Part shown: piece after piece, positions 1 to 55,698 of the stretch | Numbering within the stretch: position 1 is the first letter of the stretch | Layout: each line of letters begins with the position of its first letter | Assembly (NCBI GenBank): GCA_038057055.1 | Contig: JBBUDY010000017.1 | Coordinates: 1 to 55,698, forward strand | Source of the DNA: Patescibacteria group bacterium | GTDB taxonomy: Bacteria; Patescibacteriota; Minisyncoccia; Phycocordibacterales; Phycocordibacteraceae | Reading direction: 5' to 3' | DNA: 55,698 nucleotides | Position numbers and translations under genes: made by a program | The notes under the pieces: model-generated | Database searches by the model: none | What the model was told of the DNA's origin: nothing | What the model saw: the letters and a program-made list of their open reading frames with translations, nothing else

Positions 1-154
1 GCACTGAGCCCTTGCATCACGTCATACCCCGTCCGCTTGCGGCGGGGTTGTTGATAAATCCTTTTCCTTTTCTCCAAAAAAGCCCTTTCAAATTCTATGC
101 GAGCGGCGCGTCTCGCGCCGCGAGCTGACTTCCCCAAACTTGCATTTTCCCAAC

Positions 155-247
155 TGGCGGATGGGGAGGGATTCGAACCCTCGATACGATTTTACTCGTA
201 TAGCGAGTTAGCAACCCGCCGCACTAAGCCATCTATGCGACCCATCC
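155..247 (-). tRNA. tRNA-Ser (anticodon GCU), class II with long variable arm, CCA encoded
   Basis: The reverse complement folds as a cloverleaf. Acceptor GGATGGG/CCCATCC; 3-bp D stem; anticodon stem GCGGG/CTCGC with loop TTGCTAA (anticodon GCT). 6-bp variable-arm stem; T arm GAGGG-TTCGAAT-CCCTC; discriminator G plus CCA. Confidence 0.88.
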
Positions 248-269
248 GTATTGCGCCACAATATCAAAT

Positions 270-890
270 TTAATGCGCGAGAGCGAGCGGAATGATGTGT
301 TCGGCGCCGGCGGAGGTGAGTGCATCAATGGCGGCTTGGAGCGTCGCGCCGGTAGTGATGACGTCGTCGATAACGATATAGGTGCGCGTGGGGTCGGCGT
401 GGTGCGCGGCGCCGAAGGCGCCGCGCATGTTCTCCACACGTTCTCGACGGGGAAGCGAGACTTGCGAGACGGTTTCTCGCGTGCGAAGCAGAAGCGTCGT
501 GTCAACAGTAATGTCGAGTTCTTTTACTGCTCTTTTCACAATTTCCTCCACCTGATTAAATCCGCGCCCTTCCCGACGTTCTTTCCCGAGCGGTATTGGG
601 GTGAGCAATACAAGGTTCCACCTTGTATTGCTCACGTCATCGGCGTCACGGAGATATTCGGCGAGTGCGTGAGCGAGAAGCGTAAAGGCATGTGCACTCC
701 CGTGATACTTCGCTTCATGTATCGCCGCGCGGACGCTTGGCGTCGAGAAGGGAAGGAGTCCAATCGTTTCTGGGTGAGTGTCAGATATGAGACGCGGAGC
801 AACGAGAGCGAGGAAAGTATCAGTCGGGACATCTCGTAGGAGCGCTTCATCCACACGTGGCGGGAAAAGGAAATCAAAAAAGCGTCTCAT
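270..890 (-). CDS. comFC: ComF family phosphoribosyltransferase-domain protein (competence protein ComFC-like)
   Basis: C-terminal PRTase motif IVIDDVITTGATL. N-terminus FFDFLFPPRV is typical of ComF. Start moved to the internal Met (MRRFFDF) because the longer ORF runs antisense into pilM. Confidence 0.8.
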   Translation of the reverse strand: MRRFFDFLFPPRVDEALLRDVPTDTFLALVAPRLISDTHPETIGLLPFSTPSVRAAIHEAKYHGSAHAFTLLAHALAEYLRDADDVSNTRWNLVLLTPIPLGKERREGRGFNQVEEIVKRAVKELDITVDTTLLLRTRETVSQVSLPRRERVENMRGAFGAAHHADPTRTYIVIDDVITTGATLQAAIDALTSAGAEHIIPLALAH

Positions 891-892
891 GG

Positions 893-898
893 TATTAT
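893..898 (+). promoter_or_regulatory. -10-like box TATTAT, 6 nt upstream of the pilM ATG (leaderless-type promoter candidate)
   Basis: Hexamer read directly in the sequence. The same geometry recurs at many genes in this window. Confidence 0.35.
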
Positions 899-904
899 TG
901 TCGC

Positions 905-2002
905 ATGGCGTTCCTCTCAGATTTATTTGCGAAGAAGGAGAAAAGTGTACTGGGAGTCGATATAGGCTCCTCGTCATTGAAAGTCGTACAGCTACGCAAG
1001 GAACATGGACAAGCAGTGCTCGAGACGTATGGCGAGCTTGCGCTCGGCCCCTACGGCGGCTCTGAAGTCGGCCAAGCGACAAATCTCTCCGCTGAGCAGG
1101 TGACCGAGACGCTTAAAGACCTATTGCGAGAAGCAAAAGTGACAACAAAGATGTGCGGTGTCTCGATACCGTTTGCGCGCTCTCTCTTGACGCTTGTGAC
1201 GTTGCCGTACCGGAAAGATTCTGCAGAGCAAAAAACGGTTATTGAACTCGAGGCACGGAAATTTATTCCGGTACCGATAAGTGAAGTGCAGTTGGACTGG
1301 TTCGTGGTACCTCAGGCAGATCCGACACAGTCTACCGAGGACGATCCCCACGCTATCTCTGCTGCTCATGAGACGATTGAGGTGTTGGTGGTAGCGGTCC
1401 ACAATGATGAACTCTCTTTACTTCAGAGTGTCATTGCGGGCGCGGAACTTGAAGCGAGCTTTTATGAACTTGAGATTTTTAGCACCATCCGTGCAGTAGT
1501 CGAGGAACAGGTACGACCAGTGATGGTACTTGATGTCGGTGCGGCCTCGACAAAGACCTATATTATTGAATACGGTGTTGTGGTGCTCTCACATGCCCTC
1601 AGTGTCGGGAGCCAGGACATTACGCGTGCCATCTCTGTCTCAAATAATGTTTCTATTGCTCGGGCTGAAGCGATGAAAAAAGAGAAAGGCTTTAGTGATG
1701 CGGGTACGCATGGAGGGATAGAACTTGTTTTTTCGCGCATTTTTTCAGAGGCACGCCGCGTTCTTACGCAGTATGAAACGGCGCATAAAAAATCAATCAC
1801 CTCCATCATCCTTACCGGCGGCGGTGGGGTTACCAAGGAATTGGCTGCGTATGCAAAGAATACGTTCTCGATTGACGTGCGGGTCGCAGATCCGTTCAAA
1901 AAGGCTGAGGCGCCTGCTTTCATGCGTCCGATTCTTGAACAAATCGGTCCGGAATTTGCTGTTGCCGTCGGTCTCGCTCTGCGCAAACTCGAAGAAATTT
2001 AA
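905..2002 (+). CDS. pilM: Type IV pilus assembly protein PilM (actin-like ATPase fold)
   Basis: N-terminal VLGVDIGSSSLKVVQL motif and a later ILTGGG motif. It is the first gene of the pilus operon. Start set at MAFLSDLF. Confidence 0.8.
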   Translation: MAFLSDLFAKKEKSVLGVDIGSSSLKVVQLRKEHGQAVLETYGELALGPYGGSEVGQATNLSAEQVTETLKDLLREAKVTTKMCGVSIPFARSLLTLVTLPYRKDSAEQKTVIELEARKFIPVPISEVQLDWFVVPQADPTQSTEDDPHAISAAHETIEVLVVAVHNDELSLLQSVIAGAELEASFYELEIFSTIRAVVEEQVRPVMVLDVGAASTKTYIIEYGVVVLSHALSVGSQDITRAISVSNNVSIARAEAMKKEKGFSDAGTHGGIELVFSRIFSEARRVLTQYETAHKKSITSIILTGGGGVTKELAAYAKNTFSIDVRVADPFKKAEAPAFMRPILEQIGPEFAVAVGLALRKLEEI

Positions 2003-2050
2003 AGCGAATGTTTTACACAGATGTCTCGCATAATACTCGGGTGAGTAGCG

Positions 2051-2056
2051 TATACT
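2051..2056 (+). promoter_or_regulatory. -10 box TATACT, 8 nt upstream of the ATG at 2065
   Basis: Read directly in the sequence. Confidence 0.35.
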
Positions 2057-2064
2057 GAAAGGAA

Positions 2065-2643
2065 ATGGCTCTTCCTCCCACCATCCCGACCTCGTTTGTT
2101 CCCCGATCGGTATCTGTTGCCGCGCACCAGTTCCGTGCTAATCGCTCCAATACGTTCGGTTTTTTTTCATATGTAATCCTCGGCATTGTCTTTGTGCTCG
2201 CGCTCGGTGTTTTTTTCTACGGTCGAATCCTTGATGGAAAAAAAGTCGCACGAGATGCGGAACTCGCGCATGCACAGAAAGCGATTGATGTTGCGACCAT
2301 CGAGGGTTTTGTACAGTTGCGTGATCGTCTTAACTCAGGCGCAGTCCTCCTTGCAAATCATGTTGCGTTCTCTAATTTCTTTAAGCTGTTGGAGACCTTA
2401 TTGCCAGATTCAGCTCGTTTCTCCTCGATTCACCTTTCAATTAACGACTCGAAGAAAGTGAAGCTTGACGGTTCCGGTGTGGCGAGAGATTTCAATGCAC
2501 TCGCGGCTGTTTCTACTGCATTTGCCAAGGATGGTCATATCAAGGACGCTATTTTCTCGAGTATCGTTGTCAATAAAGACAGCTCGGTATCCTTCACGCT
2601 CTCCGCCACGCTCGACCCCAAGGTCATTGCTTTTTCGCCATGA
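2065..2643 (+). CDS. PilN-like bitopic pilus assembly protein
   Basis: Single N-terminal TM helix (FFSYVILGIVFVLALGVFFYG) followed by a periplasmic domain. It lies between pilM and the pilO-like gene, with a 4-nt overlap to the next gene. Confidence 0.5.
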   Translation: MALPPTIPTSFVPRSVSVAAHQFRANRSNTFGFFSYVILGIVFVLALGVFFYGRILDGKKVARDAELAHAQKAIDVATIEGFVQLRDRLNSGAVLLANHVAFSNFFKLLETLLPDSARFSSIHLSINDSKKVKLDGSGVARDFNALAAVSTAFAKDGHIKDAIFSSIVVNKDSSVSFTLSATLDPKVIAFSP

Positions 2644-3188
2644 ATGAAAACGTCATACCCACGCTCGCGCTCATTGTTGCCGCCGGCGTATTCTTTTTCT
2701 ACGTAAGTCCGACCTGGTCTGGACCGATAGCTTCTACGAAAGCTGCAATTGCTTCTGACGACAAAGCGCTTGCAGCGGCAATCACCTATGCAACTCAGCA
2801 AAACAAGCTCGCAGATGCGAGTAATGCGATTGACCGCGCTGACCTCGACCGGCTTACCATGATGCTCCCAAGTTCTGTTGATAATGTCCGTCTCATTCTC
2901 GACCTCAATGCGCTTGCTGCTCGAAGTGGACTCACACTCTCCAGCATAGATGTCGTGGCAAACAGTACCGTCACAAAATCGAACAATGAGAAAGCATCAG
3001 CATCAAATCCTATGGGCTCGGTCAATCTTACCCTCTCTGCAGTCGGTACGTATACGGCACTGCAGACGTTTTTACAGGGTGTGGAGAGGAGTCAACGCCT
3101 TCTTGATGTCCGTGAGCTTGCGGTAAAAGGCTCGGACACGGGGGTTTATACTTACCAGATGAAAATAATGCTGTATTGGTTGCGTTAA
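2640..3188 (+). CDS. PilO-like pilus assembly protein
   Basis: N-terminal TM helix, then a coiled-coil region and a C-terminal alpha/beta domain. Start overlaps the previous stop (ATGA). Confidence 0.5.
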   Translation: MNENVIPTLALIVAAGVFFFYVSPTWSGPIASTKAAIASDDKALAAAITYATQQNKLADASNAIDRADLDRLTMMLPSSVDNVRLILDLNALAARSGLTLSSIDVVANSTVTKSNNEKASASNPMGSVNLTLSAVGTYTALQTFLQGVERSQRLLDVRELAVKGSDTGVYTYQMKIMLYWLR

Positions 3189-3200
3189 TTTATTTTCACT

Positions 3201-3482
3201 ATGAAATCTAATTCCACTCTCACCATCGCTACCGTTGCCCTCGTTGTTGCGGGTCTCGCCTACTGGTATTTCTTCACGGACACGGGGAATGAACCGCCTC
3301 TTTCGACGAGCACACGGACGAATGTAGCTCAAATGCAATTTGAGACATTGGTTGGTGAGCTCGAACCGATTTCATTCAATACCAGTATATTTTCAGATGC
3401 ACGTTTTAATGCTCTTGCTGATATCACCACAGCTGTTTCTCCTGAATCCTTCGGTCGTGTTGACCCCCTCGCCCCTCTTTAG
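3201..3482 (+). CDS. Small membrane-anchored protein of the pilus operon (function unknown)
   Basis: 93-aa ORF with an N-terminal TM helix (LTIATVALVVAGLAYWYFF). Call is based on operon position only. Confidence 0.4.
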   Translation: MKSNSTLTIATVALVVAGLAYWYFFTDTGNEPPLSTSTRTNVAQMQFETLVGELEPISFNTSIFSDARFNALADITTAVSPESFGRVDPLAPL

Positions 3483-3486
3483 GCGG

Positions 3487-3492
3487 TATAGT
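3487..3492 (+). promoter_or_regulatory. -10 box TATAGT, 5 nt upstream of the pilB ATG
   Basis: Read directly in the sequence. Confidence 0.3.
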
Positions 3493-3497
3493 AAACT

Positions 3498-5267
3498 ATG
3501 AACCTTCTCGGACTACTCGTTGACAAAGGACTCCTCTCAAAGGGCGACCGATTGATTGTTGAGGCTGAACTAGCAGCAAAGAAAGGTTCACTTGCCAGCA
3601 TACTTGCCGCGCGAGGTATTTCACTTGCTCAGGTACTCACGAGTGCGGGGGAGACGTACGGGCTACCAGCCCGGATATTGGGCGATCCTCCTGCAAATAA
3701 AGAAGCATTCGGGTACATTCCTATCGACTCGGCTCGTCACTACGGGTTTGTGCCACTCGATATCGTTGATGGAGCACTCGATATCGGTATCACCGATCCC
3801 GACAACATCGAGGCGTTTGACGCTCTTCAGTTCATCTCAGGGAAAATTGGCATGCCCTATAAGATTACGCTCATCACGCAAGAAGATTTTGATCGGGTAC
3901 TTGATGCCTATCAGGATCTTTCAGGTGAGGTTGAAAAAGCTCTTTCTGAATATGAGATGGTTGCAAAATCCTCTGAAGTTGAGTTTTCACACAATGAGAA
4001 AACACCAGCTCCAGGGGAGAAGTCCGATGCTTCTATCCATAATGAAGCCCTGAAAGAAGATGCTCCCGTTACAAAAATTGTTTCCACGGTATTGCGCTAT
4101 GCCATTGAAGGGCACGCATCCGACATCCACATCGAGCCTTCATCGACTAAGACACGGATTCGTTTTCGTGTGGATGGGGATTTACATACGTCGCTCGAAT
4201 TACCAGAACGAGTACATGCGGCGGTTGTTGCCCGAATCAAAATACTCTCAAAATTACGTCTTGATGAGAAACGGAAGCCACAAGATGGGCGTTTCTCAGC
4301 GATGGTTGAAGGACATAGGATAGATTTCCGTGTTTCCACATTTCCGACCGAGTATGGTGAGAAGGTGGAGATGCGTATTCTGGACCAATCAGGCACAAAG
4401 ACCACTCTAGAATCACTTGGACTCACAAGCGCTCATCTTGAGGATGTTCGTGACATGATGAAGTCTCCGTACGGCATCATACTTATTGCAGGACCGACTG
4501 GTTCAGGAAAATCAACAACACTCTTTGCAATGCTCTCAGAGCTCGACAGTGAGGCGGCGAACATTGTCTCGCTCGAAGACCCGATTGAATACGAGATTCC
4601 CGGTGTGTCGCAAAGTCAGGTGCGAGCAGAGATTGACTATACCTTTGCGAGCGGCCTCCGCTCCATTTTGCGTCAGGACCCCGATGTCATTATGGTTGGT
4701 GAGATTCGTGATAAGGAAACTGCCGTGCTTGCCGTGCAAGCGGCGCTTACCGGTCACCTCGTGTTCTCCACTATTCACACGAATACTGCGGTCGGTGCGA
4801 TACCGCGCCTTATCGATATGGGTGTCGACCCATTCCTTATTGGCCCCACCCTGATTGGAGTTATCGGGCAACGGCTTGTCCGCAAGATGTGCCCAGGCGC
4901 CGGCAAGCCTTTTCCTATACGTGACAGCATCAAAACGCTTATCGAACAGGATTTCGCCGATTTGCCCGACGAGTACCGTGGTGTGTTGCCCCCGTTTAAG
5001 GAGTTTTATCATGCGAGTCCAACTGACGAGTGTCCAACTGGTTTACGAGGTCGTCTTGGCGTGTACGAGATACTTCGTATGGATAAGAAACTTGAACAGG
5101 TGGTATTGAAAGAGCCGGTTGATAGTGCTATCCACGCGGTTGCGCGCTCAAATGGCATGTTGACGATGCGTGAAGACGCGATTCTGAAAGCGCTTCGAGG
5201 TCAGATTCCCTTTGAGGAAATTAACACCCTTGGAGGGGACCTTTTCCCCGGAGACGATATCCCTTGA
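3498..5267 (+). CDS. pilB: Type IV pilus assembly ATPase PilB (GspE family)
   Basis: Walker A GPTGSGKSTT, the GspE signature LRQDPDVIMVGEIRD, and an N-terminal MshEN/GSPII-like domain. Confidence 0.92.
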   Translation: MNLLGLLVDKGLLSKGDRLIVEAELAAKKGSLASILAARGISLAQVLTSAGETYGLPARILGDPPANKEAFGYIPIDSARHYGFVPLDIVDGALDIGITDPDNIEAFDALQFISGKIGMPYKITLITQEDFDRVLDAYQDLSGEVEKALSEYEMVAKSSEVEFSHNEKTPAPGEKSDASIHNEALKEDAPVTKIVSTVLRYAIEGHASDIHIEPSSTKTRIRFRVDGDLHTSLELPERVHAAVVARIKILSKLRLDEKRKPQDGRFSAMVEGHRIDFRVSTFPTEYGEKVEMRILDQSGTKTTLESLGLTSAHLEDVRDMMKSPYGIILIAGPTGSGKSTTLFAMLSELDSEAANIVSLEDPIEYEIPGVSQSQVRAEIDYTFASGLRSILRQDPDVIMVGEIRDKETAVLAVQAALTGHLVFSTIHTNTAVGAIPRLIDMGVDPFLIGPTLIGVIGQRLVRKMCPGAGKPFPIRDSIKTLIEQDFADLPDEYRGVLPPFKEFYHASPTDECPTGLRGRLGVYEILRMDKKLEQVVLKEPVDSAIHAVARSNGMLTMREDAILKALRGQIPFEEINTLGGDLFPGDDIP

Positions 5268-5281
5268 CCTTTCAGATGTAG

Positions 5282-5287
5282 TATACT
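5282..5287 (+). promoter_or_regulatory. -10 box TATACT, 7 nt upstream of the ATG at 5295
   Basis: Read directly in the sequence. Confidence 0.4.
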
Positions 5288-5294
5288 TTTAATA

Positions 5295-5699
5295 ATGGTA
5301 TATCGCGTATATCTTGTTGACGACGACCGGTTTCTCCTTGATCTCTATGCCGTTAAGTTTCGTGCTGCCGGTCATGAGGTAAGTGTCTTTGGAAGTGGAG
5401 AGGAGCTTCTGGCTGCTCTGCGAAAGGCGGATGCAAAGGCACCCAGCGTTATTCTCCTCGACCTTATTATGCCAGGCATCGGTGGGTTCGGAGCACTTGA
5501 AGTAATACGAAAGGAACATCTTGCGCAGGGTTCTAAGATAGTCATTCTCTCAAATCAGGGTCAAGATTCTGATATCGAAAAAGCGAAACAGCTGTCCGCT
5601 GATGGGTACATCATCAAGGCGTCTGCCATCCCGTCTGAAGTGTTTTCAGAAACTATTCGTACGATTGAATCCGGAGCGCCTCCTGCGAAGATGCAGTAA
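5295..5699 (+). CDS. Stand-alone CheY-like response regulator receiver protein
   Basis: Acidic pocket LVDDD, phospho-acceptor context ILLDLIMPG, and a conserved Lys context (YIIKA). No output domain. Confidence 0.85.
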   Translation: MVYRVYLVDDDRFLLDLYAVKFRAAGHEVSVFGSGEELLAALRKADAKAPSVILLDLIMPGIGGFGALEVIRKEHLAQGSKIVILSNQGQDSDIEKAKQLSADGYIIKASAIPSEVFSETIRTIESGAPPAKMQ

Positions 5700-5704
5700 C
5701 TCTC

Positions 5705-6766
5705 ATGACCGTCGACAAACGTCTCGAAGAACTCCTTGACTTCGTCATTACTCAAGGCGGTTCGGATTTGCATCTCTTTGCCGGCGGTTCGCCTATGTTG
5801 CGAGTGAGCGGTGCACTTATTCCTATGAGTAAATACCCGGTACTCTCTGCTTCAGAAACAGAGGCAATGTTTAAGAGCATTGTAGAACCAGAGCGATGGG
5901 ATTCGTTCAAGAATAATCAAACTATCGACCTGTCTTATTCACACAAAGAAGGCGAGCGTTTTCGGGTAAATGGGTATCGCGCACAAGGAGCAACGACTAT
6001 TGCATTTCGACGCATACCTTCTGCGATAAAGACTTTCACCGACTTGAATCTCCCTTCAGTGCTTGACGTATTTACCCAGCGCGAACAAGGTTTCTTCCTT
6101 GTTGTAGGACCAGTAGGGCAGGGGAAGTCGACGACACTCGCGACGATGATTGACCGCATCAACGACTCTCGTGCGGAACATATTCTTACCATCGAGGACC
6201 CGGTCGAGTATCTGTTTACGCCGAAACGCTCGCTCATTCATCAGCGTGAAGTGCATATCGATACTCCCGATTTCCACGCGGCGCTCCAGAGTGCGTTTCG
6301 GGAGGATGTGGATGTCATTATGGTAGGGGAGATGCGCGACTATGAGACCATTTCCTCTGCGGTGACCGCCGCAGAGACCGGTCACCTCGTGTTCTCGACG
6401 CTTCACACCAACAATGCCGCGCAAACGATTGATCGCATCATCGATATGTTCCCGGCTGAGCAACAATCGCAAGTGCGCGTGCAACTTGCAGGGAGTCTCG
6501 CGGGCATCTTCTCGCAAAGACTCATCCCACGCATCTCCGGCGGGCTTATTCCTGCATGCGAGCTTCTTATCAATAACAATGCAGTGGGTACGTTGATACG
6601 CGAGGCACGAACGCATGAAATCGGCACGGTGATTCAGACCTCTTCACAAGAAGGGATGATTGATATGGACCGCTCGCTCGCTGATCTCGTGCGCCGGGGA
6701 GAAGTGACAGTCGAACGTGCATTCGAGTATGCGATGGACCCAAAAACTTTTGAGCATTATCTCTAA
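5705..6766 (+). CDS. pilT: Twitching-motility retraction ATPase PilT
   Basis: Walker A GPVGQGKSTT, FREDVDVIMVGEMRD and TGHLVFSTLHTN motifs. About 350 aa, which fits PilT. Confidence 0.92.
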   Translation: MTVDKRLEELLDFVITQGGSDLHLFAGGSPMLRVSGALIPMSKYPVLSASETEAMFKSIVEPERWDSFKNNQTIDLSYSHKEGERFRVNGYRAQGATTIAFRRIPSAIKTFTDLNLPSVLDVFTQREQGFFLVVGPVGQGKSTTLATMIDRINDSRAEHILTIEDPVEYLFTPKRSLIHQREVHIDTPDFHAALQSAFREDVDVIMVGEMRDYETISSAVTAAETGHLVFSTLHTNNAAQTIDRIIDMFPAEQQSQVRVQLAGSLAGIFSQRLIPRISGGLIPACELLINNNAVGTLIREARTHEIGTVIQTSSQEGMIDMDRSLADLVRRGEVTVERAFEYAMDPKTFEHYL

Positions 6767-6768
6767 CT

Positions 6769-7974
6769 ATGCTTTTCAAGTACCACGCGATTGATCAAGA
6801 TGGACACGAACGCGATGGGACCATCGAGGCCTCCTCGAAAGAGATAGCCGTTTCTGCACTACAACGGCGCAGTTTCATTATATCGGCAATCGAATCGGCG
6901 GAGAAAAATCCATTCTTTAGTCTTGAAATTTCATTTTTCGATCGAGTATCCAACAAAGACGTCGTCATTCTCTCGCGCCAAATAGCAACCCTGTTTGAAG
7001 CACAGGTGTCTGCTCTTCGAGTCTTTAGACTTATCGCCACCGAGGTAGAAAACAAGAAACTTGCGGCTGTGCTCTCTACCGTTGGAGACGATATTCAAGG
7101 CGGGAGTCCCATCAGTTCGGCACTCGGGCGTCACCCCAAGGTCTTCACGACCTTTTATGTCAATATGGTGAGGGCTGGCGAAGAGTCAGGAAAACTCTCA
7201 GAAACATTCAATTATCTTGCTGATTATCTCGATCGTTCCTACGAGCTAGTGAGCAAAGCCGAGAATGCACTTATTTACCCGGTTTTCGTTATTGCGGTCT
7301 TTTTCGCCGTGATGGCGCTTATGCTCACGCTCGTTATACCCAAGATTAGTGCAGTTCTCATCGATTCTGGTCAAGAAATACCGGTCTACACCAAGATTGT
7401 CATCGGCTTCTCAAACTTCCTTGTCAATTATGGGATTTTTGTGCTCATCGCGCTTCTCGCGGGAGGGGTGTATGTGTGGCAACTCGGGAAGACCGAGAAA
7501 GGGAGGCTCATACTCGACAGCGTACGACTTTCAATCCCGTATGTCGGGGGACTCTACAAGAAGCTCTATCTTTCGCGTATCTCGGACAATCTCTCTACGA
7601 TGCTCCTTTCTGGCGTTTCAGTTATCGAGGCGTTTGAAATCACCAGTTCGGTGGTGGGTAATGCCGCGTACGCACGTATACTCCATGAAGTTGGTATAGA
7701 CGTAAAGGGCGGGATGTCTATTTCTGATGCGCTCGACCGGCATGCGGAGATTCCGGGAATTATGGTCGCGATGACGAAAGTGGGTGAGGAGACAGGACAA
7801 CTCGGCAAAATCCTCACCACACTCGCGAAGTTCTATAACCGCGAGGTGACGAATGCCGTGGATACCCTGGTCGGGCTTATAGAGCCGATTATGATTGTGC
7901 TCCTCGGTCTTGGTGTTGGCGTATTGCTTGCCGCTGTTCTGCTCCCAATTTATAACCTTGCCGGCTCTATTTAG
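6769..7974 (+). CDS. pilC: Type IV pilus platform protein PilC (GspF family)
   Basis: Two GspF repeats with three TM segments. About 400 aa. Lies immediately after pilT. Confidence 0.9.
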   Translation: MLFKYHAIDQDGHERDGTIEASSKEIAVSALQRRSFIISAIESAEKNPFFSLEISFFDRVSNKDVVILSRQIATLFEAQVSALRVFRLIATEVENKKLAAVLSTVGDDIQGGSPISSALGRHPKVFTTFYVNMVRAGEESGKLSETFNYLADYLDRSYELVSKAENALIYPVFVIAVFFAVMALMLTLVIPKISAVLIDSGQEIPVYTKIVIGFSNFLVNYGIFVLIALLAGGVYVWQLGKTEKGRLILDSVRLSIPYVGGLYKKLYLSRISDNLSTMLLSGVSVIEAFEITSSVVGNAAYARILHEVGIDVKGGMSISDALDRHAEIPGIMVAMTKVGEETGQLGKILTTLAKFYNREVTNAVDTLVGLIEPIMIVLLGLGVGVLLAAVLLPIYNLAGSI

Positions 7975-8047
7975 ACTATCCACACCCCCTGTTTCTGTGC
8001 AGAGACGTATGGCGTACAATAGAGCCATTAGCCACATACAACATACT

Positions 8048-8566
8048 ATGTACATAAATCGTTCCCGAGGTTTTACGCTTATCGAACTTCTTGTCGTTAT
8101 CGCTATTATTGGCGTTCTCTCGGCAGTGGTGCTCGCTTCTCTGAATACTGCCCGCAATAAGGGTAATGACGCCGCTATTCAGTCTGATATGGCGACTATC
8201 CAAACTCAAGCAGAGATTTACTACGGCGGTGCTGGTGCTAATTCATATGGACCCGCACAAGCTTGGACTGCAGGTACCGCAACGGGAGACCCTCTTGCCG
8301 GCGGTTCTGTTAGTTGCGCCACCGGGATGTTCAGCGACACGACTATAAAAAAGGCTCTTGCCGCCGCTGACCTGGTGAACGGAACTTTTGAAGTAGGTTG
8401 TGCCGCCGTCGCCTCTGGCTCGCTTACGGGGTATGTCGCTGCCGCGCAGCTCACCTCGGGTGGGTGGTGGTGTGTCGACCACACCGGCGTGGGCAAGAAG
8501 GAGACTGGAGCGTGGCCGGGCGCAACAATGCCAGTAGATGGAGGAGGTAGTCCGGCGTGCCCATAG
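8048..8566 (+). CDS. Major type IV pilin paralogue 1 (prepilin-type N-terminal cleavage/methylation domain)
   Basis: Leader MYINRSRG then FTLIELLVVIAIIGVLSAVVLASL. Start set at the short class III leader rather than the longer ORF start. Confidence 0.85.
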   Translation: MYINRSRGFTLIELLVVIAIIGVLSAVVLASLNTARNKGNDAAIQSDMATIQTQAEIYYGGAGANSYGPAQAWTAGTATGDPLAGGSVSCATGMFSDTTIKKALAAADLVNGTFEVGCAAVASGSLTGYVAAAQLTSGGWWCVDHTGVGKKETGAWPGATMPVDGGGSPACP

Positions 8567-8616
8567 TTATTGAAACGTCTTTATTCTAATTCCTTAAACA
8601 ATCTAAACAATCTTGC

Positions 8617-9099
8617 ATGAAATGTAAACAGTACCGAGGTTTTACGCTTATCGAACTTCTTGTCGTCATTGCTATTATCGGTGTCCTCTCGGCAGTGGTG
8701 CTTGCTTCCTTGAATTCTGCCCGCTCGAAAGGCAATGATGCTGGCGTGAAGGCAAATCTCGCTACGGTGAGCACTCAAGCGGCACTCTATCTGTCAGACA
8801 ATAACAACACCTATGGAACAGTATCTAATGGCGTGTGTCCTACAGTAGCCGGAACGGGCAACGTCTTCACCAATATAACTATCGTAAGTGCGATAAGCGC
8901 GGCACTTACTGATGCTGGCGGTAGTAGCACCGCGACCTGCTACGCGGCACCAACTGGCTATGCAGTGGCAGTGTCGCGACCGGCAGATGTTGCAACGACC
9001 ACCTCGACGTATTGGTGCGTCGATAACACGGGTGAACGCTGTGGTGTCAATACGGCCATCACTGGTCCGTCATGCGGCACGTGCATTACGAGACAGTAA
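8617..9099 (+). CDS. Major type IV pilin paralogue 2
   Basis: Leader MKCKQYRG then FTLIELLVVIAIIGVLSAVVLASL. The C-terminal part differs from paralogue 1. Confidence 0.85.
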   Translation: MKCKQYRGFTLIELLVVIAIIGVLSAVVLASLNSARSKGNDAGVKANLATVSTQAALYLSDNNNTYGTVSNGVCPTVAGTGNVFTNITIVSAISAALTDAGGSSTATCYAAPTGYAVAVSRPADVATTTSTYWCVDNTGERCGVNTAITGPSCGTCITRQ

Positions 9100-9112
9100 T
9101 CTTGTAAAGTAA

Positions 9113-9148
9113 GAAACCCGCGTCCGCCAGTTGGCGGACGCGGGTTTC
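9113..9148 (+). terminator. Strong stem-loop after the pilin genes (intrinsic terminator candidate)
   Basis: GAAACCCGCGTCCGCC-AGTT-GGCGGACGCGGGTTTC forms a 16-bp perfect stem. Confidence 0.65.
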
Positions 9149-9163
9149 TGCTATCATGCGTTT

Positions 9164-9928
9164 ATGTTTCTTCTCGGCTCTATTTTCCTGTTCTTTCTCG
9201 GTGCAATTATCGCGAGCTTTATTGGTGTCGTTGTTGTGCGACTTAATACCGGAGGGAGTTTTCTCACCGGTCATTCCCGCTGTGACGCGTGTACCGTGCC
9301 CCTACTGCCTCTTCAGTTGGTGCCGATTTTTTCGTATCTCGCCTCTGGAGGAAATGCGCACTGTTGCGGCACACGCCTCTCTCCACTCGCCCCTCTTTCA
9401 GAATTTCTTCTCGGTGTACTCTTTGTCCTTGCGTATAACATAATCGGTCTTGTGCATGCGCTCCCGTTTATGCTTGCGGCACTTACCACACTGCTTGCGC
9501 TTGTGCTCTATGATCTGGCACATCAGATACTCCCAACGCCACTTCTTATCGTTTTCATTGTGACAAGTGCGCTTTCTGGCTACCTTCTCGCAGATTCTGT
9601 AGGGGCATTTATAAGCTCGGTCTTTGTTGCACTCATTCTCGCTGGTATTCTCGCAGGTATTCATTTTGTATCGCGAGGTCGTGCAATGGGCTTTGCCGAC
9701 GCACCGTTTGTCTTCGGCTGTGCGCTTCTCGTAGGTCCTGCCGCATTGCCTGGTTTTATTTTTTCGTTTTGGATTGGGGCAGGGATTGGGATAGTCCTGT
9801 TGGTTCGTAGGCCACGAGGCTCTAGAATGGGAGTTGAGGTGCCGTTCGCACCCTTTCTGGCTGCAGGATTTCTCCTCGCGTACTTTACCCAATGGAACCC
9901 TTTTACCGTAATCGAGGCTTTACTCTAA
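9164..9928 (+). CDS. pilD: Prepilin peptidase (A24 family, PilD-like)
   Basis: N-terminal Cys motifs (RCDACTV ... HCCGTRLS). Multi-TM body with Asp motifs (LYDLAH, GFADAP). Start moved to MFLLGS because the ORF-track start lies inside the terminator hairpin. Confidence 0.75.
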   Translation: MFLLGSIFLFFLGAIIASFIGVVVVRLNTGGSFLTGHSRCDACTVPLLPLQLVPIFSYLASGGNAHCCGTRLSPLAPLSEFLLGVLFVLAYNIIGLVHALPFMLAALTTLLALVLYDLAHQILPTPLLIVFIVTSALSGYLLADSVGAFISSVFVALILAGILAGIHFVSRGRAMGFADAPFVFGCALLVGPAALPGFIFSFWIGAGIGIVLLVRRPRGSRMGVEVPFAPFLAAGFLLAYFTQWNPFTVIEALL

Positions 9929-10515
9929 TCGAGATGCTCGTCGTGCTTGGAATCATAGCGGCGGTGACGAGTGTTGCGCTTGCGAGCCAAAGTTCTTTCA
10001 ATAGGACGCTGATACTTGCAAACACAGCATACGACATCGCGCTTACCTTGCGTTCTGCTGAAAACTTCGGGATTGGGAGCCGGGCGATTTCTGGTACCGC
10101 GAACGCAGGATACGGTGTCCATTTCCAGAGAGGGACATCTGATTCGTTCCTACTTTTTGCCGATACGTCGCCTGCAAACAATTTTTCGTGCACCAGACCT
10201 GACTGTAGACCGGGAGACCAGCTCTATTCAATTGACGACACGCTTGTGCAGACCTACACACTTGGGAACAACATCATCGTGAGCAATTTCTGTGTCTTCT
10301 CAGATCGATGGCAATGCGCATCGACCGGCGACGTCAGCTCTCTTGATATCGTGTTTGCACGTCCTAATCCGGATGCATCCATACGGACAGATGGTTCGTC
10401 GTATAGTTCTTATACGGCGGCATGTCTTGTTATCAGTTCAGATAGGGGAGGGTTCCGTTTCGTTTCGGTTGAAGCGTCTGGTCAAATAATCCCAGCAGCC
10501 TCTTCATGCCCATAA
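9892..10515 (+). CDS. Prepilin-type minor pilin/pseudopilin
   Basis: Leader MEPFYRNRG then FTLIEMLVVLGIIAAV. Confidence 0.75.
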   Translation: MEPFYRNRGFTLIEMLVVLGIIAAVTSVALASQSSFNRTLILANTAYDIALTLRSAENFGIGSRAISGTANAGYGVHFQRGTSDSFLLFADTSPANNFSCTRPDCRPGDQLYSIDDTLVQTYTLGNNIIVSNFCVFSDRWQCASTGDVSSLDIVFARPNPDASIRTDGSSYSSYTAACLVISSDRGGFRFVSVEASGQIIPAASSCP

Positions 10516-10517
10516 AT

Positions 10518-11969
10518 ATGGAAGCACGAAGCACGAAGCACGAAGCACGAAACGGATACACGCTCATTGAACTCGTTGTTGCAGTTGGGCTGTTTGCATT
10601 GGTCATGACGCTCGCTTCAGGTGCTTACCTCCTCATGATTGACCTCAATCGACAGGCACAGGGTATTGCCACGGGTGTTGATAATCTCTCCTTCGCACTC
10701 GAGACTATGACGCGCAGTATCCGTACCGGTACCGCGTATAGGTGTGGGACCTTGGGAAGTGAGGGTGATTGTCCGGGCGGCGCAAATAGTTTTTCCTTCA
10801 CCGATGCGAGCGGCGCGGACATTACCTACGCACATGGTTTCCAGGCTGACGAGGTGACGGGTGCTATCGTCAAAAATGGCACGATAATTCTCACTGATCC
10901 GTCAGTATCCGTTTCTTCTCTCATGTTTTACGTTTCAGGAACGGCGACGGTCGCTTCTGCCGATTTTGCTCAGCCGTATGTGACCATCATCATTTCGGGT
11001 ACCGTTTCTTCTGGCCCTCGGAAGACTCCCCAAGTCTTTACGGTCGAGACTGGTGCCACCATGCGTGGTATCGACCTCAACATCGCATCAGCGCCGTCTG
11101 AAGACATCCCAACTCCCACGTGCACACTCTCAGCTGATTCTGCCTTTGTTCTACCAGGCGGTTTGCCCAAATTATCTTGGACAACCAGATTCTCAGATTC
11201 AATTTCAATTGATCAAGGTATAGGACCGGTCTCACCAGCCTTTTATGGTTCGGAGGACGCCACTACTCCACTCGCCACCACCACCACCTACACCGCCACC
11301 GCGACAAACAGTGCGGGAGGGTCGGCAACCTGTAGTGCAACGGTGTCGGTATCGGGAGTCGGTTCCTGCTCGGCAACTCACTTCGGTTGTATCAGCGGAA
11401 CTTCCGCTAACAATGTAGAGGACACTAATGTGTGGACGTGGACGTGTACTGGTGCAAATGGTGGCACGACCGTCTCGTGTTCAGAGGAGAAACCGACCAA
11501 TCTGAGCGGCTACGCGTGGTCTCCCCTCATTGGTTGGATTAGTTTCAGCGGTCCCAATTATGGCGTATTAGAAAACAAGACCACCGGAGCGTTGTATGGA
11601 TACGCATGGTCCTCACGTATCGGCTGGATTAGTTTTAATGCATCTGATGGAACGCATACAGCACCGCGCGTTGATTTCACCACGGGGAACATTTCTGGTT
11701 GGGCACGCGCCTGTGCGGCATTCGCTGATAAAACTACGTGCAGTGAACCGCTTGATAGCAAGAGTGGTGGTTGGGATGGCTGGATTGCTCTCTCGGGTAT
11801 TGCTCAAGATGGCTCAAGGTATGGCATTACTCAGAGTTCGACATGTGAATGGACTGGATTTGCATGGGGCTCTACAGGTATTGGCGCGATCAGTGTGCGC
11901 GGCACCGCTGCCGACTATTCTACCTATGGAGTGACCGGAGATGATCCAGCCGCGTGCGCTCCCCACTAA
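10518..11969 (+). CDS. Large prepilin-type minor pilin (candidate tip adhesin) with Ig-like segment and Trp-rich C-terminal repeats
   Basis: Leader MEARSTKHEARNG then YTLIELVVAVGLFALV. C-terminal units GYAWSPLIGWISF, GYAWSSRIGWISF and GFAWGSTGIGAIS. Confidence 0.7.
   Translation: MEARSTKHEARNGYTLIELVVAVGLFALVMTLASGAYLLMIDLNRQAQGIATGVDNLSFALETMTRSIRTGTAYRCGTLGSEGDCPGGANSFSFTDASGADITYAHGFQADEVTGAIVKNGTIILTDPSVSVSSLMFYVSGTATVASADFAQPYVTIIISGTVSSGPRKTPQVFTVETGATMRGIDLNIASAPSEDIPTPTCTLSADSAFVLPGGLPKLSWTTRFSDSISIDQGIGPVSPAFYGSEDATTPLATTTTYTATATNSAGGSATCSATVSVSGVGSCSATHFGCISGTSANNVEDTNVWTWTCTGANGGTTVSCSEEKPTNLSGYAWSPLIGWISFSGPNYGVLENKTTGALYGYAWSSRIGWISFNASDGTHTAPRVDFTTGNISGWARACAAFADKTTCSEPLDSKSGGWDGWIALSGIAQDGSRYGITQSSTCEWTGFAWGSTGIGAISVRGTAADYSTYGVTGDDPAACAPH
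10521..10551 (+). repeat. Heptanucleotide tandem repeat (GAAGCAC) x4 plus a partial copy, inside the leader-peptide codons
   Basis: Perfect copies at 10521, 10528, 10535 and 10542, then GAA. Confidence 0.95.
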
Positions 11970-11979
11970 GTATGTGTTG

Positions 11980-11985
11980 TATACT
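11980..11985 (+). promoter_or_regulatory. -10 box TATACT, 9 nt upstream of the ATG at 11995
   Basis: Read directly in the sequence. Confidence 0.35.
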
Positions 11986-11994
11986 AATTATTGT

Positions 11995-13401
11995 ATGAAC
12001 CTGCGTCGTTTCTTCTCATACTCTTTGGTTGCAGTGGGAGCTCTGATTCTCTCGGCTGGTCTTCAAGTGTACGCTTTTTCAGAACCGAATACGGCCCCTC
12101 CAAACGCCGATGTTGACGCCCCTTTAACCACCGGTGCGACCGAGCAATCAAAGAGTGGCGGTCTGATTCTTAATACTGGCGGTTCCACAAACGGTCTCAT
12201 TGTACAATCCGGTAACGTTGGTGTTGGGACAACAAGCCCCACCGCGCTTCTTGGCATACAAGGAGCGATAGGTGTTAACAGCTCACAACTCTATCTCGCG
12301 GCGAACGGCAAGGTTGGTATCGGAACGACAGTGACGTCGAATAACGAACACACCATTATATATTTGCCAAACAATAAGGATTTGGCTGGTGTTAATTCTG
12401 GGGGAGCTGCGGCTTTTCCGCTTATAGGTATGGGTAGTTCCGATAAGATAACCATTGACCGAGATGCGCTCGGCTCTACATTTGGTGGCAACGTCGGTAT
12501 CGGGACGACCGTGGCGAATGACAAATTAGATGTAGCAGGAAGGATAAGAATTTCAACAAATGCAACTTCTCCAGGGACGAACATAGCATCGATATATAGA
12601 GGAGCAGCGACGGGGCTGACTCTTACCGGAAACACAGCCTCTACGTACTCTTGGGATTTGGTAAATAATTTAGGAAATGATGTGTTATTTAACCCTGTGG
12701 GAACAACCGTAGCGTCATTCGGTGGCAGTGTTGGCATCGGGACGGTAGCACCAGACTTTAAACTCGATGTGTATGGCGCCCTTGGTGCACTCAGGTTGAA
12801 TAATCCTTCCGGAGATTTGGATACTCATCTACAAGTGAAGGATTATCTCTGGCGGCTCATTGTTGGCGGTACCGGTACGAGTTATGGGGTCGGTGCAGGT
12901 GGACTCGGTTTTACCTCTGGCGGTACCTATGCACTGAAACTGTTAGGCAACTATGTCACTGTCCCTTATTCGCTCGGTGTCGGGATGGCGAATAATCCAG
13001 GAACGTATACATTAGCGGTAACCGGCGATGCGTGGGTAACGAGTGGCGCATGGTCGGGATCGGATCTGCGCTGGAAGAAAAACATTCAACCGATAACCGG
13101 TGCTCTAGATACAGTTATGCAACTCTCTGGAGTCTCTTATCTTTGGAGAAAGGATGAATTTCCACAGAATAATTTTGACGACAAAGCCCACTTTGGATTG
13201 ATTGCTCAAGACGTGGAGAAGATAGTACCTGAACTGGTTACAACTGGACCGGATGGCTATAAGGGTATTGATTACAATGGACTCGCGCCCCTGCTTATTG
13301 GGTCTACGCAAGAACTACAGAGAATCATTATGAATCAGCAAAATGAAATAGAAGAGTTGAAGGCAAGAGTGTCTGATTTGGAGAATAAGATGCTGAAGTA
13401 A
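11995..13401 (+). CDS. Secreted tail-fibre-like protein with C-terminal S74 intramolecular-chaperone (endosialidase chaperone) domain
   Basis: Signal/TM segment MNLRRFFSYSLVAVGALILSAG. Repeated G(N/K/S)VG(I/V)GT motifs. C-terminus SDLRWKKNIQP...YLWRKDE...HFGLIAQDVEKIVPELV...IDYNGLAPLLIGSTQEL plus a coiled coil matches the S74 pattern. Confidence 0.8.
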   Translation: MNLRRFFSYSLVAVGALILSAGLQVYAFSEPNTAPPNADVDAPLTTGATEQSKSGGLILNTGGSTNGLIVQSGNVGVGTTSPTALLGIQGAIGVNSSQLYLAANGKVGIGTTVTSNNEHTIIYLPNNKDLAGVNSGGAAAFPLIGMGSSDKITIDRDALGSTFGGNVGIGTTVANDKLDVAGRIRISTNATSPGTNIASIYRGAATGLTLTGNTASTYSWDLVNNLGNDVLFNPVGTTVASFGGSVGIGTVAPDFKLDVYGALGALRLNNPSGDLDTHLQVKDYLWRLIVGGTGTSYGVGAGGLGFTSGGTYALKLLGNYVTVPYSLGVGMANNPGTYTLAVTGDAWVTSGAWSGSDLRWKKNIQPITGALDTVMQLSGVSYLWRKDEFPQNNFDDKAHFGLIAQDVEKIVPELVTTGPDGYKGIDYNGLAPLLIGSTQELQRIIMNQQNEIEELKARVSDLENKMLK

Positions 13402-14014
13402 TGCAGGCTACAATGCAATCTTCTCGTGCCGGGTTCACGCTTATTGAGACCATGGTTGCGATAACCATACTTACGTTTGCAATGGCAGGACCTATGTTTA
13501 CCGCCAGTCGTGCCATTGTTGCGGCACAGACCGCACGCGACCAACTCACTGCCATCTATCTTGCTCAAGAAGGTATCGAACGTGTGCGTGCGATGCGTGA
13601 TAATGCATATTTGGCCGCGTATCATACGGGTGGTGCAGATATCTCGAGCACTGCGTGGAGTGATTTTCTCACCGGGTCAGGTTCCGCATCGATTTCTAGA
13701 TGCATCACATCAAATGACGCACCAAACGCCTGCACGCTCGATTCAGTGGGGGATGGGTCTCTCGAACAATGTATAGCTGCTGATTCCTGTGAACCGTTGT
13801 ACCTTACCGGGTGTACGAATGGTCCAGAGGGGCTCTCCTGTACGCCGCCGAATATGTATACACAGCGCGATCTCCCTGGGAGCGTACTCTCGCCCTTTGT
13901 CCGCACGATCCAAGCGACTATCATTACTCCACATGAAGTAAAAATAGTTTCGACCGTCTCATGGACGTACCACAACACGCCGTATTCTGTGATGGTCTCG
14001 GACCATCTTTCTTC

Positions 14015-14024
<10 letters not shown>
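13401..14024 (+). CDS. Prepilin-type minor pilin
   Basis: Leader MQATMQSSRAG then FTLIETMVAITILT. The ATG overlaps the previous stop (TAATG). Confidence 0.75.
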
Positions 14025-16535
<2,511 letters not shown>

Positions 16536-16541
16536 TACAGT
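16536..16541 (+). promoter_or_regulatory. -10-like box TACAGT (preceded by TGA), 7 nt upstream of the gatC ATG
   Basis: Read directly in the sequence. Confidence 0.3.
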
Positions 16542-16548
16542 AATTCAT

Positions 16549-16872
16549 ATGGCGACTACGGAGGAAGTAAAGAAATTGGCGGCGCTCGCGCGGATTAAGA
16601 TAGGCGATGCGGAGCTTGAGAATTTCACGAGCGAGTTTGACGCGATTCTTGCGTACGTGGGACAGCTTGAGAAACTTGATCTACCAACTGGTTCAGAGAG
16701 AGAGAAGCCACTTTTACACAACGTGATGCGGGAAGACGGCGAGCCGCACGAGGCGGGGAAGTATACCGAGAAGCTTGCAGAGCAATTTCCACAGCGCTCC
16801 TCCTCCGCTGAAGCTACGGAGGACAAGGAGGGCGTATATTTGGAAGTAAAGCAGATTATTACTCATGAGTAA
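16549..16872 (+). CDS. gatC: Glu/Asp-tRNA amidotransferase subunit C
   Basis: N-terminus VKKLAALARIKIGDAELENFTSEFDAILAYVGQL is typical of GatC. Overlaps the gatA start. Confidence 0.85.
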   Translation: MATTEEVKKLAALARIKIGDAELENFTSEFDAILAYVGQLEKLDLPTGSEREKPLLHNVMREDGEPHEAGKYTEKLAEQFPQRSSSAEATEDKEGVYLEVKQIITHE

Positions 16873-18322
16873 GAAGCCAAATGAGATGACGATTGTAGAG
16901 GCTGCCCGCGCGCTGCGCCTGCCTGCGCATGCAGGGCAGGCAGGCGCGCGGGAGTTGACCGTGCGTGAACTCTGGGACGCGTGCGCCGAGGCGGCGCACG
17001 CAAAGAATCCTGAATTGAATGCATTCCTTGAGATTTTTGATATTGATGAAAGAGCAATAGAAGCAGCGCAGATTCGTATTGATACGGAGAAAGATGCGGC
17101 ACCGCTTCTCTGCGGCATTCCGCTCGCAATCAAAGACAATATTTTGATAGAGGGGAAGATTGCGAGTGCCGCGAGCAAGATGCTCGAGAATTATACAGCG
17201 ACCTATGACGCCACGGTTATTAAAAAGCTGAAGGAGGCGGGAGCGCTTTTTGTCGGTCGCACCAACATGGACGAGTTCGCAATGGGCTCTTCAACCGAGC
17301 ATTCTGCCTACGGCGCAACCAAGAATCCACACGACACCTCCCGTGTGCCGGGCGGCTCCTCCGGCGGCTCCGCCGCCGCTGTTGCCGCGCACCTGTGTAT
17401 TGCCGCGCTCGGTACCGACACAGGCGGCTCCGTACGCCAACCAGCAGCACTCACGGGTCTTGTGGGGCTCAAGCCGACCTATGGCGCCGTCTCGCGCTCG
17501 GGGCTCATCGCGATGGGCTCATCGCTCGACCAGGTCGGCCCGCTCACGAAGTCAGTTGAAGACGCGAAGATCCTTTTTGATGCCATTTGCGGTCAAGATG
17601 TGCTCGACGCAACGACTATTCCAGCTAATCTCTATCCTGCTTATGAGGTTCAAAAAAAATTGCGCATCGGGATGCCGCGACACCTACTTGAAAAGGGAAT
17701 TGATGCAGATGTGTCAGCAGCCTTTGATGCAACGCTAGAGAAGCTTGCGGGAGAAGGGCACACAATCGTCGATGTTGCATTGCCGACCAGCGAATACGCG
17801 CTTGCAGCGTACTACGTCATTATGCCGGCCGAAGTATCGGCGAATCTTGCACGTCTCGACGGTATCCGCTACGGCCACGCTGTGCGCGGCAAAACATTGC
17901 TCGATGATTACATTAATTCTCGTACTGAAGGCTTTGGCGAAGAAACGCGCCGCCGCATCTTGCTTGGCACCTTCGTGCTCTCTTCTGGCTATATTGATGC
18001 CTATTACCGCAAGGCAGACGCGGCACGCGCGATACTGCGTCGCGAATATGGGAGAGCATTTGAATCGTGTGATGTAATCGCATTCCCGACGACGCTCTCT
18101 CCCGCCTTTAAGTTTGGCGAGAAGGGAGATCCGGTGGCCATGTATCTCGAAGACATTTTCACCGTGACCGCGAACCTCACCGGTATGCCAGCAATCTCGG
18201 TGCCGATGAATATGGTAGAAAAAGAGGGCAAGAAACTTCCAGTCGGCATCCACTTCACCGCGCCACATCAAGCAGAAGAAACTCTTTTTACTATCGGTGA
18301 AGCAGTACAGCGTACTTCGTAG
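16865..18322 (+). CDS. gatA: Glu/Asp-tRNA amidotransferase subunit A (amidase signature family)
   Basis: Amidase signature GGSSGGSAAAVA. About 485 aa. Follows gatC. Confidence 0.95.
   Translation: MSKKPNEMTIVEAARALRLPAHAGQAGARELTVRELWDACAEAAHAKNPELNAFLEIFDIDERAIEAAQIRIDTEKDAAPLLCGIPLAIKDNILIEGKIASAASKMLENYTATYDATVIKKLKEAGALFVGRTNMDEFAMGSSTEHSAYGATKNPHDTSRVPGGSSGGSAAAVAAHLCIAALGTDTGGSVRQPAALTGLVGLKPTYGAVSRSGLIAMGSSLDQVGPLTKSVEDAKILFDAICGQDVLDATTIPANLYPAYEVQKKLRIGMPRHLLEKGIDADVSAAFDATLEKLAGEGHTIVDVALPTSEYALAAYYVIMPAEVSANLARLDGIRYGHAVRGKTLLDDYINSRTEGFGEETRRRILLGTFVLSSGYIDAYYRKADAARAILRREYGRAFESCDVIAFPTTLSPAFKFGEKGDPVAMYLEDIFTVTANLTGMPAISVPMNMVEKEGKKLPVGIHFTAPHQAEETLFTIGEAVQRTS
16915..16947. repeat. 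GC-rich palindromic element, long variant (GCGCCTGCCTGC-GCATGCAGG-GCAGGCAGGCGC), in-frame inside gatA
   Basis: 12-nt arms are perfectly complementary. 33 nt equals 11 codons and encodes LPAHAGQAGA. Confidence 0.9.
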
Positions 18323-18336
18323 CTTTAGCGAAGTAG

Positions 18337-18342
18337 TATACT
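18337..18342 (+). promoter_or_regulatory. -10 box TATACT, 8 nt upstream of the ATG at 18351
   Basis: Read directly in the sequence. Confidence 0.35.
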
Positions 18343-18350
18343 AGGTGTAT

Positions 18351-18923
18351 ATGCTGGGATTGCAGACAAACACTGAATACTTCTTTCGTCTGCTCTATGA
18401 ATGTTTGCACGGTGCGTGCTATGGCTCGATGGCAGGTGTCTCTGCATTTCTCTCGCACCTCTGGCTCTGGATTATTTTCATCGGATATGCATTTTCAGTC
18501 ATAGGGCTTTTTATCATTGTCTACTGCACCATGCGCCTCTTTGAATTGTGCAAACGTGAAGAAGAATTTTATAGCACCCTTATTGTGCCGCCAGACGCGA
18601 AAGGCGGTATGCATCCGCGTTGGGAACATATTCAATCGCTTCTTGAGGGCAATAGCCCGAGTGAGTGGCGGGAAGCAATTATTGAAGCTGATATCATGCT
18701 CGATGATGTCTTGGCGAAGCACGGCTACGAAGGCGACGGAGTGGGGGAGAAATTGAAGAGGGCCGACAAAGAGACGTTCAAGACACTCCAAAACGCCTGG
18801 GAGGCGCACAAAGTACGCAACCTCATCGCGCATCAGGGCTCTTCTTTCGATCTCTCCGAAAGCATCGCGGGCCGCACCATACAGCATTACGAAGCCGTGT
18901 TCAGAGAGTTTAAGGTGATATAG
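18351..18923 (+). CDS. Hypothetical membrane protein
   Basis: ORF with one or two TM helices (LWLWIIFIGYAFSVIGLFIIVY) and a soluble C-terminal domain. No recognisable motif. Confidence 0.4.
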   Translation: MLGLQTNTEYFFRLLYECLHGACYGSMAGVSAFLSHLWLWIIFIGYAFSVIGLFIIVYCTMRLFELCKREEEFYSTLIVPPDAKGGMHPRWEHIQSLLEGNSPSEWREAIIEADIMLDDVLAKHGYEGDGVGEKLKRADKETFKTLQNAWEAHKVRNLIAHQGSSFDLSESIAGRTIQHYEAVFREFKVI

Positions 18924-18960
18924 GTTGCGCGATTCATTCATACAGGTGTAGTATTCGAAT

Positions 18961-19031
18961 AGCGGGGTAGAGGAGAGGTACCTCGGGAGGCTCATAACCT
19001 CCAGACGCCGGTTCGATTCCGGCCCCCGCAA
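18961..19031 (+). tRNA. tRNA-Met (anticodon CAU), initiator-type features; CCA not encoded
   Basis: D stem GAGG/CCTC with A11:U24. Anticodon stem GGAGG/CCTCC with loop CTCATAA. T arm GCCGG-TTCGATT-CCGGC. Acceptor AGCGGGG/CCCCGCA with an unpaired 1:72 position (A.A). The ends resemble the E. coli initiator tRNA (GCGGGG...CCGGCCCCCGCAA). Confidence 0.8.
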
Positions 19032-19158
19032 CACGGTTGTGAGCTTGTGTCAAGTACCGTCCCCCATCAGAATTCTCTGAAAACGGGTACAGTACCGACA
19101 GGCATGAAGCTCCGAAAAGAACACAGAAGCCGCGACATATGTCGCGGCTTCTGTGTTT
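19011..19158 (+). repeat. att-like repeat copy A (tRNA-Met 3' part plus downstream block ending in a terminator hairpin)
   Basis: Shares GCAACACGGTTGTGA, AGTACCG and GTACAGTACCG.CAGGCAT with copies B and C. Ends with the hairpin ACACAGAAGCCGCGAC-ATAT-GTCGCGGCTTCTGTGT (19121-19156). Confidence 0.7.
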
Positions 19159-19193
19159 GCCCAGGCAACGGTATACTGGGATTAAGAAAGAAT

Positions 19194-19829
19194 ATGAAAA
19201 CCATCTATTTCATTCGTCACGGAGAAAGCGAAGGCAATACAGGTCCGGTGCGACAAGATGGTTTCAGCTCACTTTCTGATCGTGGTCGCGAGCAAGCAGC
19301 ATTCATGGCCGAGCGTTGTTCCAAATTTCCTATAGACATCTTGGTAGCGAGCACGATGACTAGAGCGCAACAGACGGCGACGATAATCGGAGAGAAAATT
19401 GGGAAGGAAGTAGTGTCATCAGAGTTTTTCACGGAGCGACGTCGGCCATCAGCTCAAACGGGGAAGCCAAAGGAAGATCCAGAAGCTTTGATTATTGATA
19501 AGGAGATATGGAATAACTTCGGCACTGCCGGGTACCGACATTCGGATGAGGAGAATTTTGAGGATTTACGTGACCGAGCACAGCAAGCGCTTCAATTTCT
19601 AGCGAATCGTTCCGAAGAGAATATCGCGGTTGTAACGCACGGTTTCTTTATGCGTATCGTCGTGGCGTACGTCGTATTTAAGGAACGACTTACTGGGAAG
19701 GAGTGTGAGTTATTTATGCGTACGTTCCACATGGAGAACACCGGGCTTACGATTATAAAATATGTTGGCCCAGACAAGGAGCCGCCGTGGTGGGTGTGGA
19801 CGTGGAATGACCACACGCATCTGGGGTAG
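19194..19829 (+). CDS. Histidine phosphatase family protein (phosphoglycerate mutase-like)
   Basis: N-terminal catalytic motif IYFIRHGESEGN. Start set at MKTIYF. Confidence 0.8.
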   Translation: MKTIYFIRHGESEGNTGPVRQDGFSSLSDRGREQAAFMAERCSKFPIDILVASTMTRAQQTATIIGEKIGKEVVSSEFFTERRRPSAQTGKPKEDPEALIIDKEIWNNFGTAGYRHSDEENFEDLRDRAQQALQFLANRSEENIAVVTHGFFMRIVVAYVVFKERLTGKECELFMRTFHMENTGLTIIKYVGPDKEPPWWVWTWNDHTHLG

Positions 19830-19838
19830 TATGAATGC

Positions 19839-20252
19839 ATGAACGATTACTCGAAATTCTTAGTCAAAGAATATACACACTGGCTCGTGAACGTTCACGA
19901 GAATCAAGGCTATCTCGGCAGGTGCATCGTATGGTGCAAAAGGGAAGATGCTCTCGATCTAGCGGATGCTACTGAAGCAGAGCAAAAGGAACTCATCACT
20001 ATCATTGGCGAAGTGCGAGAAGCCACGAAACGAGCATTCCAAGCTGACTGGTTCAACTACGCATTCCTCGGTAACGGAACACGTCATCTCCATGGGCATT
20101 TCATTCCGCGCTACTCGACTGCGCGTGAATTTGAAGGAGTGACTTTCACTGACGAGATGTGGGGACACAACTATAGAACTGATCACGCGTTCGTTACGCC
20201 TCCCGAAGTTTTGGATGCGGTGAAGGATAAATTGAAAGCCGAGCTACAGTAA
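19839..20252 (+). CDS. HIT family nucleotide hydrolase/transferase
   Basis: Histidine triad HLHGHFIPRY. Confidence 0.75.
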   Translation: MNDYSKFLVKEYTHWLVNVHENQGYLGRCIVWCKREDALDLADATEAEQKELITIIGEVREATKRAFQADWFNYAFLGNGTRHLHGHFIPRYSTAREFEGVTFTDEMWGHNYRTDHAFVTPPEVLDAVKDKLKAELQ

Positions 20253-20256
20253 ATTT

Positions 20257-20574
20257 ATGAGCCAACACAAAATCGTCGTCTACGTTCCACTGACCCATAC
20301 CGATGTGGCCAGGGAAGCTATCGGCACGGCCGGAGGTGGCAAACTTGGTAAGTATTCCTTCTGCAGTTTCTCAACTCGTGGCATCGGTCGCTTTAGGCCG
20401 GATGAAGGTGCGAATCCTCATATTGGCGAAGTAAGAAAGTTTGAAGAGGTGGAGGAAGAACGAATTGAGGTTACTTGTGATTCTAGAGTGGTGGGCAATG
20501 TTATTGCGGCAATTAAGCGTGTCCACCCATATGAGGAAATTGCTATGGATGTTTGGGCACTTGAGGCGGTATGA
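20257..20574 (+). CDS. Small alpha/beta protein of the YqfO-C-terminal/COG3323-like type (function unknown)
   Basis: Pattern IVVYVPxxH...GxYxxCSF...G.FrP...NPxiG is recalled from that family. This is a memory-based assignment. Confidence 0.4.
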   Translation: MSQHKIVVYVPLTHTDVAREAIGTAGGGKLGKYSFCSFSTRGIGRFRPDEGANPHIGEVRKFEEVEEERIEVTCDSRVVGNVIAAIKRVHPYEEIAMDVWALEAV

Positions 20575-21188
20575 GTATTTCTACAAACGACTCTCCAAAA
20601 GAGGTACTCGACGAAGTAATGGAAGAATACGAGAAGACATTGGTCGTTCCAAATCACAAGTCCTCGCCGCAGTGGATGCTCATGCCCGTAGGGTTGGTCG
20701 GTTCGGGGAAAACGACCATCGTGAAGCCACTCGCTGAGCATTTCGGACTCATTCGCATCTCTACGGATGAGGTGCGCGAACAATTGAAACGGCGTGGCTA
20801 CTCATACGAGGGAGCTCGGGAGATTACCCATGAACTCCAGAAGAAATACTTGGAGCTTGGCTACAGTATTGCGATTGACGCCAATACAGGAAGTCCCCAC
20901 GGACTCGAGTTCAATAAAAAGACTGAAGAAGCATTCCCACAGGTGCGCCAGCTATTCATTCACATTAATCCGCCCGAAGAGTTCATCGTCAATAAGCTCA
21001 GGAATTATAACCACACATGGCTTTTCAAAGATGGCGACCATGCTGTCGAACGCTTCCGTTTTCACAAAGAGAAATTCACGCTTCCCAATCTCCCGTTTGT
21101 CTACACCTTCGACACCTCGAGAGGGGACCTTCCTGAACAGATTAAGAAAGGAATTGAGGCAATAGAAGAGAAACTCAATCAGAGATAA
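20571..21188 (+). CDS. P-loop kinase/ATPase (AAA_33/zeta-toxin-like fold)
   Basis: Walker A GLVGSGKTT. About 200 aa. 4-nt overlap with the upstream gene. Confidence 0.6.
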   Translation: MSISTNDSPKEVLDEVMEEYEKTLVVPNHKSSPQWMLMPVGLVGSGKTTIVKPLAEHFGLIRISTDEVREQLKRRGYSYEGAREITHELQKKYLELGYSIAIDANTGSPHGLEFNKKTEEAFPQVRQLFIHINPPEEFIVNKLRNYNHTWLFKDGDHAVERFRFHKEKFTLPNLPFVYTFDTSRGDLPEQIKKGIEAIEEKLNQR

Positions 21189-21193
21189 AAAGA

Positions 21194-21248
21194 GGGGATC
21201 GGAATCGAACTACGGCGGGCAAAGCAAAAATGGGGACCGGAATCGAAC
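21194..21248. repeat. Two inverted-orientation tRNA 3'-end-like fragments (GGGGATCGGAATCGAAC and GGGGACCGGAATCGAAC)
   Basis: Each is the reverse complement of a T-loop plus acceptor 3' strand (GTTCGATTCCG.TCCCC). No complete cloverleaf can be drawn. Confidence 0.6.
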
Positions 21249-21271
21249 TTGAGCATCTAGGCCGTAGAAAG

Positions 21272-21397
21272 TCCAGTTCGATTCCGACCCCCGCAACACG
21301 GTTGTGACGCCAGGAACCAGTACCGACCCACATTGGGGTCAGTACAGTACCGCCAGGCATCACGTACGCAAAAGCCGCTCGAAAGAGCGGCTTTTGC
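21272..21397 (+). repeat. att-like repeat copy B (decayed tRNA-Met 3' fragment plus 86-nt block plus terminator hairpin)
   Basis: TCCAG-TTCGATTCCGACCCCCGCAACACGG matches the tRNA-Met 3' part with a 7-nt deletion. The 21293-21378 block matches 36729-36814 at 80 of 86 positions (hand count). Hairpin GCAAAAGCCGCTC-GAAA-GAGCGGCTTTTGC. Confidence 0.8.
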
Positions 21398-21483
21398 GTT
21401 GTGGCACCTTGGTAGGGACCCTAGTATAATGGTGGCAAATACAATGAAATCTTGAATTTATCAATCTCTAAACCTCGTACCTC

Positions 21484-22362
21484 ATGAGCCACCTAATACC
21501 AACTACTGCGATCGATGCTCTAATGAAAGGACCGTCGCTCACCAAGACCCAGCAGGTCGCTGCGTTGCATAATCATATCCGTGACCTTCTGGAGCCGGAT
21601 TACCATATCTTCCTTCAAGGGTCATACAAAAACGATACCGCTCCTTCTGACATCAACGATGTGGATATTGTTGCGGTCCGTAAGAAGACCTACAGCGGGA
21701 CCTATTCTCCGCACCCAACCACCACAACTATTGCCTGGAAAACAATCGTCGACGAGATAATCACGAAGCTTCTTCAGGACAATACGTATGGGTGGAATAT
21801 CGAATCAGGCGATAAGTGTATCAAGCTAGAGGGAGTCTTTAATGTAGACGTTATCCCGGCTGTCGTCTACAACGACCACGAGGAGGACCCAATTGTTGTG
21901 TATTCGTTCAAAGATGGAAAGGAAATAATTAATCGTCCTCGACTCCACTACACGAACGGTGTAGCGAAGCACGAGGCAACCTCAAAACTCTATAAGCCGA
22001 CCGTACGCATGTTCAAGAACTGGAAGCAGAATCATTACGGACAGGAAAAGGATACCGTCTCATCGTTCAAGATTGAGGCACTCGTCCACAGTGCAGACGA
22101 TGCTCACTTTGTTAGCGATGGCGCTGCCTGTTTCATTTTGGTCGGTGAGAACATCCTTGAGCGACTCAATCTCCGGTCTCTTGCCCCGACATCGATTATG
22201 AGTGTGTGCGGTGGGGAGGACATCACAGCAAACTGGGACCTGGCAGCGCGCAGACGATTCGTGGATCAACTCACTGCTTCAGTGCAGCACGCACGTCAAG
22301 CATATAACGCAGGAAACCAGTCTCTAGCGGAAGCCCATTGGGATCTAGCTTTCAATCAATAG
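21484..22362 (+). CDS. Pol-beta-fold nucleotidyltransferase of the SMODS/CD-NTase type (CBASS cyclase candidate)
   Basis: LQGSYKNDTAPSDINDVDIV gives the GS...DxD motif. A third acidic residue lies in FNVDVIPAV. About 290 aa. Followed by a 2TM-beta effector gene. Confidence 0.6.
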   Translation: MSHLIPTTAIDALMKGPSLTKTQQVAALHNHIRDLLEPDYHIFLQGSYKNDTAPSDINDVDIVAVRKKTYSGTYSPHPTTTTIAWKTIVDEIITKLLQDNTYGWNIESGDKCIKLEGVFNVDVIPAVVYNDHEEDPIVVYSFKDGKEIINRPRLHYTNGVAKHEATSKLYKPTVRMFKNWKQNHYGQEKDTVSSFKIEALVHSADDAHFVSDGAACFILVGENILERLNLRSLAPTSIMSVCGGEDITANWDLAARRRFVDQLTASVQHARQAYNAGNQSLAEAHWDLAFNQ

Positions 22363-22364
22363 TT

Positions 22365-22994
22365 ATGCGCAAACATGCTCCAGGCTTCGGGTTTTATTCC
22401 GTCTTTACTCTCATCACTATCGTTCCAGCAACGATTATCGCGCAAGCAATAGCTAACGCGCTTACGACCCTAGCGGGCCCGTTTGTTCAGTTTGCGGAAT
22501 GGGGACTACTACAACCGCCGACCGCTATCGCGATTATTGCCTTACTGTTTGTTTTCTACGACCGATTCTTTTGGAAAATACCACCGTTCACCTTGATTCA
22601 CGGTATTCCGAATATCAATGGACGCTACGAAGGGGAAGGCGAATCGAGTTATCAAGATGGTTTCAAGTATCCGGTCATAATCGAGGTTCATCAGACCCTT
22701 CTCAATACGCTCGTTTGTCTGTACACCGAACGTTCTGGCTCACATAGCGTTATGTCCGCCATGGGACAAAACGAGCGGAGGAACCAGTACCTATCGTACT
22801 CGTACAAGAACGCACCAAAGACCGTAACGGATGATCGTGATATGCGGCCGCATGATGGTTTTGCATGCCTAGAGATATTCGATAATGGCGACCGGCTAGA
22901 AGGATTCTACTTTAATGATCCTCGTGAGCGTGAAAGTTTTGGAAAGCTCGTACTAAAGCGAGTGAGTCGAAATACACAAGGCAAGTTTAAATAA
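22365..22994 (+). CDS. Two-TM plus beta-rich C-terminal domain protein (S-2TMbeta/Cap15-like CBASS effector candidate)
   Basis: Two N-terminal TM helices, then a ~130-aa beta-rich domain (INGRYEGEG...LEGFYFND...GKLVLKRV). The ATG lies 2 nt after the NTase stop. Confidence 0.55.
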   Translation: MRKHAPGFGFYSVFTLITIVPATIIAQAIANALTTLAGPFVQFAEWGLLQPPTAIAIIALLFVFYDRFFWKIPPFTLIHGIPNINGRYEGEGESSYQDGFKYPVIIEVHQTLLNTLVCLYTERSGSHSVMSAMGQNERRNQYLSYSYKNAPKTVTDDRDMRPHDGFACLEIFDNGDRLEGFYFNDPRERESFGKLVLKRVSRNTQGKFK

Positions 22995-24321
22995 CAGATA
23001 CACTTTTACTCTTCAGGGTAATCTTGCCGCGCAACTGTTCAAGCAACTGGCGCTTTTCCTCAATAGTTCCTTCCTCGAGTAGATACTTCGCGTATCGCTT
23101 AACATCCATCTCGAGCGCTTTTTCCTTTTCTTTTACGCCCAGTACTTGTGAGCGCAGTTTGTTGAATCGCGCAACCTCCTTATCTATGAGATGTCGTGCG
23201 CCAAGGCGGTCTATCTCTATTCCGTCGATGATTTCCGATAGTTGCTCTATGAGATTGTCTTCGCGGATATATGGATTCTTGCACCGTCGGTCTTGGGCGC
23301 GAGTGCATAAGTAATATCTGTAAATCTTTGTCGTTCCAAGCATCTTTACGAATTTCTCTTTATCCATGCAGGTGACGCCGGAACCGCACTCACCACAGGT
23401 CATCAAGCGAGTGAAGGCAAATTCACCGACTCGCTTTTTTGGATTCGTTTCCGATACGATTTTCTCTCGCACCAGTTCGAAGAGTTCTCGAGTGATAAGC
23501 GCTTCATGCTTGCCGACATACCAGTTGCCGCTTCCGCGCGGGTACTCGAAGACCCCGCAATAAAATGGATTTTTTAGGAGCTCGTAGAGAGTACCGATAC
23601 TCATATTTTTTCCGCTTCGGGTCGAGAATTTAACTTCTTCTCGTAGCCAGTGGTATATCTTCACTCCGCTCCACCGCTCTTTCCCAACCTTCTCGAATAT
23701 CATCTTCACGATAGGGGAGCGTATCGGGTCGAGTAGGTACTCGCATTTGTGGTCCGACCTCGTGTCATTGAGATATCCGACTGGTGCCCAGCCGGGAAGC
23801 ATACCCATCTCGGCTCGTGTTCGCAGACCGCGCTTCACGTTGATACTCTTATTATCGTTTTCAAGCTTCGCCTGCGAGCAAAGGATCATCAGTAGGAACT
23901 TTTCATTCGGATTGTTCGAGAATTTCTGACTATACGTCTGTATCTGCACGAGCACTCCTGCATCCATCATGTCGACGACCCGTCCGAGGTCGCCCGCGTT
24001 ACGGCTGATGCGGTCGGCCGCCCACGTCAGTATCCCGTTGAACTTCCCGGCACGCATTTCGTTGATCATCTCGTTGAATACCGGCCGCTGGCTAGCCTCT
24101 TTTGCCGAGTGGCTCTCGCGTTTGACCTCTACCACCTCAAGACCGTCCCGAGCCGCCAGCGCTGACATCTCCTTGATCTGCGAATCGATGGACAGCGCCT
24201 GCTGTTCATCTTGCTCAGTGCTCTTTCTGGCGTAGAGGCAGTACCGCACCTTTACCGCCTCCTTGGCCTCTGGTTTAAGCCCTAGAACCCTATCTGTGCC
24301 CTCAAATACCGCCTTATTCAT
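22987..24321 (-). CDS. Large serine recombinase (resolvase catalytic domain, recombinase domain, zinc ribbon and coiled coil)
   Basis: Catalytic context YCLYARKSTEQDEQ. ADRISRN motif. Cys cluster CGECGSG...CTRAQDRRC. C-terminal coiled coil. Confidence 0.85.
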   Translation of the reverse strand: MNKAVFEGTDRVLGLKPEAKEAVKVRYCLYARKSTEQDEQQALSIDSQIKEMSALAARDGLEVVEVKRESHSAKEASQRPVFNEMINEMRAGKFNGILTWAADRISRNAGDLGRVVDMMDAGVLVQIQTYSQKFSNNPNEKFLLMILCSQAKLENDNKSINVKRGLRTRAEMGMLPGWAPVGYLNDTRSDHKCEYLLDPIRSPIVKMIFEKVGKERWSGVKIYHWLREEVKFSTRSGKNMSIGTLYELLKNPFYCGVFEYPRGSGNWYVGKHEALITRELFELVREKIVSETNPKKRVGEFAFTRLMTCGECGSGVTCMDKEKFVKMLGTTKIYRYYLCTRAQDRRCKNPYIREDNLIEQLSEIIDGIEIDRLGARHLIDKEVARFNKLRSQVLGVKEKEKALEMDVKRYAKYLLEEGTIEEKRQLLEQLRGKITLKSKSVSVI

Positions 24322-24390
24322 TGCATTGTGGTTACTTGCTAATTCGCCCTACCACAATGGATGACGCAACCCGCGCTGTGAGTCCAGACC

Positions 24391-25050
24391 CTACTTTTTC
24401 TTATAATTCTTCAAGAATTCTTCGATATTGACCCCATCGCGTTTAAGTTCGCGTTCTAGTTCCTTTTTGAATTTCTCTTGTGGCTTGCCGGTGCCCCAGT
24501 CTGAGATACGCTCTTCGTCCGACATTACATGTGCTGAGCTATGTATCTCATCGTGCGTTTCGTTTTGTTCTGCGCTCTTGCTTGCTAAGAATTTCTCTTT
24601 TAGCTCTTCACTTCGAATGAATGTACCCAACATTCCCGATATACGACAAGCCCTGACGATTTGTTCACGTTGTTCATCAGGAAGTATTCCATCGTTATCA
24701 ACTAAATGATATTCGTGTCGAATGCGTTCGGCGAACCACACATGATTATTCTTAAGCCAGAATATGAGCGCGGTCAGATGGCCTTCCTGGATCTTTTTTA
24801 ATAGCCCTGATATGGCAATGTCGTTGAGATACTCGCGACCAGTGTTGATTGCCTTGTTGGCGAGACCTTTGAATTCCTTATCTTCCGAGAGCCACTTATA
24901 GTATGTTGAACGACCGACCCCGACACGTTCGCAAGCGAGTTGCACGATGCAACATTTTGTCAGATGTTCAAGAACAGCAAGTTTCTGTTCGGCGGTCTTT
25001 ACAGAAAGCGTTGCCAGACGCTTTTTCTTAGCCAACTGCTTTCCAGTCAT
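24391..25050 (-). CDS. HTH protein resembling phage small-terminase/Homeodomain-like regulators
   Basis: ACERVGVGRSTYYKWLSEDKEFKGLANKAI...ALIFWLKN follows the TerS-like HTH pattern. Function is uncertain: regulator, recombination directionality factor or TerS. Confidence 0.4.
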   Translation of the reverse strand: MTGKQLAKKKRLATLSVKTAEQKLAVLEHLTKCCIVQLACERVGVGRSTYYKWLSEDKEFKGLANKAINTGREYLNDIAISGLLKKIQEGHLTALIFWLKNNHVWFAERIRHEYHLVDNDGILPDEQREQIVRACRISGMLGTFIRSEELKEKFLASKSAEQNETHDEIHSSAHVMSDEERISDWGTGKPQEKFKKELERELKRDGVNIEEFLKNYKKK

Positions 25051-25053
25051 ACA

Positions 25054-26376
25054 CTAGGAAATTTTCTTCGCCTTTTTTCCGGTTGTCTTCTCCCAGCGGG
25101 CAATAATTACTGCGGTATATATCTCGCTCTTTTCCATCACGTAACAGCGACGACCTAGCTTATTAGCTGCAATCAGCGTTGAGCCACTACCCCCAAAGGG
25201 TTCAAGAACAAGATCACCGCGTTTCGTCAGTACCTTGAGATACGGCAGGAGAATTTCAACAGGTTTAGTTCCGAAGATGATTCCCTGGCCAGACGACTTC
25301 TCGTCTGCCGCAACAAAGTCTACGAAGTCAGTTGGGCAATACTTCTTGCCTTTCCCAGGTCCCTCCCAGTGCGGACTACCAGAGGTTGCGAAGAGCGCGG
25401 TCTCATACTGCTCTTGAAAGAGAGGATCGTCTTCTGGCTCATCGTTTAGTACGACTTCACCTGAGGTACCAACAAGCGCTACATCGTGCTTGCTAAAGAA
25501 TTTGTACTTGGCAGAAAAACCTTGTACGCGGTTGCTCAGATGCCATACAATGGTGTTGCGGTAGCGCCAATGCTTCTCGAGCGCGTTCCATATAGTTCTC
25601 AAATTCTTAGGGTTCTCATAGACGATGATTGAGAAGTCAGTTTTTTGCGCCTGAGCTACATTGGCCATCCAGAGGTCGGTAAAGTTCTCTGGTAGTGAGT
25701 CGGTGCCGAGATACTTGCGGTCTCGCTTTAAGCCAAAACCTTCAGTCGGCTTGCCGTTTTTCTTTTTGCCCCGAAGGTAATCAAGAATATAGGGCGGATC
25801 TGTGAAGCACATATCTGCCTTCTCTCCGCCCATTAGAGCGAGCATATCAGCCTCGATCATGCTGTCACCACAACGAAGACGCGAACCATCCAAGTCGAAC
25901 ATATCACCCTTCTTAATCGTTACCTCGCTGATGTTTAATTTTTCCAATTCACGCTTAAGGTCAAAATGCTCGGGTGTAGTTTCAACCTCGAATATTTCAT
26001 CAAGCTCAATTGTGTCGAAACCTACATCTTTCAGGAAATCCTCGCCGAAATCCTTAAGTATTGCAAGGTCAAATTCTCCGAGATTCTTGTTCAAACGAAT
26101 GTTTAATTCTTTTTCGCGTTCTATCTCCGGTATATTCACATACACTACAGGCATTTCTTTGAGCTCAAGATCTTTGGCGACTTTCAGACGGAAGTGTCCA
26201 CCTACAACTACATTCTCGCGACCTTCGGCTTTATTGCACACGATAGGGTCCACCATACCGAAACGCTGCAAGCTCTCCTTCAATGCAGCAATTTGTGATT
26301 CGTTCCACTTACGGGGATTATATTCCGACGGTTTCAATTCACTGATTGGCACATACACGATATTTAAGTTTTCCAT
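25054..26376 (-). CDS. ParB-like nuclease domain fused to an N6A/N4C DNA methyltransferase
   Basis: N-terminal ParB box (LKPSEYNPRKW). Motif IV TDPPY. C-terminal AdoMet motif LEPFGGSGSTLIAA (beta-class order). Confidence 0.85.
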   Translation of the reverse strand: MENLNIVYVPISELKPSEYNPRKWNESQIAALKESLQRFGMVDPIVCNKAEGRENVVVGGHFRLKVAKDLELKEMPVVYVNIPEIEREKELNIRLNKNLGEFDLAILKDFGEDFLKDVGFDTIELDEIFEVETTPEHFDLKRELEKLNISEVTIKKGDMFDLDGSRLRCGDSMIEADMLALMGGEKADMCFTDPPYILDYLRGKKKNGKPTEGFGLKRDRKYLGTDSLPENFTDLWMANVAQAQKTDFSIIVYENPKNLRTIWNALEKHWRYRNTIVWHLSNRVQGFSAKYKFFSKHDVALVGTSGEVVLNDEPEDDPLFQEQYETALFATSGSPHWEGPGKGKKYCPTDFVDFVAADEKSSGQGIIFGTKPVEILLPYLKVLTKRGDLVLEPFGGSGSTLIAANKLGRRCYVMEKSEIYTAVIIARWEKTTGKKAKKIS

Positions 26377-26720
26377 AACAAAAAACGAATAGCTTATAAG
26401 GCATATTCGGTAGCTCGAACAGGAGGTTGCTTATTCAGTTAAATTAACTATACACCCCTGCTGTGGTGTGCAAATTATTTTGAGAGTATTTTCCGGCTCT
26501 TGAAGAGCCGCACTGCTTTTTCTTCAATTGGACACTTCAATCAACGTTTATAACAGAAAGTATATGTCAATACTGTCAATGAAAGCCGCTTAAAATAGTT
26601 ATCCACAAGGCCCTTCGCAAACGTCGAAATCTAAGCTAGGGTGCAAGGCGATAGCTGAAAGTGCTATCATTCTTTTACAACCGAATATGCGCCTAAACCC
26701 TTCGGGGCATGGCGTAAAAA

Positions 26721-26765
26721 ACCGTCCAAGGTAAAAAGCTCCTCGTCAGGAGCACCTTGGACGGT
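26721..26765 (+). promoter_or_regulatory. Compound stem-loop in the leader of the nuclease/R-M operon
   Basis: ACCGTCCAAGGT ... ACCTTGGACGGT forms a 12-bp perfect stem. It encloses an inner hairpin GCTCCT-CGTC-AGGAGC. Further CCGTCCAAGG/CCGTCCAAC boxes lie at 26840-26849 and 26859-26867. Confidence 0.6.
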
Positions 26766-26851
26766 CCCTCCGGGAAACTGGGGGTGGGTGGCGCAAGTCA
26801 TCGCCTGGCGGGGAGCTTTTTGTATCCCGCTAGTTAAATCCGTCCAAGGAA

Positions 26852-27844
26852 ATGAAAACCGTCCAACCCGACCAAGCGGGTCATCTTGGATTTTTAGATC
26901 AATACGCAACCGACAGCGAAATATTTTCGCTTCGTTCTGGTAAGCAAATTTCTATACCAAAGTATTTCCTTGACCTTAAGAAATGGGAAGGAGTACCGAT
27001 TGCCAACACATATAACAATAAAGCGGTCATCGATTGGAACGGTGAGCCGGTATTCGCCGAGTTAGCCGTTCTGCGACTATTCCAGTCGAACGGATGGAAA
27101 GGCGTGTGGGTCGATTCGTATCGGAGAAAATTCAGAGTCGGTCTGCCAGACGTGGTCGATCCGATAGAATTACCGGAAGCACAAACACAGCTATTAAATA
27201 CTCTTCGAGAAAAGACTGGACGTTTCGGAGGATGTTGGGACTTACTGCTGTGGAAGGGCGACGACACACTTTTCGTCGAATTAAAGCGACGAGGGAAAGA
27301 TAGAATACAGATCACCCAAACTGACTGGCTTTCAGTGGCTCTCGAGTCGGGTCTGGCTAAAGATAACTTTGCGATCGTCGAATGGGATTTTTCTTTGCCG
27401 AACCGTCTTATATTTGAGTATCCAGAGGACAGAAAATTCTTTGTCGATCTACTATCTGGCGGAGACGAAGAAAAATTCGACAAAGAATTTTCCGATTACT
27501 TCGATTTCAACCACCAGGCTATCAAGCGTTGGGTGTTTAATAAAACGAGCAAGAAAGTACTAGCAGAGCTTATTGAGAAATATGGTGGTAAGTGTCAGCT
27601 TCGGATTCATCCCGAGTGCAGTACGACCGGTGTGTGGCATCCGGATCATATAATCCCGCTCGCATCCGCAGAATTACATAGGAAACTGAGACATCTCACA
27701 AACAATTCGGATGGCTCTAAGCCCGAGTCGGTGAGCTACGGATCAAACCACCCGAAAAATCTCACATTAGCCTGCGAGAAGTGCAATTTGCGCAAAAAAC
27801 ACCGCATAATCTGGCCAGTACCTAAAGATGAAGAAAGTTGCTAA
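26852..27844 (+). CDS. VRR-NUC (PD-(D/E)xK) nuclease domain fused to a C-terminal HNH endonuclease
   Basis: GCWDLLLW...TLFVELKRRGKDRIQITQTDW matches the VRR-NUC pattern. HPDHIIP...NLTLACEKCNLRKKH matches HNH. Confidence 0.7.
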   Translation: MKTVQPDQAGHLGFLDQYATDSEIFSLRSGKQISIPKYFLDLKKWEGVPIANTYNNKAVIDWNGEPVFAELAVLRLFQSNGWKGVWVDSYRRKFRVGLPDVVDPIELPEAQTQLLNTLREKTGRFGGCWDLLLWKGDDTLFVELKRRGKDRIQITQTDWLSVALESGLAKDNFAIVEWDFSLPNRLIFEYPEDRKFFVDLLSGGDEEKFDKEFSDYFDFNHQAIKRWVFNKTSKKVLAELIEKYGGKCQLRIHPECSTTGVWHPDHIIPLASAELHRKLRHLTNNSDGSKPESVSYGSNHPKNLTLACEKCNLRKKHRIIWPVPKDEESC

Positions 27845-30086
27845 AATCAAGGTAATGCAATTGTCAGACAACGAAAAACGTGATGCCATAAAATACCTTG
27901 AAGCTGGGAAGCCACTCCCAGAGAAATACCGCTTTCTGCTGTTCGGTGAGACCCAAGAAGTCGAGCTTCTTTGGAATGGGAAAACAAACGAAGTGACAAA
28001 TGTCGTCCTGCCTTTCCAAGTCATTGAACAAATTGATGAACCGAGGAGTAATGAGAAATTTGGCACTACTGATTCTCTTTTTGATACAACGGGCAGACAA
28101 ATAACTGGCTGGACGAATAAGCTAATCTGGGGAGATAACAAGCTTATCCTCTCTTCTTTAAAGAATGGTCCTTTACGGAAGGAGATAGAAGCACACGGCG
28201 GCTTGAAGTTGATCTATATAGACCCGCCTTTTGATGTGGGGGCTGATTTTTCAATGGATATAAAAATTGGCGATGGAGAAGATGAAGAAAGCTTTACTAA
28301 AAAGCCGTCGGTCATAGAAGAAATCGCGTATCGTGATACTTGGGGCAAGGGGGCTGATAGCTTTATCGCGATGATCTATGAACGCCTGAAGCTCATGCAT
28401 GACCTGCTTGCAGAAGACGGAAGCATTTATGTGCATTGTGATTGGAGAGTCTCGAGTTATATGAGGCTTGTGTTGAATGAAATATTTGGATTGGATAATT
28501 TTATTGCAGAAATAATATGGAAAAGATCCGACAGCCACAACGACTCTAAGACCATAGGTGCCGTTGACGACAGAATTCTTTTTTATAGCAAGGGGGATAA
28601 CTTCATATTCAACAAGCAGTACGTACCAATGACAAGCGAAGTAATTGATGCTTGGTACAAAAAAGATGAGAATGGAAAGTTGTATAAGTTGGAAAATACT
28701 CTAGCCCCCGGTGGTAGAGGACCGATTTATGATTGGCATGGAGTAACTCGTGCTTGGCGTTATACGAAAGAAAACATGAAGAAACTTGAAGACGAGGGCA
28801 AGCTTTACCATACAAAAACAGGCTATCCTAAAAAGATTGTTTACCTCGAAGAGAGTAAGGGCGTACCTATAAATACCATTTGGACTGACTTGAGATTGGT
28901 AAATCGAACTTCTCATGAACGTTTAGACTACCCTACACAAAAGCCTGAAAATCTACTTGAGAGAATAATTACAATGTCGACTGGTGAAGGCGACCTGATT
29001 GCAGATTTTTTCTGCGGTTCCGGGACTACTCTTTCTGTTGCGGAGAAGCTGAACAGAAAATGGATCGGTTCTGATCTCGGAAAGTTTGGAATACACACAG
29101 CGAGGAAGCGACTTATAGGAGTGCAGAGAGAATTAAAGAAAGCAGGAAAAGATTTCCGTGCTTTTGAGATTTGGAATGTTGGTAGATATGAAAGAGAAAA
29201 TTTCCTCGCAGTGAATGATGATTTACGCGCAGAAGAAAAGGCCAAGCAAGCAGTGAGAAAAGAGAAGGAGTTCGTTAAGCTCATCATTTCGGCGTATAAG
29301 GCCGAACCAGTAGATTCCTTCGTAAACATGGTTGGTAAAAAAAGAGATCGCTTGGTGGTTGTGGGACCTATCAATGCACCAGTCTCATCTAAATTGGTGC
29401 AGGACATTGTTGCCGAATGTAAGAAGAAAAATATTACTAAAATCGATGTGCTCGGATTCGACTATGAGATGGGTCTTGATTTCGGAGAGTATAAAAGTCA
29501 AGGAATTGATATTGCGTTTATGATTATTCCGAGGGAAGTTTTTGATAAAAAGGCGGTTGAGAAGGGACAGGTGAAGTTTTACGATGTTGCATTCATCGAA
29601 GCGAAGCCGATAATTAAAGGAAAGGGTAAAGGCAAGGAGCTCTCGATCGAACTTTCTGATTTCTCTGTATTCTATAATCAAGACGATTCAGGCGAAGTAG
29701 CAGAAACTCTTCGCCCCGGTGGAGCTAAGGTAGTCGTGGAAAACGGACAGGTCGTAAAAATATCGAAAGATAAAACAACGGAGCTGATTTCAAAAGAGGT
29801 TTTGACGAAAAAGTGGAGCGACTGGATTGATTATTGGGCGGTGGATTTTGATTTTGCGAGTAGAAAAGAAATCATCAAGGTCATAGAGAATGATGAAGAA
29901 AAAGAAGTTTGGACTGGCGACTATATTTTTGACAACGAATGGCAAAGCTTCCGCACAAAGAAGAACAGGAACCTTGAACTTATTTCCGTGGCTAAGGAGG
30001 TGCCGAAAGGGACTTATAAAGTCGCGGTAAAGGTCGTGGATATTTTCGGTAATGACACAACGAAGGTGTTGGAAGTAAAAATATAG
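27828..30086 (+). CDS. mod: Type III restriction-modification methyltransferase (Mod)
   Basis: Motif IV IDPPFDV is followed far downstream by motif I DFFCGSGTT (beta-class order). About 750 aa. Lies directly upstream of Res. Confidence 0.85.
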   Translation: MKKVAKIKVMQLSDNEKRDAIKYLEAGKPLPEKYRFLLFGETQEVELLWNGKTNEVTNVVLPFQVIEQIDEPRSNEKFGTTDSLFDTTGRQITGWTNKLIWGDNKLILSSLKNGPLRKEIEAHGGLKLIYIDPPFDVGADFSMDIKIGDGEDEESFTKKPSVIEEIAYRDTWGKGADSFIAMIYERLKLMHDLLAEDGSIYVHCDWRVSSYMRLVLNEIFGLDNFIAEIIWKRSDSHNDSKTIGAVDDRILFYSKGDNFIFNKQYVPMTSEVIDAWYKKDENGKLYKLENTLAPGGRGPIYDWHGVTRAWRYTKENMKKLEDEGKLYHTKTGYPKKIVYLEESKGVPINTIWTDLRLVNRTSHERLDYPTQKPENLLERIITMSTGEGDLIADFFCGSGTTLSVAEKLNRKWIGSDLGKFGIHTARKRLIGVQRELKKAGKDFRAFEIWNVGRYERENFLAVNDDLRAEEKAKQAVRKEKEFVKLIISAYKAEPVDSFVNMVGKKRDRLVVVGPINAPVSSKLVQDIVAECKKKNITKIDVLGFDYEMGLDFGEYKSQGIDIAFMIIPREVFDKKAVEKGQVKFYDVAFIEAKPIIKGKGKGKELSIELSDFSVFYNQDDSGEVAETLRPGGAKVVVENGQVVKISKDKTTELISKEVLTKKWSDWIDYWAVDFDFASRKEIIKVIENDEEKEVWTGDYIFDNEWQSFRTKKNRNLELISVAKEVPKGTYKVAVKVVDIFGNDTTKVLEVKI

Positions 30087-30088
30087 CT

Positions 30089-32779
30089 ATGGCCCTCCCT
30101 AAAGATTTTCCAAGAGACCCATATGCGGTACTAGATCCGGGCATTCGCTGGTTTCCAGCTGACGAGGATTTAAGAGAGAAGGGCTTTGATAAACTCATCC
30201 CTCCACTTGTCGCTGATCTCCGCAAGAAGATAAAGGAGTGGAGGGATAAAGACTATGAAGGAGCTAGTGAGACCTCGAAGGCGCTCTTGAACTGGTGGTT
30301 CAAGGAAGAACATATTTTGTATGACCAACACGGTGCGTCATTTCATTTCAGGTATTATTTCGCTCAAAGAGAAGCGTTAGAGACCGTCATCTGGCTCTAT
30401 GAGGTTGCCAAGGTGAAGGATAAATACGACCTCATTCGCTATAACTCGACTGGTGTACTAAGTCCACAAATGTTTACAGAAGAGTGGCTACGCTTCGTGA
30501 TTAAGATGGCCACAGGCGCAGGTAAGACTAAGGTTATGAGCCTTGTTGTGGCATGGGCGTATTTCCATAAGAAATATGAGAAAGATTCCAAACTCGCAAA
30601 GAACTTTCTTTTGATAACGCCGAATGTCATCGTCTTCGAGAGAATCAAGAACGATTTCGCTGGTCTGAAGATATTCTTCAGCGACCCTGTTCTGCCAGAA
30701 AACGGATACCAGGGTCAAAATTGGCAGGATGATTTTCAAGTCACTTTGCACCTACAAGATGATTTGAGGAATGTTTCAGATACTGGAAATATATTCCTCA
30801 CGAATATACACAGAGTTTTTGAGAACGATGTAAAAGAAGTGGGTCCGGAAGACGAAGACACCTCGGTTTATTTCTTAGGAAATAAACCCGTTACAAAGAC
30901 GAATGATTCTACTGTTGATCTCGGAATGATTGTCAGAGATATAGACGAGCTTATTGTTCTGAACGACGAGGCGCACCATCTGCATGACGACAAATCCGCG
31001 TGGGTAAAATCCATTCAGGATATAGATAATCGGTTGAAGCAGAAGGGATCCGGTCTAGCTCTACAGTTGGATGTTACAGCAACACCGAAGAAAAATGATG
31101 GATCTATTTTTGTTCAGACGATTTCCGACTATCCGCTCGTTGAGGCTATCCATCAACGAGTAGTGAAAAATCCGGTCGTTCCAGATGCAGCGAGTAGAGG
31201 AAAACTCAAAGAGAATCAGAGCGCATTATTTAGTGAGAAATACAGAGACTACATAAATCTTGGCATCGAAGAGTGGCGGAAGACATACGAAACGCTAAAG
31301 CCAATGGGCAAGAAGTCGATTCTTTTTATCATGACGGATGATACGAAGAATTGCGACGAAGTGGCTGAATATATTGAAACGAGCTTTGCGGATTTGAAGG
31401 GTGCTGTTCTAACTATTCACACCAATAAGAGTGGCGAGATTTCGGAGAATGTATTGGGGAAAAATAAAGATGAGTTAACCATACTCAGACAACAAGCGAA
31501 CGATATAGATAGCTGGGAGAGCCCATTCAAGGTGATCGTATCCGTGATGATGCTGAAAGAAGGGTGGGATGTGAAGAATGTCACAACGATTGTTGGACTC
31601 CGACCGTATGCGGCCGACTCGAAGATCCTACCTGAACAGACACTCGGTCGCGGTCTTCGCCGAATGTTCTTCGGCAGAGATGATGTCGAGGAATATGTGA
31701 GTGTTGTTGGTACTCCCGCATTTATGGATTTCGTCGAGTCAATCAACGGCGAGGGAGTGATTCTAGAGAAGAAGGCTATGGGTACCGGCACAAAACCGAT
31801 TACGCCTATGGTCATCGAGGTCGACAAGGATAATCCAAAGAAAGATATAGAGAAGCTAGACATTGAGATCCCAGTGATGTCTCCGAGGATACAACGAGAG
31901 TATAAAAATCTTGCAGAGCTGAATGTCTCTAATTTTGGAAATGAGAAAGTAAAAGTGAAGACATTCTCCGAGGAAGAGAAAAGAGAAATCGTGTTTAAGG
32001 ATGTGGTTGATGAGAAGACACACCATACGACCGTGCTAACGGGGGATATCGAGCCGGATTACCAAAGTGTTATCGGCTTTTTCACGCAAGCTGTGATGAG
32101 AGATCTAAGGTTATTTGGTTGCTACGATATTTTGTTCGGTAAGGTAAAGGAATTCGTTCAAGGCCATATGTTTGATCGGCCGGTGAATCTGTCAGACCTG
32201 AATACTTTGAGGAATCTATCTGAAATAGAATATATACGCCTCATTAAGAGCTCATTCAAAAAAGCGATCAATGAACTAACTGTTCAGGACAGCGGAGATA
32301 CGGAAATCAAAAACTACATAAAAATCAGCGAGGCACGGCCATTCGTTGTGAATGACAAGTCTTATCTAATCCCAAAAAAATCAGTCTTCAATAAAATTGT
32401 TGGGGATAGCAATTTTGAGCTTGCCTTTGCTGATTTCCTCGAGAATTGCGATGACGTGATATCTTTTGCAAAGAACTTTGAGAATAAAGAAGCCACTGCG
32501 CTCAGGATCGAGTATAAAAACTCTGAAGGATCTATCGCTAATTATTATCCAGATTTTTTCGTCAAAAAAGACGACAAAACTGTGTACATAATTGAAACGA
32601 AGGGTCGTGAGGAGGAAGACGATAAGTTGAAGTTCCAAAGACTGCAAAAATGGTGCGAAGACGTCAATGCTCGCCAAAGCAGGACAATGTATAAGGCACT
32701 CTACATAAAACAGGAGGAATGGGAAAAAGATAAGCTAAAGAATTTTGATGAGGTCGTTAGAGTATTTAATTCTAAATAA
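30089..32779 (+). CDS. res: Type III restriction enzyme Res subunit (SF2 helicase plus C-terminal PD-(D/E)xK nuclease)
   Basis: Motif I MATGAGKTKV, motif II NDEAHH, motif VI QTLGRGLR. C-terminal YYPDFFV...YIIETKGRE. Confidence 0.88.
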   Translation: MALPKDFPRDPYAVLDPGIRWFPADEDLREKGFDKLIPPLVADLRKKIKEWRDKDYEGASETSKALLNWWFKEEHILYDQHGASFHFRYYFAQREALETVIWLYEVAKVKDKYDLIRYNSTGVLSPQMFTEEWLRFVIKMATGAGKTKVMSLVVAWAYFHKKYEKDSKLAKNFLLITPNVIVFERIKNDFAGLKIFFSDPVLPENGYQGQNWQDDFQVTLHLQDDLRNVSDTGNIFLTNIHRVFENDVKEVGPEDEDTSVYFLGNKPVTKTNDSTVDLGMIVRDIDELIVLNDEAHHLHDDKSAWVKSIQDIDNRLKQKGSGLALQLDVTATPKKNDGSIFVQTISDYPLVEAIHQRVVKNPVVPDAASRGKLKENQSALFSEKYRDYINLGIEEWRKTYETLKPMGKKSILFIMTDDTKNCDEVAEYIETSFADLKGAVLTIHTNKSGEISENVLGKNKDELTILRQQANDIDSWESPFKVIVSVMMLKEGWDVKNVTTIVGLRPYAADSKILPEQTLGRGLRRMFFGRDDVEEYVSVVGTPAFMDFVESINGEGVILEKKAMGTGTKPITPMVIEVDKDNPKKDIEKLDIEIPVMSPRIQREYKNLAELNVSNFGNEKVKVKTFSEEEKREIVFKDVVDEKTHHTTVLTGDIEPDYQSVIGFFTQAVMRDLRLFGCYDILFGKVKEFVQGHMFDRPVNLSDLNTLRNLSEIEYIRLIKSSFKKAINELTVQDSGDTEIKNYIKISEARPFVVNDKSYLIPKKSVFNKIVGDSNFELAFADFLENCDDVISFAKNFENKEATALRIEYKNSEGSIANYYPDFFVKKDDKTVYIIETKGREEEDDKLKFQRLQKWCEDVNARQSRTMYKALYIKQEEWEKDKLKNFDEVVRVFNSK

Positions 32780-35700
32780 TGTGGCTACCTTATTACCGAA
32801 AGACGACAAGGGTTACTCGGTAAACTTAGATGTAAATAACCCCAGAAGGGACGAGATTTGTGACTTTCTAGATTCCTTCAATGCACTTGAGAAGTTCTGC
32901 GAAGTCAGGCCTTCAATTTTATTGAAAGGTGGCTGGTATGCAATGCAGAGGGAGAATAGAATCCAAAATCTGGATTGGATGGCACAATCAGCCCACTCAT
33001 TTAGGGAGATACATTACGGCATTCTAGACAGTAAGACTTTGATTTTTAAGACGAAGCGGTTTCTCATTTTGAATGCAATAAAGTTCTTCAACTACAAAAC
33101 TAATAACATTCCAAAAACTAGGAAGGATAAAATCTCAGACTCGCTAAAGACTTATGTTGCAGATGAAGCCAAACGGCAAGAAATATCGACAGCAATAAAT
33201 AAAGTACATATTGCCTTTACAAAAATAGCTCACCATTTTAAGGAGCGAGACAGTCTCAAGGACACCTTGAAGATATTTGTATTTCTTAAAATTACCCAGA
33301 GTAATATAGCCGCGATTGAACCGGAGAGCTTCGAGAGTCTCGTAGATATATTTGAGAATCTGATTCTTGATATAAAGCCAAGAGGTCTGACCTCCCATAA
33401 AATAATCGACGACATACTCCTGAACAAGAATTTCGACGAGAAGATAATCAGATCGATTTGTCTTTCGGGTGGCAATCCAGACACTAAGCGATACTTTTTC
33501 TCTAAGGCGGATGAGATTTGGCTGAAATGGCTCTGGGAGAAAGGGTTACTGGACGACTTAAAGAAACCCGCTTTAGATACATCTAAGTATTCGTATCGTC
33601 TACCAGAGCTTGAATATTTAACTCGTATGGTAGGGAAAGAGCCCAAAATGGTTACCGAGATAATGAACTCAGTTACTATCTCAAAGGAAACTTTTAATCC
33701 AGAAGTGGTCGATAGATTTACTTGGATCATCAGTTTACTTCCTGTCGAGCAAACAAAGATTTTGTTTCCAAAGATTTTGCGTGAAAGCTGGGTGCAACTC
33801 ATGTCCCCATTTCATAGATCAGGATACGAATATATAAAAATTGTTGAAAAGTTAAAAGAGTCTGGAGACCCTGATGCATTAATCGGTCTGGCAAAAATTA
33901 TTCTGACACCACGCTCCAAAGAGGAAGTTCAGGCAATAAACGGTTATATATCATCAGATAAATTATTCTATCTTAACGACATAACAGAGACCGGCCTCTT
34001 TGATCTGCTTTTGGATACCAGAAATACAGAGAAAGAAAAGACACTTGCGTTAGCACTCGACGTGCTAGGTAAGGTAGTTACCAACGGCAAGGACAGAGAA
34101 GTTGTTTTTAAGGAATCGGAGCCTTTTTATTTGCTTGATGTAGATATTTTCACGATTGAAGTAAATAACGAAAGAAAATCATATACGAAAGATGATATTG
34201 AGAATCTCATTGCTCTGGCAAAGAAACTTATTGATGAGCTGTTCTCTTCAGCTTGTGATAACCCAGCTGAGGTTAGAAGATTGTACGATACCAACATTTC
34301 TGGCCTTCCTGACAGCAGGACTTTGTACAAGCTCAGACTGTACACGGCCACACGATGTCCATCTGTCTTCAGGCAAGAAATTAAAACCCTGCTGTTTAGA
34401 GTTTTCGAGGTTGGAGAACGGTACTTTGAAATTGAAGGTGGGGCGGAATATCATAGTGCATTAATTGCCGGTTTTAGTGCACTTGATGCAGATACAGCTC
34501 AGCGAGAGTATGTCGCGAAAGTATTTGAGTATTTTGGAGCAAAACTTGAAAATGAGGATAAGGAGAAATGGAGGCGAGAGGCCGGACTTGAAATCGTTAC
34601 TTATATTAAAACTTATTTAACGAAGGAAGAAATTGAACAATCAGAAAAGCTGTTTGGAAAACTTCCAGAGGGTAAGAAGTTATCCCCACACCCAGAAGCA
34701 ACTATGGGTGAGGCAGGAATCGTGGCCCACCGATCTCCAATAAATGTCAGTGAATTCTCCGTTGAACAAATTGTTGAACACCTTAAAACTGACTGGTCCC
34801 CTACAGTACTTAAAGAACAGTACGGTGGGGATGATTTCCTTAGTCCTCGTGGAACTGAAGGACTCGGCGATGCGTTGAAAGACGATGTCAAAAAGCGACT
34901 AGATTCGTATCTAGAGAAAATAAACGATTTCTTCGACAGAGATAACATTGCGCCCCACTATGTTTATTCGGTGATTCGTGGAATCGAGGAAATGTTAAGA
35001 AACAAAGAGAAGATTTCTTTAGAGCAGGCCGGTAAGCTCGTAGATTTCTTTGAATTCGTTAAAAACGAGGGCTTGAAGACTCCTTTCAAGAAGGCTGACG
35101 ATAAAGAGTGGCTAGCAGACTGGATTGAAGTTCATAAAGTTATTGTAGACGCATTGCTGTATCTTACGGAAAACAAGGATTTAAAGGTGTCACTACATTC
35201 GGCATATCGAGACAAAATCCGCGACATAATTTCGTATCTACTAACTATTGAGAGTAGCCCGTCTAAAGAGCACGAAAAACCAGAATATGGCGAACCGTAC
35301 CATGTGGCAATCAATTCAGTACGTGGCCGTGCGTACGAAGCATTTGTTATCTTTACTGAGAATGACGGAAAGGCTCTTGCTGAAGATGTAAAAAGTATTT
35401 ACAGACAGTCTCTTAACGATGAATCAATCGCGGTACACTTTGTCATCGGGCGTTATCTAGCTACTTTCTATTTTCGAGATAAAGAATTTATAAAAGAGAC
35501 ACTCCCTGAAATCTTCCCGAAGGATGATCCCGTAAAAAAGGACATGTATTTAGCCTCGTGGGAGGGATACCTATCAAACACCTTATATGACAAGCTCTTT
35601 GCAGAGTTCAAGAACTATTACGAACATGCCATCATGCTGGACCCATCCGTATATACAGAGAGGAAATATACTAGGAGTTTAGATGAATTACTCGCGACAC

Positions 35701-36329
35701 ACCTTGCCCTCGCTTATGCTAATCTAGACCTTAAAATAGGTGACCCATTGTTTGATCTATTCTGGAAGACTCCCAACGCAACGAGACATTATGAGTTTGC
35801 ATCTTTTCTTGGACGAAGTTGTTTAACTCGAGATAGTGCTGGTGATGAATGGTTAAAGGAAAATAAGGTAAGCAAAGAAAAGCTTATTGAATTTTGGAAT
35901 TGGATGCTGGCCACAGATATCCCGATTGATGCGAAGGCTTTTGCAGGGTTTGGTTTCTGGGTGAATCCAGATAAGGAAGTCATCGATGAAAAAATCATTG
36001 TTAAAAATTTAGTTGCCACACTCAAGAAGTCCAATGGAGAAATTGATTGGGACTACGGTTTAATGCAACGTCTTAAAGTATTTGCAGGAATTGATCCCGT
36101 AAATACATTAGAAATCATAAAGAATTATCTCCTTCTTGATGGCGAACTTAATCCTCACAGGAGGTCTCCTTTGTTTAGTCTTGAGAATGAAATCAAAGAA
36201 GCTCTCGTCATCATCTATAAAGATCCAACACTGAAGAGTGCTGTCAAAGATTTAGTCGATATCCTGATTGAGAAAGGCAGTAGCTCATTCTGGGGGTTAA
36301 AGGACGTTCTTGGGGGGATAAGTAAATGA
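32745..36329 (+). CDS. Orphan 1194-aa protein, mostly predicted alpha-helical, with no recognisable catalytic or NTPase motif
   Basis: Uninterrupted ORF. The ATG at 32745 overlaps the res end by 35 nt. An alternative GTG at 32781 lies 1 nt after the res stop. No GxxxxGK[ST] motif found by eye. Confidence 0.6.
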   Translation: MMRSLEYLILNNVATLLPKDDKGYSVNLDVNNPRRDEICDFLDSFNALEKFCEVRPSILLKGGWYAMQRENRIQNLDWMAQSAHSFREIHYGILDSKTLIFKTKRFLILNAIKFFNYKTNNIPKTRKDKISDSLKTYVADEAKRQEISTAINKVHIAFTKIAHHFKERDSLKDTLKIFVFLKITQSNIAAIEPESFESLVDIFENLILDIKPRGLTSHKIIDDILLNKNFDEKIIRSICLSGGNPDTKRYFFSKADEIWLKWLWEKGLLDDLKKPALDTSKYSYRLPELEYLTRMVGKEPKMVTEIMNSVTISKETFNPEVVDRFTWIISLLPVEQTKILFPKILRESWVQLMSPFHRSGYEYIKIVEKLKESGDPDALIGLAKIILTPRSKEEVQAINGYISSDKLFYLNDITETGLFDLLLDTRNTEKEKTLALALDVLGKVVTNGKDREVVFKESEPFYLLDVDIFTIEVNNERKSYTKDDIENLIALAKKLIDELFSSACDNPAEVRRLYDTNISGLPDSRTLYKLRLYTATRCPSVFRQEIKTLLFRVFEVGERYFEIEGGAEYHSALIAGFSALDADTAQREYVAKVFEYFGAKLENEDKEKWRREAGLEIVTYIKTYLTKEEIEQSEKLFGKLPEGKKLSPHPEATMGEAGIVAHRSPINVSEFSVEQIVEHLKTDWSPTVLKEQYGGDDFLSPRGTEGLGDALKDDVKKRLDSYLEKINDFFDRDNIAPHYVYSVIRGIEEMLRNKEKISLEQAGKLVDFFEFVKNEGLKTPFKKADDKEWLADWIEVHKVIVDALLYLTENKDLKVSLHSAYRDKIRDIISYLLTIESSPSKEHEKPEYGEPYHVAINSVRGRAYEAFVIFTENDGKALAEDVKSIYRQSLNDESIAVHFVIGRYLATFYFRDKEFIKETLPEIFPKDDPVKKDMYLASWEGYLSNTLYDKLFAEFKNYYEHAIMLDPSVYTERKYTRSLDELLATHLALAYANLDLKIGDPLFDLFWKTPNATRHYEFASFLGRSCLTRDSAGDEWLKENKVSKEKLIEFWNWMLATDIPIDAKAFAGFGFWVNPDKEVIDEKIIVKNLVATLKKSNGEIDWDYGLMQRLKVFAGIDPVNTLEIIKNYLLLDGELNPHRRSPLFSLENEIKEALVIIYKDPTLKSAVKDLVDILIEKGSSSFWGLKDVLGGISK

Positions 36330-36330
36330 T

Positions 36331-36525
36331 ATGAACAATTTGGAGAACGAAATTAATAAGATGAAATCCTTAGCTTATAAGGGTCGATTTAGCATTTATT
36401 ATCAACCAGACGAGTGTCTGGTTAGAACCTATTTTAAAGATGGTAGTCAGCATAAAGAGATCGGAAAGACCCTCGAAGAAGCCATATCCAAAATGGTTAG
36501 ATTTCTGAAAAGTCAGTCACTGTAG
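36331..36525 (+). CDS. 64-aa hypothetical protein, coupled to the 1194-aa ORF
   Basis: The ATG lies 1 nt after the upstream stop. Base composition matches the upstream gene. Confidence 0.4.
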   Translation: MNNLENEINKMKSLAYKGRFSIYYQPDECLVRTYFKDGSQHKEIGKTLEEAISKMVRFLKSQSL

Positions 36526-36718
36526 ACACTTTCGCACTCCTTTTTATAGTGTCTATCGTGTCTATTGAAGGGTACAGTACCGCCGCCCTAGTTGGCCGAT
36601 CTAAAGCGAGCAAAAACCCTTCAAATCATTGGGAACCGACCCATACCGGCCCCCATCGACTAAGGGGGAAGGAAGGTGCCCAGAAAACCTTGTAACTCCC
36701 TATGGGTACGGGTACAGT

Positions 36719-36830
36719 ACCGGCCTGGGCAACACGGTTGTGACGCCAGGAACCAGTACCGTTCCCCATTGGGACCAGTACAGTACCGCCAGGCATCACG
36801 TAAGCAAAAGCCGCGAGAAGCTCGTTTTTC
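36719..36830 (+). repeat. att-like repeat copy C (right end of the island)
   Basis: ACCGGCCTGGGCAACACGG resembles the tRNA 3' end. The 86-nt block 36729-36814 matches copy B. Ends in a degenerate hairpin and T-run. Confidence 0.8.
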
Positions 36831-36838
36831 GTTACTGA

Positions 36839-36844
36839 TACACT
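36839..36844 (+). promoter_or_regulatory. Extended -10-like box TGATACACT, 6 nt upstream of the ATG at 36851
   Basis: Read directly in the sequence. Confidence 0.35.
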
Positions 36845-36850
36845 CTCAAT

Positions 36851-37252
36851 ATGACCCGCGAGGCATTTGAGAAATTAGTGCAAGAAGGCTTTCTTTTAAT
36901 ACCAGAAAGGTTTCGCGAGAAGATACAGAATGTCGCACTCCTCGTGGAGAACGAACCATCAGAAGACATACGAAAGTTGGAAGATCTTAAAGAGGATGAG
37001 ACACTCCTCGGGTTATATCGGGGCATACCCAATACCGTGCGCGGCGACACCTACGGTGTCGGAGAGACACTCCCGGACACCATTACGCTTTACCAATTGC
37101 CAATAGAAAAAGTGGCGCTCGAAGATGGAGAGGACGTCCGGAAAGTCATCGCCGAAACCATTTGGCATGAATACGCGCACTATTTCGGCATGGACGAAGA
37201 CGAAGTGCAGTTCCGCGAATCTATGCGAAACCCGGGAAGTAGTCGGTTTTGA
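36851..37252 (+). CDS. Small zinc metallopeptidase-like protein (COG3824/DUF1025 type)
   Basis: C-terminal HEYAHYFG (HExxH) motif. About 130 aa. Confidence 0.65.
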   Translation: MTREAFEKLVQEGFLLIPERFREKIQNVALLVENEPSEDIRKLEDLKEDETLLGLYRGIPNTVRGDTYGVGETLPDTITLYQLPIEKVALEDGEDVRKVIAETIWHEYAHYFGMDEDEVQFRESMRNPGSSRF

Positions 37253-37325
37253 TATTGAAGCGGAGTGAGTCAAATAAAAATACCCGCAGTGGCAAGGCCA
37301 CATACGGGTATTGAGTTGCTCGGTA

Positions 37326-38747
37326 CTACCGAGCGGCGCGTTCACGGATCTCAGCAAAGCTTTGATCCACGAGGAGTTCGCCGTCTTTGAATACCGGCAC
37401 CAGCTCGTTCTTGAGGCCGAGCTTTTCGGCTTCTTCTTCACGTACCGTGTAGTACACCCCGTCTTTGCAGACGAGCGCCAAACGACCGGCCTTGGAACGC
37501 TTGCCCGGGTCGGTGATGGGATCTTTCATTACATCCCGCCACGTCCCGTTCACTTCCGTCGCCGAGCACTTGAACGCGAACTTCTGCGTGTCGCGGTCCA
37601 TCTTTTGCAGAAGCCCGCCGCCCGAACCGAACGCGACATTGTCGGCAGACCAGCCAGCGATTTTCATCGCAACCAGCACTTTGTCGAGCATCTCGTAGTC
37701 AATGCCGTCGCCCTGGATGACACGCACTTTCGGATTGAGGACCTTGTAGCCCTTCTTGTTCACTTCATATCCGAACGCATCGCCCAAGATTTGGAGCACG
37801 CGCACCACGACATCGGGCGGATACCCGCTGTCAGGACGTACCACGAGCACACCATCGCGCGCCAGCACCGCTTCTTTGAGTTCTTTGCCCCAGATTTCGC
37901 GGCAAGCGTTGTAGATATCGTAGCTGTCAGAAACCACAGCGACGAGACCGGTCGGGAAGGCCTTCAGCATGTTTGCGTAGGCATCCTTCTCGTTCTCGTA
38001 TCCCCACGAGGTAATCGTGGAGTGTTCTGCGGCAGGAATTGAGAACCCTGCCATCGGCTCGCCGTAATACTTCCTGGCTACGCGGATGCCCTGGAAGGTG
38101 TCCGTGCCCTTGAAGCTGACCAAGTGCGCCGAGTCGCCGATGCCCGCGGATTCAACTGATGTTGACCCACGGAAACCGAAATCGTGCACTTTGAAGTCGA
38201 TGAGCGAGGTGTCGCCGGTCGCTTCAAGGTAGTTCAGCACCCGAAGGCGCATGTACCTGCTCTGTGTGGCGACCGTTGAGGGGTACCAGATCATCGAGAG
38301 CAGTGTTTCCACGTAGTTGGTCACCCACGGCAATTCCGGATCGGTATTCTCGACCGTCATCAGGACATTCCTTGCCGGCACATTGGTGCCTTCAGGAACG
38401 GCTTTGATGATAATCGGGAGCCGGCCGCCATGCACCGTGAGTATCCTGTCCCAACCTGCGCGGTTGTAGATGCTGTTCGTGCCGAAGTGCGCCTCAAAGT
38501 CGTCAGCCGCCTCGTCGACATTTTCAGGCGTTACGATGCGGCCGGAGAGATAGCGCTTCAGGTAGTACTGGAGACCGTAGAACGTTACTTCAGAGAATAC
38601 TCCACCGCGGCTCTCGAAGTACGAATGAATCTTCATCGTGCCGGGAGGGAGTTGGTTCCAGTGCGAGACCTTGTAGCTGTCGGAGAGTTCAACGGTGTTG
38701 ATTTCGCCGTTTGCGCCGATGCTCGGATTGCCTTTGTTCGCATTCAT
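37326..38747 (-). CDS. nadV: Nicotinamide phosphoribosyltransferase (NadV/NAMPT)
   Basis: About 470 aa. Motifs VSDSYD, VVRPDSG, IQGDGI and AFGSGGGLLQK are typical of NAMPT. Confidence 0.88.
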   Translation of the reverse strand: MNANKGNPSIGANGEINTVELSDSYKVSHWNQLPPGTMKIHSYFESRGGVFSEVTFYGLQYYLKRYLSGRIVTPENVDEAADDFEAHFGTNSIYNRAGWDRILTVHGGRLPIIIKAVPEGTNVPARNVLMTVENTDPELPWVTNYVETLLSMIWYPSTVATQSRYMRLRVLNYLEATGDTSLIDFKVHDFGFRGSTSVESAGIGDSAHLVSFKGTDTFQGIRVARKYYGEPMAGFSIPAAEHSTITSWGYENEKDAYANMLKAFPTGLVAVVSDSYDIYNACREIWGKELKEAVLARDGVLVVRPDSGYPPDVVVRVLQILGDAFGYEVNKKGYKVLNPKVRVIQGDGIDYEMLDKVLVAMKIAGWSADNVAFGSGGGLLQKMDRDTQKFAFKCSATEVNGTWRDVMKDPITDPGKRSKAGRLALVCKDGVYYTVREEEAEKLGLKNELVPVFKDGELLVDQSFAEIRERAAR

Positions 38748-38794
38748 GATGTTTCCTTTTCAGTGTGTGATGGGACCTGCAGATGATGTTGCAA

Positions 38795-39688
38795 TTACTT
38801 CTTGAGTACTTCGACGACTCGCTTGATGAGCGACCGGTGCGCTTCGACGATGTTGTTCGCATCAATCGAGAGCGAGTGCCATGCAACTCTTGCGAGGTCG
38901 TCTCCGGCGCGCGGCGCGCCGGCCATGTGGGTTGTGACGAAGAGAGCGGTCATAATCTTGTCGCGCTCTCGCTCATACCGCCAATCATTCACACGATACG
39001 AACCAGCGTAGGTAAGTTCGTGCGTCATGATGTTTCCGGCTTCTTCTTTGAGTTCCCGCTGGGCTGTCGCTTCGAGCGATGTGTCGCTCGGATCGACAAA
39101 CCCTCCGATGAGCCGCCACTGGTCGCCGTCCGTTTCCTTTTGTCCGAGAAGAATCTCGAGCGCCGGATACCGGACGACGGCAATATCGACCGTTTGGTAC
39201 GAGATTGCCGGCCGCAATTGTTGTGCCGCGATCATCCCCTTGCGAAAGGAAGGATTCCATTCGATTGGAGCTGATGCGCATGCACGCTCACTCGTTCCCG
39301 ATATTTCTGGTACCATCGGCACCACGACTATCGGTAGCTTGCCCGAGTAATGGGGGACGAAGCTGTCGCGAGAGGCGTAGAGCCTGATGTGTGCACCGGG
39401 GAACGTCTGTGCGAGAAGCGTGTCCAGTTTGTTTGACCAGACGGCATCGTCGGGGTGGTCGGAATGTTCGAGCACCACGACATCCGGAAATGATTCCCGG
39501 ATACCCTGCGCCCGTACCGGGTAGGGAAGGGGGTTGCGCTCCGTAGGGAGTGAGTCGCCCTTTCCGAGAACTACCGTAGTCACATCACACTCGCGTAGGG
39601 CCCACCGGATAAGGTGTTTGTGCCCTTCATGAAGTTCAGCAACCTGGAATCGTCCAACAACTACACCAACTGTTTTCAAGCTTTTCAT
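38795..39688 (-). CDS. nadM: Bifunctional NMN adenylyltransferase / Nudix hydrolase (NadM-Nudix)
   Basis: N-terminal GRFQVAELHEGH nucleotidyltransferase motif. C-terminal Nudix box GGFVDPSDTSLEATAQRELKEEAG. GGAGG RBS upstream. Confidence 0.85.
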   Translation of the reverse strand: MKSLKTVGVVVGRFQVAELHEGHKHLIRWALRECDVTTVVLGKGDSLPTERNPLPYPVRAQGIRESFPDVVVLEHSDHPDDAVWSNKLDTLLAQTFPGAHIRLYASRDSFVPHYSGKLPIVVVPMVPEISGTSERACASAPIEWNPSFRKGMIAAQQLRPAISYQTVDIAVVRYPALEILLGQKETDGDQWRLIGGFVDPSDTSLEATAQRELKEEAGNIMTHELTYAGSYRVNDWRYERERDKIMTALFVTTHMAGAPRAGDDLARVAWHSLSIDANNIVEAHRSLIKRVVEVLKK

Positions 39689-39728
39689 GTGTTCCTCCTC
39701 GTTTTCAAAGAACCGTTTCGGATAAAGA

Positions 39729-39749
39729 TTAGTGTACTAAGTACACTAA
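39729..39749. promoter_or_regulatory. 21-bp perfect palindrome TTAGTGTAC-TAA-GTACACTAA (NrtR operator candidate) upstream of nadM
   Basis: 9-3-9 inverted repeat containing a GT-N7-AC core, 41 nt upstream of the nadM start. Confidence 0.6.
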
Positions 39750-39792
39750 GTAAGGGTAAAAAATATATGGCTCCTACCCCTCTCTACCCACC

Positions 39793-39813
39793 TAAGTGTA
39801 TCTTATACACTAT
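39793..39813. promoter_or_regulatory. Second related palindrome TAAGTGTAT-CTT-ATACACTAT
   Basis: AGTGTAT/ATACACT inverted repeat with the same spacing and half-site family. Confidence 0.5.
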
Positions 39814-39850
39814 CACTTTTCCTGTCAATACCCCCTGTGGATATCGGGTT

Positions 39851-40543
39851 TTATAAAACTTCTACTTCCTTGACCTTATCAGAAGAAAAACGATAAAGTT
39901 GCGCGGGTCGAAACGCACCGCCAGTCCGTTTGTGGGGAAGGGGAGCGATGAAATGAAGCTTCAATATTTTCTTGCGGAAGTTCCTTTTATCAAGACTGGA
40001 GTGCAGGATGCTCTCATACGCATGTTCGAGTTCGGTGAGTGTGAATTCTTTTGGCATAAGCTTCCCGATGAGTGTTGTGTATGTTATGCGAGAACGCAGT
40101 CGGTCAATTGCCACAACCAACATCTGATCGTGGTCATAGGCAAGTCCTCTGACTTCGCTCACCGGGCTCCACCACGCATCGGACGTATCAAGTCGTTCTT
40201 TCGTAGAGAGTTTTTCCCACGGTGTGAGTGCGAGATACGCGACGGCGACCACGCGGCCGCGCGGGTCACGCTTGAGTTCACTAAAGGTGTACAACTGCTC
40301 AATGTAGATTTCTCTCGCATCGAGCAGACCCTTTGTCCGTACCAAACGCTTTGCGGCTTCCTCGGCCGTTTCCTTGGGGTCAATAAGACCGCCCGGCATA
40401 CCTCTACTGTTCGAGAAGTGGGGAGGACGTTGTACCTTGGTGAGGCGCACAAGGAGCTTGTTGTCGCGGATGGTGAACATAACAACATCTGCGGCGATGA
40501 TTGCAAATTGAAAGTGTTCCGGCACAGTATTTCTTTTCTTCAT
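39851..40543 (-). CDS. nrtR: NrtR-type transcriptional regulator (Nudix-like domain plus C-terminal winged helix)
   Basis: Degenerate Nudix box (GMPGGLIDPKETAEEAAKRLV) followed by a ~90-aa wHTH-like tail (LTELEHAYESIL...NFRKKILKL). Adjacent to nadM and nadV. Confidence 0.75.
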   Translation of the reverse strand: MKKRNTVPEHFQFAIIAADVVMFTIRDNKLLVRLTKVQRPPHFSNSRGMPGGLIDPKETAEEAAKRLVRTKGLLDAREIYIEQLYTFSELKRDPRGRVVAVAYLALTPWEKLSTKERLDTSDAWWSPVSEVRGLAYDHDQMLVVAIDRLRSRITYTTLIGKLMPKEFTLTELEHAYESILHSSLDKRNFRKKILKLHFIAPLPHKRTGGAFRPAQLYRFSSDKVKEVEVL

Positions 40544-40662
40544 AGAGATATGTTGGGAATTGTGTCGCGTGGGTTACTTATTGTCAATACTACACCTTAT
40601 CCACAGGTCTGTAAACGTATGCTTGACACTAACTCTCATCAGGAGTATTCTCGAGATTAGAG

Positions 40663-40686
40663 TTAGTGTGTCAATTACACACCTGA
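40663..40686. promoter_or_regulatory. Related imperfect palindrome TTAGTGTGT-CAAT-TACACACCTGA in the nrtR/SPFH divergent region
   Basis: GTGTGT/ACACAC inverted repeat with a TTAGTGT half-site. It also forms the right arm of a longer inverted repeat with 40623-40636. Confidence 0.45.
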
Positions 40687-40813
40687 TCTTTGCCAACATA
40701 ATACACTCGTTTGACACAGTACTGGCAAAGTCGTACTCTGCATCCGGATAGCAGTTCATAGCTACCACATCTAAGCAACTCAACCAGCAGCAGTAGTGAA
40801 CAGGAGAAACGCC

Positions 40814-41698
40814 ATGAAATATCTGCCTCTCACCGTGTTCAACAAGGCCGGTGCGACCAGTAACGTGTTTTTGGTCGCCGGCGGGGAACGGATCAACAAA
40901 GGTCTCGGCTACATAGGGGTCGTCCCTGTATGGAAGTCAGTGGCCGTTGTACCGACTTCGCCACGCACGGAAGACTTCCAGATCGCCGAGCGTTCGAAGG
41001 ACAATCAACCGATGACGGTCACGGGCAACGTATCGATTGTGCTCGACCCCGAAACGGCAGTCGCGAGGTACGATTTCTCCGTCGACGTTTCAAGTGGTGC
41101 CTACGTGACCCCGTTCGACTCCGCGCTCAGGGCGGCAGTGATCGAAGTGATACAGGGAGCTATCCGCGAAGTTGCAGGCTCCCTCAGCATCATCGATGCT
41201 CCCAAGTCGTACAAGGCCTTCGAAGAAAGGGTCAGGAGAGCGATTGAAGCCGCAAAAGTCGTGATCAAGACCAAAGGCTTTAGCTTCGAAACGGTCAGCG
41301 TGACGAGGGTTGCGCCGACCGACCGCGAAGTCGAAGCGTCCATAGGCGCCGAAGAGCGCTTCGCGATTCTCGAAAAGGCCGACAAGGCCAACCACGACCG
41401 CCAGATGAGGGCCCTCAAGGACCAGCTTGAAATCGGCGAGGAAGAAGCGGAAAACAGGCTTGCTCTCGAACGGAAACGCGACGAACTCCTGGGTGAGAAG
41501 AACAAGAACGATCTGAAGGCAGCCCAAGGAGAACAAGCGGCAACCAAGAAACGTCTCGAGGCCTATGCCGATGTCAATCCTGCGACTCTGCTCGGCGCGG
41601 CGGTTCTCCGACTTTCCGAACGTGGTGGTGTCGAACATCTCTCGATCGTCCCCGAAATGTTTGCGGCGGCCAAGGCCGGTGCCGACACGGGCAGGTGA
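40814..41698 (+). CDS. SPFH/band-7-like domain protein with C-terminal coiled coil
   Basis: Beta-rich N-terminal half, then a charged coiled coil (EERFAILEKADKANHDRQMRALKDQLEIGEEEAENRLALERKRDELL). AGGAG RBS upstream of MKYLPL. The family call rests on architecture only. Confidence 0.5.
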   Translation: MKYLPLTVFNKAGATSNVFLVAGGERINKGLGYIGVVPVWKSVAVVPTSPRTEDFQIAERSKDNQPMTVTGNVSIVLDPETAVARYDFSVDVSSGAYVTPFDSALRAAVIEVIQGAIREVAGSLSIIDAPKSYKAFEERVRRAIEAAKVVIKTKGFSFETVSVTRVAPTDREVEASIGAEERFAILEKADKANHDRQMRALKDQLEIGEEEAENRLALERKRDELLGEKNKNDLKAAQGEQAATKKRLEAYADVNPATLLGAAVLRLSERGGVEHLSIVPEMFAAAKAGADTGR

Positions 41699-42624
41699 GC
41701 GCGATGGTGAGCCGCGTTGTGCTTGTCACCAAACGCTCGCCGCTTGAGGAGCTCGTGCTCAAGCATCTAACGTTCAACAAAGCCGAGTTCGCACTTAAGG
41801 CGGCAGGGCAGTCTATAGCGACGTATGTCGAAGAGGACAGTCGTTACCAGGCTGCCGTAACTGCCATACGTGCGCAGGTCCCAAACGATCTGCCCGTTTC
41901 GGTGATGCGGCGCGATGAACTCGCGAACGCGAACTTCCAATTCCGGGATACGGACCTCATCGTGGTCTGCGGCCCGGACGGACTGTTCGTCAACGTTGCA
42001 CGGTATGTTCGCGACCAGTTGGTGCTCACGGTGAATCCTGGTGTCTTTGGGGCTGGCGCACTTATGCTTTTCCCGCCCAGCAAGGTGGGGGGCGTAATAG
42101 CGTCGATCCAAAACGGGACGCACCATGTCGAACGGTTGCCGCTCCTCAAAGCGGTCATCGACGATGAGCGGGTGATGTGGGCGGCCAGCGATATCTTTGT
42201 CGGGCGGACCGACAAGGTCTCAGCGTGGTACGAGCTGTTGTTTGGTCGCGTGCAAGAAGTACAGGGCTCCGATGGGGTCCTCGTATCGAGCGGTATCGGA
42301 TCGACCGGCTGGATACAGTCTGTCGTCAATATGGTAGAAGGGCTGACGCGAGAGGGGACTCCCCACAAGCTGAAGCAGCTTCCTGCCGCGGCAAGCAATG
42401 AACTCGTGTTTGTCGTCCAAAATCCGATATCGTCCCCGACCACTGGCCATTCGATCATAACCGGCAGGATCACTCCCAGTAAACCGCTTTCGCTGTATTC
42501 GCGCATGCCCGAAGGAGGATTCATTTTTTCCGACGGAATGCTTGAGCAGGCGGAAGCATGGAATGCCGGGAGCTGGGTGGCAGTTACGGTCGGAGACCGG
42601 TATGTACAGCGGATCGTTCCTTGA
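41695..42624 (+). CDS. NAD kinase/diacylglycerol-kinase-fold protein with a deviant GGDG motif
   Basis: DLIVVCGPDGLF lies in the GGDG position. VNPGVFGAGALM lies in the NxGxLGFL position. SSGIGSTGW lies in the TPTGSTAY position. The GTG start overlaps the SPFH stop (GTGA); an alternative ATG lies at 41704. Confidence 0.55.
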   Translation: MSAMVSRVVLVTKRSPLEELVLKHLTFNKAEFALKAAGQSIATYVEEDSRYQAAVTAIRAQVPNDLPVSVMRRDELANANFQFRDTDLIVVCGPDGLFVNVARYVRDQLVLTVNPGVFGAGALMLFPPSKVGGVIASIQNGTHHVERLPLLKAVIDDERVMWAASDIFVGRTDKVSAWYELLFGRVQEVQGSDGVLVSSGIGSTGWIQSVVNMVEGLTREGTPHKLKQLPAAASNELVFVVQNPISSPTTGHSIITGRITPSKPLSLYSRMPEGGFIFSDGMLEQAEAWNAGSWVAVTVGDRYVQRIVP

Positions 42625-42679
42625 ACACACGAGCTATGACTCGGGCCGACAGCGCAATGCTGCCGGCTTTTTCTTTTGT

Positions 42680-44152
42680 CTAGGCGAAGCCGGGAAAGTA
42701 GTCGGTTTTGATAGAGAAGCGAGAGACGCCCATATCGTGGAGGGTCTTTTCAAACGCGGTTACCATGCCGTGCGGGCCGGAGAGGTAGAACGTGCGCTCT
42801 TTGTAATCGGGAACTTCTCGAGCAATCATCGCGCCGTCGATTCTACTTGTGTAAATCGTCTTCATACCAATCTCGCGCTCAGCAGTATCGAAAATATTTT
42901 TATAGGCAATCTCGGAAGCTGTCTTGTTTGAATAGAGAAGTGTGACGGTGCGCGTATCTTTTGTATCCATCAGGTACTGTACCTGACTGCGGAAGGGGGT
43001 CACGCCGATACCACCGGCGATGAATACGAGTTTTTTCTTTGGATTTTTCGGCAAGACAAAGTCTCCGGCAAGACTCGAAGCAGAGATAACGTCACCAATC
43101 TTTAGTGCAAGGAGAGCGCGTTTGAAAGTGCTCTCTGGCTCATAAATCTTCACCCCAAGTCGCACGGTGTGTTCAGTGGGTGATGAGGCGATGGTGAAGA
43201 AGCGCCGGTTCCCGCGGTCGTCGCTCGGACTGTGCCCCAATGTCCATTCCAAGTATTGTCCTGGATGGAAGGTGAGCGGCTTGTCTGGGGTGAATACAAA
43301 TTCAAACGTGCCGGCAGCAATCTTGTTCTTCTCTGCGAGCGTGAGCATGAAGCGTCCCTTGGGACTCACAAGGGCGACGAACAGGTTACCGACGAGGAGT
43401 GCAAGCTCCGGTGAGAAATAGAAGGACCCAAGGTGAATAATGGAGGTGAAGAGAAGACCGACCAACGCCCCGTACAACACTCTCAAAGTTCGGCTGGGTG
43501 GTGCAGTCAAGGGTTCGGTGAGCATCACAAAAGCGAAGAAAAGAAATGAAGAGTATTGGAATGTGTGCGCGAGTATGGCAATCGGACTGCCGTGGGAAGT
43601 GAGAACGATAGTCAGCAGCACGACGACGAAAAAAGAAAGGACGAGATCAAATCTGCGGATTTTGCGCACAATGAGCAATCCGCCAAGGAGCACAAAAGGG
43701 AGGAGCACCAGATTTCCATCGATCCACCACGTTGCCGATTGACCAAGAATAAGCGCCGAGAGCGCAACGCCAAAGGCCGCGGGATTGAAAATATGTTTTC
43801 TGCCGATAGTGAAAATATATTTCGATGCCATTGCTCCCGCCGATACAAAAATGAGAAAACCAATACTCGCATAATTGTTGAGGGTAGCGGGGGCGAGTAT
43901 GAGCGCGAGAATAAAAGCGGTGATATACACTGATTCGACATTCGGTATTGCTCCGGACCATTTCGCGAATATATAATTCGAACCCCAACATAGGCTTACA
44001 ATAAGCAGCGTTGAGAATATAAGGTCTATGGGACTATAGGGAAGGAGACCAAAAGAGCAGAAAAGTACCGCCACCGCGAGAAGCGCGATAAGGACGTACA
44101 GCACAAGGCGGTACATCGTGATTCTGTTCAGGAATTTGTCGATAAAAGTCAC
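42680..44152 (-). CDS. Polytopic membrane domain fused to an FNR-like FAD/NAD(P)-binding oxidoreductase
   Basis: About 250 aa with multiple TM helices. Then RRFFTIASSP (RxYS-type FAD motif) and LVFIAGGIGVTPF (NAD(P) motif). Confidence 0.7.
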   Translation of the reverse strand: MTFIDKFLNRITMYRLVLYVLIALLAVAVLFCSFGLLPYSPIDLIFSTLLIVSLCWGSNYIFAKWSGAIPNVESVYITAFILALILAPATLNNYASIGFLIFVSAGAMASKYIFTIGRKHIFNPAAFGVALSALILGQSATWWIDGNLVLLPFVLLGGLLIVRKIRRFDLVLSFFVVVLLTIVLTSHGSPIAILAHTFQYSSFLFFAFVMLTEPLTAPPSRTLRVLYGALVGLLFTSIIHLGSFYFSPELALLVGNLFVALVSPKGRFMLTLAEKNKIAAGTFEFVFTPDKPLTFHPGQYLEWTLGHSPSDDRGNRRFFTIASSPTEHTVRLGVKIYEPESTFKRALLALKIGDVISASSLAGDFVLPKNPKKKLVFIAGGIGVTPFRSQVQYLMDTKDTRTVTLLYSNKTASEIAYKNIFDTAEREIGMKTIYTSRIDGAMIAREVPDYKERTFYLSGPHGMVTAFEKTLHDMGVSRFSIKTDYFPGFA

Positions 44153-44225
44153 GTCTATGAGTATAGCGCGAGAGTACTAGCGAAGAAATATCTGACATGG
44201 TATTGATGCTGTAGAGGAGGAAACC

Positions 44226-44624
44226 ATGGATCAATCAAACCACCATGATCAGCCAGAGCTATGGTTTCGACCAAGCCCGGCAATGTCTTTCAGTGCTCTT
44301 TTATCGCTCTTTGAGGTAGAAGAAATAACAGCCACACCTCGTCTCGGGAAACGCGATGCTATGCATCCGAAAGGATACGTCCTAGGTACTGTAGTGACCG
44401 CCCGTCTATTTGACGAAAATCGGCAAGAGCGGATTCACAAGAAGGTATATATCGATCGTGTCACGAGCAAACTACTCCGTGACATTACGGGGTTTGAGTT
44501 GAAAGAAACTAGGTATCGCTCGGCGTCATTGCTACAGGAAGACCTTTCCTTTTTTGAAGGACGATCAGTAGCGCTCGATGAAGTCGTCAGTATCGTCGAG
44601 TTCTCGTATCTCACTCAATTGTAA
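44226..44624 (+). CDS. Hypothetical protein
   Basis: 132-aa ORF with a GAGGAGG RBS upstream. No recognisable motif. Confidence 0.4.
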   Translation: MDQSNHHDQPELWFRPSPAMSFSALLSLFEVEEITATPRLGKRDAMHPKGYVLGTVVTARLFDENRQERIHKKVYIDRVTSKLLRDITGFELKETRYRSASLLQEDLSFFEGRSVALDEVVSIVEFSYLTQL

Positions 44625-44640
44625 TTAACTGGAGGAAAAG

Positions 44641-45654
44641 ATGAACATCACGACGCTTATCACCAAAGGCATTGCGCGCGTTGCCGATCTTCCTCCTGTG
44701 AATTGGAGAGAGATCAGTACTGACGTATCGCTCACTGTGCCGCTTATTGTCGAAGATTATCCGGCGAAGACGGCTACGATGTGGAATGCACTGTACGAAA
44801 ACCTCGGGATGCCAGACCGGAACATGATGCTAGTCGCTGATCCAAAAGATCTCGCGCAGATTATCGAAGTGTTTCGAGCGGATTCGCGGTACAAGGGCGG
44901 CGGCGCAGGGGTAGGCTTCAAGCAAGCGATTATCCCGCACCTCGATGAAGTTACATCGCTTGCGAAAGCGATGGGAGCGGTCAACATCATCAAGAGAAAT
45001 GCTGACGGCAAACTTGTCGGTGACAACACTGATGGCGAAGGCTACGCACGCAGTCTTGCAGATGTTCTCGCTGTGAAAGGCCAGTCGCTCAAGGGCGCAC
45101 ATGTCCTGATGCTTGGGGCGGGTGGTTCTGGTCGAGCAATTGCATTTGCTCTCGCGAGTAAAGGTGCACAGCTAGTCATCCTCAATCGGACCGAAGCAAA
45201 GGCGCGCGAGCTTGCCAACACATTGAACCAACACTCGGGATTTGGTGTTGCGGTCGGCGGCGGGAGGGAGCTATTGCCCTCTGTGTTGAGCAAAGTAAAC
45301 GCCGTGGTGTCCGTTATCGACGACCCCGTGTCCCCACTCGACGCCTATTCAACGATTGGTGATATGGAATTCCCAATAACAAGAGGATCCATTAAGCGAA
45401 ACTATGCAACGACCGAATGGCTCTTGGAGAAGATTGATCGGTCACTTGTTATTTCGGACATTCGTATTCGCAAAGAACCGACGGCGATGCTTGTTCAGGC
45501 GAAAGAGCTTGGCTTTTCGACGCTCGACGGCATTCCGATGGTAGTGAATCAGGGCGCCACTGCTTTCTGGTGGCTCTATCGTGACCAACTCTTCTCGCGT
45601 GGTGTTACAGAAGAAAATGTGAAGGAGGTCATGCGAAAGGCTGCCGGATTATGA
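44641..45654 (+). CDS. Shikimate/quinate dehydrogenase family protein
   Basis: GDNTDGEGY motif and Rossmann motif MLGAGGSGRAIAFAL. GGAGG RBS upstream. Confidence 0.75.
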   Translation: MNITTLITKGIARVADLPPVNWREISTDVSLTVPLIVEDYPAKTATMWNALYENLGMPDRNMMLVADPKDLAQIIEVFRADSRYKGGGAGVGFKQAIIPHLDEVTSLAKAMGAVNIIKRNADGKLVGDNTDGEGYARSLADVLAVKGQSLKGAHVLMLGAGGSGRAIAFALASKGAQLVILNRTEAKARELANTLNQHSGFGVAVGGGRELLPSVLSKVNAVVSVIDDPVSPLDAYSTIGDMEFPITRGSIKRNYATTEWLLEKIDRSLVISDIRIRKEPTAMLVQAKELGFSTLDGIPMVVNQGATAFWWLYRDQLFSRGVTEENVKEVMRKAAGL

Positions 45655-45696
45655 ACACCTGTAGAACTTGAGGACCGAGCTGGCAACTCGGTCCTT

Positions 45697-46665
45697 TTAC
45701 TTTTCGGAAACGATATTGGTCGGGGCGCCGGCGGCGAAGTGCTGGATATTTTCGATGGTGGTGTTCAAGATGCGTTCGACGGCCTCTTGGGTGTTGAAGG
45801 CGAGGTGGGGGGTGACGATGACGCGTGGATGGTCGATGAGGTAGTGATTTTCTTCAGAAATTGCAGACTGTTCTTGCAGGTGTTGCTCGTCTTCAAGTAC
45901 ATCGAGCGCGGCACCCGCGAGAATGTCTCTTTTGAGCGCATCAACAAGCGCATCGGTCTCGATGACCGCACCGCGCGCGGTGTTGATAAGGTAGGCACCC
46001 TTTTTTATACTGCCAATATTTTCTTTATTGATGAGGTGGTGCGTGTGCGGGTTGTAGGGAACGTGCAAGGAAATGATGTCTGACTGTGCAAGGAGCTCAG
46101 GGAGGGATACGTAGGGGAAATTGAGCGTGTGGGAGAGGTCTTGATTCGGATATGCGTCAAAGCCGATAATCTTCATGCCGAATCCCTGTGCCATCTTGAT
46201 TACATGCGCGCCGATGTGGCCGGTGCCGACGATGCCGATCGTTTTCCCCGCGAGGTCAAAACCGCGGAGACCAGTAGGGGAGAAGGTACCGGCGCGCACG
46301 CGTTCATCAGCGTCGATAATCCTCCGCGAGAGAGCGAGGAGAAGTGCGAAGGCGAATTCAGCAACCGTGTTTTCGCCATAGAACGGAACATTTGCGACTG
46401 CGATACCGCGCGTCTTTGCTGCTGCCAAATCAATGTGGTCGAAGCCAGTCGAGCGGGTCGCGATGAGCTTCAAGGCAGGAAAGCGGCTCATCTCTGCCTC
46501 GCCAATCGGCGACTCGATAAACGTGCAGAGCGCATCTGCCTCTGGGTCGGTGAGGTCTGGATAAGCAGAAAAAGCGTCCTTGTGGAACGTAATATCTTCA
46601 CTCGGGAGCTTCGCCTTCACAAACTCTTCCTCCCACTCCTCCCCCGCAAAATAATGGATTTTCAT
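45697..46665 (-). CDS. D-isomer-specific 2-hydroxyacid dehydrogenase (D-lactate dehydrogenase-like)
   Basis: NAD motif GIVGTGHIGAHV. Catalytic context LINTARG ... DVLEDE ... VIVTPHLAF. Start set at MKIHYFAG. Confidence 0.85.
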   Translation of the reverse strand: MKIHYFAGEEWEEEFVKAKLPSEDITFHKDAFSAYPDLTDPEADALCTFIESPIGEAEMSRFPALKLIATRSTGFDHIDLAAAKTRGIAVANVPFYGENTVAEFAFALLLALSRRIIDADERVRAGTFSPTGLRGFDLAGKTIGIVGTGHIGAHVIKMAQGFGMKIIGFDAYPNQDLSHTLNFPYVSLPELLAQSDIISLHVPYNPHTHHLINKENIGSIKKGAYLINTARGAVIETDALVDALKRDILAGAALDVLEDEQHLQEQSAISEENHYLIDHPRVIVTPHLAFNTQEAVERILNTTIENIQHFAAGAPTNIVSEK

Positions 46666-46713
46666 AAGGTATATGTTACCTCGTTTCGGCTTCTCACTCC
46701 ACGGGGTTATTGA

Positions 46714-46742
46714 CATAAAAACAACCCCCGCTTTGGGCGGGG
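46714..46742 (-). terminator. Intrinsic terminator downstream of the 184-aa gene
   Basis: On the minus strand, the CCCCGC-CCAAA-GCGGGG hairpin is followed by TTGTTTTTATG. Confidence 0.6.
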
Positions 46743-46760
46743 TGAAGGGACACAGACTTG

Positions 46761-47315
46761 TCACGAAACGCATTCGTAGGCCAGCTGGTCATTGATTCGC
46801 CAAAGGCCTGTGGACGGTCCGTGCATGCTCATAATGCGGAATTCCATTTTGAGCACATCTTTAAGGAACATCTGGACCAGTGCCTTGATGAACTGGCGTG
46901 TGGCCACTTGACCGATTCCAATTAGCCCGAAGGCATCAGCGGCAACGCCAAGTGAAGGACCCTCGAGCGTCTGGGTTAATTCAGAGCGAGGATGAGACAC
47001 GATAGGGACACAAAGAACAGCAACGTTCCCTGGGAAAATCGCCTCTTCAAATTCGCCAGCCATGTCGCAGTTGGCGATCTTCTCCAACGTGAAATCAGAC
47101 AATGTCACCAATTTCTCGTGCACCAGATGGTCGAGCTCGATTGAGTTGACGAATTTCTGCCAGTTCTCCCCCGTCCATCCGAGGCCCTCATTAAGGGTTC
47201 GATAGATTTCGACCAAGGCTTCTCTGATGGTCAGGAAATAAATTCGAGCCATTACGTTGCGGTAGAAGGTGTCTGGACGTAATTCCGGTTCTTCAACCGT
47301 GGATTGCGTTTTCAT
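46761..47315 (-). CDS. Hypothetical protein (cassette 1 of the eno/dehydrogenase hot spot)
   Basis: 184-aa ORF with no recognisable motif. Confidence 0.4.
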   Translation of the reverse strand: MKTQSTVEEPELRPDTFYRNVMARIYFLTIREALVEIYRTLNEGLGWTGENWQKFVNSIELDHLVHEKLVTLSDFTLEKIANCDMAGEFEEAIFPGNVAVLCVPIVSHPRSELTQTLEGPSLGVAADAFGLIGIGQVATRQFIKALVQMFLKDVLKMEFRIMSMHGPSTGLWRINDQLAYECVS

Positions 47316-47413
47316 GTTCGATATCCTCGTGTAGTTGTGGGGGACAGTGTCGGACGGGGTTTTGATCTGCTCGATACTATATAGACAAAGACAGTGCCTG
47401 TCAAATTCGTGTA

Positions 47414-47505
47414 CTAGAGACTTTTTGCTTCGTGCTTGATGGCAAGGAGGCGCTCGTATTTCTCGAGACGTTCGCGCTGGCCGAGGCCGCCAGCTTTGGT
47501 GCTGT
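47414..47505 (-). pseudogene. Remnant of an enolase 3' end (last ~30 codons plus stop) from a diverged allele
   Basis: Translates to STKAGGLGQRERLEKYERLLAIKHEAKSL*, versus GIKAGGLGQRERLEKYERLLAIEHEAEH* in the real eno at 49427. About 85 percent DNA identity (hand count), mostly at synonymous positions. Confidence 0.8.
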
Positions 47506-47532
47506 ATACTATTTGTCTATCGGAAGCTATCT

Positions 47533-48018
47533 ATGAGTACTGCGTATATTGACGGTGCAAATCTGCACAAAGGAGTTGAGTCTTCAGAATGGAAGCTCGA
47601 TTATCGGAGATTCCGGTCTTGGATTCGTCAGAAGTTCAATACAGGAGACGCTCATCTTTTCATCGGGCTGATGCCAAAACATGCAAGTCTCTATACAGCA
47701 CTGCAAGACGCTGGATATAAACTGGTGTTTAAAGAAATCATATATGACGGAGATGGACACGTAAAAGGAAATTGTGATGCCGATCTGGTGCTCCATGCAG
47801 TACGGGACTATTTCGAGGGAAGAGTTACTTCAGTTGTGCTCGTCTCAAGCGATGGTGACTATGCTCCGCTCGTCAAATTCTGGCTTGAAAAGGGTGTCCA
47901 CTGCACGATTGTCTCACCGGCGCCCATACAAAAGTGCTCAATCCTACTCAAGAGAACTGGTGCACCAATTGTGTACTTGGAGGATGTGAAGCATAAATTG
48001 TGGTATGGTCCAAAATGA
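47533..48018 (+). CDS. NYN/LabA-like (DUF88) nuclease-fold protein
   Basis: AYIDGANL ... DADLVLHAV ... VLVSSDGDYAPLV matches the NYN pattern. Confidence 0.7.
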   Translation: MSTAYIDGANLHKGVESSEWKLDYRRFRSWIRQKFNTGDAHLFIGLMPKHASLYTALQDAGYKLVFKEIIYDGDGHVKGNCDADLVLHAVRDYFEGRVTSVVLVSSDGDYAPLVKFWLEKGVHCTIVSPAPIQKCSILLKRTGAPIVYLEDVKHKLWYGPK

Positions 48019-48131
48019 AAAAGCCCCCAGCATGGACGTATCCGTGCAAGGGTCTTTCTCGTGGTGATTAACTCCATTATACATGTGCAAGGCTGGATTT
48101 CAATGAGGGTGGGGATAGACTATTTCATCCG

Positions 48132-48179
48132 CACAAACTCCTCCTCCCACTCCTCCCTCGCAAAATAATGGATTTTCAT
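48132..48179 (-). pseudogene. Remnant of the 2-hydroxyacid dehydrogenase 5' end (first 16 codons)
   Basis: 46 of 48 nt are identical to 46618-46665, including the start codon. Confidence 0.8.
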
Positions 48180-48207
48180 AGTATGTATTTTACACTGCCC
48201 GCTTTAC

Positions 48208-48609
48208 TTACGCTGATGTCTTTATTGCAATAACCTCTATTTCAATATCACACCCATCTTTTACTGTTTTATTAATTTCTACCAAAGTGCTTACTGGTTT
48301 TGCATTTTTGAGGTATTCATTTCGTATCATTGAGATTTCCTTAAATTTTGACATGTCTGTCACGTAGATGACAACTTTGACCACATCATTAATGGACGCT
48401 CCGCCTTCAGCAAGAATTTTCTTTATATTTTCAAATACATATCTCGTTTGAGTTTGTATGTCGCGAGGTGCAACAGCATTACCGTTTTTATCCATAGCAA
48501 TTTGGCCGGTGACAAAAACAATATTCACATTCCCAATGTCAACTTTAAGACCATGAGAGTATGCACCCATAATCTCGGTGAAATCCTTCGGATTCAGTTG
48601 TGTTTTCAT
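48208..48609 (-). CDS. ridA: RidA/YjgF family reactive-intermediate deaminase
   Basis: GAYSHG...VFVTGQIA...IEVIA matches the RidA pattern. Start set at MKTQLNP. Visibly AT-rich. Confidence 0.8.
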   Translation of the reverse strand: MKTQLNPKDFTEIMGAYSHGLKVDIGNVNIVFVTGQIAMDKNGNAVAPRDIQTQTRYVFENIKKILAEGGASINDVVKVVIYVTDMSKFKEISMIRNEYLKNAKPVSTLVEINKTVKDGCDIEIEVIAIKTSA

Positions 48610-48619
48610 CTTCGAACTA

Positions 48620-48691
48620 TTATATCCCAGCCTCGTACTCGATGGCGAGGAGGCGGTTATATTTTTCGAGGGGCTCATGTTGCCTGAGACC
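48620..48691 (-). pseudogene. Second, more diverged enolase 3'-end remnant (about 23 codons plus stop)
   Basis: Translates to GLRQHEPLEKYNRLLAIEYEAGI*, versus GLGQRERLEKYERLLAIEHEAEH*. Confidence 0.7.
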
Positions 48692-48732
48692 TCTCCTCCC
48701 GATAACCCTTTCTTCCAGCTAGTGTTAATTTC

Positions 48733-48742
48733 TCCTATAGGA
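48733..48742. promoter_or_regulatory. Palindromic box TCCTATAGGA (upstream of ridA, downstream of the regulator gene)
   Basis: Perfect 10-bp palindrome inside a ~30-nt block that recurs at 49350-49380. Confidence 0.45.
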
Positions 48743-48761
48743 CAAATATTAGTGAATTAGA

Positions 48762-49346
48762 TTATGTGGCAAGATGAAAGTGTTTGCGCAGACGACGATC
48801 GGACTCCAATGCCTCGGCTACATAAGAAAGCATTTCTCCAGTACCACTTCTCAAATGTGCTCGTACAAGACTGATGAATTCATCACAAGGGTAGGGATAT
48901 ACCCATACACTGTCTTGAAGCCGCAAAAAGCCAGCACTTGAAAGTAATAACCGCAGTCGGGAGCGAGCTTTTCGGCGTTTTTCTCGGATATCGAACATCA
49001 CAATTCGCCATTTGCCGTCCCAAAAAGCCGGCTCCGGAATGCGGTACTCGCTTGCGTAGATTGTTTCGATTGTGGTATGACCTTTCTTTGTAAGTGTAAC
49101 TTTGCGCAGTCCGCGTTCGCCCGATGTTTTTACCATTCCAGCGCGTTCGAGATTTCGTATTGCTTGTGCGATACGACTATAGAGTTTTTTTCGATTAGCC
49201 GCAGCGCGATCGAGCTTCTTTAAAAGTGAGAGCGTGTTTGGTGCAACAAGCGCAATGCTCATCACGCCACCAATCGCGAGTGTTCGAAGAATGAGATTAC
49301 GCATCGGTAAGTACGCACTTCTTCTTTCAGTCCGTATTTTCTTCAT
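48762..49346 (-). CDS. PaaX-like regulator (wHTH plus Cas2/VapD-like C-terminal domain)
   Basis: N-terminal TM/wHTH region (IAQAIRNLERAGMVK) and C-terminal WRIVMFDIREKRRKARSRLRLLLSSAGFLRLQDSVWVYP. This is a memory-based family call. Confidence 0.5.
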   Translation of the reverse strand: MKKIRTERRSAYLPMRNLILRTLAIGGVMSIALVAPNTLSLLKKLDRAAANRKKLYSRIAQAIRNLERAGMVKTSGERGLRKVTLTKKGHTTIETIYASEYRIPEPAFWDGKWRIVMFDIREKRRKARSRLRLLLSSAGFLRLQDSVWVYPYPCDEFISLVRAHLRSGTGEMLSYVAEALESDRRLRKHFHLAT

Positions 49347-49359
49347 CTGTTAAATTATA

Positions 49360-49369
49360 TCCTATAGGA
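49360..49369. promoter_or_regulatory. Palindromic box TCCTATAGGA, 13 nt upstream of the regulator start codon
   Basis: Identical 10-mer with flanking similarity to the 48724-48750 block. Confidence 0.45.
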
Positions 49370-49426
49370 CAAAAATTAACATATGCGAAAAGTGAATATC
49401 TCGAGAGGATACAGTATTGTTTACGA

Positions 49427-50638
49427 CTAGTGCTCGGCTTCGTGTTCGATGGCGAGGAGACGCTCGTATTTTTCGAGGCGCTCGCGCTGACCGAGGCCGC
49501 CGGCTTTGATACCGTGTGCGCCAATGCCGTACGCGAAGTCGGCAATGAAGGTGTCGTTGGTCTCGCCAGAGCGGTGTGAGGCGATAGCCTGCCAGCCGGC
49601 GGTGTACGTCTCTTGTACCGCCTGGATTGCCTCGCGCACCGTGCCGATCTGATTTGGCTTGACGAGCACAGCGTTTATTTCTTTGTGAGCAGCAGCTTCC
49701 CGAATGCGTGCAGGGTTGGTCACCGTGAGATCGTCACCGACAATCAGTATCTTGTCGCCAAGTGCTGCAGTAAGTTTGGTGAAATAATCAGCTGACTCTT
49801 CATCAAATGGATCTTCAATGCTGTGAATAGGGAACCGTTCGGCAAACTCTCGATAAAGCGCCAAGAGTTCATCGGCTGAATAAGATTTGCCGAGTAGATG
49901 ATACGTACTATCTTTGAAAAACTCGCTTGCCGCAGCATCAATCGCGATTGAAGTACCGGAGAGTTCTTTCACGAGATCAGTCAAAATCTCAAACGGCTGT
50001 TCAAGCGTATCAAAGGTTGGTGCGTAGCCGCCCTCGTCACCCATCGGGACGTTTCCGAGTCGTTCGCCGAGTTTTGCGAATGCTTCTTGTGCAATCGGGA
50101 ATGCCTCACTTGTTTTTCCCTCGACCACGAGTATGTATTCTTGAAAAGGGAGTTTGCTTGTCCCGAGTGAAGTCGAGGGGAAGTCAACGTGGACGCCGCC
50201 GTTCATCACGTTTACATACAATCGCGGTGCCACGGGAGTGGTGCCAGCGCCTGCCTGCGCAGGCAGGCGCTCGGCGATAGCACTCCAGAGCGGCACACTT
50301 TCCCCAAGCGCAAAGAGCCGTTGTGCGGCGATAGAGACCGAGAGGAGAGCGTTCGCGCCCAGGCGCGACTTGTCCGGTGTGCCGTCGAGCTCGATGAGAA
50401 ATGTATCAAGCGCATCTGCCGAATTAAAATCATGTTGCGTAAGTGTGCTCGCTATCTCACCGTTTACATTTTCTACCGCTATACTTGCATCAAGCTCGAG
50501 GGCTTCATGAGTTCCCGTACTTTTCCCCGATGGCGCAGATGCCGTTGTAGAACGTGTTCCAGACGCGAGAGTGACTTCTATCGTCAATCGTCCGCGAGTG
50601 TCTGGAATAGTTCGTGCAACAGCCTTGTCTATGTTCAT
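49427..50638 (-). CDS. eno: Enolase
   Basis: RTIPDTRGRLTIEVTL N-terminus, SHRSGETNDTFIADFA and LVKPNQIGT motifs. Start set at MNIDKAV, 1 nt after the ppsA stop. Confidence 0.93.
   Translation of the reverse strand: MNIDKAVARTIPDTRGRLTIEVTLASGTRSTTASAPSGKSTGTHEALELDASIAVENVNGEIASTLTQHDFNSADALDTFLIELDGTPDKSRLGANALLSVSIAAQRLFALGESVPLWSAIAERLPAQAGAGTTPVAPRLYVNVMNGGVHVDFPSTSLGTSKLPFQEYILVVEGKTSEAFPIAQEAFAKLGERLGNVPMGDEGGYAPTFDTLEQPFEILTDLVKELSGTSIAIDAAASEFFKDSTYHLLGKSYSADELLALYREFAERFPIHSIEDPFDEESADYFTKLTAALGDKILIVGDDLTVTNPARIREAAAHKEINAVLVKPNQIGTVREAIQAVQETYTAGWQAIASHRSGETNDTFIADFAYGIGAHGIKAGGLGQRERLEKYERLLAIEHEAEH
50247..50270. repeat. Perfect 24-nt palindrome GCGCCTGCCTGC|GCAGGCAGGCGC, in-frame inside eno
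   Basis: Read directly in the sequence. It encodes part of the LPAQAGAG segment, which is absent from the canonical enolase LPVPM..N.INGG region. Confidence 0.9.
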
Positions 50639-50639
50639 A

Positions 50640-53060
50640 TCAAGACAACTTCTCTTCAAGTTCGGCGATAGCCTCCAGCGTTTTGACTACCGAATCAGGA
50701 TTGAGCGACATGCTCTCGATACCTTCTTTCACCAAGAATGCGGCGAAGTCGGGGAGGTCAGAAGGCCCCTGGCCGCAGATGCCGAGATATTTCCCGCGTC
50801 GTGTACACGTGCGGATAATCTTGGCTATAAGCGCGCGCACCGACTCGTCATTCTCATTTGCAATATGGGTCACGATACCCGAGTCGCGATCAAGCCCCAG
50901 CGTAAGCTGGGTGAGGTCGTTTGAGCCAATCGACATGCCGTCGAAGAGGTCGAGGAATTCTTCATCGAGAATGATATTCGAAGGGATTTCGCACATCATA
51001 TATACCGGAGTCGCTCTCTTTTTATTGGTTGCGAGTACGCGCGTGGCGAGACCGTTCTTCGCCATAATGCCGAGCACCTGATGCGCTTCTTCTACGGTAC
51101 GGCAGAAGGGAATCATCGGGATGACGTTCGTGAGACCCATGTCCTCACGCACTTTGACCAGTGCGCGACACTCGAGCACGAAGGCGTCTTTAAACTTCGG
51201 GTCATAGTAGCGGCTGGCGCCGCGCCAGCCGAGCATTGGGTTCTCTTCTTTTGGTTCGTACGCTTCACCGCCAAGTAGGGTTACGTATTCGTTGGTCTTG
51301 AAGTCAGAGAAGCGGACGATGACGGGGCGCGGTGAAAATGCAGCCCCAATCTTCGCAATGCCATACGCGAGGTTATCTACATAGAAGTCAACGGGGTCTT
51401 TCCAGCCTGCAGTCTTTGCGGTAATTGCGGCACGCAGTTTTGGCGTGAGTTTTTTAAAATCGAGAATTGCGAGCGGGTGGATACCGATATTGGAGGCGAT
51501 AATGAATTCCTCGCGCGCGAGCCCGACACCTCCCACTGGCAGGAACGAATTTTCAAACGCAATTTCCGGTGACGCAATATTCACCATGATCTTTGTTTTT
51601 GTTTTTGGCAAGGTTCCGAGTTTGTGTTCACGCACGGTAATCTTCGCTTTGCCCTGCGTAACGACTCCAGCACTGCCGGTCGTGTCGACGGTGACGAGCG
51701 TGCCGTTTTTCAAGGCTCGTGTGGCATTCCCCGAGCCAACAATTGCAGGGAGACCGAGTTCGCGTGAGACGATTGCCGCATGAGAGGTGCGCCCGCCCTT
51801 GTCAGTCACAATCGCGCTTGCCATCTTCATAATCGGTTCCCAGTCGGGGTCGGTCATCGTCGTGACGAGCACCTCACCTTTCTTAAATTCTCTAATCTGC
51901 TTCGGATTCATGATGATATGGACGTTGCCTACCGCCACTTTCGAGCCGACCGAGATGCCGCGTACCAACTCCTTTCCTTGCCCCGACACTTTGTATTCAA
52001 TAAGTTTTGAGAAGTCGCGCTCGGCTTGCACGGTCTCTGGCCGTGCTTGCACGAGGAAAAGCTGATTTGTCTTTCCGTCTTTGGCCCACTCCATATCCAT
52101 CGGGGTCCACTTCTTCGCACGCTCTGAATAATGTTTCTCGACCGTAGCACCCCAGGAGGCGAGAGTAATGATTTCTGCATCGGTGAGCACAAAGCGTTTT
52201 GCATCGACCTCTGGAGTGGCAACGACTTTCGTCTGCTGTACCGCGGAGCGTCCGGTCGCATAAATCATCTTCTTTGTATTTATCCCAATCTTTTTCCAAA
52301 TGATTGGCGATTTCACGACACCGATTTTCGACTTCATCACCAGATACTCGTCTGGCGTGATGTGCCCCTGCACAATCATTTCGCCGAGGCCGTAGGTCGC
52401 ATTGACGACCACGACATCACGAAAGCCGCTTTCAGTATCAACCGTGAACATCACTCCCGAAGCGCCAAGGTCAGAGCGGACCATCTTCTGTACTCCCACC
52501 GAGAGTGCAATCTTCATATGGTCAAATCCTCTGTCCGCACGGTAGGAGATAGCGCGGTCGGTGAAGAGAGATGCCATGGTCCAGATAGCCGCGCGCACCA
52601 CATCCTTTTCGCCGCGGATATTGAGATACGTCTCTTGCTCGCCGGCAAATGAGGCTCCCGGCAAGTCTTCAGCGGTTGCGCTTGAACGCACGGCGACATC
52701 GGTGTTCTTGCCGTACTGCTTTTCCATTTGAGCGTATGCTTTCGAGATTTCTTTCTCGAGATCTGTGGGCAGGGGAGTCGCACGCATCTTTTCGCGTATA
52801 AGCTTCGCACACCGTGACAGCTCCTTGAGGTTTCTCGTATTGAGACCTTTGAGCGTTGTCTTGATGAATACATCGAGACCAGTCTTCTTCAAATAATAAT
52901 AGTATGCAGCGGCAGTGACACAGAAGCCCCCCGGCACACGCACGCCCTTCGGCGTGAGGGTCTGAATCATTTCTCCGAGCGAGGCATTCTTGCCGCCCAC
53001 CTGCGCGACATTGTCCATGCCGATGTCTTGCATCCAGAGTATGTGTGCGGGTTTCTTCAT
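50640..53060 (-). CDS. ppsA: Phosphoenolpyruvate synthase (pyruvate, water dikinase)
   Basis: About 800 aa. N-terminal VGGKNASLGEM. Phosphohistidine region TDKGGRTSHAAIVSRELG. C-terminal PEP-utilising domain. Confidence 0.93.
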   Translation of the reverse strand: MKKPAHILWMQDIGMDNVAQVGGKNASLGEMIQTLTPKGVRVPGGFCVTAAAYYYYLKKTGLDVFIKTTLKGLNTRNLKELSRCAKLIREKMRATPLPTDLEKEISKAYAQMEKQYGKNTDVAVRSSATAEDLPGASFAGEQETYLNIRGEKDVVRAAIWTMASLFTDRAISYRADRGFDHMKIALSVGVQKMVRSDLGASGVMFTVDTESGFRDVVVVNATYGLGEMIVQGHITPDEYLVMKSKIGVVKSPIIWKKIGINTKKMIYATGRSAVQQTKVVATPEVDAKRFVLTDAEIITLASWGATVEKHYSERAKKWTPMDMEWAKDGKTNQLFLVQARPETVQAERDFSKLIEYKVSGQGKELVRGISVGSKVAVGNVHIIMNPKQIREFKKGEVLVTTMTDPDWEPIMKMASAIVTDKGGRTSHAAIVSRELGLPAIVGSGNATRALKNGTLVTVDTTGSAGVVTQGKAKITVREHKLGTLPKTKTKIMVNIASPEIAFENSFLPVGGVGLAREEFIIASNIGIHPLAILDFKKLTPKLRAAITAKTAGWKDPVDFYVDNLAYGIAKIGAAFSPRPVIVRFSDFKTNEYVTLLGGEAYEPKEENPMLGWRGASRYYDPKFKDAFVLECRALVKVREDMGLTNVIPMIPFCRTVEEAHQVLGIMAKNGLATRVLATNKKRATPVYMMCEIPSNIILDEEFLDLFDGMSIGSNDLTQLTLGLDRDSGIVTHIANENDESVRALIAKIIRTCTRRGKYLGICGQGPSDLPDFAAFLVKEGIESMSLNPDSVVKTLEAIAELEEKLS

Positions 53061-53066
53061 AGAAAA

Positions 53067-54374
53067 TTATTTTTTAAGCGCGATAATAAGATCAGACACA
53101 TTAGAATCAGTATACCCGGTCACGAGTGCATCACCGACTGTGGTAAAGAAATCAAACGAGCGATGTTCTGCAAGATACTCCTCAATTGAAAGCTGTTGTG
53201 CCGTTGCATGTGCACGGGTCGTTGTATCGGCAATTGCGCCCGCATGGTCAGTGTTGTCGTGACCGTCTGATGCAAAAGGGAGTAAGAGTTCTCCGTCACG
53301 GATATCTGCAAGCGCCGCGAGCGCCATTTCTTGATTCCTTCCCCCTGCCTGCGCAGGCAGGCCTGTGCCAGCATTTTGAGAAAGTGTGACCGTACTCTCT
53401 CCGGCAGAGAGTAGGACAGTATCCGCGCCCATGGCACGCAACTTCTCTACGACGGCACGGCCAATCTCGCGCGCCTCTCCGGAGAAGTGATCGTTCACGA
53501 TTTCAACCGCATAACCGCGTTTCTCTGCGTCTTCTCTCATCGCGTCGAGCGCACTGTGACTGGTGAGGAACAGTACGTTTGCAACGCGCTCGAAATATTT
53601 CTGCTCCTTTGGCGTCTCTATGAATTCAATATTCTTTGAGGCAGCGATGTTGTATTTCTCCAGAACCGCTTTTGCATCAGCAATAGTCGAAGAGTCGAGT
53701 ACGGTCGGTCCAGAAGCGATAGAGCGGACATCGTTACCCGGCACATCAGACACAATGAGTGAGATAACTTCGGCAGGGTATGCAGCCTTTGCGAGTGCGC
53801 CACCGCGCGCCTGCGAAAGGTGTTTGCGCACGGTATTCATCTCTTGTATCGTGGCACCCTTTGTCGTGAGCTCATTCCAGAGCGCGCTTTCGTCGAGGAA
53901 GGTCATGGGAGCAGTAGGGAGGCACAGCAAGGTCGAGCCGCCGCCGGAGATAAGCATGATGACAAGGTCATTCTCGGTTCGATCGGCTAGGAATTCAACA
54001 ATACTCTTAGCCGCTTCTACGTTTGCCTCGCTCGGGAGTGGGTGCGTACCAACAAGCATTTCTATTTTCTTGAGAGAGTGCTCTGTTGAAGGAAATACAT
54101 CGAGTGCCATACCGCCAGTCAGTTTCTCACCAAGGAGTTTCTCAATTTCTTTGGCGGTGGAAAAGGCACATTTGCCGACACCAACGAAGAAGATTTTTCG
54201 CCCCGCGAGGTTGTAAGTTACGTTGTCGACACGCAGCTCCTCGGGACCGAGGACCAGTGTGCGCTTCAAGGCCGCGCCGATATTAATTGCCGCATAGCCC
54301 GCTTCTGCGATCGAGAGAGCATCAGTACGCAGATCATTTACAGCAAGTGCATCAAAATTTTGTATGAGGCCCAT
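53067..54374 (-). CDS. Glycerate 2-kinase / hydroxypyruvate reductase-like (MOFRL family)
   Basis: LISGGGSTLL and SAGESTVTL ... GGRNQEMALA motifs match the MOFRL pattern. Confidence 0.8.
   Translation of the reverse strand: MGLIQNFDALAVNDLRTDALSIAEAGYAAINIGAALKRTLVLGPEELRVDNVTYNLAGRKIFFVGVGKCAFSTAKEIEKLLGEKLTGGMALDVFPSTEHSLKKIEMLVGTHPLPSEANVEAAKSIVEFLADRTENDLVIMLISGGGSTLLCLPTAPMTFLDESALWNELTTKGATIQEMNTVRKHLSQARGGALAKAAYPAEVISLIVSDVPGNDVRSIASGPTVLDSSTIADAKAVLEKYNIAASKNIEFIETPKEQKYFERVANVLFLTSHSALDAMREDAEKRGYAVEIVNDHFSGEAREIGRAVVEKLRAMGADTVLLSAGESTVTLSQNAGTGLPAQAGGRNQEMALAALADIRDGELLLPFASDGHDNTDHAGAIADTTTRAHATAQQLSIEEYLAEHRSFDFFTTVGDALVTGYTDSNVSDLIIALKK
53344..53361. repeat. Perfect 18-nt palindrome CCTGCCTGC|GCAGGCAGG, in-frame inside the glycerate kinase gene
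   Basis: Encodes LPAQAG, inserted immediately before the conserved GGRNQE motif. Confidence 0.9.
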
Positions 54375-54483
54375 GCTCTTAGAGTAACCTAGTATTGCCT
54401 GTTTGCGAAGTTTGTCCTATACTACACATTAGTTGTCAGCGTTCCGCGCTCATGCGGACGCCTTTCATACAACGGAGGTCCAG

Positions 54484-54969
54484 ATGAACCAACTAGGGAA
54501 AGGAAGCACCCTTGTCGTGTACGATCTGTACCTCGACAGGAGAAGTAACTTGGGCATTGCGTTGTCACCCAAACGTCTTCATGCAGAGCTGGAAAGGATT
54601 ATCGGAGAAGTGGGGATGTTTCAGCGCATGGGTCTTCTTGATGTATGGGACAGCGAGGATTATGGGCCTGCGACCTCTTTCCACTCACTAGGTGAGTCGC
54701 ACAGCCGCATGTTCTTCTGTGCTGCCGCCGAATTCAGTCGCGCTGAAACGTGGCCAGGCGAGCAGATTACTCACGTACAGGGAGAAGACCAGCTCTGCAA
54801 CTTCAGTCGTAACAATGAAGATGCCGCCAAGTTGTTCGCCTGCCTTGTGATTGAACTTCTGAAGCCAGTATCTGCGGAAATCCTCGTGATTTACCGCGGG
54901 CCGGGCCAGTCGTTGCGTCCGGCGGGGCCGACAATCATGTGGCGGCGCGGCATGCCGAGACCGTTCTGA
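54484..54969 (+). CDS. Hypothetical protein
   Basis: ORF with a GGAGG RBS 6 nt upstream of MNQLGKG. No recognisable motif. Confidence 0.4.
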   Translation: MNQLGKGSTLVVYDLYLDRRSNLGIALSPKRLHAELERIIGEVGMFQRMGLLDVWDSEDYGPATSFHSLGESHSRMFFCAAAEFSRAETWPGEQITHVQGEDQLCNFSRNNEDAAKLFACLVIELLKPVSAEILVIYRGPGQSLRPAGPTIMWRRGMPRPF

Positions 54970-54984
54970 ACCAGAAGCAAAAAG

Positions 54985-55012
54985 GGGCCCGAGCGATTTT
55001 CGCTCGTGGTCC
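54985..55012. terminator. Stem-loop between convergent genes (bidirectional terminator candidate)
   Basis: CGAGCG-ATTTT-CGCTCG core with flanking GGGCC/GGTCC. An A-run lies upstream and a T-run downstream. Confidence 0.45.
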
Positions 55013-55020
55013 TGTAGTTT

Positions 55021-55536
55021 TTATCGACGCAAGTAGGGGCGGGCGTAGCGGTCGAGACCCCAGTGGCCGGCGACGCGACGTGCGAGGATGATACCGAGCG
55101 CGAGGACGAGCATAATCGGGTTTGTGCTTACAGTGCCCGCCAGGAGGAAGTTGAGATTCATAAAGAAGCCGAAGAATGCAGCGACACCAGTAAAGAGTCC
55201 AACGATGAGCCCGAGCCCAACGAGTAGTTCGCCGACGGCAATGGCGTTGGACCACGTGACGAGGTGGGGGAGCACGGCGCCTTTGAGAAATGCGGCATAC
55301 CACATCTGGACATCGGGATGGAGACCTGTCGTTTTGCCAAGTGCCCCTTGCACGAAGCCTTGCATAGCAGCACCCGCGTCGCCGCCAAACCATGCCGGGT
55401 TTGTCACTTTCTCCCATCCTGCCATAAGCCACTCATAGCCGAGGTAGACGCGGACGACGAGCCAGAAAGGTGCGCTCGCGGTGTTTGTGGTAAAGAAGTT
55501 GGTAAACGCAGATTGCTGGACGGTGTAGGTGTTCAT
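55021..55536 (-). CDS. DoxX-like integral membrane protein
   Basis: Four predicted TM helices. N-terminal FWLVVRVYLGYEWLMAGWEKV resembles DoxX-family starts. Confidence 0.5.
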   Translation of the reverse strand: MNTYTVQQSAFTNFFTTNTASAPFWLVVRVYLGYEWLMAGWEKVTNPAWFGGDAGAAMQGFVQGALGKTTGLHPDVQMWYAAFLKGAVLPHLVTWSNAIAVGELLVGLGLIVGLFTGVAAFFGFFMNLNFLLAGTVSTNPIMLVLALGIILARRVAGHWGLDRYARPYLRR

Positions 55537-55698
55537 GTCTCTATTCTAGAATGTCTTGGACAAAATAAAAGCTCTTCAATTTGATATCCAACGTCGGATT
55601 TGCATATTTCGTAGAGGTGTGTTATGGTAAAAGCTGGTGGTGTTTAGCACCCTCGCCCCTCAAAGTCCCCACCCTGCTTGCGTTAGCGAATAATAACT

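Follow-up and report, generated by a model that had tools for sequence, protein, structure and literature searches.

A heptanucleotide microsatellite in the leader-coding segment of a minor pilin gene of a Kaiserbacteria-like bacterium: a plausible phase-variation site

The opa genes of Neisseria carry (CTCTT)n repeats in their signal-peptide-coding region, where a 5-nt unit is present in 5-24 copies and a mixture of ON and OFF alleles is routine in isolates. The Neisseria genes pilC1 and pilC2 carry a poly-G tract in the signal-peptide-coding region; their switching has been demonstrated experimentally, and the OFF state abolishes the pilus-associated adhesin. Phase variation classically acts on genes for surface pilus subunits with variable modules. 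The opa (CTCTT)n repeats are also covered in PMC5953494, and proven heptamer switches have 6-38 units (PMC5953494, PMC2651432). In Haemophilus influenzae, the heptanucleotide TGAAAGA lies upstream of hmw1A and hmw2A, and AACAACC occurs within or close to a gene for a TonB-dependent receptor; the Haemophilus heptanucleotides reach 6-38 copies, vary between strains, are mostly promoter-located and act on transcription (PMC2651432). Heptameric repeats are also over-represented in other, environmental bacteria, an observation of Mrazek in 2007; examples are GGGAATC in Xanthomonas and GGGGAYT in Nostoc (PMC4692102), and a TAACTGA heptamer repeat has been documented in Beggiatoa (PMC4679880).

We analysed a tract of this kind in a window of 55.7 kb, by which we mean the whole stretch of DNA under study, from an uncultured Kaiserbacteria-like groundwater bacterium within the Candidate Phyla Radiation (CPR). 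CPR bacteria are ultrasmall episymbionts. In cultivated members, type IV pili reportedly mediate host attachment and motility and probably DNA uptake (PMC11623550). The tract-bearing gene lies in a type IV pilus operon, with the pilus assembly genes PilT (5705-6766), PilC (6769-7974) and PilD and four further prepilin-type genes nearby, and the synteny of the pilus genes is common to the window and the related locus L207. The features around the tract were as follows:

9131-9928, plus strand: prepilin peptidase (PilD), with PF06750 and PF01478.
9892-10515, plus strand: GspH/FimU-like minor pilin, upstream of the tract gene, its stop separated by 2 nt from the ATG at 10518.
10518-11969, plus strand: modular minor pilin of 483 aa, with a pilin domain, an Ig-like domain and a C-terminal module of GYAWSxxIGWISF repeats.
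10518-10520, plus strand: likely start codon ATG, 2 nt past the TAA of the upstream gene; orthologues have an ATGA stop/start overlap at the equivalent place.
10518-10556, plus strand: segment coding for the leader peptide MEARSTKHEARNG, predicted to be removed by prepilin peptidase after G13.
10521-10551, plus strand: perfect heptanucleotide tract, four GAAGCAC units plus GAA, identical in three further assemblies (L002, L003, L004).
10554-10574, plus strand: prepilin cleavage/methylation motif G/YTLIEL (the slash marks the cleavage site) with Glu at +5, within PF07963 and TIGR02532.
11995-13401, plus strand: secreted protein whose C-terminus is a Peptidase_S74 chaperone domain, downstream.
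13401-14024, plus strand: PilV/GspI-like minor pilin, without a tract here; orthologues in other genomes have heptamer tracts in the leader.
14015-14512, plus strand: PilX/GspK-like minor pilin, without a tract here; orthologues in other genomes have tracts.

A spacing of only 2 nt between the upstream stop and the ATG of the 483-aa pilin gene makes it likely that this gene is translationally coupled to the GspH/FimU-like gene. An alternative in-frame ATG is present 5' of the tract, at 10506-10508.

The N-terminus of the protein has the class III signature, namely a short charged leader ending in Gly, a hydrophobic helix and Glu at +5 (MEARSTKHEARNG/YTLIELVVAVGLFALV). Residues 11-33 scored 23.8 bits with PF07963 N_methyl (cut-off 21.2) and 20.8 with TIGR02532 (cut-off 16.3), and G/YTLIEL was invariant across 18 homologues. 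Together with the position of the operon beside PilD, these matches bear out the original prediction of a large prepilin-type minor pilin. Prepilin peptidase removes the leader of class III signal peptides, and by this rule it would cut here after G13. In the AF2 model, a long N-terminal helix (residues 15-69) is followed by sheet up to residue 181, with pLDDT mostly 73-92, and an Ig-like sandwich occupies residues 200-280 with pLDDT of about 95; the C-terminus was unmodelled. Among relatives the C-terminal module varies, consisting of Ig plus GYAWS repeats, propeller-like repeats, a Gly-rich stretch or nothing, and such variation in a surface pilus subunit speaks for a phase-variable gene. 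The matches that Foldseek returned from the PDB were all generic Ig-like ones, their TM below 0.2, and searching the PDB by sequence with the 483-aa pilin gave no match; the term adhesin therefore refers to the architecture, from which the protein may be an adhesin.

Tandem Repeats Finder reported period 7, 4.4 copies and 100% matches at 10521-10551. Positions 10518-10574 read ATG, four GAAGCAC units, GAA, AC and GGA TAC ACG CTC ATT GAA CTC, which translate as MEARSTKHEARNG/YTLIEL. The tract thus begins 3 nt after the start of the ATG, inside the open reading frame and 5' of G/YTLIEL, and its unit is not divisible by 3. Both the four perfect units directly after the ATG and the repeat-encoded leader preceding the prepilin motif had been described correctly from the letters of the window. 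It is the sole long simple repeat of the window. The longest period-7 tract was 31 nt, compared with a maximum of 19 nt in 100 first-order Markov simulations, and the two-unit pattern, expected 0.06 times in shuffles, was found three times, each within this tract.

We then simulated the number of units in silico. The full protein was encoded at 1, 4 and 7 units (476, 483 and 490 aa), and 0, 2, 3, 5, 6 and 8 units gave peptides of 12-34 aa, in agreement with the earlier claim that the gain or loss of one or two 7-nt units shifts the frame. Four full units also satisfy the customary in-silico cut-off for phase-variable repeats, at least 3 copies for units of 6-9 nt, which is a convention and not a measured rate (PMC5953494). 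These observations suggest the following mechanism. The tract would be a replication-slippage microsatellite that settled where extra codons cost nothing, in a leader that is cleaved off. Since the unit has 7 nt, only 1, 4 and 7 units are in frame, so selection for an intact pilin would hold the visible copy number at four. The loss or gain of one unit in replication would leave a 27-aa or a 19-aa peptide and no pilin (OFF), and a second slip would bring the pilin back (ON). If slips occur at a useful rate at present, this modular minor pilin, presumably located at the tip, would be turned ON and OFF at the level of translation, reversibly and at low frequency, and Kaiserbacteria-like CPR bacteria would have a whole set of such switches in their minor-pilin genes, this one among them. 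The OFF state might be of advantage, for example, in evading pilus-specific phage or in avoiding attachment. OFF states may also have polar effects on downstream genes, in which case the Peptidase_S74-domain gene at 11995-13401 would be affected. The tract is a real slippage microsatellite, and as a phase-variation site it is plausible but unproven; that it works as a low-frequency switch of this pilin we regard as the best of the explanations considered here, its probability being somewhat short of an even chance.

Phase variation of this kind would be expected to leave repeat numbers that differ between strains or assemblies of one species. The window and three further independent assemblies (L002, L003, L004), one of them long-read, all had four units, and among 16 runs covered as Logan contigs, the contigs of nine public runs released from 2019 to 2025 were consistent with four units, bearing in mind that contigs drop rare variants. 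Other organisms, more abundant in these samples, share the 31-mer of the tract, and this makes the run contigs break there. The genome is present in Hainich groundwater metagenomes (wells H52, H51 and H43) at depths of 6-41x, and an organism of the L158 type, with its decayed four-unit tract, occurs in the same samples. The protein cluster contained only 483-aa and 487-aa forms and fragments from a noisy long-read contig, with no frameshifted member. Thus no length variant or OFF allele of this species was found in the four assemblies, the contigs of the nine runs or the protein cluster, and the expected variation between assemblies was not borne out. Several candidate exceptions were rejected. 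An assembly artefact, conceivable since the tract length equals k = 31, was dismissed on finding that SPAdes-type and long-read assemblies agree and that the depth of the shared 31-mer is the sum of two genomes. The short cluster members P0123 and P0125 come from an indel-rich long-read contig whose tract has four units, P0143 (418 aa) has a mis-called start and an intact tract, and L171 differs from L175 through a 5-nt indel between genes that has no connection with heptamers. In runs X11, X12 and X15, which shared words only in part, the genome was absent at the locus.

The same held among relatives, in which about 40 distinct tract-bearing leaders were all in frame, with no OFF allele among them. 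A freely switching, cost-free locus would be expected to be ON only about one-third of the time, so this uniformity counts against a switch. Copy numbers of at most 5.0, compared with 6-38 in proven heptamer switches, raise the suspicion that a four-unit tract may slip at a very low rate. Minor pilins prime pilus assembly, and for this reason the OFF state may simply be deleterious. Uniform ON alleles with at most five copies, and the invariance of the tract in this species, are also what would be seen if the tract were a tolerated by-product, in which a general slippage bias towards heptamers acts on a cleaved leader that tolerates a 21-nt in-frame gain, the tract being stable at four units, frameshifts being deleterious and the repeat having no regulatory role. 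We consider this explanation possible, though on the whole we lean against it.

To place the tract among related sequences, we compared 82 related loci (273 kb) for perfect repeats with a period of at least 4, period 6 being excluded. Heptamers made up 51 of the 52 perfect repeats; the remaining one had period 4, and none had period 5 or 8-12. All heptamer tracts but one were situated in the leader-coding segments of three paralogous minor-pilin genes, and DNA outside long open frames had one short tract (about 1 of 53). Heptamer tracts near the 5' ends of other surface-protein genes, to which the original prediction had pointed, are thus recurrent in the prepilin leaders of relatives. The units were unrelated among relatives, falling into about 19 families, typically with about four copies and with a maximum of 5.0. 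One locus, L150, had three different tracts in three genes, and genomes of the L150, L165, L173 and L195 types have three minor pilins with tracts. Unrelated units at one position, together with the three tracts of L150, suggest on comparative grounds that leader tracts originated repeatedly. In both the window and L207 (21.5 kb), period-7 tracts occurred only in the leader of this gene, where they were also the top-scoring short-period repeats.

This distribution bears on the by-product explanation from both sides. Tolerance alone predicts at least as many non-coding tracts, whereas only 1 of about 53 was non-coding and no tract was found elsewhere in 77 kb of two genomes. In its favor, heptamers are over-represented among bacterial repeats in general (PMC4692102), and unrelated hairpin insertions with a duplicated GGNTAYAC occur at the same leader site (L145, L185, L189, L194), indicating a general tolerance there. 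Moreover, a scan of a genome collection for (AAGCACN)3 found at least 120 loci in unrelated phyla; (AAGCACN)n tracts were widespread in many phyla and included in-frame insertions within housekeeping genes of other CPR bacteria, and none of the 139 tracts of the scan was in a pilin leader. The anchored pattern AAGCACGAAACGGNTAYACNYTNATHGA had no match in metagenome contigs.

Comparison of copy numbers across related genomes, which had been proposed as a check, revealed gain, loss and homogenisation of units. Leader lengths clustered at 8, 15, 22 and 29 aa, which corresponds to steps of 21 nt. The (CTTACAC) tract had 1.3 copies in L158 and L183 and 4.3 copies in L165 and L190, a difference of exactly 21 nt. 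L205 and L126 had flanks that were 100% identical and leaders of 18 and 102 nt, respectively. L001 likewise had four units, three of which (all but the last) carried C in place of G, and L196 had a 14-nt, two-unit period. Most orthologues had plain leaders. From these comparisons, tracts have both acquired and shed units in the course of evolution, and gain, loss and homogenisation by single-unit slips would require frameshifted intermediates. Such turnover supplies what slipped-strand switching would work on. The concerted change in L001 argues against the by-product explanation, as does the perfect purity that tracts retain between lineages with nearly saturated synonymous sites. On the other hand, decayed tracts in L158, L142, L188, L196 and L197 were still of four-unit length, which favors the by-product explanation and indicates that leaders stay long even where the repeat is no longer pure. 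The original prediction had itself held that an invariant four-copy tract in deep sequencing, with orthologues carrying a non-repetitive leader of the same peptide sequence, would refute switching, and the four units kept in the decayed leaders of L158, L142 and L188 come near to this.

The retained length of decayed tracts, and a conservation of tract sequence that exceeds that of synonymous sites, would also fit a tract that tunes expression or processing. Here an unstructured A/C-rich stretch after the start, or the leader length (8, 15, 22 or 29 aa), would set initiation, membrane insertion or cleavage rate, and complementary pairs in relatives would damp translation by a hairpin. The window tract was predicted to be unstructured (z = +0.69), as were the other single tracts in L138 and L173, and no Shine-Dalgarno-like sequence was present 5' of 10518, both of which agree with such tuning; the same z value led us to reject a hairpin role for the window tract itself. 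Two-tract leaders were predicted to form long imperfect hairpins in L126 (-53.8 kcal/mol, z = -6.8), L148 (z = -4.6), L165 (z = -3.0), L161 (z = -2.9) and L188 (z = -2.7), whereas those of L150, L157, L195 and L158 had no significant fold. Furthermore, with different lineages having unrelated units there is no common binding site, some 80% of all prepilin leaders that were detected in related loci are tract-free and plain, of about 8 aa, and period 7 makes no obvious sense for an RNA or peptide function. We judge tuning improbable.

The window, L148 and L169 share one and the same 28-nt tract, yet the adjacent third codon positions were only 42-55% identical and the first 180 nt of mature-coding sequence 69-75% identical. 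Identity of the tract beside such diverged neighbours hints at sequence-level constraint or cassette exchange, not free turnover, and so counts against the switch. A ready-made leader cassette could have arrived from another pilin gene, through recombination or transformation, or from a small dispersed element, and not have grown in place. Besides the shared 28-nt tract, this would account for L205 and L126, in which the swapped leader is the sole difference, and for near-identical paralogous leaders within one genome (L165, L195, L157); an unrelated alphaproteobacterium from groundwater also has (GAAGCAC)4 as part of a dispersed element, and the 31-mer is abundant in co-sampled organisms. Neither target-site duplication nor terminal repeats were found beside the window tract, and the three genes of L150 have three different units, both of which argue against a cassette. 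Since it covers the spread of the tract and not its origin or function, a cassette would be compatible with all the other readings, and as an explanation in its own right we consider it very improbable.

We return to the switch, which is supported in part: for it the anatomy, the frame arithmetic, the recurrence in prepilin leaders and the gain, loss and homogenisation of units stand, and against which stand the missing length variants and OFF alleles. In its broadest form, the type IV pilus tip complex of Kaiserbacteria-like CPR bacteria would carry an undescribed set of switches, with heptanucleotide microsatellites, single or as complementary hairpin pairs, maintained specifically in the class III leader-coding segments of three minor-pilin genes and giving combinatorial ON/OFF or graded display of tip subunits and adhesin modules; this we regard as rather unlikely. 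In a literature search we met with no description of phase variation driven by repeats in CPR bacteria. If the set of switches is real, it would be the first repeat-based phase variation in the CPR and the first in prepilin leaders, and groundwater symbionts that switch minor pilins by leader repeats would share the bet-hedging logic of Neisseria and Haemophilus. Even without switching, the leaders provide a clean natural case of frame constraint quantising microsatellite evolution, in 21-nt steps, with four units held across lineages with near-saturated synonymous sites, and prepilin leaders are flagged as insertion hot spots.

Compared with the known systems, the locus resembles Neisseria opa in its arrangement: the repeat, its unit length not divisible by 3, falls in the coding part of a cleaved N-terminal signal, the mature protein is independent of the number of units when these are in frame and is otherwise truncated, and several paralogous surface-protein genes per genome bear repeats. 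Unlike opa, with its 5-nt unit and Sec-type signal peptide, the unit here has 7 nt in at most 5 copies, the leader is of class III and all alleles are ON; if real, the switch would therefore operate in a different signal-peptide class and with heptamers only. With pilC1 and pilC2 the locus has in common that the product is a factor of the type IV pilus tip or of pilus assembly and that its leader is encoded by a slippage tract, but there the tract is a homopolymer and PilC is a PilY1-type non-pilin with a Sec signal. With H. influenzae the locus shares a 7-nt unit at surface adhesin or receptor genes, one of the Haemophilus repeats lying inside an open reading frame where a frameshift truncates the product; here, in contrast, the tract is intragenic, has four copies and is invariant between strains. 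The environmental heptamers, including the Mrazek-type or cyanobacterial STRR class, share the tandem 7-nt repeat, the exclusive period 7, lineage-specific units, inverted stem-loop pairs and polymerase slippage as a proposed origin. They are found between genes or in 5' UTRs, tens to hundreds of them per genome, whereas the tracts described here are coding, frame-locked and confined to prepilin leaders, with a single tract within an open reading frame in the 55.7 kb of the window, and likewise in the 21.5 kb of L207, in place of non-coding dispersal throughout the genome.

The ATG at 10518 is followed by four perfect GAAGCAC units plus GAA (10521-10551) and then by AC GGA TAC ACG CTC ATT GAA CTC, and 10518-10574 is translated as MEARSTKHEARNG followed, across the cleavage site, by YTLIEL. 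Tandem Repeats Finder scored the tract at 4.4 copies of a period-7 unit, with 100% matches, which confirmed as written the anatomy given in the original prediction: a perfect four-unit tract after the ATG and ahead of the G/YTLIEL motif. It was the sole long simple repeat within the 55.7-kb window. Its 31 nt compared with 19 nt for the longest period-7 tract in 100 first-order Markov simulations, and the two-unit pattern occurred three times, all inside the tract, against 0.06 expected in shuffles; the tract length is well above chance. Four units were likewise present in three more assemblies, made independently from near-identical strains (L002, L003 and L004, one of them long-read), ruling out an assembly artefact as its source. 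Next in length among the window's simple repeats was a short in-frame (CCA)x4.7 at 11275-11288, which encodes a stretch of threonines (TTTT) in the Ig-like part of the same gene's 483-aa pilin.

The gene order around the pilin, which was identical in the related locus L207, was as follows:

5705-6766, PilT
6769-7974, PilC
between PilC and PilD, two major-pilin candidates
9131-9928, PilD
9892-10515, GspH-like minor pilin, with its stop 2 nt ahead of ATG 10518
10518-11969, 483-aa pilin with a prepilin N-terminal methylation motif (PF07963 and TIGR02532)
11500-11969, C-terminal GYAWSxxIGWISF repeat module, residues about 325-483 of the pilin
11995-13401, secreted protein with a signal peptide and a C-terminal Peptidase_S74 chaperone domain
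13401-14024, PilV-like minor pilin
14015-14512, PilX-like minor pilin
after the PilX-like gene, LigA, GatC and GatA

An AlphaFold model of the pilin, built on 46 homologues, showed a long helix at the N-terminus (15-69), packed against a sheet that runs to residue 181 (pLDDT mostly 73-92) and an Ig-like sandwich at 200-280 (pLDDT about 95), and left the C-terminal third with its GYAWSxxIGWISF repeats unmodelled. These repeats were also found in hundreds of stand-alone Sec-secreted proteins across Candidate Phyla Radiation (CPR) bacteria. Pilin orthologues carried other C-terminal modules (propeller-like DAMTSPDGITWTS repeats or a Gly-rich domain) or none, and because lineages differ in this way, the tip module is swapped between them. 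From position and architecture we may fairly infer that the 483-aa protein is a modular minor pilin of the tip/priming complex, with a putative adhesin role. Its homologues carry the names Candidatus Kaiserbacteria or Paceibacterota, and the samples are groundwater. The neighbouring 11995-13401 protein, whose Peptidase_S74 domain is an intramolecular chaperone of the endosialidase or tail-fibre type, occupies the place in the minor-pilin operon expected for a PilY1-type tip protein. A second in-frame ATG lies upstream of the pilin start, at 10506. Orthologues start at ATGA, where the start codon overlaps the stop of the gene upstream; the window (10506-10520) now has ATA (CCCATAA) in place of that ATG, and its start has shifted 3 nt downstream to 10518, with no Shine-Dalgarno-like sequence ahead of it.

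Simulated tracts of 1, 4 and 7 units gave full-length proteins of 476, 483 and 490 aa, respectively, and those of 0, 2, 3, 5, 6 or 8 units gave peptides of 12-34 aa, indicating that the arithmetic of the original prediction, in which gain or loss of one or two units shifts the frame, is correct. In a profile search, groundwater and sediment metagenomes yielded 80 orthologous loci (218 kb with the relative L001, 273 kb with the window); perfect repeats of at least 2.5 copies were counted in all of these. The 273 kb contained 51 tracts of period 7 and one of period 4, and no such repeat of period 5 or 8-12. Mapping against prepilin cleavage motifs placed one or two heptamer tracts in each of 35 leaders, the cleaved N-terminal prepilin segments; eight of the nine remaining tracts preceded a variant cleavage motif of the PilX-like gene, and the sole tract outside prepilin leaders, of 18 nt, lay upstream of ligA in L125. 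Tracts occur in three paralogous minor-pilin genes, namely the PilV-like gene, the PilX-like gene and the orthologue of the window's pilin gene. Unit sequences are unrelated, with about 19 families in all (for example AAGCACG, AAGCACC, TCTCCAG, CTGGAAG, AAATTCC, AATTTTC, TTTCGGA, CTTACAC, CAAGGTT, ACCTACA, ACTGCCA, CAGCAAG and GACATCC), with copy numbers of 2.6-5.0, in most cases about four. Period-7 tracts in the window (55.7 kb) and in L207 (21.5 kb) were confined to the pilin-gene leader, where they were the highest-scoring short-period repeats. Sequence lacking any long open frame, which makes up 5 kb or more of the data set, held one tract. Further 7-mer tracts, which the original prediction proposed to look for near the 5' ends of surface-protein genes, are present in minor-pilin leaders of relatives.

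(GAAGCAC)4 was also seen in a dispersed element with shared flanks in the unrelated groundwater Alphaproteobacteria bacterium RIFCSPLOWO2_01_FULL_40_26 (L013, L060 and L075), where one copy forms a perfect hairpin with (TTCGTGC)4. In L036 (Peribacteria) and L070 (Beckwithbacteria), heptamer tracts are in-frame insertions within non-pilin ORFs.

Comparison of copy number across relatives, as originally proposed, revealed that units were gained, lost and homogenised. In L001, whose protein is 66% identical to that of the window, the leader reads ATG A AAGCACC AAGCACC AAGCACC AAGCACG AAAC GGA; position and count equal those of the window, and the seventh base is C for G except in the last unit. 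Because three parallel substitutions are very unlikely, we attribute this to concerted evolution. Homogenisation by single-unit slips passes through out-of-frame states, and frameshifted alleles must therefore have arisen repeatedly in the past. The CTTACAC tract has 1.3 copies in L158 gene 3 and L183 (66-nt leaders) versus 4.3 in L165 and L190 (87-nt leaders), exactly three units apart. Tract-bearing leaders cluster at 15, 22 and 29 aa, a step of 7 aa (21 nt, three heptamers), and tract-free ones at about 8 aa. Two strains, L205 and L126, differ only in the leader and are 100% identical over 127 nt before and >115 nt after it. The leader measures 18 nt in L205 (1163-1190; MKDKKTRG) and 102 nt, with two tracts, in L126 (1399-1506), making it 84 nt, or 12 heptamers, longer there. 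L207 9687-9795 belongs with the L126 leader in this comparison, and a third leader, MKKRRTNG (P0130), is found in the 90% protein cluster of the pair. L196 has a 14-nt period, (ACCTACAACTTACA)x2.2, the mark of a two-unit slip. Decayed tracts in L142, L188 and L158 hold four diverged heptamers at the same place, and L208, which is the closest full-length relative, carries a plain leader (MRNKMARG). We are highly confident that the tract is a real slippage microsatellite and that the reading frame locks its number of copies.

In two-tract leaders the tracts are imperfect reverse complements, giving long hairpins in which each unit has one or two mismatches:

L126, 1399-1506, -53.8 kcal/mol, z = -6.8
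L148, 1501-1590, z = -4.6
L165, 772-861, z = -3.0
L161, 977-1063, z = -2.9
L188, 823-918, z = -2.7

The window tract has no complementary partner tract and, like other single tracts, was predicted to be unstructured (z = +0.69). Another hairpin class comprised insertions some 90 nt long that end in inverted repeats of 12-21 nt; they lie exactly at prepilin cleavage codons, between duplicate copies of GGNTAYAC (peptide RGYT...GYTLIEL), with the frame kept open:

L145/L146, about 1400-1510
L185, about 1430-1535
L189, about 1445-1550
L194, about 65-170

These insertions look like a miniature transposable element, and the leader-coding segment is therefore a general hot spot for in-frame insertions. 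Such a hot spot is consistent with a tract that is a tolerated by-product, a somewhat doubtful but serious possibility; however, insertion tolerance alone does not explain the tract distribution. The same hot spot would also suit a tract that tunes expression or processing, which we consider unlikely.

For variation within the species, we used 16 public runs containing the locus, all as Logan contigs. Contigs of 9 runs were consistent with four units, without any indel, an agreement that excludes only another common allele, as Logan contigs lose rare variants. The contigs break at the tract because other, more abundant organisms in the same water share the 31-mer AAGCAC(GAAGCAC)3GAAA; in run X5 its depth of 65 is made up of about 33 from the window genome and about 32 from another contig. 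Across runs X1-X15, the depth of this 31-mer (window 10522-10552) was 2 to about 50 times that of the window genome, and other organisms of these samples had the tract in different surroundings, with a second heptamer tract such as AAATTCA coming after it in some cases. Six proteins make up the pilin's 90%-identity cluster, and four of them have 483 or 487 aa. The other two (P0123 and P0125), short fragments from the L002 long-read contig, were rejected as phase variants, as indels in L002 break nearly every gene and its tract still has four units. L002 (ENA contig_5194, 59 kb), a long-read assembly of the same organism, feeds fragments into public protein collections, where they could be taken for phase variants. 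P0143 was likewise rejected as a truncated (OFF) product, its start being mis-called.

In all of about 40 distinct tract-bearing leaders the tract was preceded by an ATG in frame; after a random walk without cost, only one leader in three would be expected in frame. Group A conserves four units, in the window, L001, L148 and L169 and, in decayed form, in L158, L142 and L188, and no seven-unit allele occurred among related loci. The window, L148 and L169 share an identical 28-nt tract despite only 42-55% identity at third codon positions of the adjoining, highly conserved helix-coding segment, which points to constraint on the unit or else to leader cassettes having been exchanged. Across a heptamer tract every base of the unit is read in all three codon positions, and constraint would thereby fall on the unit. 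Arrival by cassette exchange, which could be combined with any other reading, seems improbable. Proven heptamer switches have far more copies than four (PMC5953494, PMC2651432). The original prediction is partly supported: the proposed phase-variation switch is favoured by anatomy, frame logic and the tracts in relatives' leaders, but opposed by the in-frame leaders and by the four units in 9 runs; we tentatively read the tract as an adaptive ON/OFF switch, a plausible rather than probable role. The family-wide tract pattern is the main result, and the hypothesis is testable with existing groundwater DNA.

Neisseria carries CTCTT repeats within the signal-peptide-coding region of opa and a poly-G tract in that of pilC, a pilus-associated adhesin, and the logic of both matches the window tract. 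Phase variation through heptanucleotide repeats is known from H. influenzae (PMC2651432), and with four copies the window tract reaches the usual threshold for units of 6-9 nt, which is at least 3 (PMC5953494). Heptamers are over-represented among the repeats of bacteria in general (PMC4692102), which would account for the restriction to period 7. No description of repeat-driven phase variation in CPR bacteria emerged from our searches of the literature. The locus has the structural features of a phase-variable locus; the population-level features tested were absent at consensus level. The tracts of the window and its relatives differ from every described case in their host, a class III (prepilin) leader, in the exclusive use of heptamers, in their narrow copy number and in the complementary tract pairs.

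Follow-up and report, generated by a model that had tools for sequence, protein, structure and literature searches.

An apparently undescribed 18-bp palindromic insert in genes of Patescibacteria and its expanded copy in gatA

Results

The palindrome in gatA

The window, i.e. the whole 55.7-kb stretch of DNA that was analysed and the only contig of this genome examined, carries a gatA gene that is interrupted by a palindromic insert (Table 1). The initial annotation had described perfect 12-nt arms, and both the sequence itself and a repeat-pair search give exactly this: a left arm GCGCCTGCCTGC at 16915-16926, a spacer GCATGCAGG and a right arm GCAGGCAGGCGC at 16936-16947. The palindrome thus spans 33 nt or 11 codons, as annotated, but the insertion proper amounts to only 27 nt or 9 codons when it is compared with the empty site of the orthologue L085, which reads CTT CGC|GCG CGG GAG (ALR|ARE). 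According to the codon alignment of eight loci, the Arg18 codon is split between bases 2 and 3 (CG^C), and the inserted DNA is translated in codon register as LPAHAGQAG. On this sequence comparison, it is by chance that the neighbouring host trinucleotides GCG and CGC lengthen both arms to 12 nt.

The spacer agrees with the right half-site GCAGGCAGG at 8 of 9 positions, the sole change being G-to-T, and with CCTGCCTGC on the minus strand also at 8 of 9 positions. Given its match to the adjacent half-site, the spacer is best seen as a tandem copy of the latter. This agrees with the earlier suggestions that the spacer looks like a partial internal duplication of the core and that the element can grow in this way while keeping the reading frame; similar expansions were found in other loci.

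The LPAHAGQAG peptide is identical in three GatA proteins of the same species, and positions 16600-17300 were recovered with zero differences and zero indels in Logan contigs of runs X1 and X3, which are assemblies from two other studies. No alternative form of the gatA site was found in the Logan contigs (contigs only, no reads).

In the AlphaFold2 model of GatA, residues 10-18 and 33-47 form helices and residues 19-32 a coil. The mean pLDDT is 57 for residues 21-30 as compared to 89 and 94 in the adjacent blocks. The predicted structure shows the insert in the loop that joins the first two helices. The protein does contain extra residues with respect to most orthologues, as had been noted, but the proposed break in the N-terminal helix pattern is not what the model indicates.

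Table 1. Coordinates of the palindromic insert in gatA and of the canonical copies in the window.
Feature	Position	Strand	Remark
gatA, host gene	16865..18322	+	485 aa; TIGR00132 match, 537 bits
Host GCG (end of Leu17 and start of Arg18)	16915..16917	+	Present in the L085 empty site except for one synonymous change
Inserted DNA in gatA, 27 nt: CCTGCCTGC GCATGCAGG GCAGGCAGG	16918..16944	+	Compared with the empty site of orthologue L085
Left half-site CCTGCCTGC of the gatA insert	16918..16926	+	
Extra 9-mer GCATGCAGG of the gatA insert (hairpin loop)	16927..16935	+	Read directly off the sequence
Right half-site GCAGGCAGG of the gatA insert	16936..16944	+	
Host CGC (base 3 of the split Arg codon and GC of Ala)	16945..16947	+	L085 empty site, codon alignment
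Canonical 18-mer in eno	50250..50267	.	Gene on minus strand; encodes LPAQAG; 6-aa insertion compared with L085 enolase
Canonical 18-mer in the glycerate 2-kinase gene (MOFRL family)	53344..53361	.	Gene on minus strand; 6-aa insertion compared with the L085 protein

Copies of the 18-mer in the window

The repeat unit is an exact 18-mer, the perfect palindrome CCTGCCTGC|GCAGGCAGG. The gatA palindrome had been assigned to a repeated family, and this is confirmed: the window has three copies, every one coding and all in the same frame. They are single and lie 3-33 kb apart, a density of 3 per 55.7 kb or about one per 18 kb. In eno, the host flanks stretch the perfect palindrome to 50246-50271, and the copy in the glycerate 2-kinase gene encodes LPAQAG immediately ahead of the GGRNQE motif. 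A search for the 12-mer with at most one mismatch gave 4 occurrences in the window as against 0.28 expected (none of 100 shuffled sequences reached 4), and the pattern CTGCCTGC-N0-30-GCAGGCAG matched three times in the window and never in the shuffled sequences. The gatA palindrome is thus not a product of chance.

Filled and empty orthologous sites

Two findings had been named that would refute this interpretation, an equivalent segment in GatA orthologues in general and arms that are not conserved in close relatives with the peptide. Neither applies: 109 of 120 orthologues have an empty site (ALR-ARELTV), and the arms are perfect at the DNA level in four loci with the 6-aa version (L081, L082, L083 and L234). 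The syntenic relative L085 has no copies in 21 kb, and the eno and glycerate 2-kinase copies appear as clean 6-aa (LPAQAG) gaps against it. In topA of one 30%-GC lineage of Nomurabacteria, the empty site TGT GGT GAG can be compared with the filled TGT GG[18-mer]A GAA; in a fused MFS/spermidine synthase the 6 aa are found only in the carrier among 40 aligned homologues, and gatC of L083 contains a copy too. In these six genes (gatA, eno, glycerate 2-kinase, gatC, topA and MFS/spermidine synthase) the in-frame copies are missing from orthologues. As far as sequence alignment can tell, the length differences are shown to fit an insertion of exactly 18 bp (27 bp in the window gatA), at five of the sites at the DNA level. 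The compared insertions follow a G, fall between codon positions 2 and 3 and are without target-site duplication.

Even close orthologues differ in whether the gatA and topA sites are filled. The GatA carriers are scattered in the tree, and their nearest neighbours have no insert. The GatA carriers outside the window have a one-codon deletion (Glu) in common, as well as an excess of local similarity (1/500 permutations), which indicates common ancestry of that GatA allele and not repeated insertion. The window allele retains the Glu codon that is missing from the other carriers. The scattered occupancy of the same codon-level site in GatA and TopA would not be expected from random insertion; to explain it, one has to invoke recombination, a hot spot for insertion or precise loss that happened repeatedly. 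A GatA search of genome contigs gave mostly distant bacteria, together with three loci of 71-73% identity, all without the element.

Dispersal and host genes

Among the matches listed, the 18-mer occurs in at least 120 metagenome contigs with a GC content of 30-67%; it is also present in 25 IMG/VR contigs. The control loci (1.33 Mb) contain no A-like copies. Protein homology put a name to three carrier lineages, each of which falls within the Paceibacteria/Parcubacteria group of the Patescibacteria. These are ultra-small bacteria of groundwater, and many of the genes hit are essential; the hosts include TopA, GyrA/B, RpoB, DnaE, PolA, UvrA and IleRS. Among the metagenome and IMG/VR matches listed, 77 of 151 copies lie inside a confident ORF, for which we required a length of >=150 aa and no less than double that of the second-longest ORF at the same place. 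Sites that lack any ORF of at least 100 aa account for only 18 of the 151. Some copies are nested in another repeat and some lie in heptamer tracts. No other recurrent palindrome families were found in the carrier loci.

Two RNA genes were considered as insertion targets. ARAGORN still calls no tRNA at the putative tRNA-Leu of L110 when the 18-mer is deleted, so these are partial tRNA-like copies, and the RNase P RNA match in L130 is weak (21 bits vs a gathering score of 100).

Flanks, reading frame and decay

The ends of the element are CCTG and CAGG. Among the matches listed, the flanks are random past a G at -1 (57%) and a C at +1 (54%), and no extended target motif was found beyond G^C. 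Counts of possible target-site duplications are near chance at every length, the 2-nt class giving 13 vs 7.5 expected among the matches listed. All three reading frames occur among the copies. Where the coding assignment is confident, LPAQAG is the leading frame (36:9:4, chi-square p = 1.3e-8), and at sites without an ORF the frames are distributed 8:5:5, in both cases among the matches listed. The codons of the insert are identical across genomes of 30-57% GC; this, together with the presence of all three frames, supports the view that the constraint acts on the DNA and not on the peptide.

Decay has affected about half of the copies that sit at orthologous sites. At the same sites we find versions such as LPVGSQ, LPDGSQ and LSAQTEE, the L235 lineage has a decayed gatA copy, and further copies with one mismatch are seen at other loci. 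Length also varies: TopA has a long variant LPPARAGGAQAG, L323 a 21-nt unit in 10 tandem repeats, and one variant an additional CTGC in an arm. The variation clusters where the two halves of the palindrome meet, with either nothing added, +1 nt or +CG, a pattern expected of a junction of two ends. Hypermutation of the arms was also considered, as near-identical contigs differ only in the left arm of the eno copy; with a coverage of 6-10x this is not taken as biological, the more so as Illumina reads are known to be error-prone at inverted repeats with GGC.

Discussion

The 18-mer appears to be a dispersed DNA insert of unusually small size that has not been described before; literature searches for the 16-mer sequence and for LPAQAG found nothing. 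The reading that we consider best, and regard as probable, is that of a tiny selfish palindrome whose copies pass through a reading-frame filter and whose gatA copy later gained a 9-bp tandem duplication. The element would be selfish or neutral DNA that acts at the DNA level and may land in coding, RNA-like and non-coding DNA without preference. In essential genes, the copies that persist would mostly be those with a length that is a multiple of 3 and with a frame that gives the mild peptide LPAQAG. Once fixed, copies would decay by point mutation or change their length by slippage between the CCTG/CAGG repeats of the arms, and such slippage may have produced the long, still in-frame gatA variant.

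The most speculative step is that a conserved trans-acting machinery would recognise the hairpin or palindrome and place new copies at a nick or break. Whether a dedicated mobilising enzyme of this palindrome-recognising kind exists is, in our judgement, evenly balanced. No Y1/RAYT transposase or IS was found with Pfam among the 54 ORFs of the window, a search that does not cover the rest of the genome. A small GIY-YIG nuclease was considered as the mobiliser, and an iterative search of all ORFs detected it in 5 of 153 carrier loci vs 2 of about 18 control CPR loci; in only 2 of the 153 was the ORF within about 100 nt of a copy. As there is no enrichment, this idea was dropped. We know of no characterised transposition chemistry that fits an 18-bp unit without duplication or fixed target. 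It can be suggested only tentatively, as something we would not bet on, that the exact 18-bp palindrome is itself mobile and may be the smallest mobile unit known, being copied and inserted without target duplication by unidentified machinery common to Paceibacteria and perhaps their phages, and is active enough to hit the same essential-gene loops repeatedly in separate lineages.

The absence of target-site duplications and the perfection of the palindrome would also be explained if the 18-mer were a scar, i.e. the joint of two identical 9-10-nt ends at a double-strand break, the palindrome itself never moving. Such a scar could be the footprint of an excised transposon with inverted terminal repeats starting with CCTGCCTGC, or could arise if the same short tail was added to both 3' ends before joining. 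Excision footprints of the P-element type, made from both inverted-repeat termini, are an established precedent, and junctional diversity would give the mostly central variants, with CTGC in one arm of some. However, no long element bounded by half-sites was found in 1.1 Mb of carrier loci, and seemingly isolated half-sites are nearly all decayed full copies. Moreover, copies reside in the essential single-copy genes topA, rpoB, gyrA/B and dnaE, where a full transposon intermediate should kill a haploid cell. We hold the scar to be unlikely, though it deserves to be kept in mind. Selection for a functional site, either one bound by a conserved dimeric protein (of the parS, NBS or matS type) or a DNA-uptake signal, is a weaker proposal still and in our opinion improbable. 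The sequence is identical from 30% to 57% GC or more, about one copy per 18 kb in the window falls within the range of chromosome-organising sites, and type IV pilus and DprA competence genes are present in these bacteria. Against this, the decay of about half of the orthologous-site copies and the lack of any copy in close relatives such as L085 do not suggest a selected site, uptake sequences and HIP-type motifs come by substitution and not by block insertion, and a mechanism of insertion would still be required.

Two further possibilities receive hardly any weight. An old, vertically inherited and lineage-specific GatA loop, conserved for protein function and palindromic by accident, would account for the one-codon deletion and local similarity shared by the carriers outside the window, but it is contradicted by the copies in eno, glycerate kinase, gatC, topA and the MFS/spermidine synthase, which bring the unrelated genes interrupted by the 18-mer besides gatA to five or more. 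Nor does it fit with carriers scattered in the tree next to neighbours without the insert, or with the window allele having the Glu codon that other carriers lack. Even less credible, and likewise contradicted, is an artefact of sequencing or assembly, e.g. a hairpin adapter or chimeric junction. Palindromes do break assemblies, the X9 contigs stop at 16935, and low-coverage sister assemblies differ inside the eno arm only; nevertheless, the sequence is identical across independent studies and years and across NCBI, ENA, JGI and Logan assemblies, and the copies are in frame, frame-biased and accompanied by decayed orthologous versions.

Should the 18-mer prove to be mobile, mobile DNA could be smaller than any known so far, and a blunt, duplication-free, palindrome-specific insertion chemistry without a characterised enzyme would be implied; such an activity would bear on the plasticity of Candidate Phyla Radiation genomes and might also serve as a tool. 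The insert shows how, even where genomes are minimal, a single step can add 6-9 residues to loops of highly conserved enzymes (GatA, TopA, RpoB, GyrA/B, DnaE). In practical terms, the presence or absence of a copy is a fine-scale strain marker, the 18-mer explains why some metagenome contigs break and why some base-call errors are confined to its arms, and LPAQAG-type inserts in proteins of Patescibacteria have to be reckoned with in gene calling and alignment.

Comparison with known systems

Several classes of repeats differ from the 18-mer in layout or origin. CRISPRs are regular repeat arrays with unique spacers, whereas the 18-mers of the window are single and widely spaced. MITEs are 50-500 bp long with terminal inverted repeats and a target-site duplication; the 18-mer has only 18 bp and no duplication clearly beyond chance. 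DUS/USS sequences occur about once per kb, are born by substitution and are genus-specific, in contrast to three inserted copies per 55.7 kb and a distribution across lineages of 30-57% GC. HIP1 (GCGATCGC) is similar in being an over-represented exact palindrome within genes that has a preferred frame (PMC5861425, PMC4390886), but it is 8 bp long, arises in place by substitution and is not known to form insertions relative to orthologues, while copies of the 18-mer are length differences of 18 nt (27 nt in gatA).

REP/REPIN sequences are likewise short, G+C-rich, many-copy palindromes, and their mobility model involves a trans-acting hairpin-recognising enzyme, RAYT (PMC3116915, PMC3733652). 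REPs are, however, imperfect, 20-40 bp long and extragenic, carry a GTAG/CGTC tag and are often found as doublets; the 18-mer is perfect, untagged and present as single units mostly within genes (3/3 of the window copies are intragenic). Like the 18-mer, the mitochondrial and plastid repeats of Volvox are short G+C-rich palindromes that spread through compact, A+T-richer genomes, sometimes within coding or RNA genes, and are regarded as selfish with no known enzyme (PMC2670323). Organelle repeats differ in that they are eukaryotic, longer and more variable, and not one exact 18-mer. Yeast mitochondrial GC clusters are likewise short G+C-rich organelle palindromes.

The SDRs of heterocystous cyanobacteria are reportedly mostly intergenic. 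They are described as dispersed hairpin units of about 20 nt with precise insertions relative to orthologous loci (PMC2884548), and are reportedly also nested in other repeats and found in tandem heptamer tracts. The 18-mer appears to behave in a similar way, and the mechanism is unknown for both. SDRs are reportedly 21-27 nt long, while the 18-mer is a perfect palindrome of 18 nt with another sequence, mostly intragenic and found in Patescibacteria. Rickettsia palindromic elements (RPE) are about 100-150 bp long and encode a peptide of tens of residues (PMC10969869); the 18-mer, with its unit of 18 bp and 6 aa, belongs to another phylum, has no sequence relation to them and falls outside the ten RPE sequence families. 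Nevertheless, both are palindromic repeats that sit in frame within unrelated housekeeping genes and encode a conserved peptide at tolerated positions (PMC10969869).

The gatA insert: extent and structural position

The palindrome in gatA is real. Its 12-nt arms are fully complementary in an inverted-repeat search (Table), as the initial annotation had claimed, and they enclose the spacer GCATGCAGG; the site reads GCC CGC GCG CTG CGC CTG CCT GCG CAT GCA GGG CAG GCA GGC GCG CGG GAG. The window contains 4 matches to the 12-mer arm with at most one mismatch, where 0.28 are expected, and the gapped core CTGCCTGC...GCAGGCAG occurs 3 times and never in shuffles. Positions 16600-17300 are reproduced without difference or indel in independent assemblies from two other studies, and same-species proteins of other samples contain the identical LPAHAGQAG. 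The gene order at the site is ligA, gatC and then gatA. The annotations of GatA homologues with 77-83% identity are Paceibacterota, Parcubacteria, Kaiserbacteria or Minisyncoccia, i.e. Patescibacteria (CPR), and near-identical contigs were obtained from Hainich groundwater, in its 0.1-µm filter fraction.

In 109 of 120 GatA orthologues there is nothing between ALR and ARE (...EAARALR-ARELTVRELW...); orthologues do not generally carry an equivalent segment, and had they done so the initial annotation would have been refuted. The empty site of L085, a syntenic relative without copies, reads CTT CGC|GCG CGG GAG, and the window gene consists of the same flanks plus CCTGCCTGC GCATGCAGG GCAGGCAGG (16918-16944), inserted behind the G of an Arg codon (CG^C). 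Since these flanks are common to both, the outermost three bases of each 12-nt arm (GCG and CGC) belong to the host, and the insert is 27 nt or 9 codons (LPAHAGQAG) and not 33 nt or 11 codons as first proposed. The host GCG/CGC extend the palindrome to 12-nt arms by coincidence.

An AlphaFold2 model of GatA, built from 70 orthologues (mean pLDDT 70.7, pTM 0.81), has helices at residues 10-18 and 33-47 with coil at 19-32; the mean pLDDT of residues 21-30 is 57, that of the adjoining blocks 89 and 94. The insert was thought to interrupt the N-terminal helix pattern, but in the model it is predicted to lengthen the loop between the first two helices. Aligned with P. aeruginosa GatA (4wj3), the insert falls on this same helix-turn-helix junction.

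Table. Positions of the element copies and of other features in the window.
Feature	Position	Sequence, match or strand
gatA palindrome, left arm	16915-16926	GCGCCTGCCTGC
gatA palindrome, right arm	16936-16947	GCAGGCAGGCGC
gatA (host ORF)	16865-18322	TIGR00132, 537 bits
18-mer copy in eno	50250-50267	CCTGCCTGCGCAGGCAGG
18-mer copy in glycerate 2-kinase (MOFRL family)	53344-53361	CCTGCCTGCGCAGGCAGG
Type IV pilus cluster, complete	857-14512	PilM, PilO, PilB, response regulator, PilT, PilC, several pilins, prepilin peptidase
486-aa ORF amid pilin genes	11941-13401	endosialidase-chaperone (Peptidase_S74) domain
Island: Cap15-like CBASS effector	22338-22994	
Island: large serine recombinase	22987-24321	minus strand
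Island: ParB-domain DNA methylase	25054-26376	minus strand
Island: type III-like Mod/Res pair	27828-32779	
Island: 1194-aa protein	32745-36329	no Pfam match

The 18-mer unit and its insertion sites

L085 has gatA, eno, the PEP-utilising enzyme and glycerate kinase, with no element copies in 21 kb. Aligned to it, the window's enolase and glycerate kinase show one clean 6-residue gap each (LPAQAG). Comparing filled with empty codons gives a simple rule: the 18-mer lies after G, between codon positions 2 and 3, without duplicated bases (gatA, CG^C GCG; eno, CG^C GCT; glycerate kinase, GG^G GGA; gatC of the compared locus L083, CG^C GAA; topA, TGT GG^A GAA with the empty counterpart TGT GGT GAG). 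Among the copies listed, base -1 is G in 57% and base +1 is C in 54%; the flanks are otherwise random and no longer target motif emerged around the copies. Direct-repeat counts around the listed copies are near chance at all lengths (2 nt: 13 vs 7.5 expected).

The 18-mer is also found in non-coding heptamer tracts, in partial tRNA-Leu-like repeats (locus L110) and in a sequence that weakly matches RNase P RNA (locus L130). These locations, together with copies inside another repeat, indicate that the insertion event acts on DNA and not on proteins.

We note some details of these loci. In L110 (11340-11800) two partial tRNA-Leu-like copies flank a small GIY-YIG ORF and a tRNA-Leu(gag) gene, which looks like a duplicated integration site; the 18-mer is at the same position in each copy (11371 and 11755). 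The L130 match to bacterial RNase P RNA (9497-9790; cmscan, 21 bits, E = 1.3e-4, below the gathering score) has the 18-mer (9679-9696) within a stretch aligned as a terminal loop, and adjoins a GIY-YIG ORF with flanking 16-nt inverted repeats. In L133, L165, L173, L187 and L204 a second repeat family, GTCATCCCGAG^CGAAGCGAGGGA and variants, contains the 18-mer at one fixed point; this second repeat is itself read through in some ORFs.

Reading frame and length variation

The window's three copies and every orthologue copy examined are read as (C)CTG CCT GCG CAG GCA GG, i.e. LPAQAG. Among the copies listed in confident ORFs on contigs below 50% GC, the frames LPAQAG, CLRRQ and PACAGR occur 36, 9 and 4 times (p = 1.3e-8); listed copies without any ORF have frames at 8:5:5. 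The frame constraint appears to be selection against readings rich in Cys and Arg. The element codons are identical in 30% and 50% GC genomes, which means that the sequence constraint sits at the DNA level.

The window's gatA copy is the 18-mer unit plus 9 bp. The spacer is a tandem copy of the neighbouring 9-mer GCAGGCAGG, identical to it at 8 of 9 positions, so its description as a partial internal duplication of the core was apt. The arms are short CCTG/CAGG repeats, which invites slippage, the inferred source of GCATGCAGG. Related length changes are an extra CTGC in one arm, the TopA insert LPPARAGGAQAG and, in locus L323 (3927-4124), ten tandem 21-nt units CCATGCCTACCGGCAGGCAGG, each a degenerate CG-centre variant of the element (CG added in the middle). 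With such changes elsewhere, and with a 9-bp step that leaves gatA in frame, the proposed internal duplication with preserved reading frame is supported. The 45-nt gatA region folds as RNA at -36.7 kcal/mol (z = -4.2), and the extra 9-mer forms the loop; no function of this hairpin is indicated.

Distribution across genomes

The exact 18-mer is present in at least 120 stretches of JGI/ENA metagenome contigs; chance alone is estimated to give about one in the whole collection at 40% GC. The GC content of the matching contigs listed is 30-67%, and many are from groundwater. IMG/VR contains 25 stretches with the 18-mer, and 42 copies of the 20-mer CCTGCCTGCCGGCAGGCAGG, with CG added at the centre, in loci L240-L334. 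Control loci of other genomes, 1.33 Mb in all, contain no A-like copy. Three carrier lineages, all Patescibacteria, were named by protein homology: the window's own group, Candidatus Nomurabacteria (30% GC) and a Parcubacteria/Kaiserbacteria-like lineage (57% GC). Host genes among the matches listed encode UvrA, an HtrA-like protease, RNase J, a UvrD-like helicase, IleRS, DnaE, TopA, PolA, PBP, GyrA, GyrB and RpoB. When 40 homologues of a fused MFS/spermidine synthase are aligned, the six extra residues are present in the carrier alone.

The 20-mer is commoner than the 18-mer in 'viral' IMG/VR contigs of 0.6-0.68 GC, with up to 6 copies on one 29.5-kb contig (L286, L297, L300). Its copies are spread evenly over the frames, and some are located in heptamer-like tracts.

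Turnover at the GatA and TopA sites

The GatA site is filled with something in 11 of the 120 orthologues. The forms are LPAQAG (a perfect 24-nt palindrome in locus L082), LPAGRQ (the CG-centre variant, perfect in L081 and L083), LPVGSQ (decayed, two substitutions in L235), LPDGSQ (decayed), GESASR (unrecognisable) and the long variant of the window. Relatives with a 6-aa version have kept perfect arms at the DNA level, apart from the decayed copy of L235; loss of the arms would have counted against the initial annotation, whose observation and interpretation hold with the size amended.

The GatA carriers turn up in separate parts of a neighbour-joining tree, and the insert is usually missing from their nearest neighbours. 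In TopA an insert is found at one CPxC|GE site in 27 of 120 orthologues; relatives without it are as close as 93-95% identity, and over the 80 flanking residues there is no excess similarity among the carriers. The non-window GatA carriers have in common a one-codon deletion beside the insert and a local similarity that was reached by 1 of 500 permutations, so part of the GatA pattern may trace back to one old allele that descent or recombination has spread. The window allele retains the codon deleted in the others, and its closest relative (83%) has the other centre variant. About half of all orthologous copies are decayed, which argues against strong selection on individual copies.

Other features of the window

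A low-GC island (21400-36800; 0.39-0.49 vs ~0.52 elsewhere) is missing from L085, where gatA and the Zincin_1 gene are 1.2 kb apart. At its left edge a 28-nt inverted repeat (21232-21292) has arms resembling tRNA 3' ends (GTTCGATTCCGACCCCC); these may be attachment-site remnants, and ARAGORN finds no tRNA there. Two other long, perfect inverted repeats are unrelated to the element: a 38-nt palindrome upstream of the histidine-phosphatase gene (19120-19157), and a repeat with 18-nt arms and a 2-nt spacer that has a pilin gene on one side and the prepilin peptidase on the other (9112-9149).

Loci L232 and L233, from assemblies of 6-10x coverage, are 99.95-99.99% identical to the window over 16.2 kb, and the differences are confined to two places: the left arm of the eno palindrome (50261-50268; 3 differences in L232, 1 in L233) and a 26-nt stretch of a Band_7 gene (41351-41376; 5 differences in L232, where the ORF is split). 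Sequencing error at inverted repeats is the likely cause, although this is not proven. The longest eno ORF (TTG at 50659) shares 20 nt (50640-50659) with the end of the upstream gene for the PEP-utilising enzyme; database gene calls start 21 nt further in (403 aa).

Origin of the copies

The data establish that a constant palindrome was inserted precisely, without duplication, at many unrelated sites, that the copies are subject to a frame filter, and that they undergo decay and length slippage. We infer that a conserved trans-acting activity might recognise the palindrome or its hairpin and insert it. No candidate for this activity was found. The window has no Y1/RAYT transposase or IS. GIY-YIG ORFs, considered as the inserting enzyme, were rejected, as they are not enriched near copies.

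The main rival explanation is that the 18-mer is the joint of two identical 9-10-nt ends, left as an excision footprint or by tailed-break repair. The concentration of variation at the palindrome centre speaks for such a joint, but no parent element with such termini is present in 1.1 Mb of carrier loci, and a cell would hardly survive a full transposon intermediate inside essential genes. Several results contradict each of the remaining readings, namely a function as binding site or uptake signal, an old loop of the protein, and an artefact.

Comparison with known systems

The 16-mer core and the peptide had no match in the papers searchable, and a keyword literature search for such elements in Patescibacteria found nothing; the family appears to be undescribed. 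Taken alone, the gatA copy is a modest curiosity. What is unusual is the family, i.e. an exact 18-bp palindrome, inserted without duplication within essential genes over a wide GC range, with the same sites patchily filled in separate lineages.

REP/REPIN sequences are extragenic and have a GTAG/CGTC tag, and the 18-mer meets neither feature. Nor does it show the duplication and size of MITEs, the substitutional origin of HIP1 or the defining features of CRISPR. Small dispersed repeats of cyanobacteria were reportedly described by Elhai in 2008. The 18-bp element may work like these repeats (PMC2884548), from which it differs in size, sequence and host phylum. It also resembles the Rickettsia palindromic elements, which are palindromic in-frame inserts within housekeeping genes (PMC10969869), and is about 8 times smaller.

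Follow-up and report, generated by a model that had tools for sequence, protein, structure and literature searches.

Whether genes packed end to end on one strand form a single system or an assembly of independent parts is the question raised by a five-gene array of a Patescibacteria group bacterium, located at positions 26852-36525 of the window, the stretch of 55,698 nt of DNA that was analysed. All five ORFs (g1, mod, res, g4, and g5) are on the + strand, and every junction is overlapping or at most 2 nt wide, as a sequence-only reading of this DNA had described. The mod ATG at 27828 falls inside g1 (26852-27844), with an overlap of 17 nt, a gap of 2 nt separates the end of mod at 30086 from the start of res at 30089, and g4 stops at 36329, leaving 1 nt before the start of g5 at 36331, again as described. 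The start of g4 needs a correction, given that the earlier reading had it overlapping or abutting res and encoding 1194 aa. Because the N-termini of the closest g4 homologs, of the form MA(D/N)P.PQN..., align in register with GVATLL... in the window, the start is most likely the GTG at 32781, 1 nt past the end of res at 32779. The protein then has 1182 aa, which is also the gene-caller product. The two genes thus abut, and the overlap only arises with the longest ORF, which opens at a TTG at 32745.

Co-transcription of the five ORFs is plausible, because a scan inside the block gave no convincing + strand terminator and no surplus of promoter-like sites, with counts near the expectation from shuffled sequence. 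Junctions this tight are also consistent with translational coupling and, taken alone, would suggest one functional unit.

The center of the array is a type III restriction-modification pair, an identification of the earlier reading that is borne out by domain matches, motifs, and the position of mod upstream of res. Mod (27828-30086, +) matches N6_N4_Mtase of Pfam (2e-41), MTase_III of PADLOC (3e-107) and, in PDB sequence searches, EcoP15I Mod (1.6e-16) and the Mod methyltransferase 6k0w. Methyltransferases of the beta class carry motif IV (DPPY/F) before motif I (FxGxG), with the target-recognition region in between, and Mod follows this order with DPPF at 132 and FCGSG at 395. Res (30089-32779, +) is an SF2 helicase with a C-terminal PD-ExK endonuclease, matching ResIII (4e-17), REase_III of PADLOC (2e-23), and RE_endonuc (3e-4; 20.9 bits, under the Pfam cut-off of 23.4). 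Its motifs are DEAH at 293 and PDFF...ETK at 820-838 (PD821...E836-T-K838), and a PDB sequence search with Res returned only noise and no detectable relative. Cleavage by type III enzymes is ATP-dependent and needs two inversely oriented unmethylated sites. The window pair shares gene order, methyltransferase class, and helicase and nuclease motifs with EcoP15I and EcoP1I, from which nothing essential differs, and judged by these features and by its conservation it would be a complete type III system. It would be self-sufficient, with Mod methylating the site and the ATP-driven Res cutting unmethylated invader DNA.

Conservation around close relatives of Res ends with this pair. Res has at least 594 close relatives in metagenomes, and neighborhoods were counted from 80 loci whose Res is 67-94% identical to that of the window. 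Mod lies upstream of Res at 59 of 59 loci, while a g1 homolog precedes mod at 0/37, a g4 homolog follows Res at 1/34, and g5 is found nearby at 0/67. Comparative genomics had been suggested as a check on whether the five-gene block is conserved as a unit, and the related loci answer in the negative, consisting of mod-res without g1 or g5 and, with a single exception, without g4.

The sibling locus L093, a contig of 2.5 kb that starts within Res, places the boundaries of g4 precisely. Its Res is 95% identical at the amino acid level and is directly followed by a g5 homolog, with g4 absent. Positions 1-2126 of L093 correspond to window 30640-32765 and positions 2167-2501 to window 36340-36674, both at 85% nucleotide identity, and g4 appears as a clean 3.57-kb indel in which 40 nt of L093 replace 3,574 nt of the window (32766-36339). 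In L133 and L095, a 93%-identical Res is followed by a divergent and split g4 unit (34% identity).

The reading that we favor, and consider probable, is that four separable modules, on the same strand and probably co-transcribed, make up the array as a mosaic, situated in the cargo region of a mobile element of 15.4 kb. At the level of sequence, comparison with related loci establishes where the modules begin and end and that they are independent, and domain and motif matches establish the families to which Mod and Res belong. The proposal of one composite system finds no support, since the block splits into independent modules in siblings. The more specific proposal, restriction plus a second layer, fails for g1 and g5 and survives for g4 alone, because the g4 family has repeatedly been appended 3' of several restriction and methylase types.

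The element that carries the five ORFs is phage-derived and integrative, and extends from about 21.3 to 36.8 kb beside a tRNA-Met gene. It is delimited by an attL-like left direct repeat (21284-21383) and an attR-like right one (36720-36819), each of 100 nt, 88% identical and spaced 15,436 nt apart. Both are related to the 3' end of tRNA-Met, and the left one carries a copy of this end and of its flank, as its alignment with the tRNA-Met gene at 18961-19032 shows. The GC content is 0.44 within the element versus 0.52 in the flanks, which code for ordinary chromosomal genes (LigA, a GatA-like amidase, PPDK, and NAMPT). The nearest relatives of the genes of the element are found in Patescibacteria MAGs, and a megablast search against E. 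coli genomes gave no match.

Three genes of the backbone are encoded on the - strand, divergently from the array. The first is a ParB_N and N6_N4 methyltransferase protein (25054-26376; Pfam, and PHROG DNA methyltransferase at 1.7e-78), which has 60-73% identical counterparts in 16 related loci. It is accompanied by a TerS-like HTH protein (24391-25050; Pfam HTH_Tnp_1_2 and five PHROG families of terminase small subunits) and by a large serine recombinase acting as putative integrase (22987-24321; Pfam Resolvase, Recombinase, and Zn_ribbon_recom; PHROG integrase at 2.7e-65), with homologs in 24 loci of the g4 family. A type I CBASS consists of a CD-NTase-like cyclase and an effector with a cyclic-nucleotide receptor, and a predicted two-gene system of this composition, on the + strand at 21484-22994, constitutes a second defense cargo of the same element. 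Its cyclase (21484-22362) matches the PADLOC Cyclase model at 8.5e-33, and its 2TM/Cap15-type effector (22338-22994) matches PADLOC Effector 2TM at 1.5e-37 and Pfam Cap15_CD_rec at 1.4e-24.

Together with the LOOT RNA leader and g1, these backbone genes resemble a phage packaging or satellite module. The element has the gene content expected of a satellite or defense island, with an integrase, att-like repeats, a packaging-related gene, and variable cargo, and without virion structural genes. Hot spots for defense genes in prophages and satellites are known from P2 and P4 and from PICI/PICMI-type islands (PMC9122126, PMC10803314). As in these islands, fast-exchanged defense cargo lies between conserved flanks, here LOOT and g1 on one side and g5 with its tail on the other. 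The integrase, the TerS-like gene, the att-like repeats, and the lack of structural genes are likewise shared, with CBASS also aboard. In contrast to them, the window element belongs to a mostly patescibacterial lineage, its serine integrase alternates with TerL in siblings, and its backbone adds the ParB-methylase and a structured RNA leader.

This leader and g1 would make up the first module, as part of the backbone formed with the ParB-methyltransferase, the TerS-like protein, and the integrase. LOOT (Rfam RF03000; 26690-26802, +) matches its model over the full length and, at 82.7 bits, lies well above the gathering score of 46.4. The leader between LOOT and g1 (26804-26869, +) repeats parts of the RNA. 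A stretch complementary to the apical hairpin, with a T-run behind it, is located at 26804-26821, and the 5' strand of the central stem is copied twice around the g1 ATG, at 26836-26852 and 26855-26869. The repeat on the start-codon side co-varies with the sequence of the LOOT stem at 11 of the 14 loci compared. LOOT is present in about 20 related loci and always precedes a co-directional ORF that starts 15-88 nt downstream; elsewhere than in the window it also precedes non-homologous ORFs. Rfam classes LOOT among the sRNA genes, whereas its behavior here is that of a 5' leader whose stem recurs, in co-varying form, at the start codon of the next gene; the literature searched yielded no function for this RNA.

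The assignment of g1 (26852-27844, +) as a VRR-NUC/HNH nuclease, made in the earlier reading, holds at the family level. The window protein itself scores under the Pfam gathering thresholds, whereas its homologs match HNH_5 in 24/24 cases and VRR_NUC in 16/24. The motifs are D130...E143-x-K145, of the PD-ExK type, and HPDH...N...H, and a PDB sequence search with g1 gave only noise. Homologs follow the ParB-methyltransferase and LOOT with unrelated genes behind them: a Z1 helicase and a C5 methylase in L085, a 359-aa protein and NADAR in L086 and L087, while L133 holds a short form of g1 in this position, far from its mod-res. Its neighborhoods assign g1 to the element and not to the restriction system, and its role is probably in the life of the element. 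An RNA-guided nuclease formed by LOOT and g1 was also considered and rejected, given that the NCBIfam IscB model scores 16.8 against a cut-off of 175 bits with a match restricted to a 23-aa HNH motif, and that LOOT precedes non-homologous ORFs elsewhere.

The fourth module would be the right end of the element, composed of g5 and a conserved non-coding tail. The 64-aa protein g5 (36331-36525, +) has five homologs with 75-85% identity and no match in Pfam, PADLOC, NCBIfam, or PHROG. Those in L090, L091, and L092 close an array with a Type IIG, UvrD, and 527-aa cargo. The tail (36526-36719) contains an inverted repeat, TAGACAC...GTGTCTA, and copies of the motif GTACAGTACCG at 36572 and 36712, and the same tail follows the g5 homologs elsewhere. 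Window positions 36340-36674, which comprise most of g5 and the first part of the tail, are 80-85% identical in nucleotides to L090-L093. As a conserved partner of g4, g5 was discarded, since tblastn and phmmer found no relative among 37 ORFs that closely follow g4 units.

The third module, g4, would be an autonomous cassette that has entered exactly at the res-g5 junction and that depends on read-through of the restriction operon for its expression. The protein, with no match in Pfam, PADLOC, NCBIfam, or PHROG, fuses two parts. The small helical N-module (residues 1-215 approximately; 32781-33425, +) is seen in family alignments, has an AF2 model with a pLDDT of 83, and occurs as a separate ORF in 38 loci. 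Its invariant residues in family alignments are Arg75, in an S-x-R-E motif, and His151(-His152). It is predicted to be an effector, possibly a nuclease. The Pfam family pP_pnuc_1 (PF18165), a predicted pPIWI-associating nuclease, gives weak matches in 9 of 33 members (best 1.4e-5) and none for the window sequence; contrary to that family, no PIWI gene lies near g4 of the window, and pP_pnuc_1 offers no solved structure for comparison. Foldseek against the PDB gave no match under E=0.7 and no nuclease fold. A HEPN assignment, which calls for an Rx4-6H motif in a four-helix domain, fails on the absence of this motif, with R75 and H151 some 75 residues apart, and the sacsin HEPN domain comes up in Foldseek no better than at E=3.1.

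The remainder of g4 (33426-36329, +) is an all-helical alpha-solenoid of about 970-980 aa, HEAT/ARM-like (AF2 pLDDT 85.9), in which many aromatic and charged residues are invariant. It is predicted to serve as a sensor or scaffold. A motif scan of g4 found no Walker A or NTPase motif, PDB sequence searches with the g4 profile and with the N-module gave only noise, and Foldseek with the full-length protein retrieved generic solenoids from the PDB (TM 0.14-0.24) and nothing meaningful among viral structures. This architecture is similar to that of STAND/Avs sensors, with a small N-terminal effector, long C-terminal helical repeats, and swappable effectors (CHAT and FRG), and Avs4 is among the Foldseek matches, although at a generic similarity (TM about 0.2). 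The central NTPase that defines STAND/Avs sensors is absent from g4, whose model is all helical and has no P-loop, and this classification was discarded.

The g4 family is unannotated and found mostly in Patescibacteria, plus a few other phyla. Restriction or methylase genes directly precede the g4 unit in 23 of 84 loci, which span the whole diversity of the family, at distances of -14 to +187 nt that mostly stay within 14 nt. At least five architectures are represented among these genes: type I, type III, IIG/Eco57I-like, ISP-like, PLD-SNF2 with a methylase, and other methylase-bearing ones. About two thirds of the informative loci have no adjoining restriction gene (for example L001, L005, L008, L084, and L088). 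The closest homologs (66-80% identity) are never behind type III genes, and are preceded by a type I system (L083), an Eco57I-like methylase (L089), a copper ATPase (L084), or a 170-aa ORF (L088). The partner of the solenoid can be the Arg/His module, a CHAT protease, or an FRG fusion, and other neighbors include TIR, HD, and Panacea-domain genes. The 23 restriction-linked loci, together with the split g4 behind Res in L133 and L095, hint at selection for linkage beyond hitch-hiking. In the mosaic that we propose, g4 may add a further, self-contained layer, immune or accessory in nature, that favors spots behind restriction operons.

A closer tie, in which g4 and the upstream restriction enzyme work together and g4 provides a back-up abortive layer, is conceivable but doubtful. 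The solenoid would bind or monitor Res, Mod, or a phage anti-restriction protein and, once restriction is blocked, release the Arg/His effector. The diversity of linked systems, the presence of two unrelated g4 subtypes after near-identical Res proteins (window and L133), partner swapping of the kind typical of immune sensors, and the TIR, HD, and Panacea-domain neighbors agree with such a guard, for which PrrC with EcoprrI offers a precedent (PMC1484252, PMC3458546). PrrC and RloC are nucleases whose genes are linked to restriction-modification loci (PMC1484252, PMC3458546), and g4 is likewise an extra gene in or after a restriction operon, with a conserved Arg/His helical module as candidate effector. 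However, PrrC has an N-terminal ABC-type NTPase, whereas g4 lacks an ABC-ATPase domain and Walker A, and the linkage of PrrC is obligate while that of g4 is facultative and involves several restriction types; g4 therefore fails as a PrrC-type anticodon nuclease on both counts. Coupling is further disfavored by the many loci without a restriction gene beside g4, by the 95%-identical Res that does without it in L093, by its presence behind just one of 34 close Res relatives, by partner systems with no common subunit for one sensor to recognize, and by an N-module without a confirmed nuclease fold.

A broader version, rather doubtful when taken as a whole, is that the g4 family is an undescribed immune module guarding many restriction-modification types and that LOOT, in the window, sets the expression of g4 as a cis switch instead of an sRNA. 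The Arg/His (or CHAT or FRG) effector and the solenoid would then form a guard or back-up layer and sense the failure or inhibition of restriction, which would trigger the effector.

It is unlikely, on the other hand, that g4 is not immune and serves the element itself in maintenance, transfer, exclusion, or anti-defense, its adjacency to restriction genes reflecting a shared insertion hot spot. Often g4 units adjoin the serine recombinase, the ParB-methylase backbone, and LOOT without further cargo (L005, L008, and L056), g4 matches no PADLOC model, and the solenoid fold has no catalytic signature, as such a role would allow. However, homologs also occur in large chromosomes off this backbone (Caldilineaceae; L001, next to TIR/HD), swapping of CHAT and FRG partners is characteristic of conflict systems, and g4 is rare in viral contigs (4 IMG/VR loci). 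Finally, a machine of five components, with g1, g4, and g5 as obligate subunits beside Mod and Res, draws on the abutting junctions, the shared strand, and the lack of obvious internal terminators, but is highly improbable because the comparative data split the block, which is not conserved around close Res relatives, while g1, g4, and g5 each recur with unrelated partners and g4 behaves as a clean indel.

If the mosaic reading is right, tight overlap between neighboring genes of a mobile element is not enough to infer a multi-component system. The g4 family, with its large solenoids, exchangeable partners, and positions 3' of varied restriction systems, is a candidate new accessory defense gene, and possibly a restriction guard. 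The LOOT RNA, in turn, gains a genomic home in the backbone of these elements and a candidate cis-regulatory architecture.

The five forward-strand genes that the sequence-only reading had joined into one composite defence operon are all present: the nuclease gene g1 (26852-27844), mod (27828-30086, overlapping g1 by 17 nt), res (30089-32779, 2 nt after mod), the large gene g4, with its stop at 36329, and the 64-aa gene g5 (36331-36525, 1 nt after g4). The longest reading of g4 opens at TTG 32745, but the overlap with res that this would give is not maintained: because the called product has 1182 aa and the closest homologs begin at the position of GTG 32781, the gene starts 1 nt past the res stop and abuts it instead. 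The block has a GC content of 0.40-0.45, against 0.51-0.52 in its flanks. Consensus scans within it revealed no convincing forward-strand terminators and no excess of promoter-like sites, and the whole array is probably one transcript.

Mod belongs to the beta-class N6/N4 methyltransferases: Pfam (2e-41) and PADLOC MTase_III (3e-107) hit it, EcoP15I Mod and a Mod methyltransferase (6k0w) match it in the PDB, and its DPPF132 lies ahead of its FCGSG395. Res contains ResIII (4e-17), DEAH293, and a C-terminal PD821...E836-x-K838. Judged by these domains and motifs, the two proteins form a canonical type III system, as had been recognized before. The g1 product holds a PD-ExK core (D130...E143-L-K145) plus an HNH motif and scores under the Pfam cut-offs, while its full-length homologs carry HNH_5 in 24/24 cases and VRR_NUC in 16/24; PHROGs labels it an HNH endonuclease. 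Its family (P0122-P0240; locus L133, 20600-21142) exists in three forms: VRR-NUC followed by HNH, the permuted order, and a very common VRR-NUC-only form of ~181 aa. For g4 and g5, Pfam, PADLOC, NCBIfam, and PHROGs gave zero matches.

Scanning metagenomes with Res gave 80 loci whose Res is 67-94% identical. Mod lies upstream of Res in all 59 loci with enough sequence, whereas a g1 homolog precedes mod in none of 37, a g4 homolog follows Res within 2.5 kb in one of 34, and g5 is present in none of 67. Conservation of the block in related genomes had been proposed as the check on its unity, and the strict five-component reading fails it. A single five-component system is contradicted by these counts, by the other partners with which g1, g4, and g5 occur, and by an indel of g4 in locus L093. 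The best-supported model is instead a mosaic, made of a backbone leader with g1, a type III restriction-modification system, the g4 cassette, and the backbone g5 with its tail.

This mosaic lies in a mobile element. Two 100-nt direct repeats with 88% identity (21284-21383 and 36720-36819) share the tRNA-Met 3' end and flank with a third copy adjoining tRNA-Met (18961-19032), which marks out an integrated element of 15.4 kb, possibly one of two tandem insertions. The three copies of the tRNA-Met end (18961-19110, 21270-21383, and 36697-36819), together with five copies of the motif GTACAGTACCG (at 19087, 21342, 36572, 36712, and 36778), suggest such tandem insertions at tRNA-Met. The segment 19.03-21.28 kb, which encodes a histidine phosphatase and an AAA_33 kinase, may be a second island without an integrase. 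Just outside the right end, on the reverse strand at 37326-39688, are found genes for NAD salvage, a nicotinamide/nicotinate phosphoribosyltransferase and a NUDIX-domain protein, with a host-like GC of 0.55 beside the defence island.

The element opens at its left end with a two-gene CBASS, consisting of an oligonucleotide cyclase (21484-22362) and a 2TM/Cap15-receptor effector (22338-22994). To its right follow a large serine integrase, a terminase-small-subunit-like HTH protein, and a ParB-N6/N4 methyltransferase, all on the reverse strand within 22987-26376; a LOOT RNA 49 nt upstream of g1 (Rfam RF03000, 82.7 bits); the five genes; and a conserved non-coding tail. In sibling elements a large terminase (TerL) takes the position of the integrase, so the backbone is phage-derived and satellite-like. 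The overall layout runs parallel to that of the defence hot spots in P2/P4 and in small satellites (PMC9122126, PMC10803314). Across sibling elements the TerS-like/ParB-methylase pair is joined either to TerL or to a large serine recombinase, as L086 (6206-9415), L088 (1418-4657), and L089 (7726-10979) show when set against 22987-26376.

The genes at both edges of the block belong to this backbone. Locus L085 shows integrase, HTH, ParB-methylase, LOOT, and a g1 homolog, followed by a Z1-type helicase-domain protein and a C5 methylase; L086/87 have the same backbone with TerL, then g1, a 359-aa protein, and NADAR; and L133 carries a short form of g1 behind LOOT, with mod-res ~8 kb upstream. Thus, g1 is an element gene preceding variable cargo. 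At the other edge, g5 has five homologs (75-85% identity): in L090-92 the homolog comes last, behind genes for a type IIG enzyme, a UvrD/GajB-like helicase, and a 527-aa protein, and in L093 it stands immediately after Res. Over positions 36340-36674, most of g5 and ~150 nt beyond, L090-L093 share 80-85% nucleotide identity with the window and then stop within the conserved tail; g5 and the tail are therefore the right-end module. The tail (36526-36719) holds an inverted repeat, TAGACAC...GTGTCTA, and breaks of these four independent metagenome contigs inside it are what a repeated end of an element would produce.

LOOT-like sequences occur at ~20 related loci (including L005, L006, L008, L023, L061, L067, L083, L085, L086, and L133; window 26690-26869), each with a co-directional ORF beginning 15-88 nt past LOOT, these ORFs being mutually non-homologous. 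Of 14 non-redundant loci, 11 repeat the 5' strand of the central stem as an exact 9-15-nt copy, which lies 37-69 nt beyond LOOT and, in nine of them, ends 2-14 nt ahead of an ATG. The stem varies among loci and the copy co-varies with it; none of ~290 random windows in eight loci reached the copy length. The stem's 3' strand may thus have two alternative partners, one inside LOOT and the other in the ribosome-binding region. Another segment downstream of LOOT complements the apical hairpin and has a T-run at its end, and the whole resembles an expression platform acting in cis. In Rfam, LOOT is entered as an sRNA gene, and the main text of its discovery paper says no more about it. Its place in the backbone, with a co-directional ORF behind it and a co-varying stem copy next to the start codon of that ORF, points to a cis-regulatory switch and not to a trans-acting sRNA.

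Between these edges, g4 behaves as an insertion. L093 aligns to 30640-32765 and 36340-36674 at 85% nucleotide identity (Res, 95% at the amino acid level) and has 40 nt in place of the 3,574 nt of the window, so that g4 stands between res and g5 as a cleanly bounded indel of cassette size. Ahead of the closest g4 homologs (66-80% identity) lie a type I hsdMSR operon with a 4-nt overlap (L083), an Eco57I-like methylase (L089), a cluster with a copper ATPase (L084), or a 170-aa ORF (L088); type III genes precede none of these four.

More than 130 homologs, all unnamed, come mostly from Patescibacteria MAGs, with some from Caldilineaceae and other phyla. They are either fused (~1150-1190 aa) or split into a 170-260-aa ORF and a ~980-aa ORF, with junctions from a 4-nt overlap to a 5-nt gap. 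The small module, with invariant Arg75 (S-x-R-E) and His151(-His152) in alignments, weakly matches the predicted nuclease pP_pnuc_1 of Pfam in 9/33 sequences; its AF2 model is a helical bundle (pLDDT 83, pTM 0.79) with no PDB neighbour. A profile search across the whole library yielded only 293 representatives, the full-length ones standing alone or at the N-terminus of ~1100-1200-aa proteins. The large module, a predicted alpha-solenoid (pLDDT 85.9), lacks a P-loop; the structures it resembles are only generic HEAT/ARM proteins, among them CAND1, karyopherins, and Avs4 at TM ~0.2. Upstream of the solenoid, the small module can be replaced by a CHAT protease (L006, 8968-10005; L015, 8857-9906; L046, 470-1537; L066, 8876-10000) or an unrelated small protein, or fused to an FRG domain (L072, L077, L079); the CHAT and FRG alternatives amount to effector swapping. 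A tight co-directional ORF (gap of at most 44 nt) trails the solenoid gene in ~37/81 loci (L004-L089), encoding 58-817 aa, mostly under 320 aa, and the number of sequence families nearly equals that of loci.

Restriction or methylase genes lie directly upstream of g4, co-directionally, in 23/84 loci: Eco57I/MmeI-like in 12 (often with a PLD-SNF2 helicase), type III in six, ISP-like in two, type I in one, and other methylase-bearing systems in two, with gaps mostly of at most 14 nt (-14 to +187). L133/L095 have a 93%-identical Res followed by a split unit that is divergent (34% identity) and contains a bona fide Arg/His module; a 117-aa DUF7768 protein is encoded between the two in L133 (12698-13051). 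Other loci lack restriction genes in the vicinity, and their neighbours include TIR, HD, or Panacea-domain genes, or the backbone alone. The most interesting alternative reading, that g4 would guard restriction as an analogue of PrrC (PMC1484252, PMC3458546), draws on the first set of loci, sits poorly with the second, and is considered rather unlikely. Favoured instead is an autonomous accessory cassette, probably immune in role, with a preference for insertion behind restriction operons. Since CBASS lies within the same 15.4 kb, the element carries at least two, perhaps three, defence modules.

Follow-up and report, generated by a model that had tools for sequence, protein, structure and literature searches.

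What does a large gene encode that begins directly behind a type III restriction–modification (R-M) operon, and is its product a part of that system? The question arises in the window, the whole stretch of 55,698 nt of Patescibacteria (CPR) DNA analyzed here, where the following reading frames stand in a row:

26852..27844, forward strand: 330-aa ORF overlapping the start of mod (weak HNH/VRR-NUC signatures only, all under the curated cut-offs).
27828..30086, forward strand: type III Mod, 752 aa (N6_N4_Mtase 2e-41, PADLOC MTase_III 3e-107).
30089..32779, forward strand: type III Res, 896 aa (ResIII 4e-17, RE_endonuc 3e-4, PADLOC REase_III 2e-23).
32781..36329, forward strand: the large gene, a member of the solenoid family described below (full-length relatives at 31–80% identity; AF2 pLDDT 87.7).
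36331..36525, forward strand: 64-aa ORF (86% amino acid identity in locus L095).

The R-M pair fits the canonical, EcoP15I-like Mod2Res type. Mod carries an N6/N4 methyltransferase domain, while Res combines an SF2 helicase-like ATPase with a C-terminal endonuclease whose RE_endonuc match lies slightly short of its cut-off. Canonical type III systems comprise these two genes, and the large protein is not among their known subunits; its gene is placed for co-translation with them. A search of the 11.5-kb region against the E. coli genome gave no match.

From 32745 to 36329 on the forward strand, the large frame is open without interruption over 1194 codons. The initial annotation placed its start at an ATG at 32745; the codon there is TTG, and the first ATG follows at 32748, both being in-frame starts that overlap res. 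GTG at 32781 is favored because it agrees with the N-termini of homologues and with the 1182-aa protein predicted by the gene caller (P0001), and the product is most likely a protein of 1182 aa. This GTG lies 1 nt past the res stop codon (TAA, 32777–32779), which bears out the tight coupling to res noted earlier, and the TAA-n-GTG spacing would position the large gene for termination–reinitiation. Likewise, the 64-aa ORF starts with ATG at 36331, 1 nt past the TGA at 36327–36329. Since full-length relatives at 31–80% identity occur in 79 genomes, the large ORF is real beyond chance. The AT-rich composition ascribed to all four genes is also found (GC 41.3% in mod, 42.6% in res, 40.0% in the large and 35.9% in the small ORF, against 50–57% in the flanks).

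The large protein had been taken for an orphan but belongs to a large family instead. A profile search retrieved 3158 clusters of relatives (50% identity, E ≤ 1e-3), none of them named; 830 clusters of the family remain at E ≤ 1e-30, and more than 136 proteins are close relatives. The distribution is patchy, with 144 matches among 185,579 species genomes, mostly in Patescibacteria, and four relatives on IMG/VR contigs. We define the family by a ~950-aa solenoid that bears the motifs FNPEV.DRF, AINSVRGRA, and WEGYL and to which an N-terminal module is closely coupled. The window protein can be aligned with the family profile over its entire length at 31–80% identity, and it possesses every invariant residue. 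One further entry in our collection, L099, is the window locus again, in an assembly full of frameshifts.

As the initial annotation held, neither a known catalytic motif nor a named defence family can be assigned. The window protein matches no model of Pfam, NCBIfam, or PADLOC, and Walker A, DEAD/DEAH, HExxH, HD, HKD, and CxxC motifs are all absent from the large ORF. PADLOC-DB v2.0.0 contains no family for the large or the 64-aa ORF at E ≤ 0.1, and none at E ≤ 0.01 for the stand-alone N-domain of L015, one CHAT partner, and one hydrophobic-segment partner (see below). Sequence searches of the PDB with full-length and N-domain profiles returned noise only (2ggs, E 0.33; a MARVEL domain, E 0.004, on a coiled stretch), and the literature yielded no account of the family. 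The Patescibacteria-restricted defence genes LdgA and DdgA (Dallas) come from a screen with inserts of 2 kb on average (PMC12366544), which makes the 3.5-kb large gene an unlikely product of that screen.

The confident AlphaFold model (pLDDT 87.7) is all-alpha and divides the window protein into a basic N-terminal domain and an acidic solenoid:

32781..33470, forward strand: N-terminal all-alpha domain, ~aa 1–230, putative effector (pI 9.0; pLDDT 84, pTM 0.80).
33471..36329, forward strand: HEAT-like alpha-solenoid, ~950 aa, the family core and putative sensor or scaffold (pI 5.2; from model and conservation).

This layout agrees with the helical-repeat scaffold and distinct N-terminal ~230 aa proposed at the outset. 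In Foldseek searches against the PDB, the whole model matched generic HEAT proteins only (TM 0.1–0.28), and the N-domain found no fold match (best E 1.3). A phage structural protein was ruled out, as the search against BFVD was empty at E < 1e-3. No specific structural relative emerged for either part. The family is large, unnamed, and without annotation, and its predicted structure is confident.

Within the N-domain, D65, W66, Q69, S73, R75, H151, and H152 are invariant (residues counted from the GTG at 32781). R75, E76, and H151 are retained even in divergent stand-alone N-domains (hhalign 95.5%, E 1.6e-8); a profile search with the domain for further architectures brought up 13 fragments only. 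HEPN domains occur in R-M contexts (PMC3710099), and an Rx4H candidate, RGLTSH, had been singled out in the sequence. The string is present, but position 201 may hold R, K, T, D, N, or E among homologues, and conservation is limited to H206. A HEPN RNase was rejected, as Rx4-6H is not conserved and the invariant R75 and H151 lie 76 residues apart; neither a Pfam match to HEPN nor a HEPN structure among the Foldseek matches of the N-domain was seen. A local likeness exists to pP_pnuc_1 (Pfam PF18165), a predicted pPIWI-associating nuclease that is all-alpha like the N-domain. It concerns the helix bearing the W..Q.A.S.RE motif, at profile positions ~3–41. While the window protein itself gives no match to this model, 6 of 25 relatives match below the cut-off (12–16.5 bits, positions 3–41), and the tandem-domain relative P0262 reaches 26.6 bits against a cut-off of 26.3 over 31 of 133 positions (10–40). 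The similarity is weak and partial, and kinship of the N-domain with pP_pnuc_1 would be tentative.

Across the family, the ~950-aa solenoid never occurs without a closely coupled N-terminal module, which is fused to it, as in the window, or comes from an overlapping gene upstream. This module is exchangeable. The basic all-alpha domain is fused in 26 and separate in 58 of 84 loci; where split, its gene lies directly upstream of the solenoid gene at gaps of −4 to +5 nt, and P0141 and P0262 carry it in tandem. In four loci, a CHAT caspase-like protease takes its place (E 4.7e-8). A further ~9 loci have instead a small protein whose hydrophobic N-terminal segment was judged transmembrane-like by eye. 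In hhalign comparisons, neither kind of partner is related to the N-domain.

This architecture recalls DSR2, in which an N-terminal SIR2 NADase is followed by a C-terminal HEAT-repeat sensor that binds the phage tail tube protein (PMC11263360). Both are single proteins of ~1000–1200 aa from defence islands with a small N-terminal module ahead of a long HEAT-like solenoid, and in both a repeat scaffold would do the sensing. The likeness is one of architecture alone: the sequences are dissimilar, DSR2 is absent from the top Foldseek matches, and the window protein has no Pfam or PADLOC match to SIR2 and an N-domain model that matches no SIR2 structure. Unlike the SIR2 domain of DSR2, the N-module of the solenoid family splits off or is swapped and is a different all-alpha domain; the systematic place after R-M operons is likewise a trait of this family and not of DSR2.

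Auxiliary or backup effectors have been catalogued beside BREX and R-M-like systems (PMC12839542). Like the large gene, PrrC (with EcoprrI), RloC, and other backup effectors are extra genes in or after R-M operons of unrelated types, and they are thought to act once restriction is blocked or insufficient. PrrC and RloC, however, join an ABC-ATPase head to an anticodon-nuclease domain, whereas the window protein has a completely different fold, with neither a Walker A motif nor a match to an ATPase family.

We put the chances at about even that the large gene encodes a two-part sensor–effector protein of defence islands, acting by abortive infection or as a back-up. The solenoid would bind a trigger, for instance a protein of the phage or else something that restriction produces or that inhibits it, and the trigger-bound solenoid would free or activate the N-terminal effector, in the window plausibly a nuclease-like domain. 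Co-expressed with restriction, such a protein would add a second layer of immunity.

The genomic neighborhood of the family bears directly on this proposal. In a cluster-based census, in which half of the loci have no R-M gene, co-directional R-M genes lie upstream in 34 of 67 loci but downstream in 6 of 66 (Fisher p 1.4e-7); no methyltransferase occurs among the 25 most frequent of 65 downstream families. Given the abundance of R-M genes in Patescibacteria, chance alone should produce part of this adjacency. Upstream, Eco57I/N6_Mtase (12) and ResIII (8) are joined by Vsr, GmrSD/HNH, HaeII, DpnII, and Type_ISP_C, and the partner systems comprise type III, type IIG with or without HKD-SNF2, EcoRI-methylase with GmrSD, type II, and others. 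The cassette is mobile and recurs, co-directionally, at the 3′ ends of R-M operons that represent at least five architectures. Homologues are repeatedly linked to R-M genes, and an uncharacterized defence component, as had been proposed, is therefore the best reading. Other defence neighbors include TIR+HD, DpnI, TaqI, and Cap15/CBASS. Downstream genes were considered as a conserved third component and rejected: they are tightly coupled in 32 loci but mutually unrelated and form no family (transmembrane proteins, PD-(D/E)xK-like, Mrr, SNase, and others).

The same neighborhood could be read as that of a true R-M accessory subunit, in which the solenoid docks on Res/Mod or helicase–nuclease complexes to regulate, recruit, or protect them, for instance in the control of self-restriction. 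The large gene is always co-directional with the last R-M gene and often overlaps it, its commonest partners are ATP-dependent translocators (type III Res, HKD-SNF2 with type IIG, type ISP), and acidic solenoids are typical of protein-binding scaffolds. We regard such a role as unlikely, since the partner R-M types are mutually unrelated and include plain type II and GmrSD, about half of the loci lack an adjacent R-M gene, and the exchangeable CHAT and membrane-type partners resemble effectors rather than regulators. Moreover, relatives 77–87% identical stand behind different R-M types, and nearest relatives differ in their R-M partner in 18 of 27 labeled pairs. Solenoid relatives are as frequent after type IIG/HKD-SNF2 and other systems as after type III, and a constant type III component was rejected, as Mod+Res or Res lies upstream in just 10 of 84 loci. 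The closest relative of the window protein, that of L095 (80% identical), follows a type-ISP-like methyltransferase, and homology between the two loci begins ~58 nt within the large gene. Consequently, the suggestion that the large gene had arrived together with mod and res is not supported.

In the window itself, the large gene closes the row of cargo genes in a 15.4-kb island at a tRNA-Met gene:

18961..19120, forward strand: tRNA-Met gene and direct repeat A, the integration site.
21273..21380, forward strand: direct repeat B, left boundary of the 15.4-kb island (partial tRNA-Met 3′ end and downstream sequence).
21484..22994, forward strand: CBASS pair inside the island, oligonucleotide cyclase and Cap15-type 2TM effector.
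22987–24321, reverse strand: large serine recombinase, island backbone.
24391–25050, reverse strand: HTH_Tnp_1_2 TerS-like protein, island backbone.
25054–26376, reverse strand: ParB_N-N6_N4 methyltransferase, island backbone.
36526..36670, no strand assigned: non-coding right-end segment of the island (95% identity to L095, ~84% to L096–L098).
36735..36815, forward strand: direct repeat C, right island boundary (almost identical to repeat B).

A second, small island of 2.2 kb lies between repeats A and B. Genes of the kinds seen in the island backbone are also found near relatives, in varying sets: a ParB-methyltransferase with a serine recombinase in L003, and with a terminase and a faint AlpA-like match in L005. 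The 64-aa ORF had been suspected to be a partner of the large gene; it is missing from 83 of 84 non-redundant family loci and occurs without the large gene. In L096–L098, this ORF and the conserved non-coding end follow a cassette of UvrD and a 527-aa protein, with no solenoid gene. Compared with L095, it shows 12 synonymous and 9 non-synonymous codon changes, and other homologues are 75–85% identical; it is probably a real gene of the island backbone. The segment 36526..36670 is better conserved than the genes and holds the first of three GTACAGTACCG copies. A structured RNA was rejected here, Rfam yielding no family save a chance scaRNA match (E 0.37), and the segment is read as the island end. 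Taken by these comparisons, the 64-aa ORF and the non-coding DNA behind it are assigned to the right-hand island backbone, outside the solenoid module.

Should the large gene then serve the mobile element, in exclusion, anti-defence, or maintenance, with R-M adjacency reflecting shared cargo only? The position of the window copy between direct repeats would suit this, as would the serine recombinases near 16 family loci, the ParB-methyltransferase and terminase genes near L005 and L094, the latter also with an HTH_Tnp_1_2 TerS-like gene, the four relatives on IMG/VR contigs, and the UvrD and 527-aa cassette that occupies the slot of the large gene in sister islands. Yet shared cargo status fails to explain the upstream/downstream asymmetry with complete R-M operons, just four viral contigs compare with 144 genome matches, and a viral structural analogue is lacking. 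We therefore hold this service to be improbable; a defence encoded by the element would in any case amount to the same molecular function.

The sensor–effector reading has to accommodate one further feature. The solenoid motifs are sharp and strongly conserved, the last one as WEGYLSN, and E276, N306, E308, E556, N845, R848, and H974 are invariant polar residues of the solenoid. Mean column identity amounts to 47% in the whole-protein alignment A1 against 35% in the N-domain alignment A2. The solenoid is more conserved than the N-domain, which is not usual where a sensor has to follow rapidly evolving phage proteins; it hints that the ligand is conserved or that the solenoid is itself active. 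Accordingly conceivable is a solenoid that forms the active part, as a new all-alpha enzyme or a nucleic acid-handling repeat protein, while the N-modules regulate or, where they carry a hydrophobic segment, localize the complex. Such an arrangement appears distinctly unlikely, as the solenoid shows neither a catalytic motif nor a fold match, its net acidic charge speaks against nucleic acid binding, and the CHAT partners are enzymes themselves. A scaffold with a housekeeping or structural role in CPR bacteria and a coincidental R-M position, to which the prevalence of relatives in the small, R-M-rich genomes of Patescibacteria might point, is exceedingly improbable given the patchy occurrence, the islands with recombinases and other defence genes, the asymmetry and cassette shuffling, and the fact that the housekeeping genes are downstream neighbors and not the large gene.

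With a two-part defence protein as the preferred reading, a wider and more tentative possibility is a new immune class, found mostly in CPR bacteria, in which a solenoid “guard” is wired to a co-transcribed R-M system, senses a conserved effect of infection or of failed restriction, and frees exchangeable effectors. The cue might be anti-restriction proteins or restriction products, and the effectors would be the Arg-Glu-His all-alpha domain, a potential new nuclease fold, the CHAT protease, or the membrane protein.

CPR bacteria account for a large part of bacterial diversity, but to our knowledge few kinds of defence other than R-M have been described from them. The solenoid family displays the hallmarks of an immune module: it is mobile and lies in islands, its effector partners can be swapped, and it is tightly linked in operons with R-M systems of many kinds. 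Its series of fissions, fusions, and partner swaps provides ready-made experimental constructs. If the proposal is true, the family would contribute a sensor scaffold of a new type, perhaps a new effector fold as well, and would present a clean natural case of layered immunity in which R-M and its back-up form a single transcription unit.

The large gene at the 3' end of the type III restriction-modification (R-M) operon is an ORF of 1194 codons (32745–36329, + strand). The layout in the initial annotation (1194 codons, GTG at 32781, 64-aa ORF 1 nt later) is essentially correct, except that position 32745 is a TTG and the first ATG lies at 32748. The gene most likely starts at the in-frame GTG 32781, 1 nt beyond the res stop codon (TAA, 32777–32779), because the N-termini of its homologues align there; the gene caller's version, P0001, uses this start and comprises 1182 aa. 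Whichever start is used, the gene is placed for translational coupling to res. The end of the large gene and the start of the small one are:

36327–36329, + strand: stop codon (TGA) of the large ORF
36331, + strand: start codon (ATG) of the 64-aa ORF

Mod and Res form a genuine type III pair. A possible fourth gene of the operon is a 330-aa ORF (26852–27844) that shares 17 nt with the start of mod and displays HNH, VRR-NUC, and PtuB-like signals, all sub-threshold. As first noted, the genes are AT-rich (GC 41.3% for mod, 42.6% for res, 40.0% for the large ORF, and 35.9% for the small ORF) against flanks of 50–57%.

Based on a 63-sequence alignment, AlphaFold2 yields a confident, all-alpha model of the large protein (pLDDT 87.7, pTM 0.66), and the N-terminal ~230 aa are predicted to form a separate helical domain (pLDDT 84, pTM 0.80), in line with the proposed helical-repeat scaffold with a distinct N-terminus. 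The model did not lead to a specific structural relative: Foldseek against the PDB returns just generic HEAT solenoids (karyopherins, CAND1, SF3B1, FANCI/D2, and mTOR) at TM 0.1–0.28, viral models give none at E<1e-3, and the N-domain has no structural neighbour (best E 1.3). Further, sequence-profile searches found no solved relative of the large protein, and a motif scan detects no Walker A, DEAD/DEAH, HExxH, HD, HKD, or CxxC motif, in agreement with the earlier reading that catalytic motifs are absent. The solenoid is acidic (pI 5.2) and the N-domain basic (pI 9.0).

In the N-domain, D65, W66, Q69, S73, R75, H151, and H152 are invariant. The string RGLTSH, put forward as a weak Rx4H candidate, retains its histidine (H206) among relatives while its arginine varies; a HEPN Rx4-6H motif is therefore not supported. 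Weak local similarity to Pfam pP_pnuc_1, a predicted pPIWI-associating nuclease, recurs in relatives at profile positions ~3–41 alone, and a single relative, one whose N-domain is present in tandem, reaches the curated cut-off. We regard this similarity as a possible lead, not as membership. Two relatives, P0141 (1313 aa) and P0262 (1293 aa), carry two tandem N-domain copies before the solenoid, an arrangement reminiscent of domains that dimerise to build a composite active site.

Searches of Pfam, NCBIfam, and PADLOC with the large protein give zero matches, so that the profile check proposed earlier did not produce a named family. The protein is nevertheless not the orphan it was taken for. 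More than 136 close relatives (33–80% identity) exist, every one annotated as hypothetical; one-genome-per-species bacteria and archaea yield 144 matches, and IMG/VR four. Run against 1.84 billion representatives, a profile search retrieves 3158 clusters (50% identity) at E<=1e-3, 830 of them at E<=1e-30. Hosts are mostly labelled as Patescibacteria/CPR lineages, with a minority of Caldilineaceae, Nitrospirales, Omnitrophota, Poribacteria, Aminicenantia, and Auribacterota MAGs. A literature search found no description of the family; LdgA and DdgA, reported from a functional screen, are two Patescibacteria-restricted defence genes of unknown fold (PMC12366544). Another assembly of the window locus (L099, ENA contig, 59,406 nt) has mod, res, and the large gene split into many short ORFs, likely through long-read frameshift errors rather than pseudogenisation.

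To define the genomic context, neighbours of the solenoid loci were clustered by BLAST and the clusters named with Pfam and PADLOC. Three same-strand upstream neighbours recur: an N6_N4 Mod with a ResIII Res; a type IIG methyltransferase-endonuclease (PADLOC REase_MTase_IIG, 4e-165), alone or together with an HKD+SNF2 helicase; and an EcoRI-methylase with GmrSD/HNH. TaqI, DpnI, DpnII, HaeII, Vsr, Type ISP, TIR+HD, and Cap15 occur at single loci. Co-directional R-M clusters lie within four genes upstream at 34/67 loci and downstream at 6/66 (Fisher p 1.4e-7), bearing out the R-M linkage that a survey of homologues had been expected to test. When the closest downstream gene of 100 aa or longer was assigned to Pfam families at 75 loci, methyltransferases were absent from the 25 commonest of 65 families, and named matches were mostly housekeeping genes.

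The partner R-M type differs between nearest family relatives in 18 of 27 labelled cases, including pairs 77–87% identical, and the linkage is not simple vertical inheritance of one operon. L095, the locus of the closest relative (80% aa identity), adjoins the C-terminus of a type-ISP-like methyltransferase, and its nucleotide homology to the window starts ~58 nt within the large gene. This different R-M gene and the onset of homology inside the gene show that the solenoid cassette moves, and its position behind R-M operons is one that it repeatedly reaches or in which it is retained. The view that the large and small ORFs had arrived with mod and res thus fails.

Among family loci outside the window, the 64-aa ORF occurs at L095 only (86% aa identity; 12 synonymous and 9 non-synonymous codon differences), and the non-coding DNA 3' of it is 95% identical, exceeding the ORF itself. 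Three sister islands, L096–L098, carry homologues of the small protein (75–85% identity) and the same non-coding segment (~84%) behind a type-ISP-like methyltransferase, a UvrD helicase, and a 527-aa protein, without a solenoid gene. The small ORF and non-coding end are therefore part of the backbone of a mobile-island family with exchangeable cargo, not partners of the large protein, the role suggested for the small ORF. L096 (1–5977), L097, and L098 share with L095 the left flank (type-ISP-like methyltransferase) and the right flank (small ORF and non-coding end), and the UvrD helicase and 527-aa protein fill the slot of the solenoid gene; the latter has no Pfam match on record and a possible PD-(D/E)xK motif (D...ITEVK). 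Tightly coupled downstream genes are frequent at other family loci, yet mutually unrelated. Behind two close relatives (64–74% identity), at L005 (13385–13780) and L010 (3635–4030), a conserved 131-aa protein with 2–3 transmembrane segments predicted by hydropathy follows within 3 nt, in place of the 64-aa ORF.

In the window, two tandem insertions at tRNA-Met (2.2 and 15.4 kb) are bounded by three direct repeats that derive from the tRNA-Met 3' end and the sequence following it, the island between repeats B and C measuring 15.4 kb:

18961–19120: tRNA-Met and repeat A, the repeat (19008–19120) comprising the tRNA-Met 3' end and downstream sequence
21273–21380: repeat B, direct repeat
~36735–36815: repeat C, direct repeat
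21484–22994: two-gene CBASS at the left end of the B–C island, oligonucleotide cyclase and Cap15-type 2TM effector, overlapping
B–C island: large serine recombinase, TerS-like HTH protein, ParB-methyltransferase
B–C island: weak HNH-like ORF, mod, res, large gene, small ORF

The sequence GTACAGTACCG has five exact copies at direct-repeat sites, with three copies inside 220 nt at the island right end (36572, 36712, and 36778); an extra one-mismatch match lies at 42972 (minus strand), with 0.56 expected at that stringency. The flanks of the family loci L003, L005, and L094 hold ParB-methyltransferase, serine recombinase, HTH_Tnp_1_2, and terminase genes in differing combinations. Just ahead of repeat B (21188–21249) lies a pair of 24-nt direct repeats, AAAAGAGGGGATCGGAATCGAACT and a close variant, 38 nt apart; they resemble remnants of a tRNA T-arm in reverse complement, and ARAGORN predicts no tRNA at this position. 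Just beyond this defence island, an NAD-salvage cluster (36851–40543; Zincin_1 protein, NAMPT-type phosphoribosyltransferase, two NUDIX proteins, and NrtR-type regulator) directly adjoins it.

The family's anatomy is modular. The N-domain is fused to the solenoid, as in the window, in 26 of 84 non-redundant loci, while in the other 58 the solenoid begins at profile position ~163 or ~180. At 50 of these split loci, a co-directional gene lies within 60 nt upstream, typically with a 4-nt overlap or a gap of up to 5 nt. Three kinds of partner occur: most often an N-domain homologue (hhalign confirms the divergent stand-alone examples at 95.5%, E 1.6e-8, and these retain R75, E76, and H151); a CHAT caspase-like protease at four loci (Pfam CHAT, best E 4.7e-8); and, at ~9 loci, a small protein unrelated to the N-domain, whose hydrophobic N-terminal segment, read by eye, is a putative transmembrane helix. 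Sensor-effector immune proteins show this pattern, in which the core is conserved and its enzymatic or membrane-type partners are exchanged.

The analysis shows a large, unannotated, mobile family, built from a solenoid core to which an exchangeable N-module is tightly coupled, and with a strong and polar link to R-M operons of many kinds and to further defence genes. The alternatives, namely a regulatory subunit of R-M, a mobile-element function, or chance adjacency to R-M genes, are each less consistent with the diversity of partners, the upstream/downstream asymmetry of R-M genes, and the effector swaps. We favour a model in which the solenoid would sense a trigger and, once triggered, control the N-terminal effector, adding a second immunity layer co-expressed with restriction. 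The nearest architectural analogue is DSR2 (SIR2 and HEAT sensor; PMC11263360), and the nearest conceptual ones are the R-M-linked back-up effectors PrrC and RloC and auxiliary effectors of BREX-like systems (PMC12839542, PMC3710099); membership tests support assignment to none of these. Conservation is higher in the solenoid than in the N-domain, and the solenoid is rich in invariant polar residues; both points weaken a simple "phage-protein sensor" picture, and the ligand may instead be a conserved one or the core may have its own activity. Together, this makes a credible case for a defence-associated, apparently undescribed family with clear modular logic, which offers ready handles for experiments.
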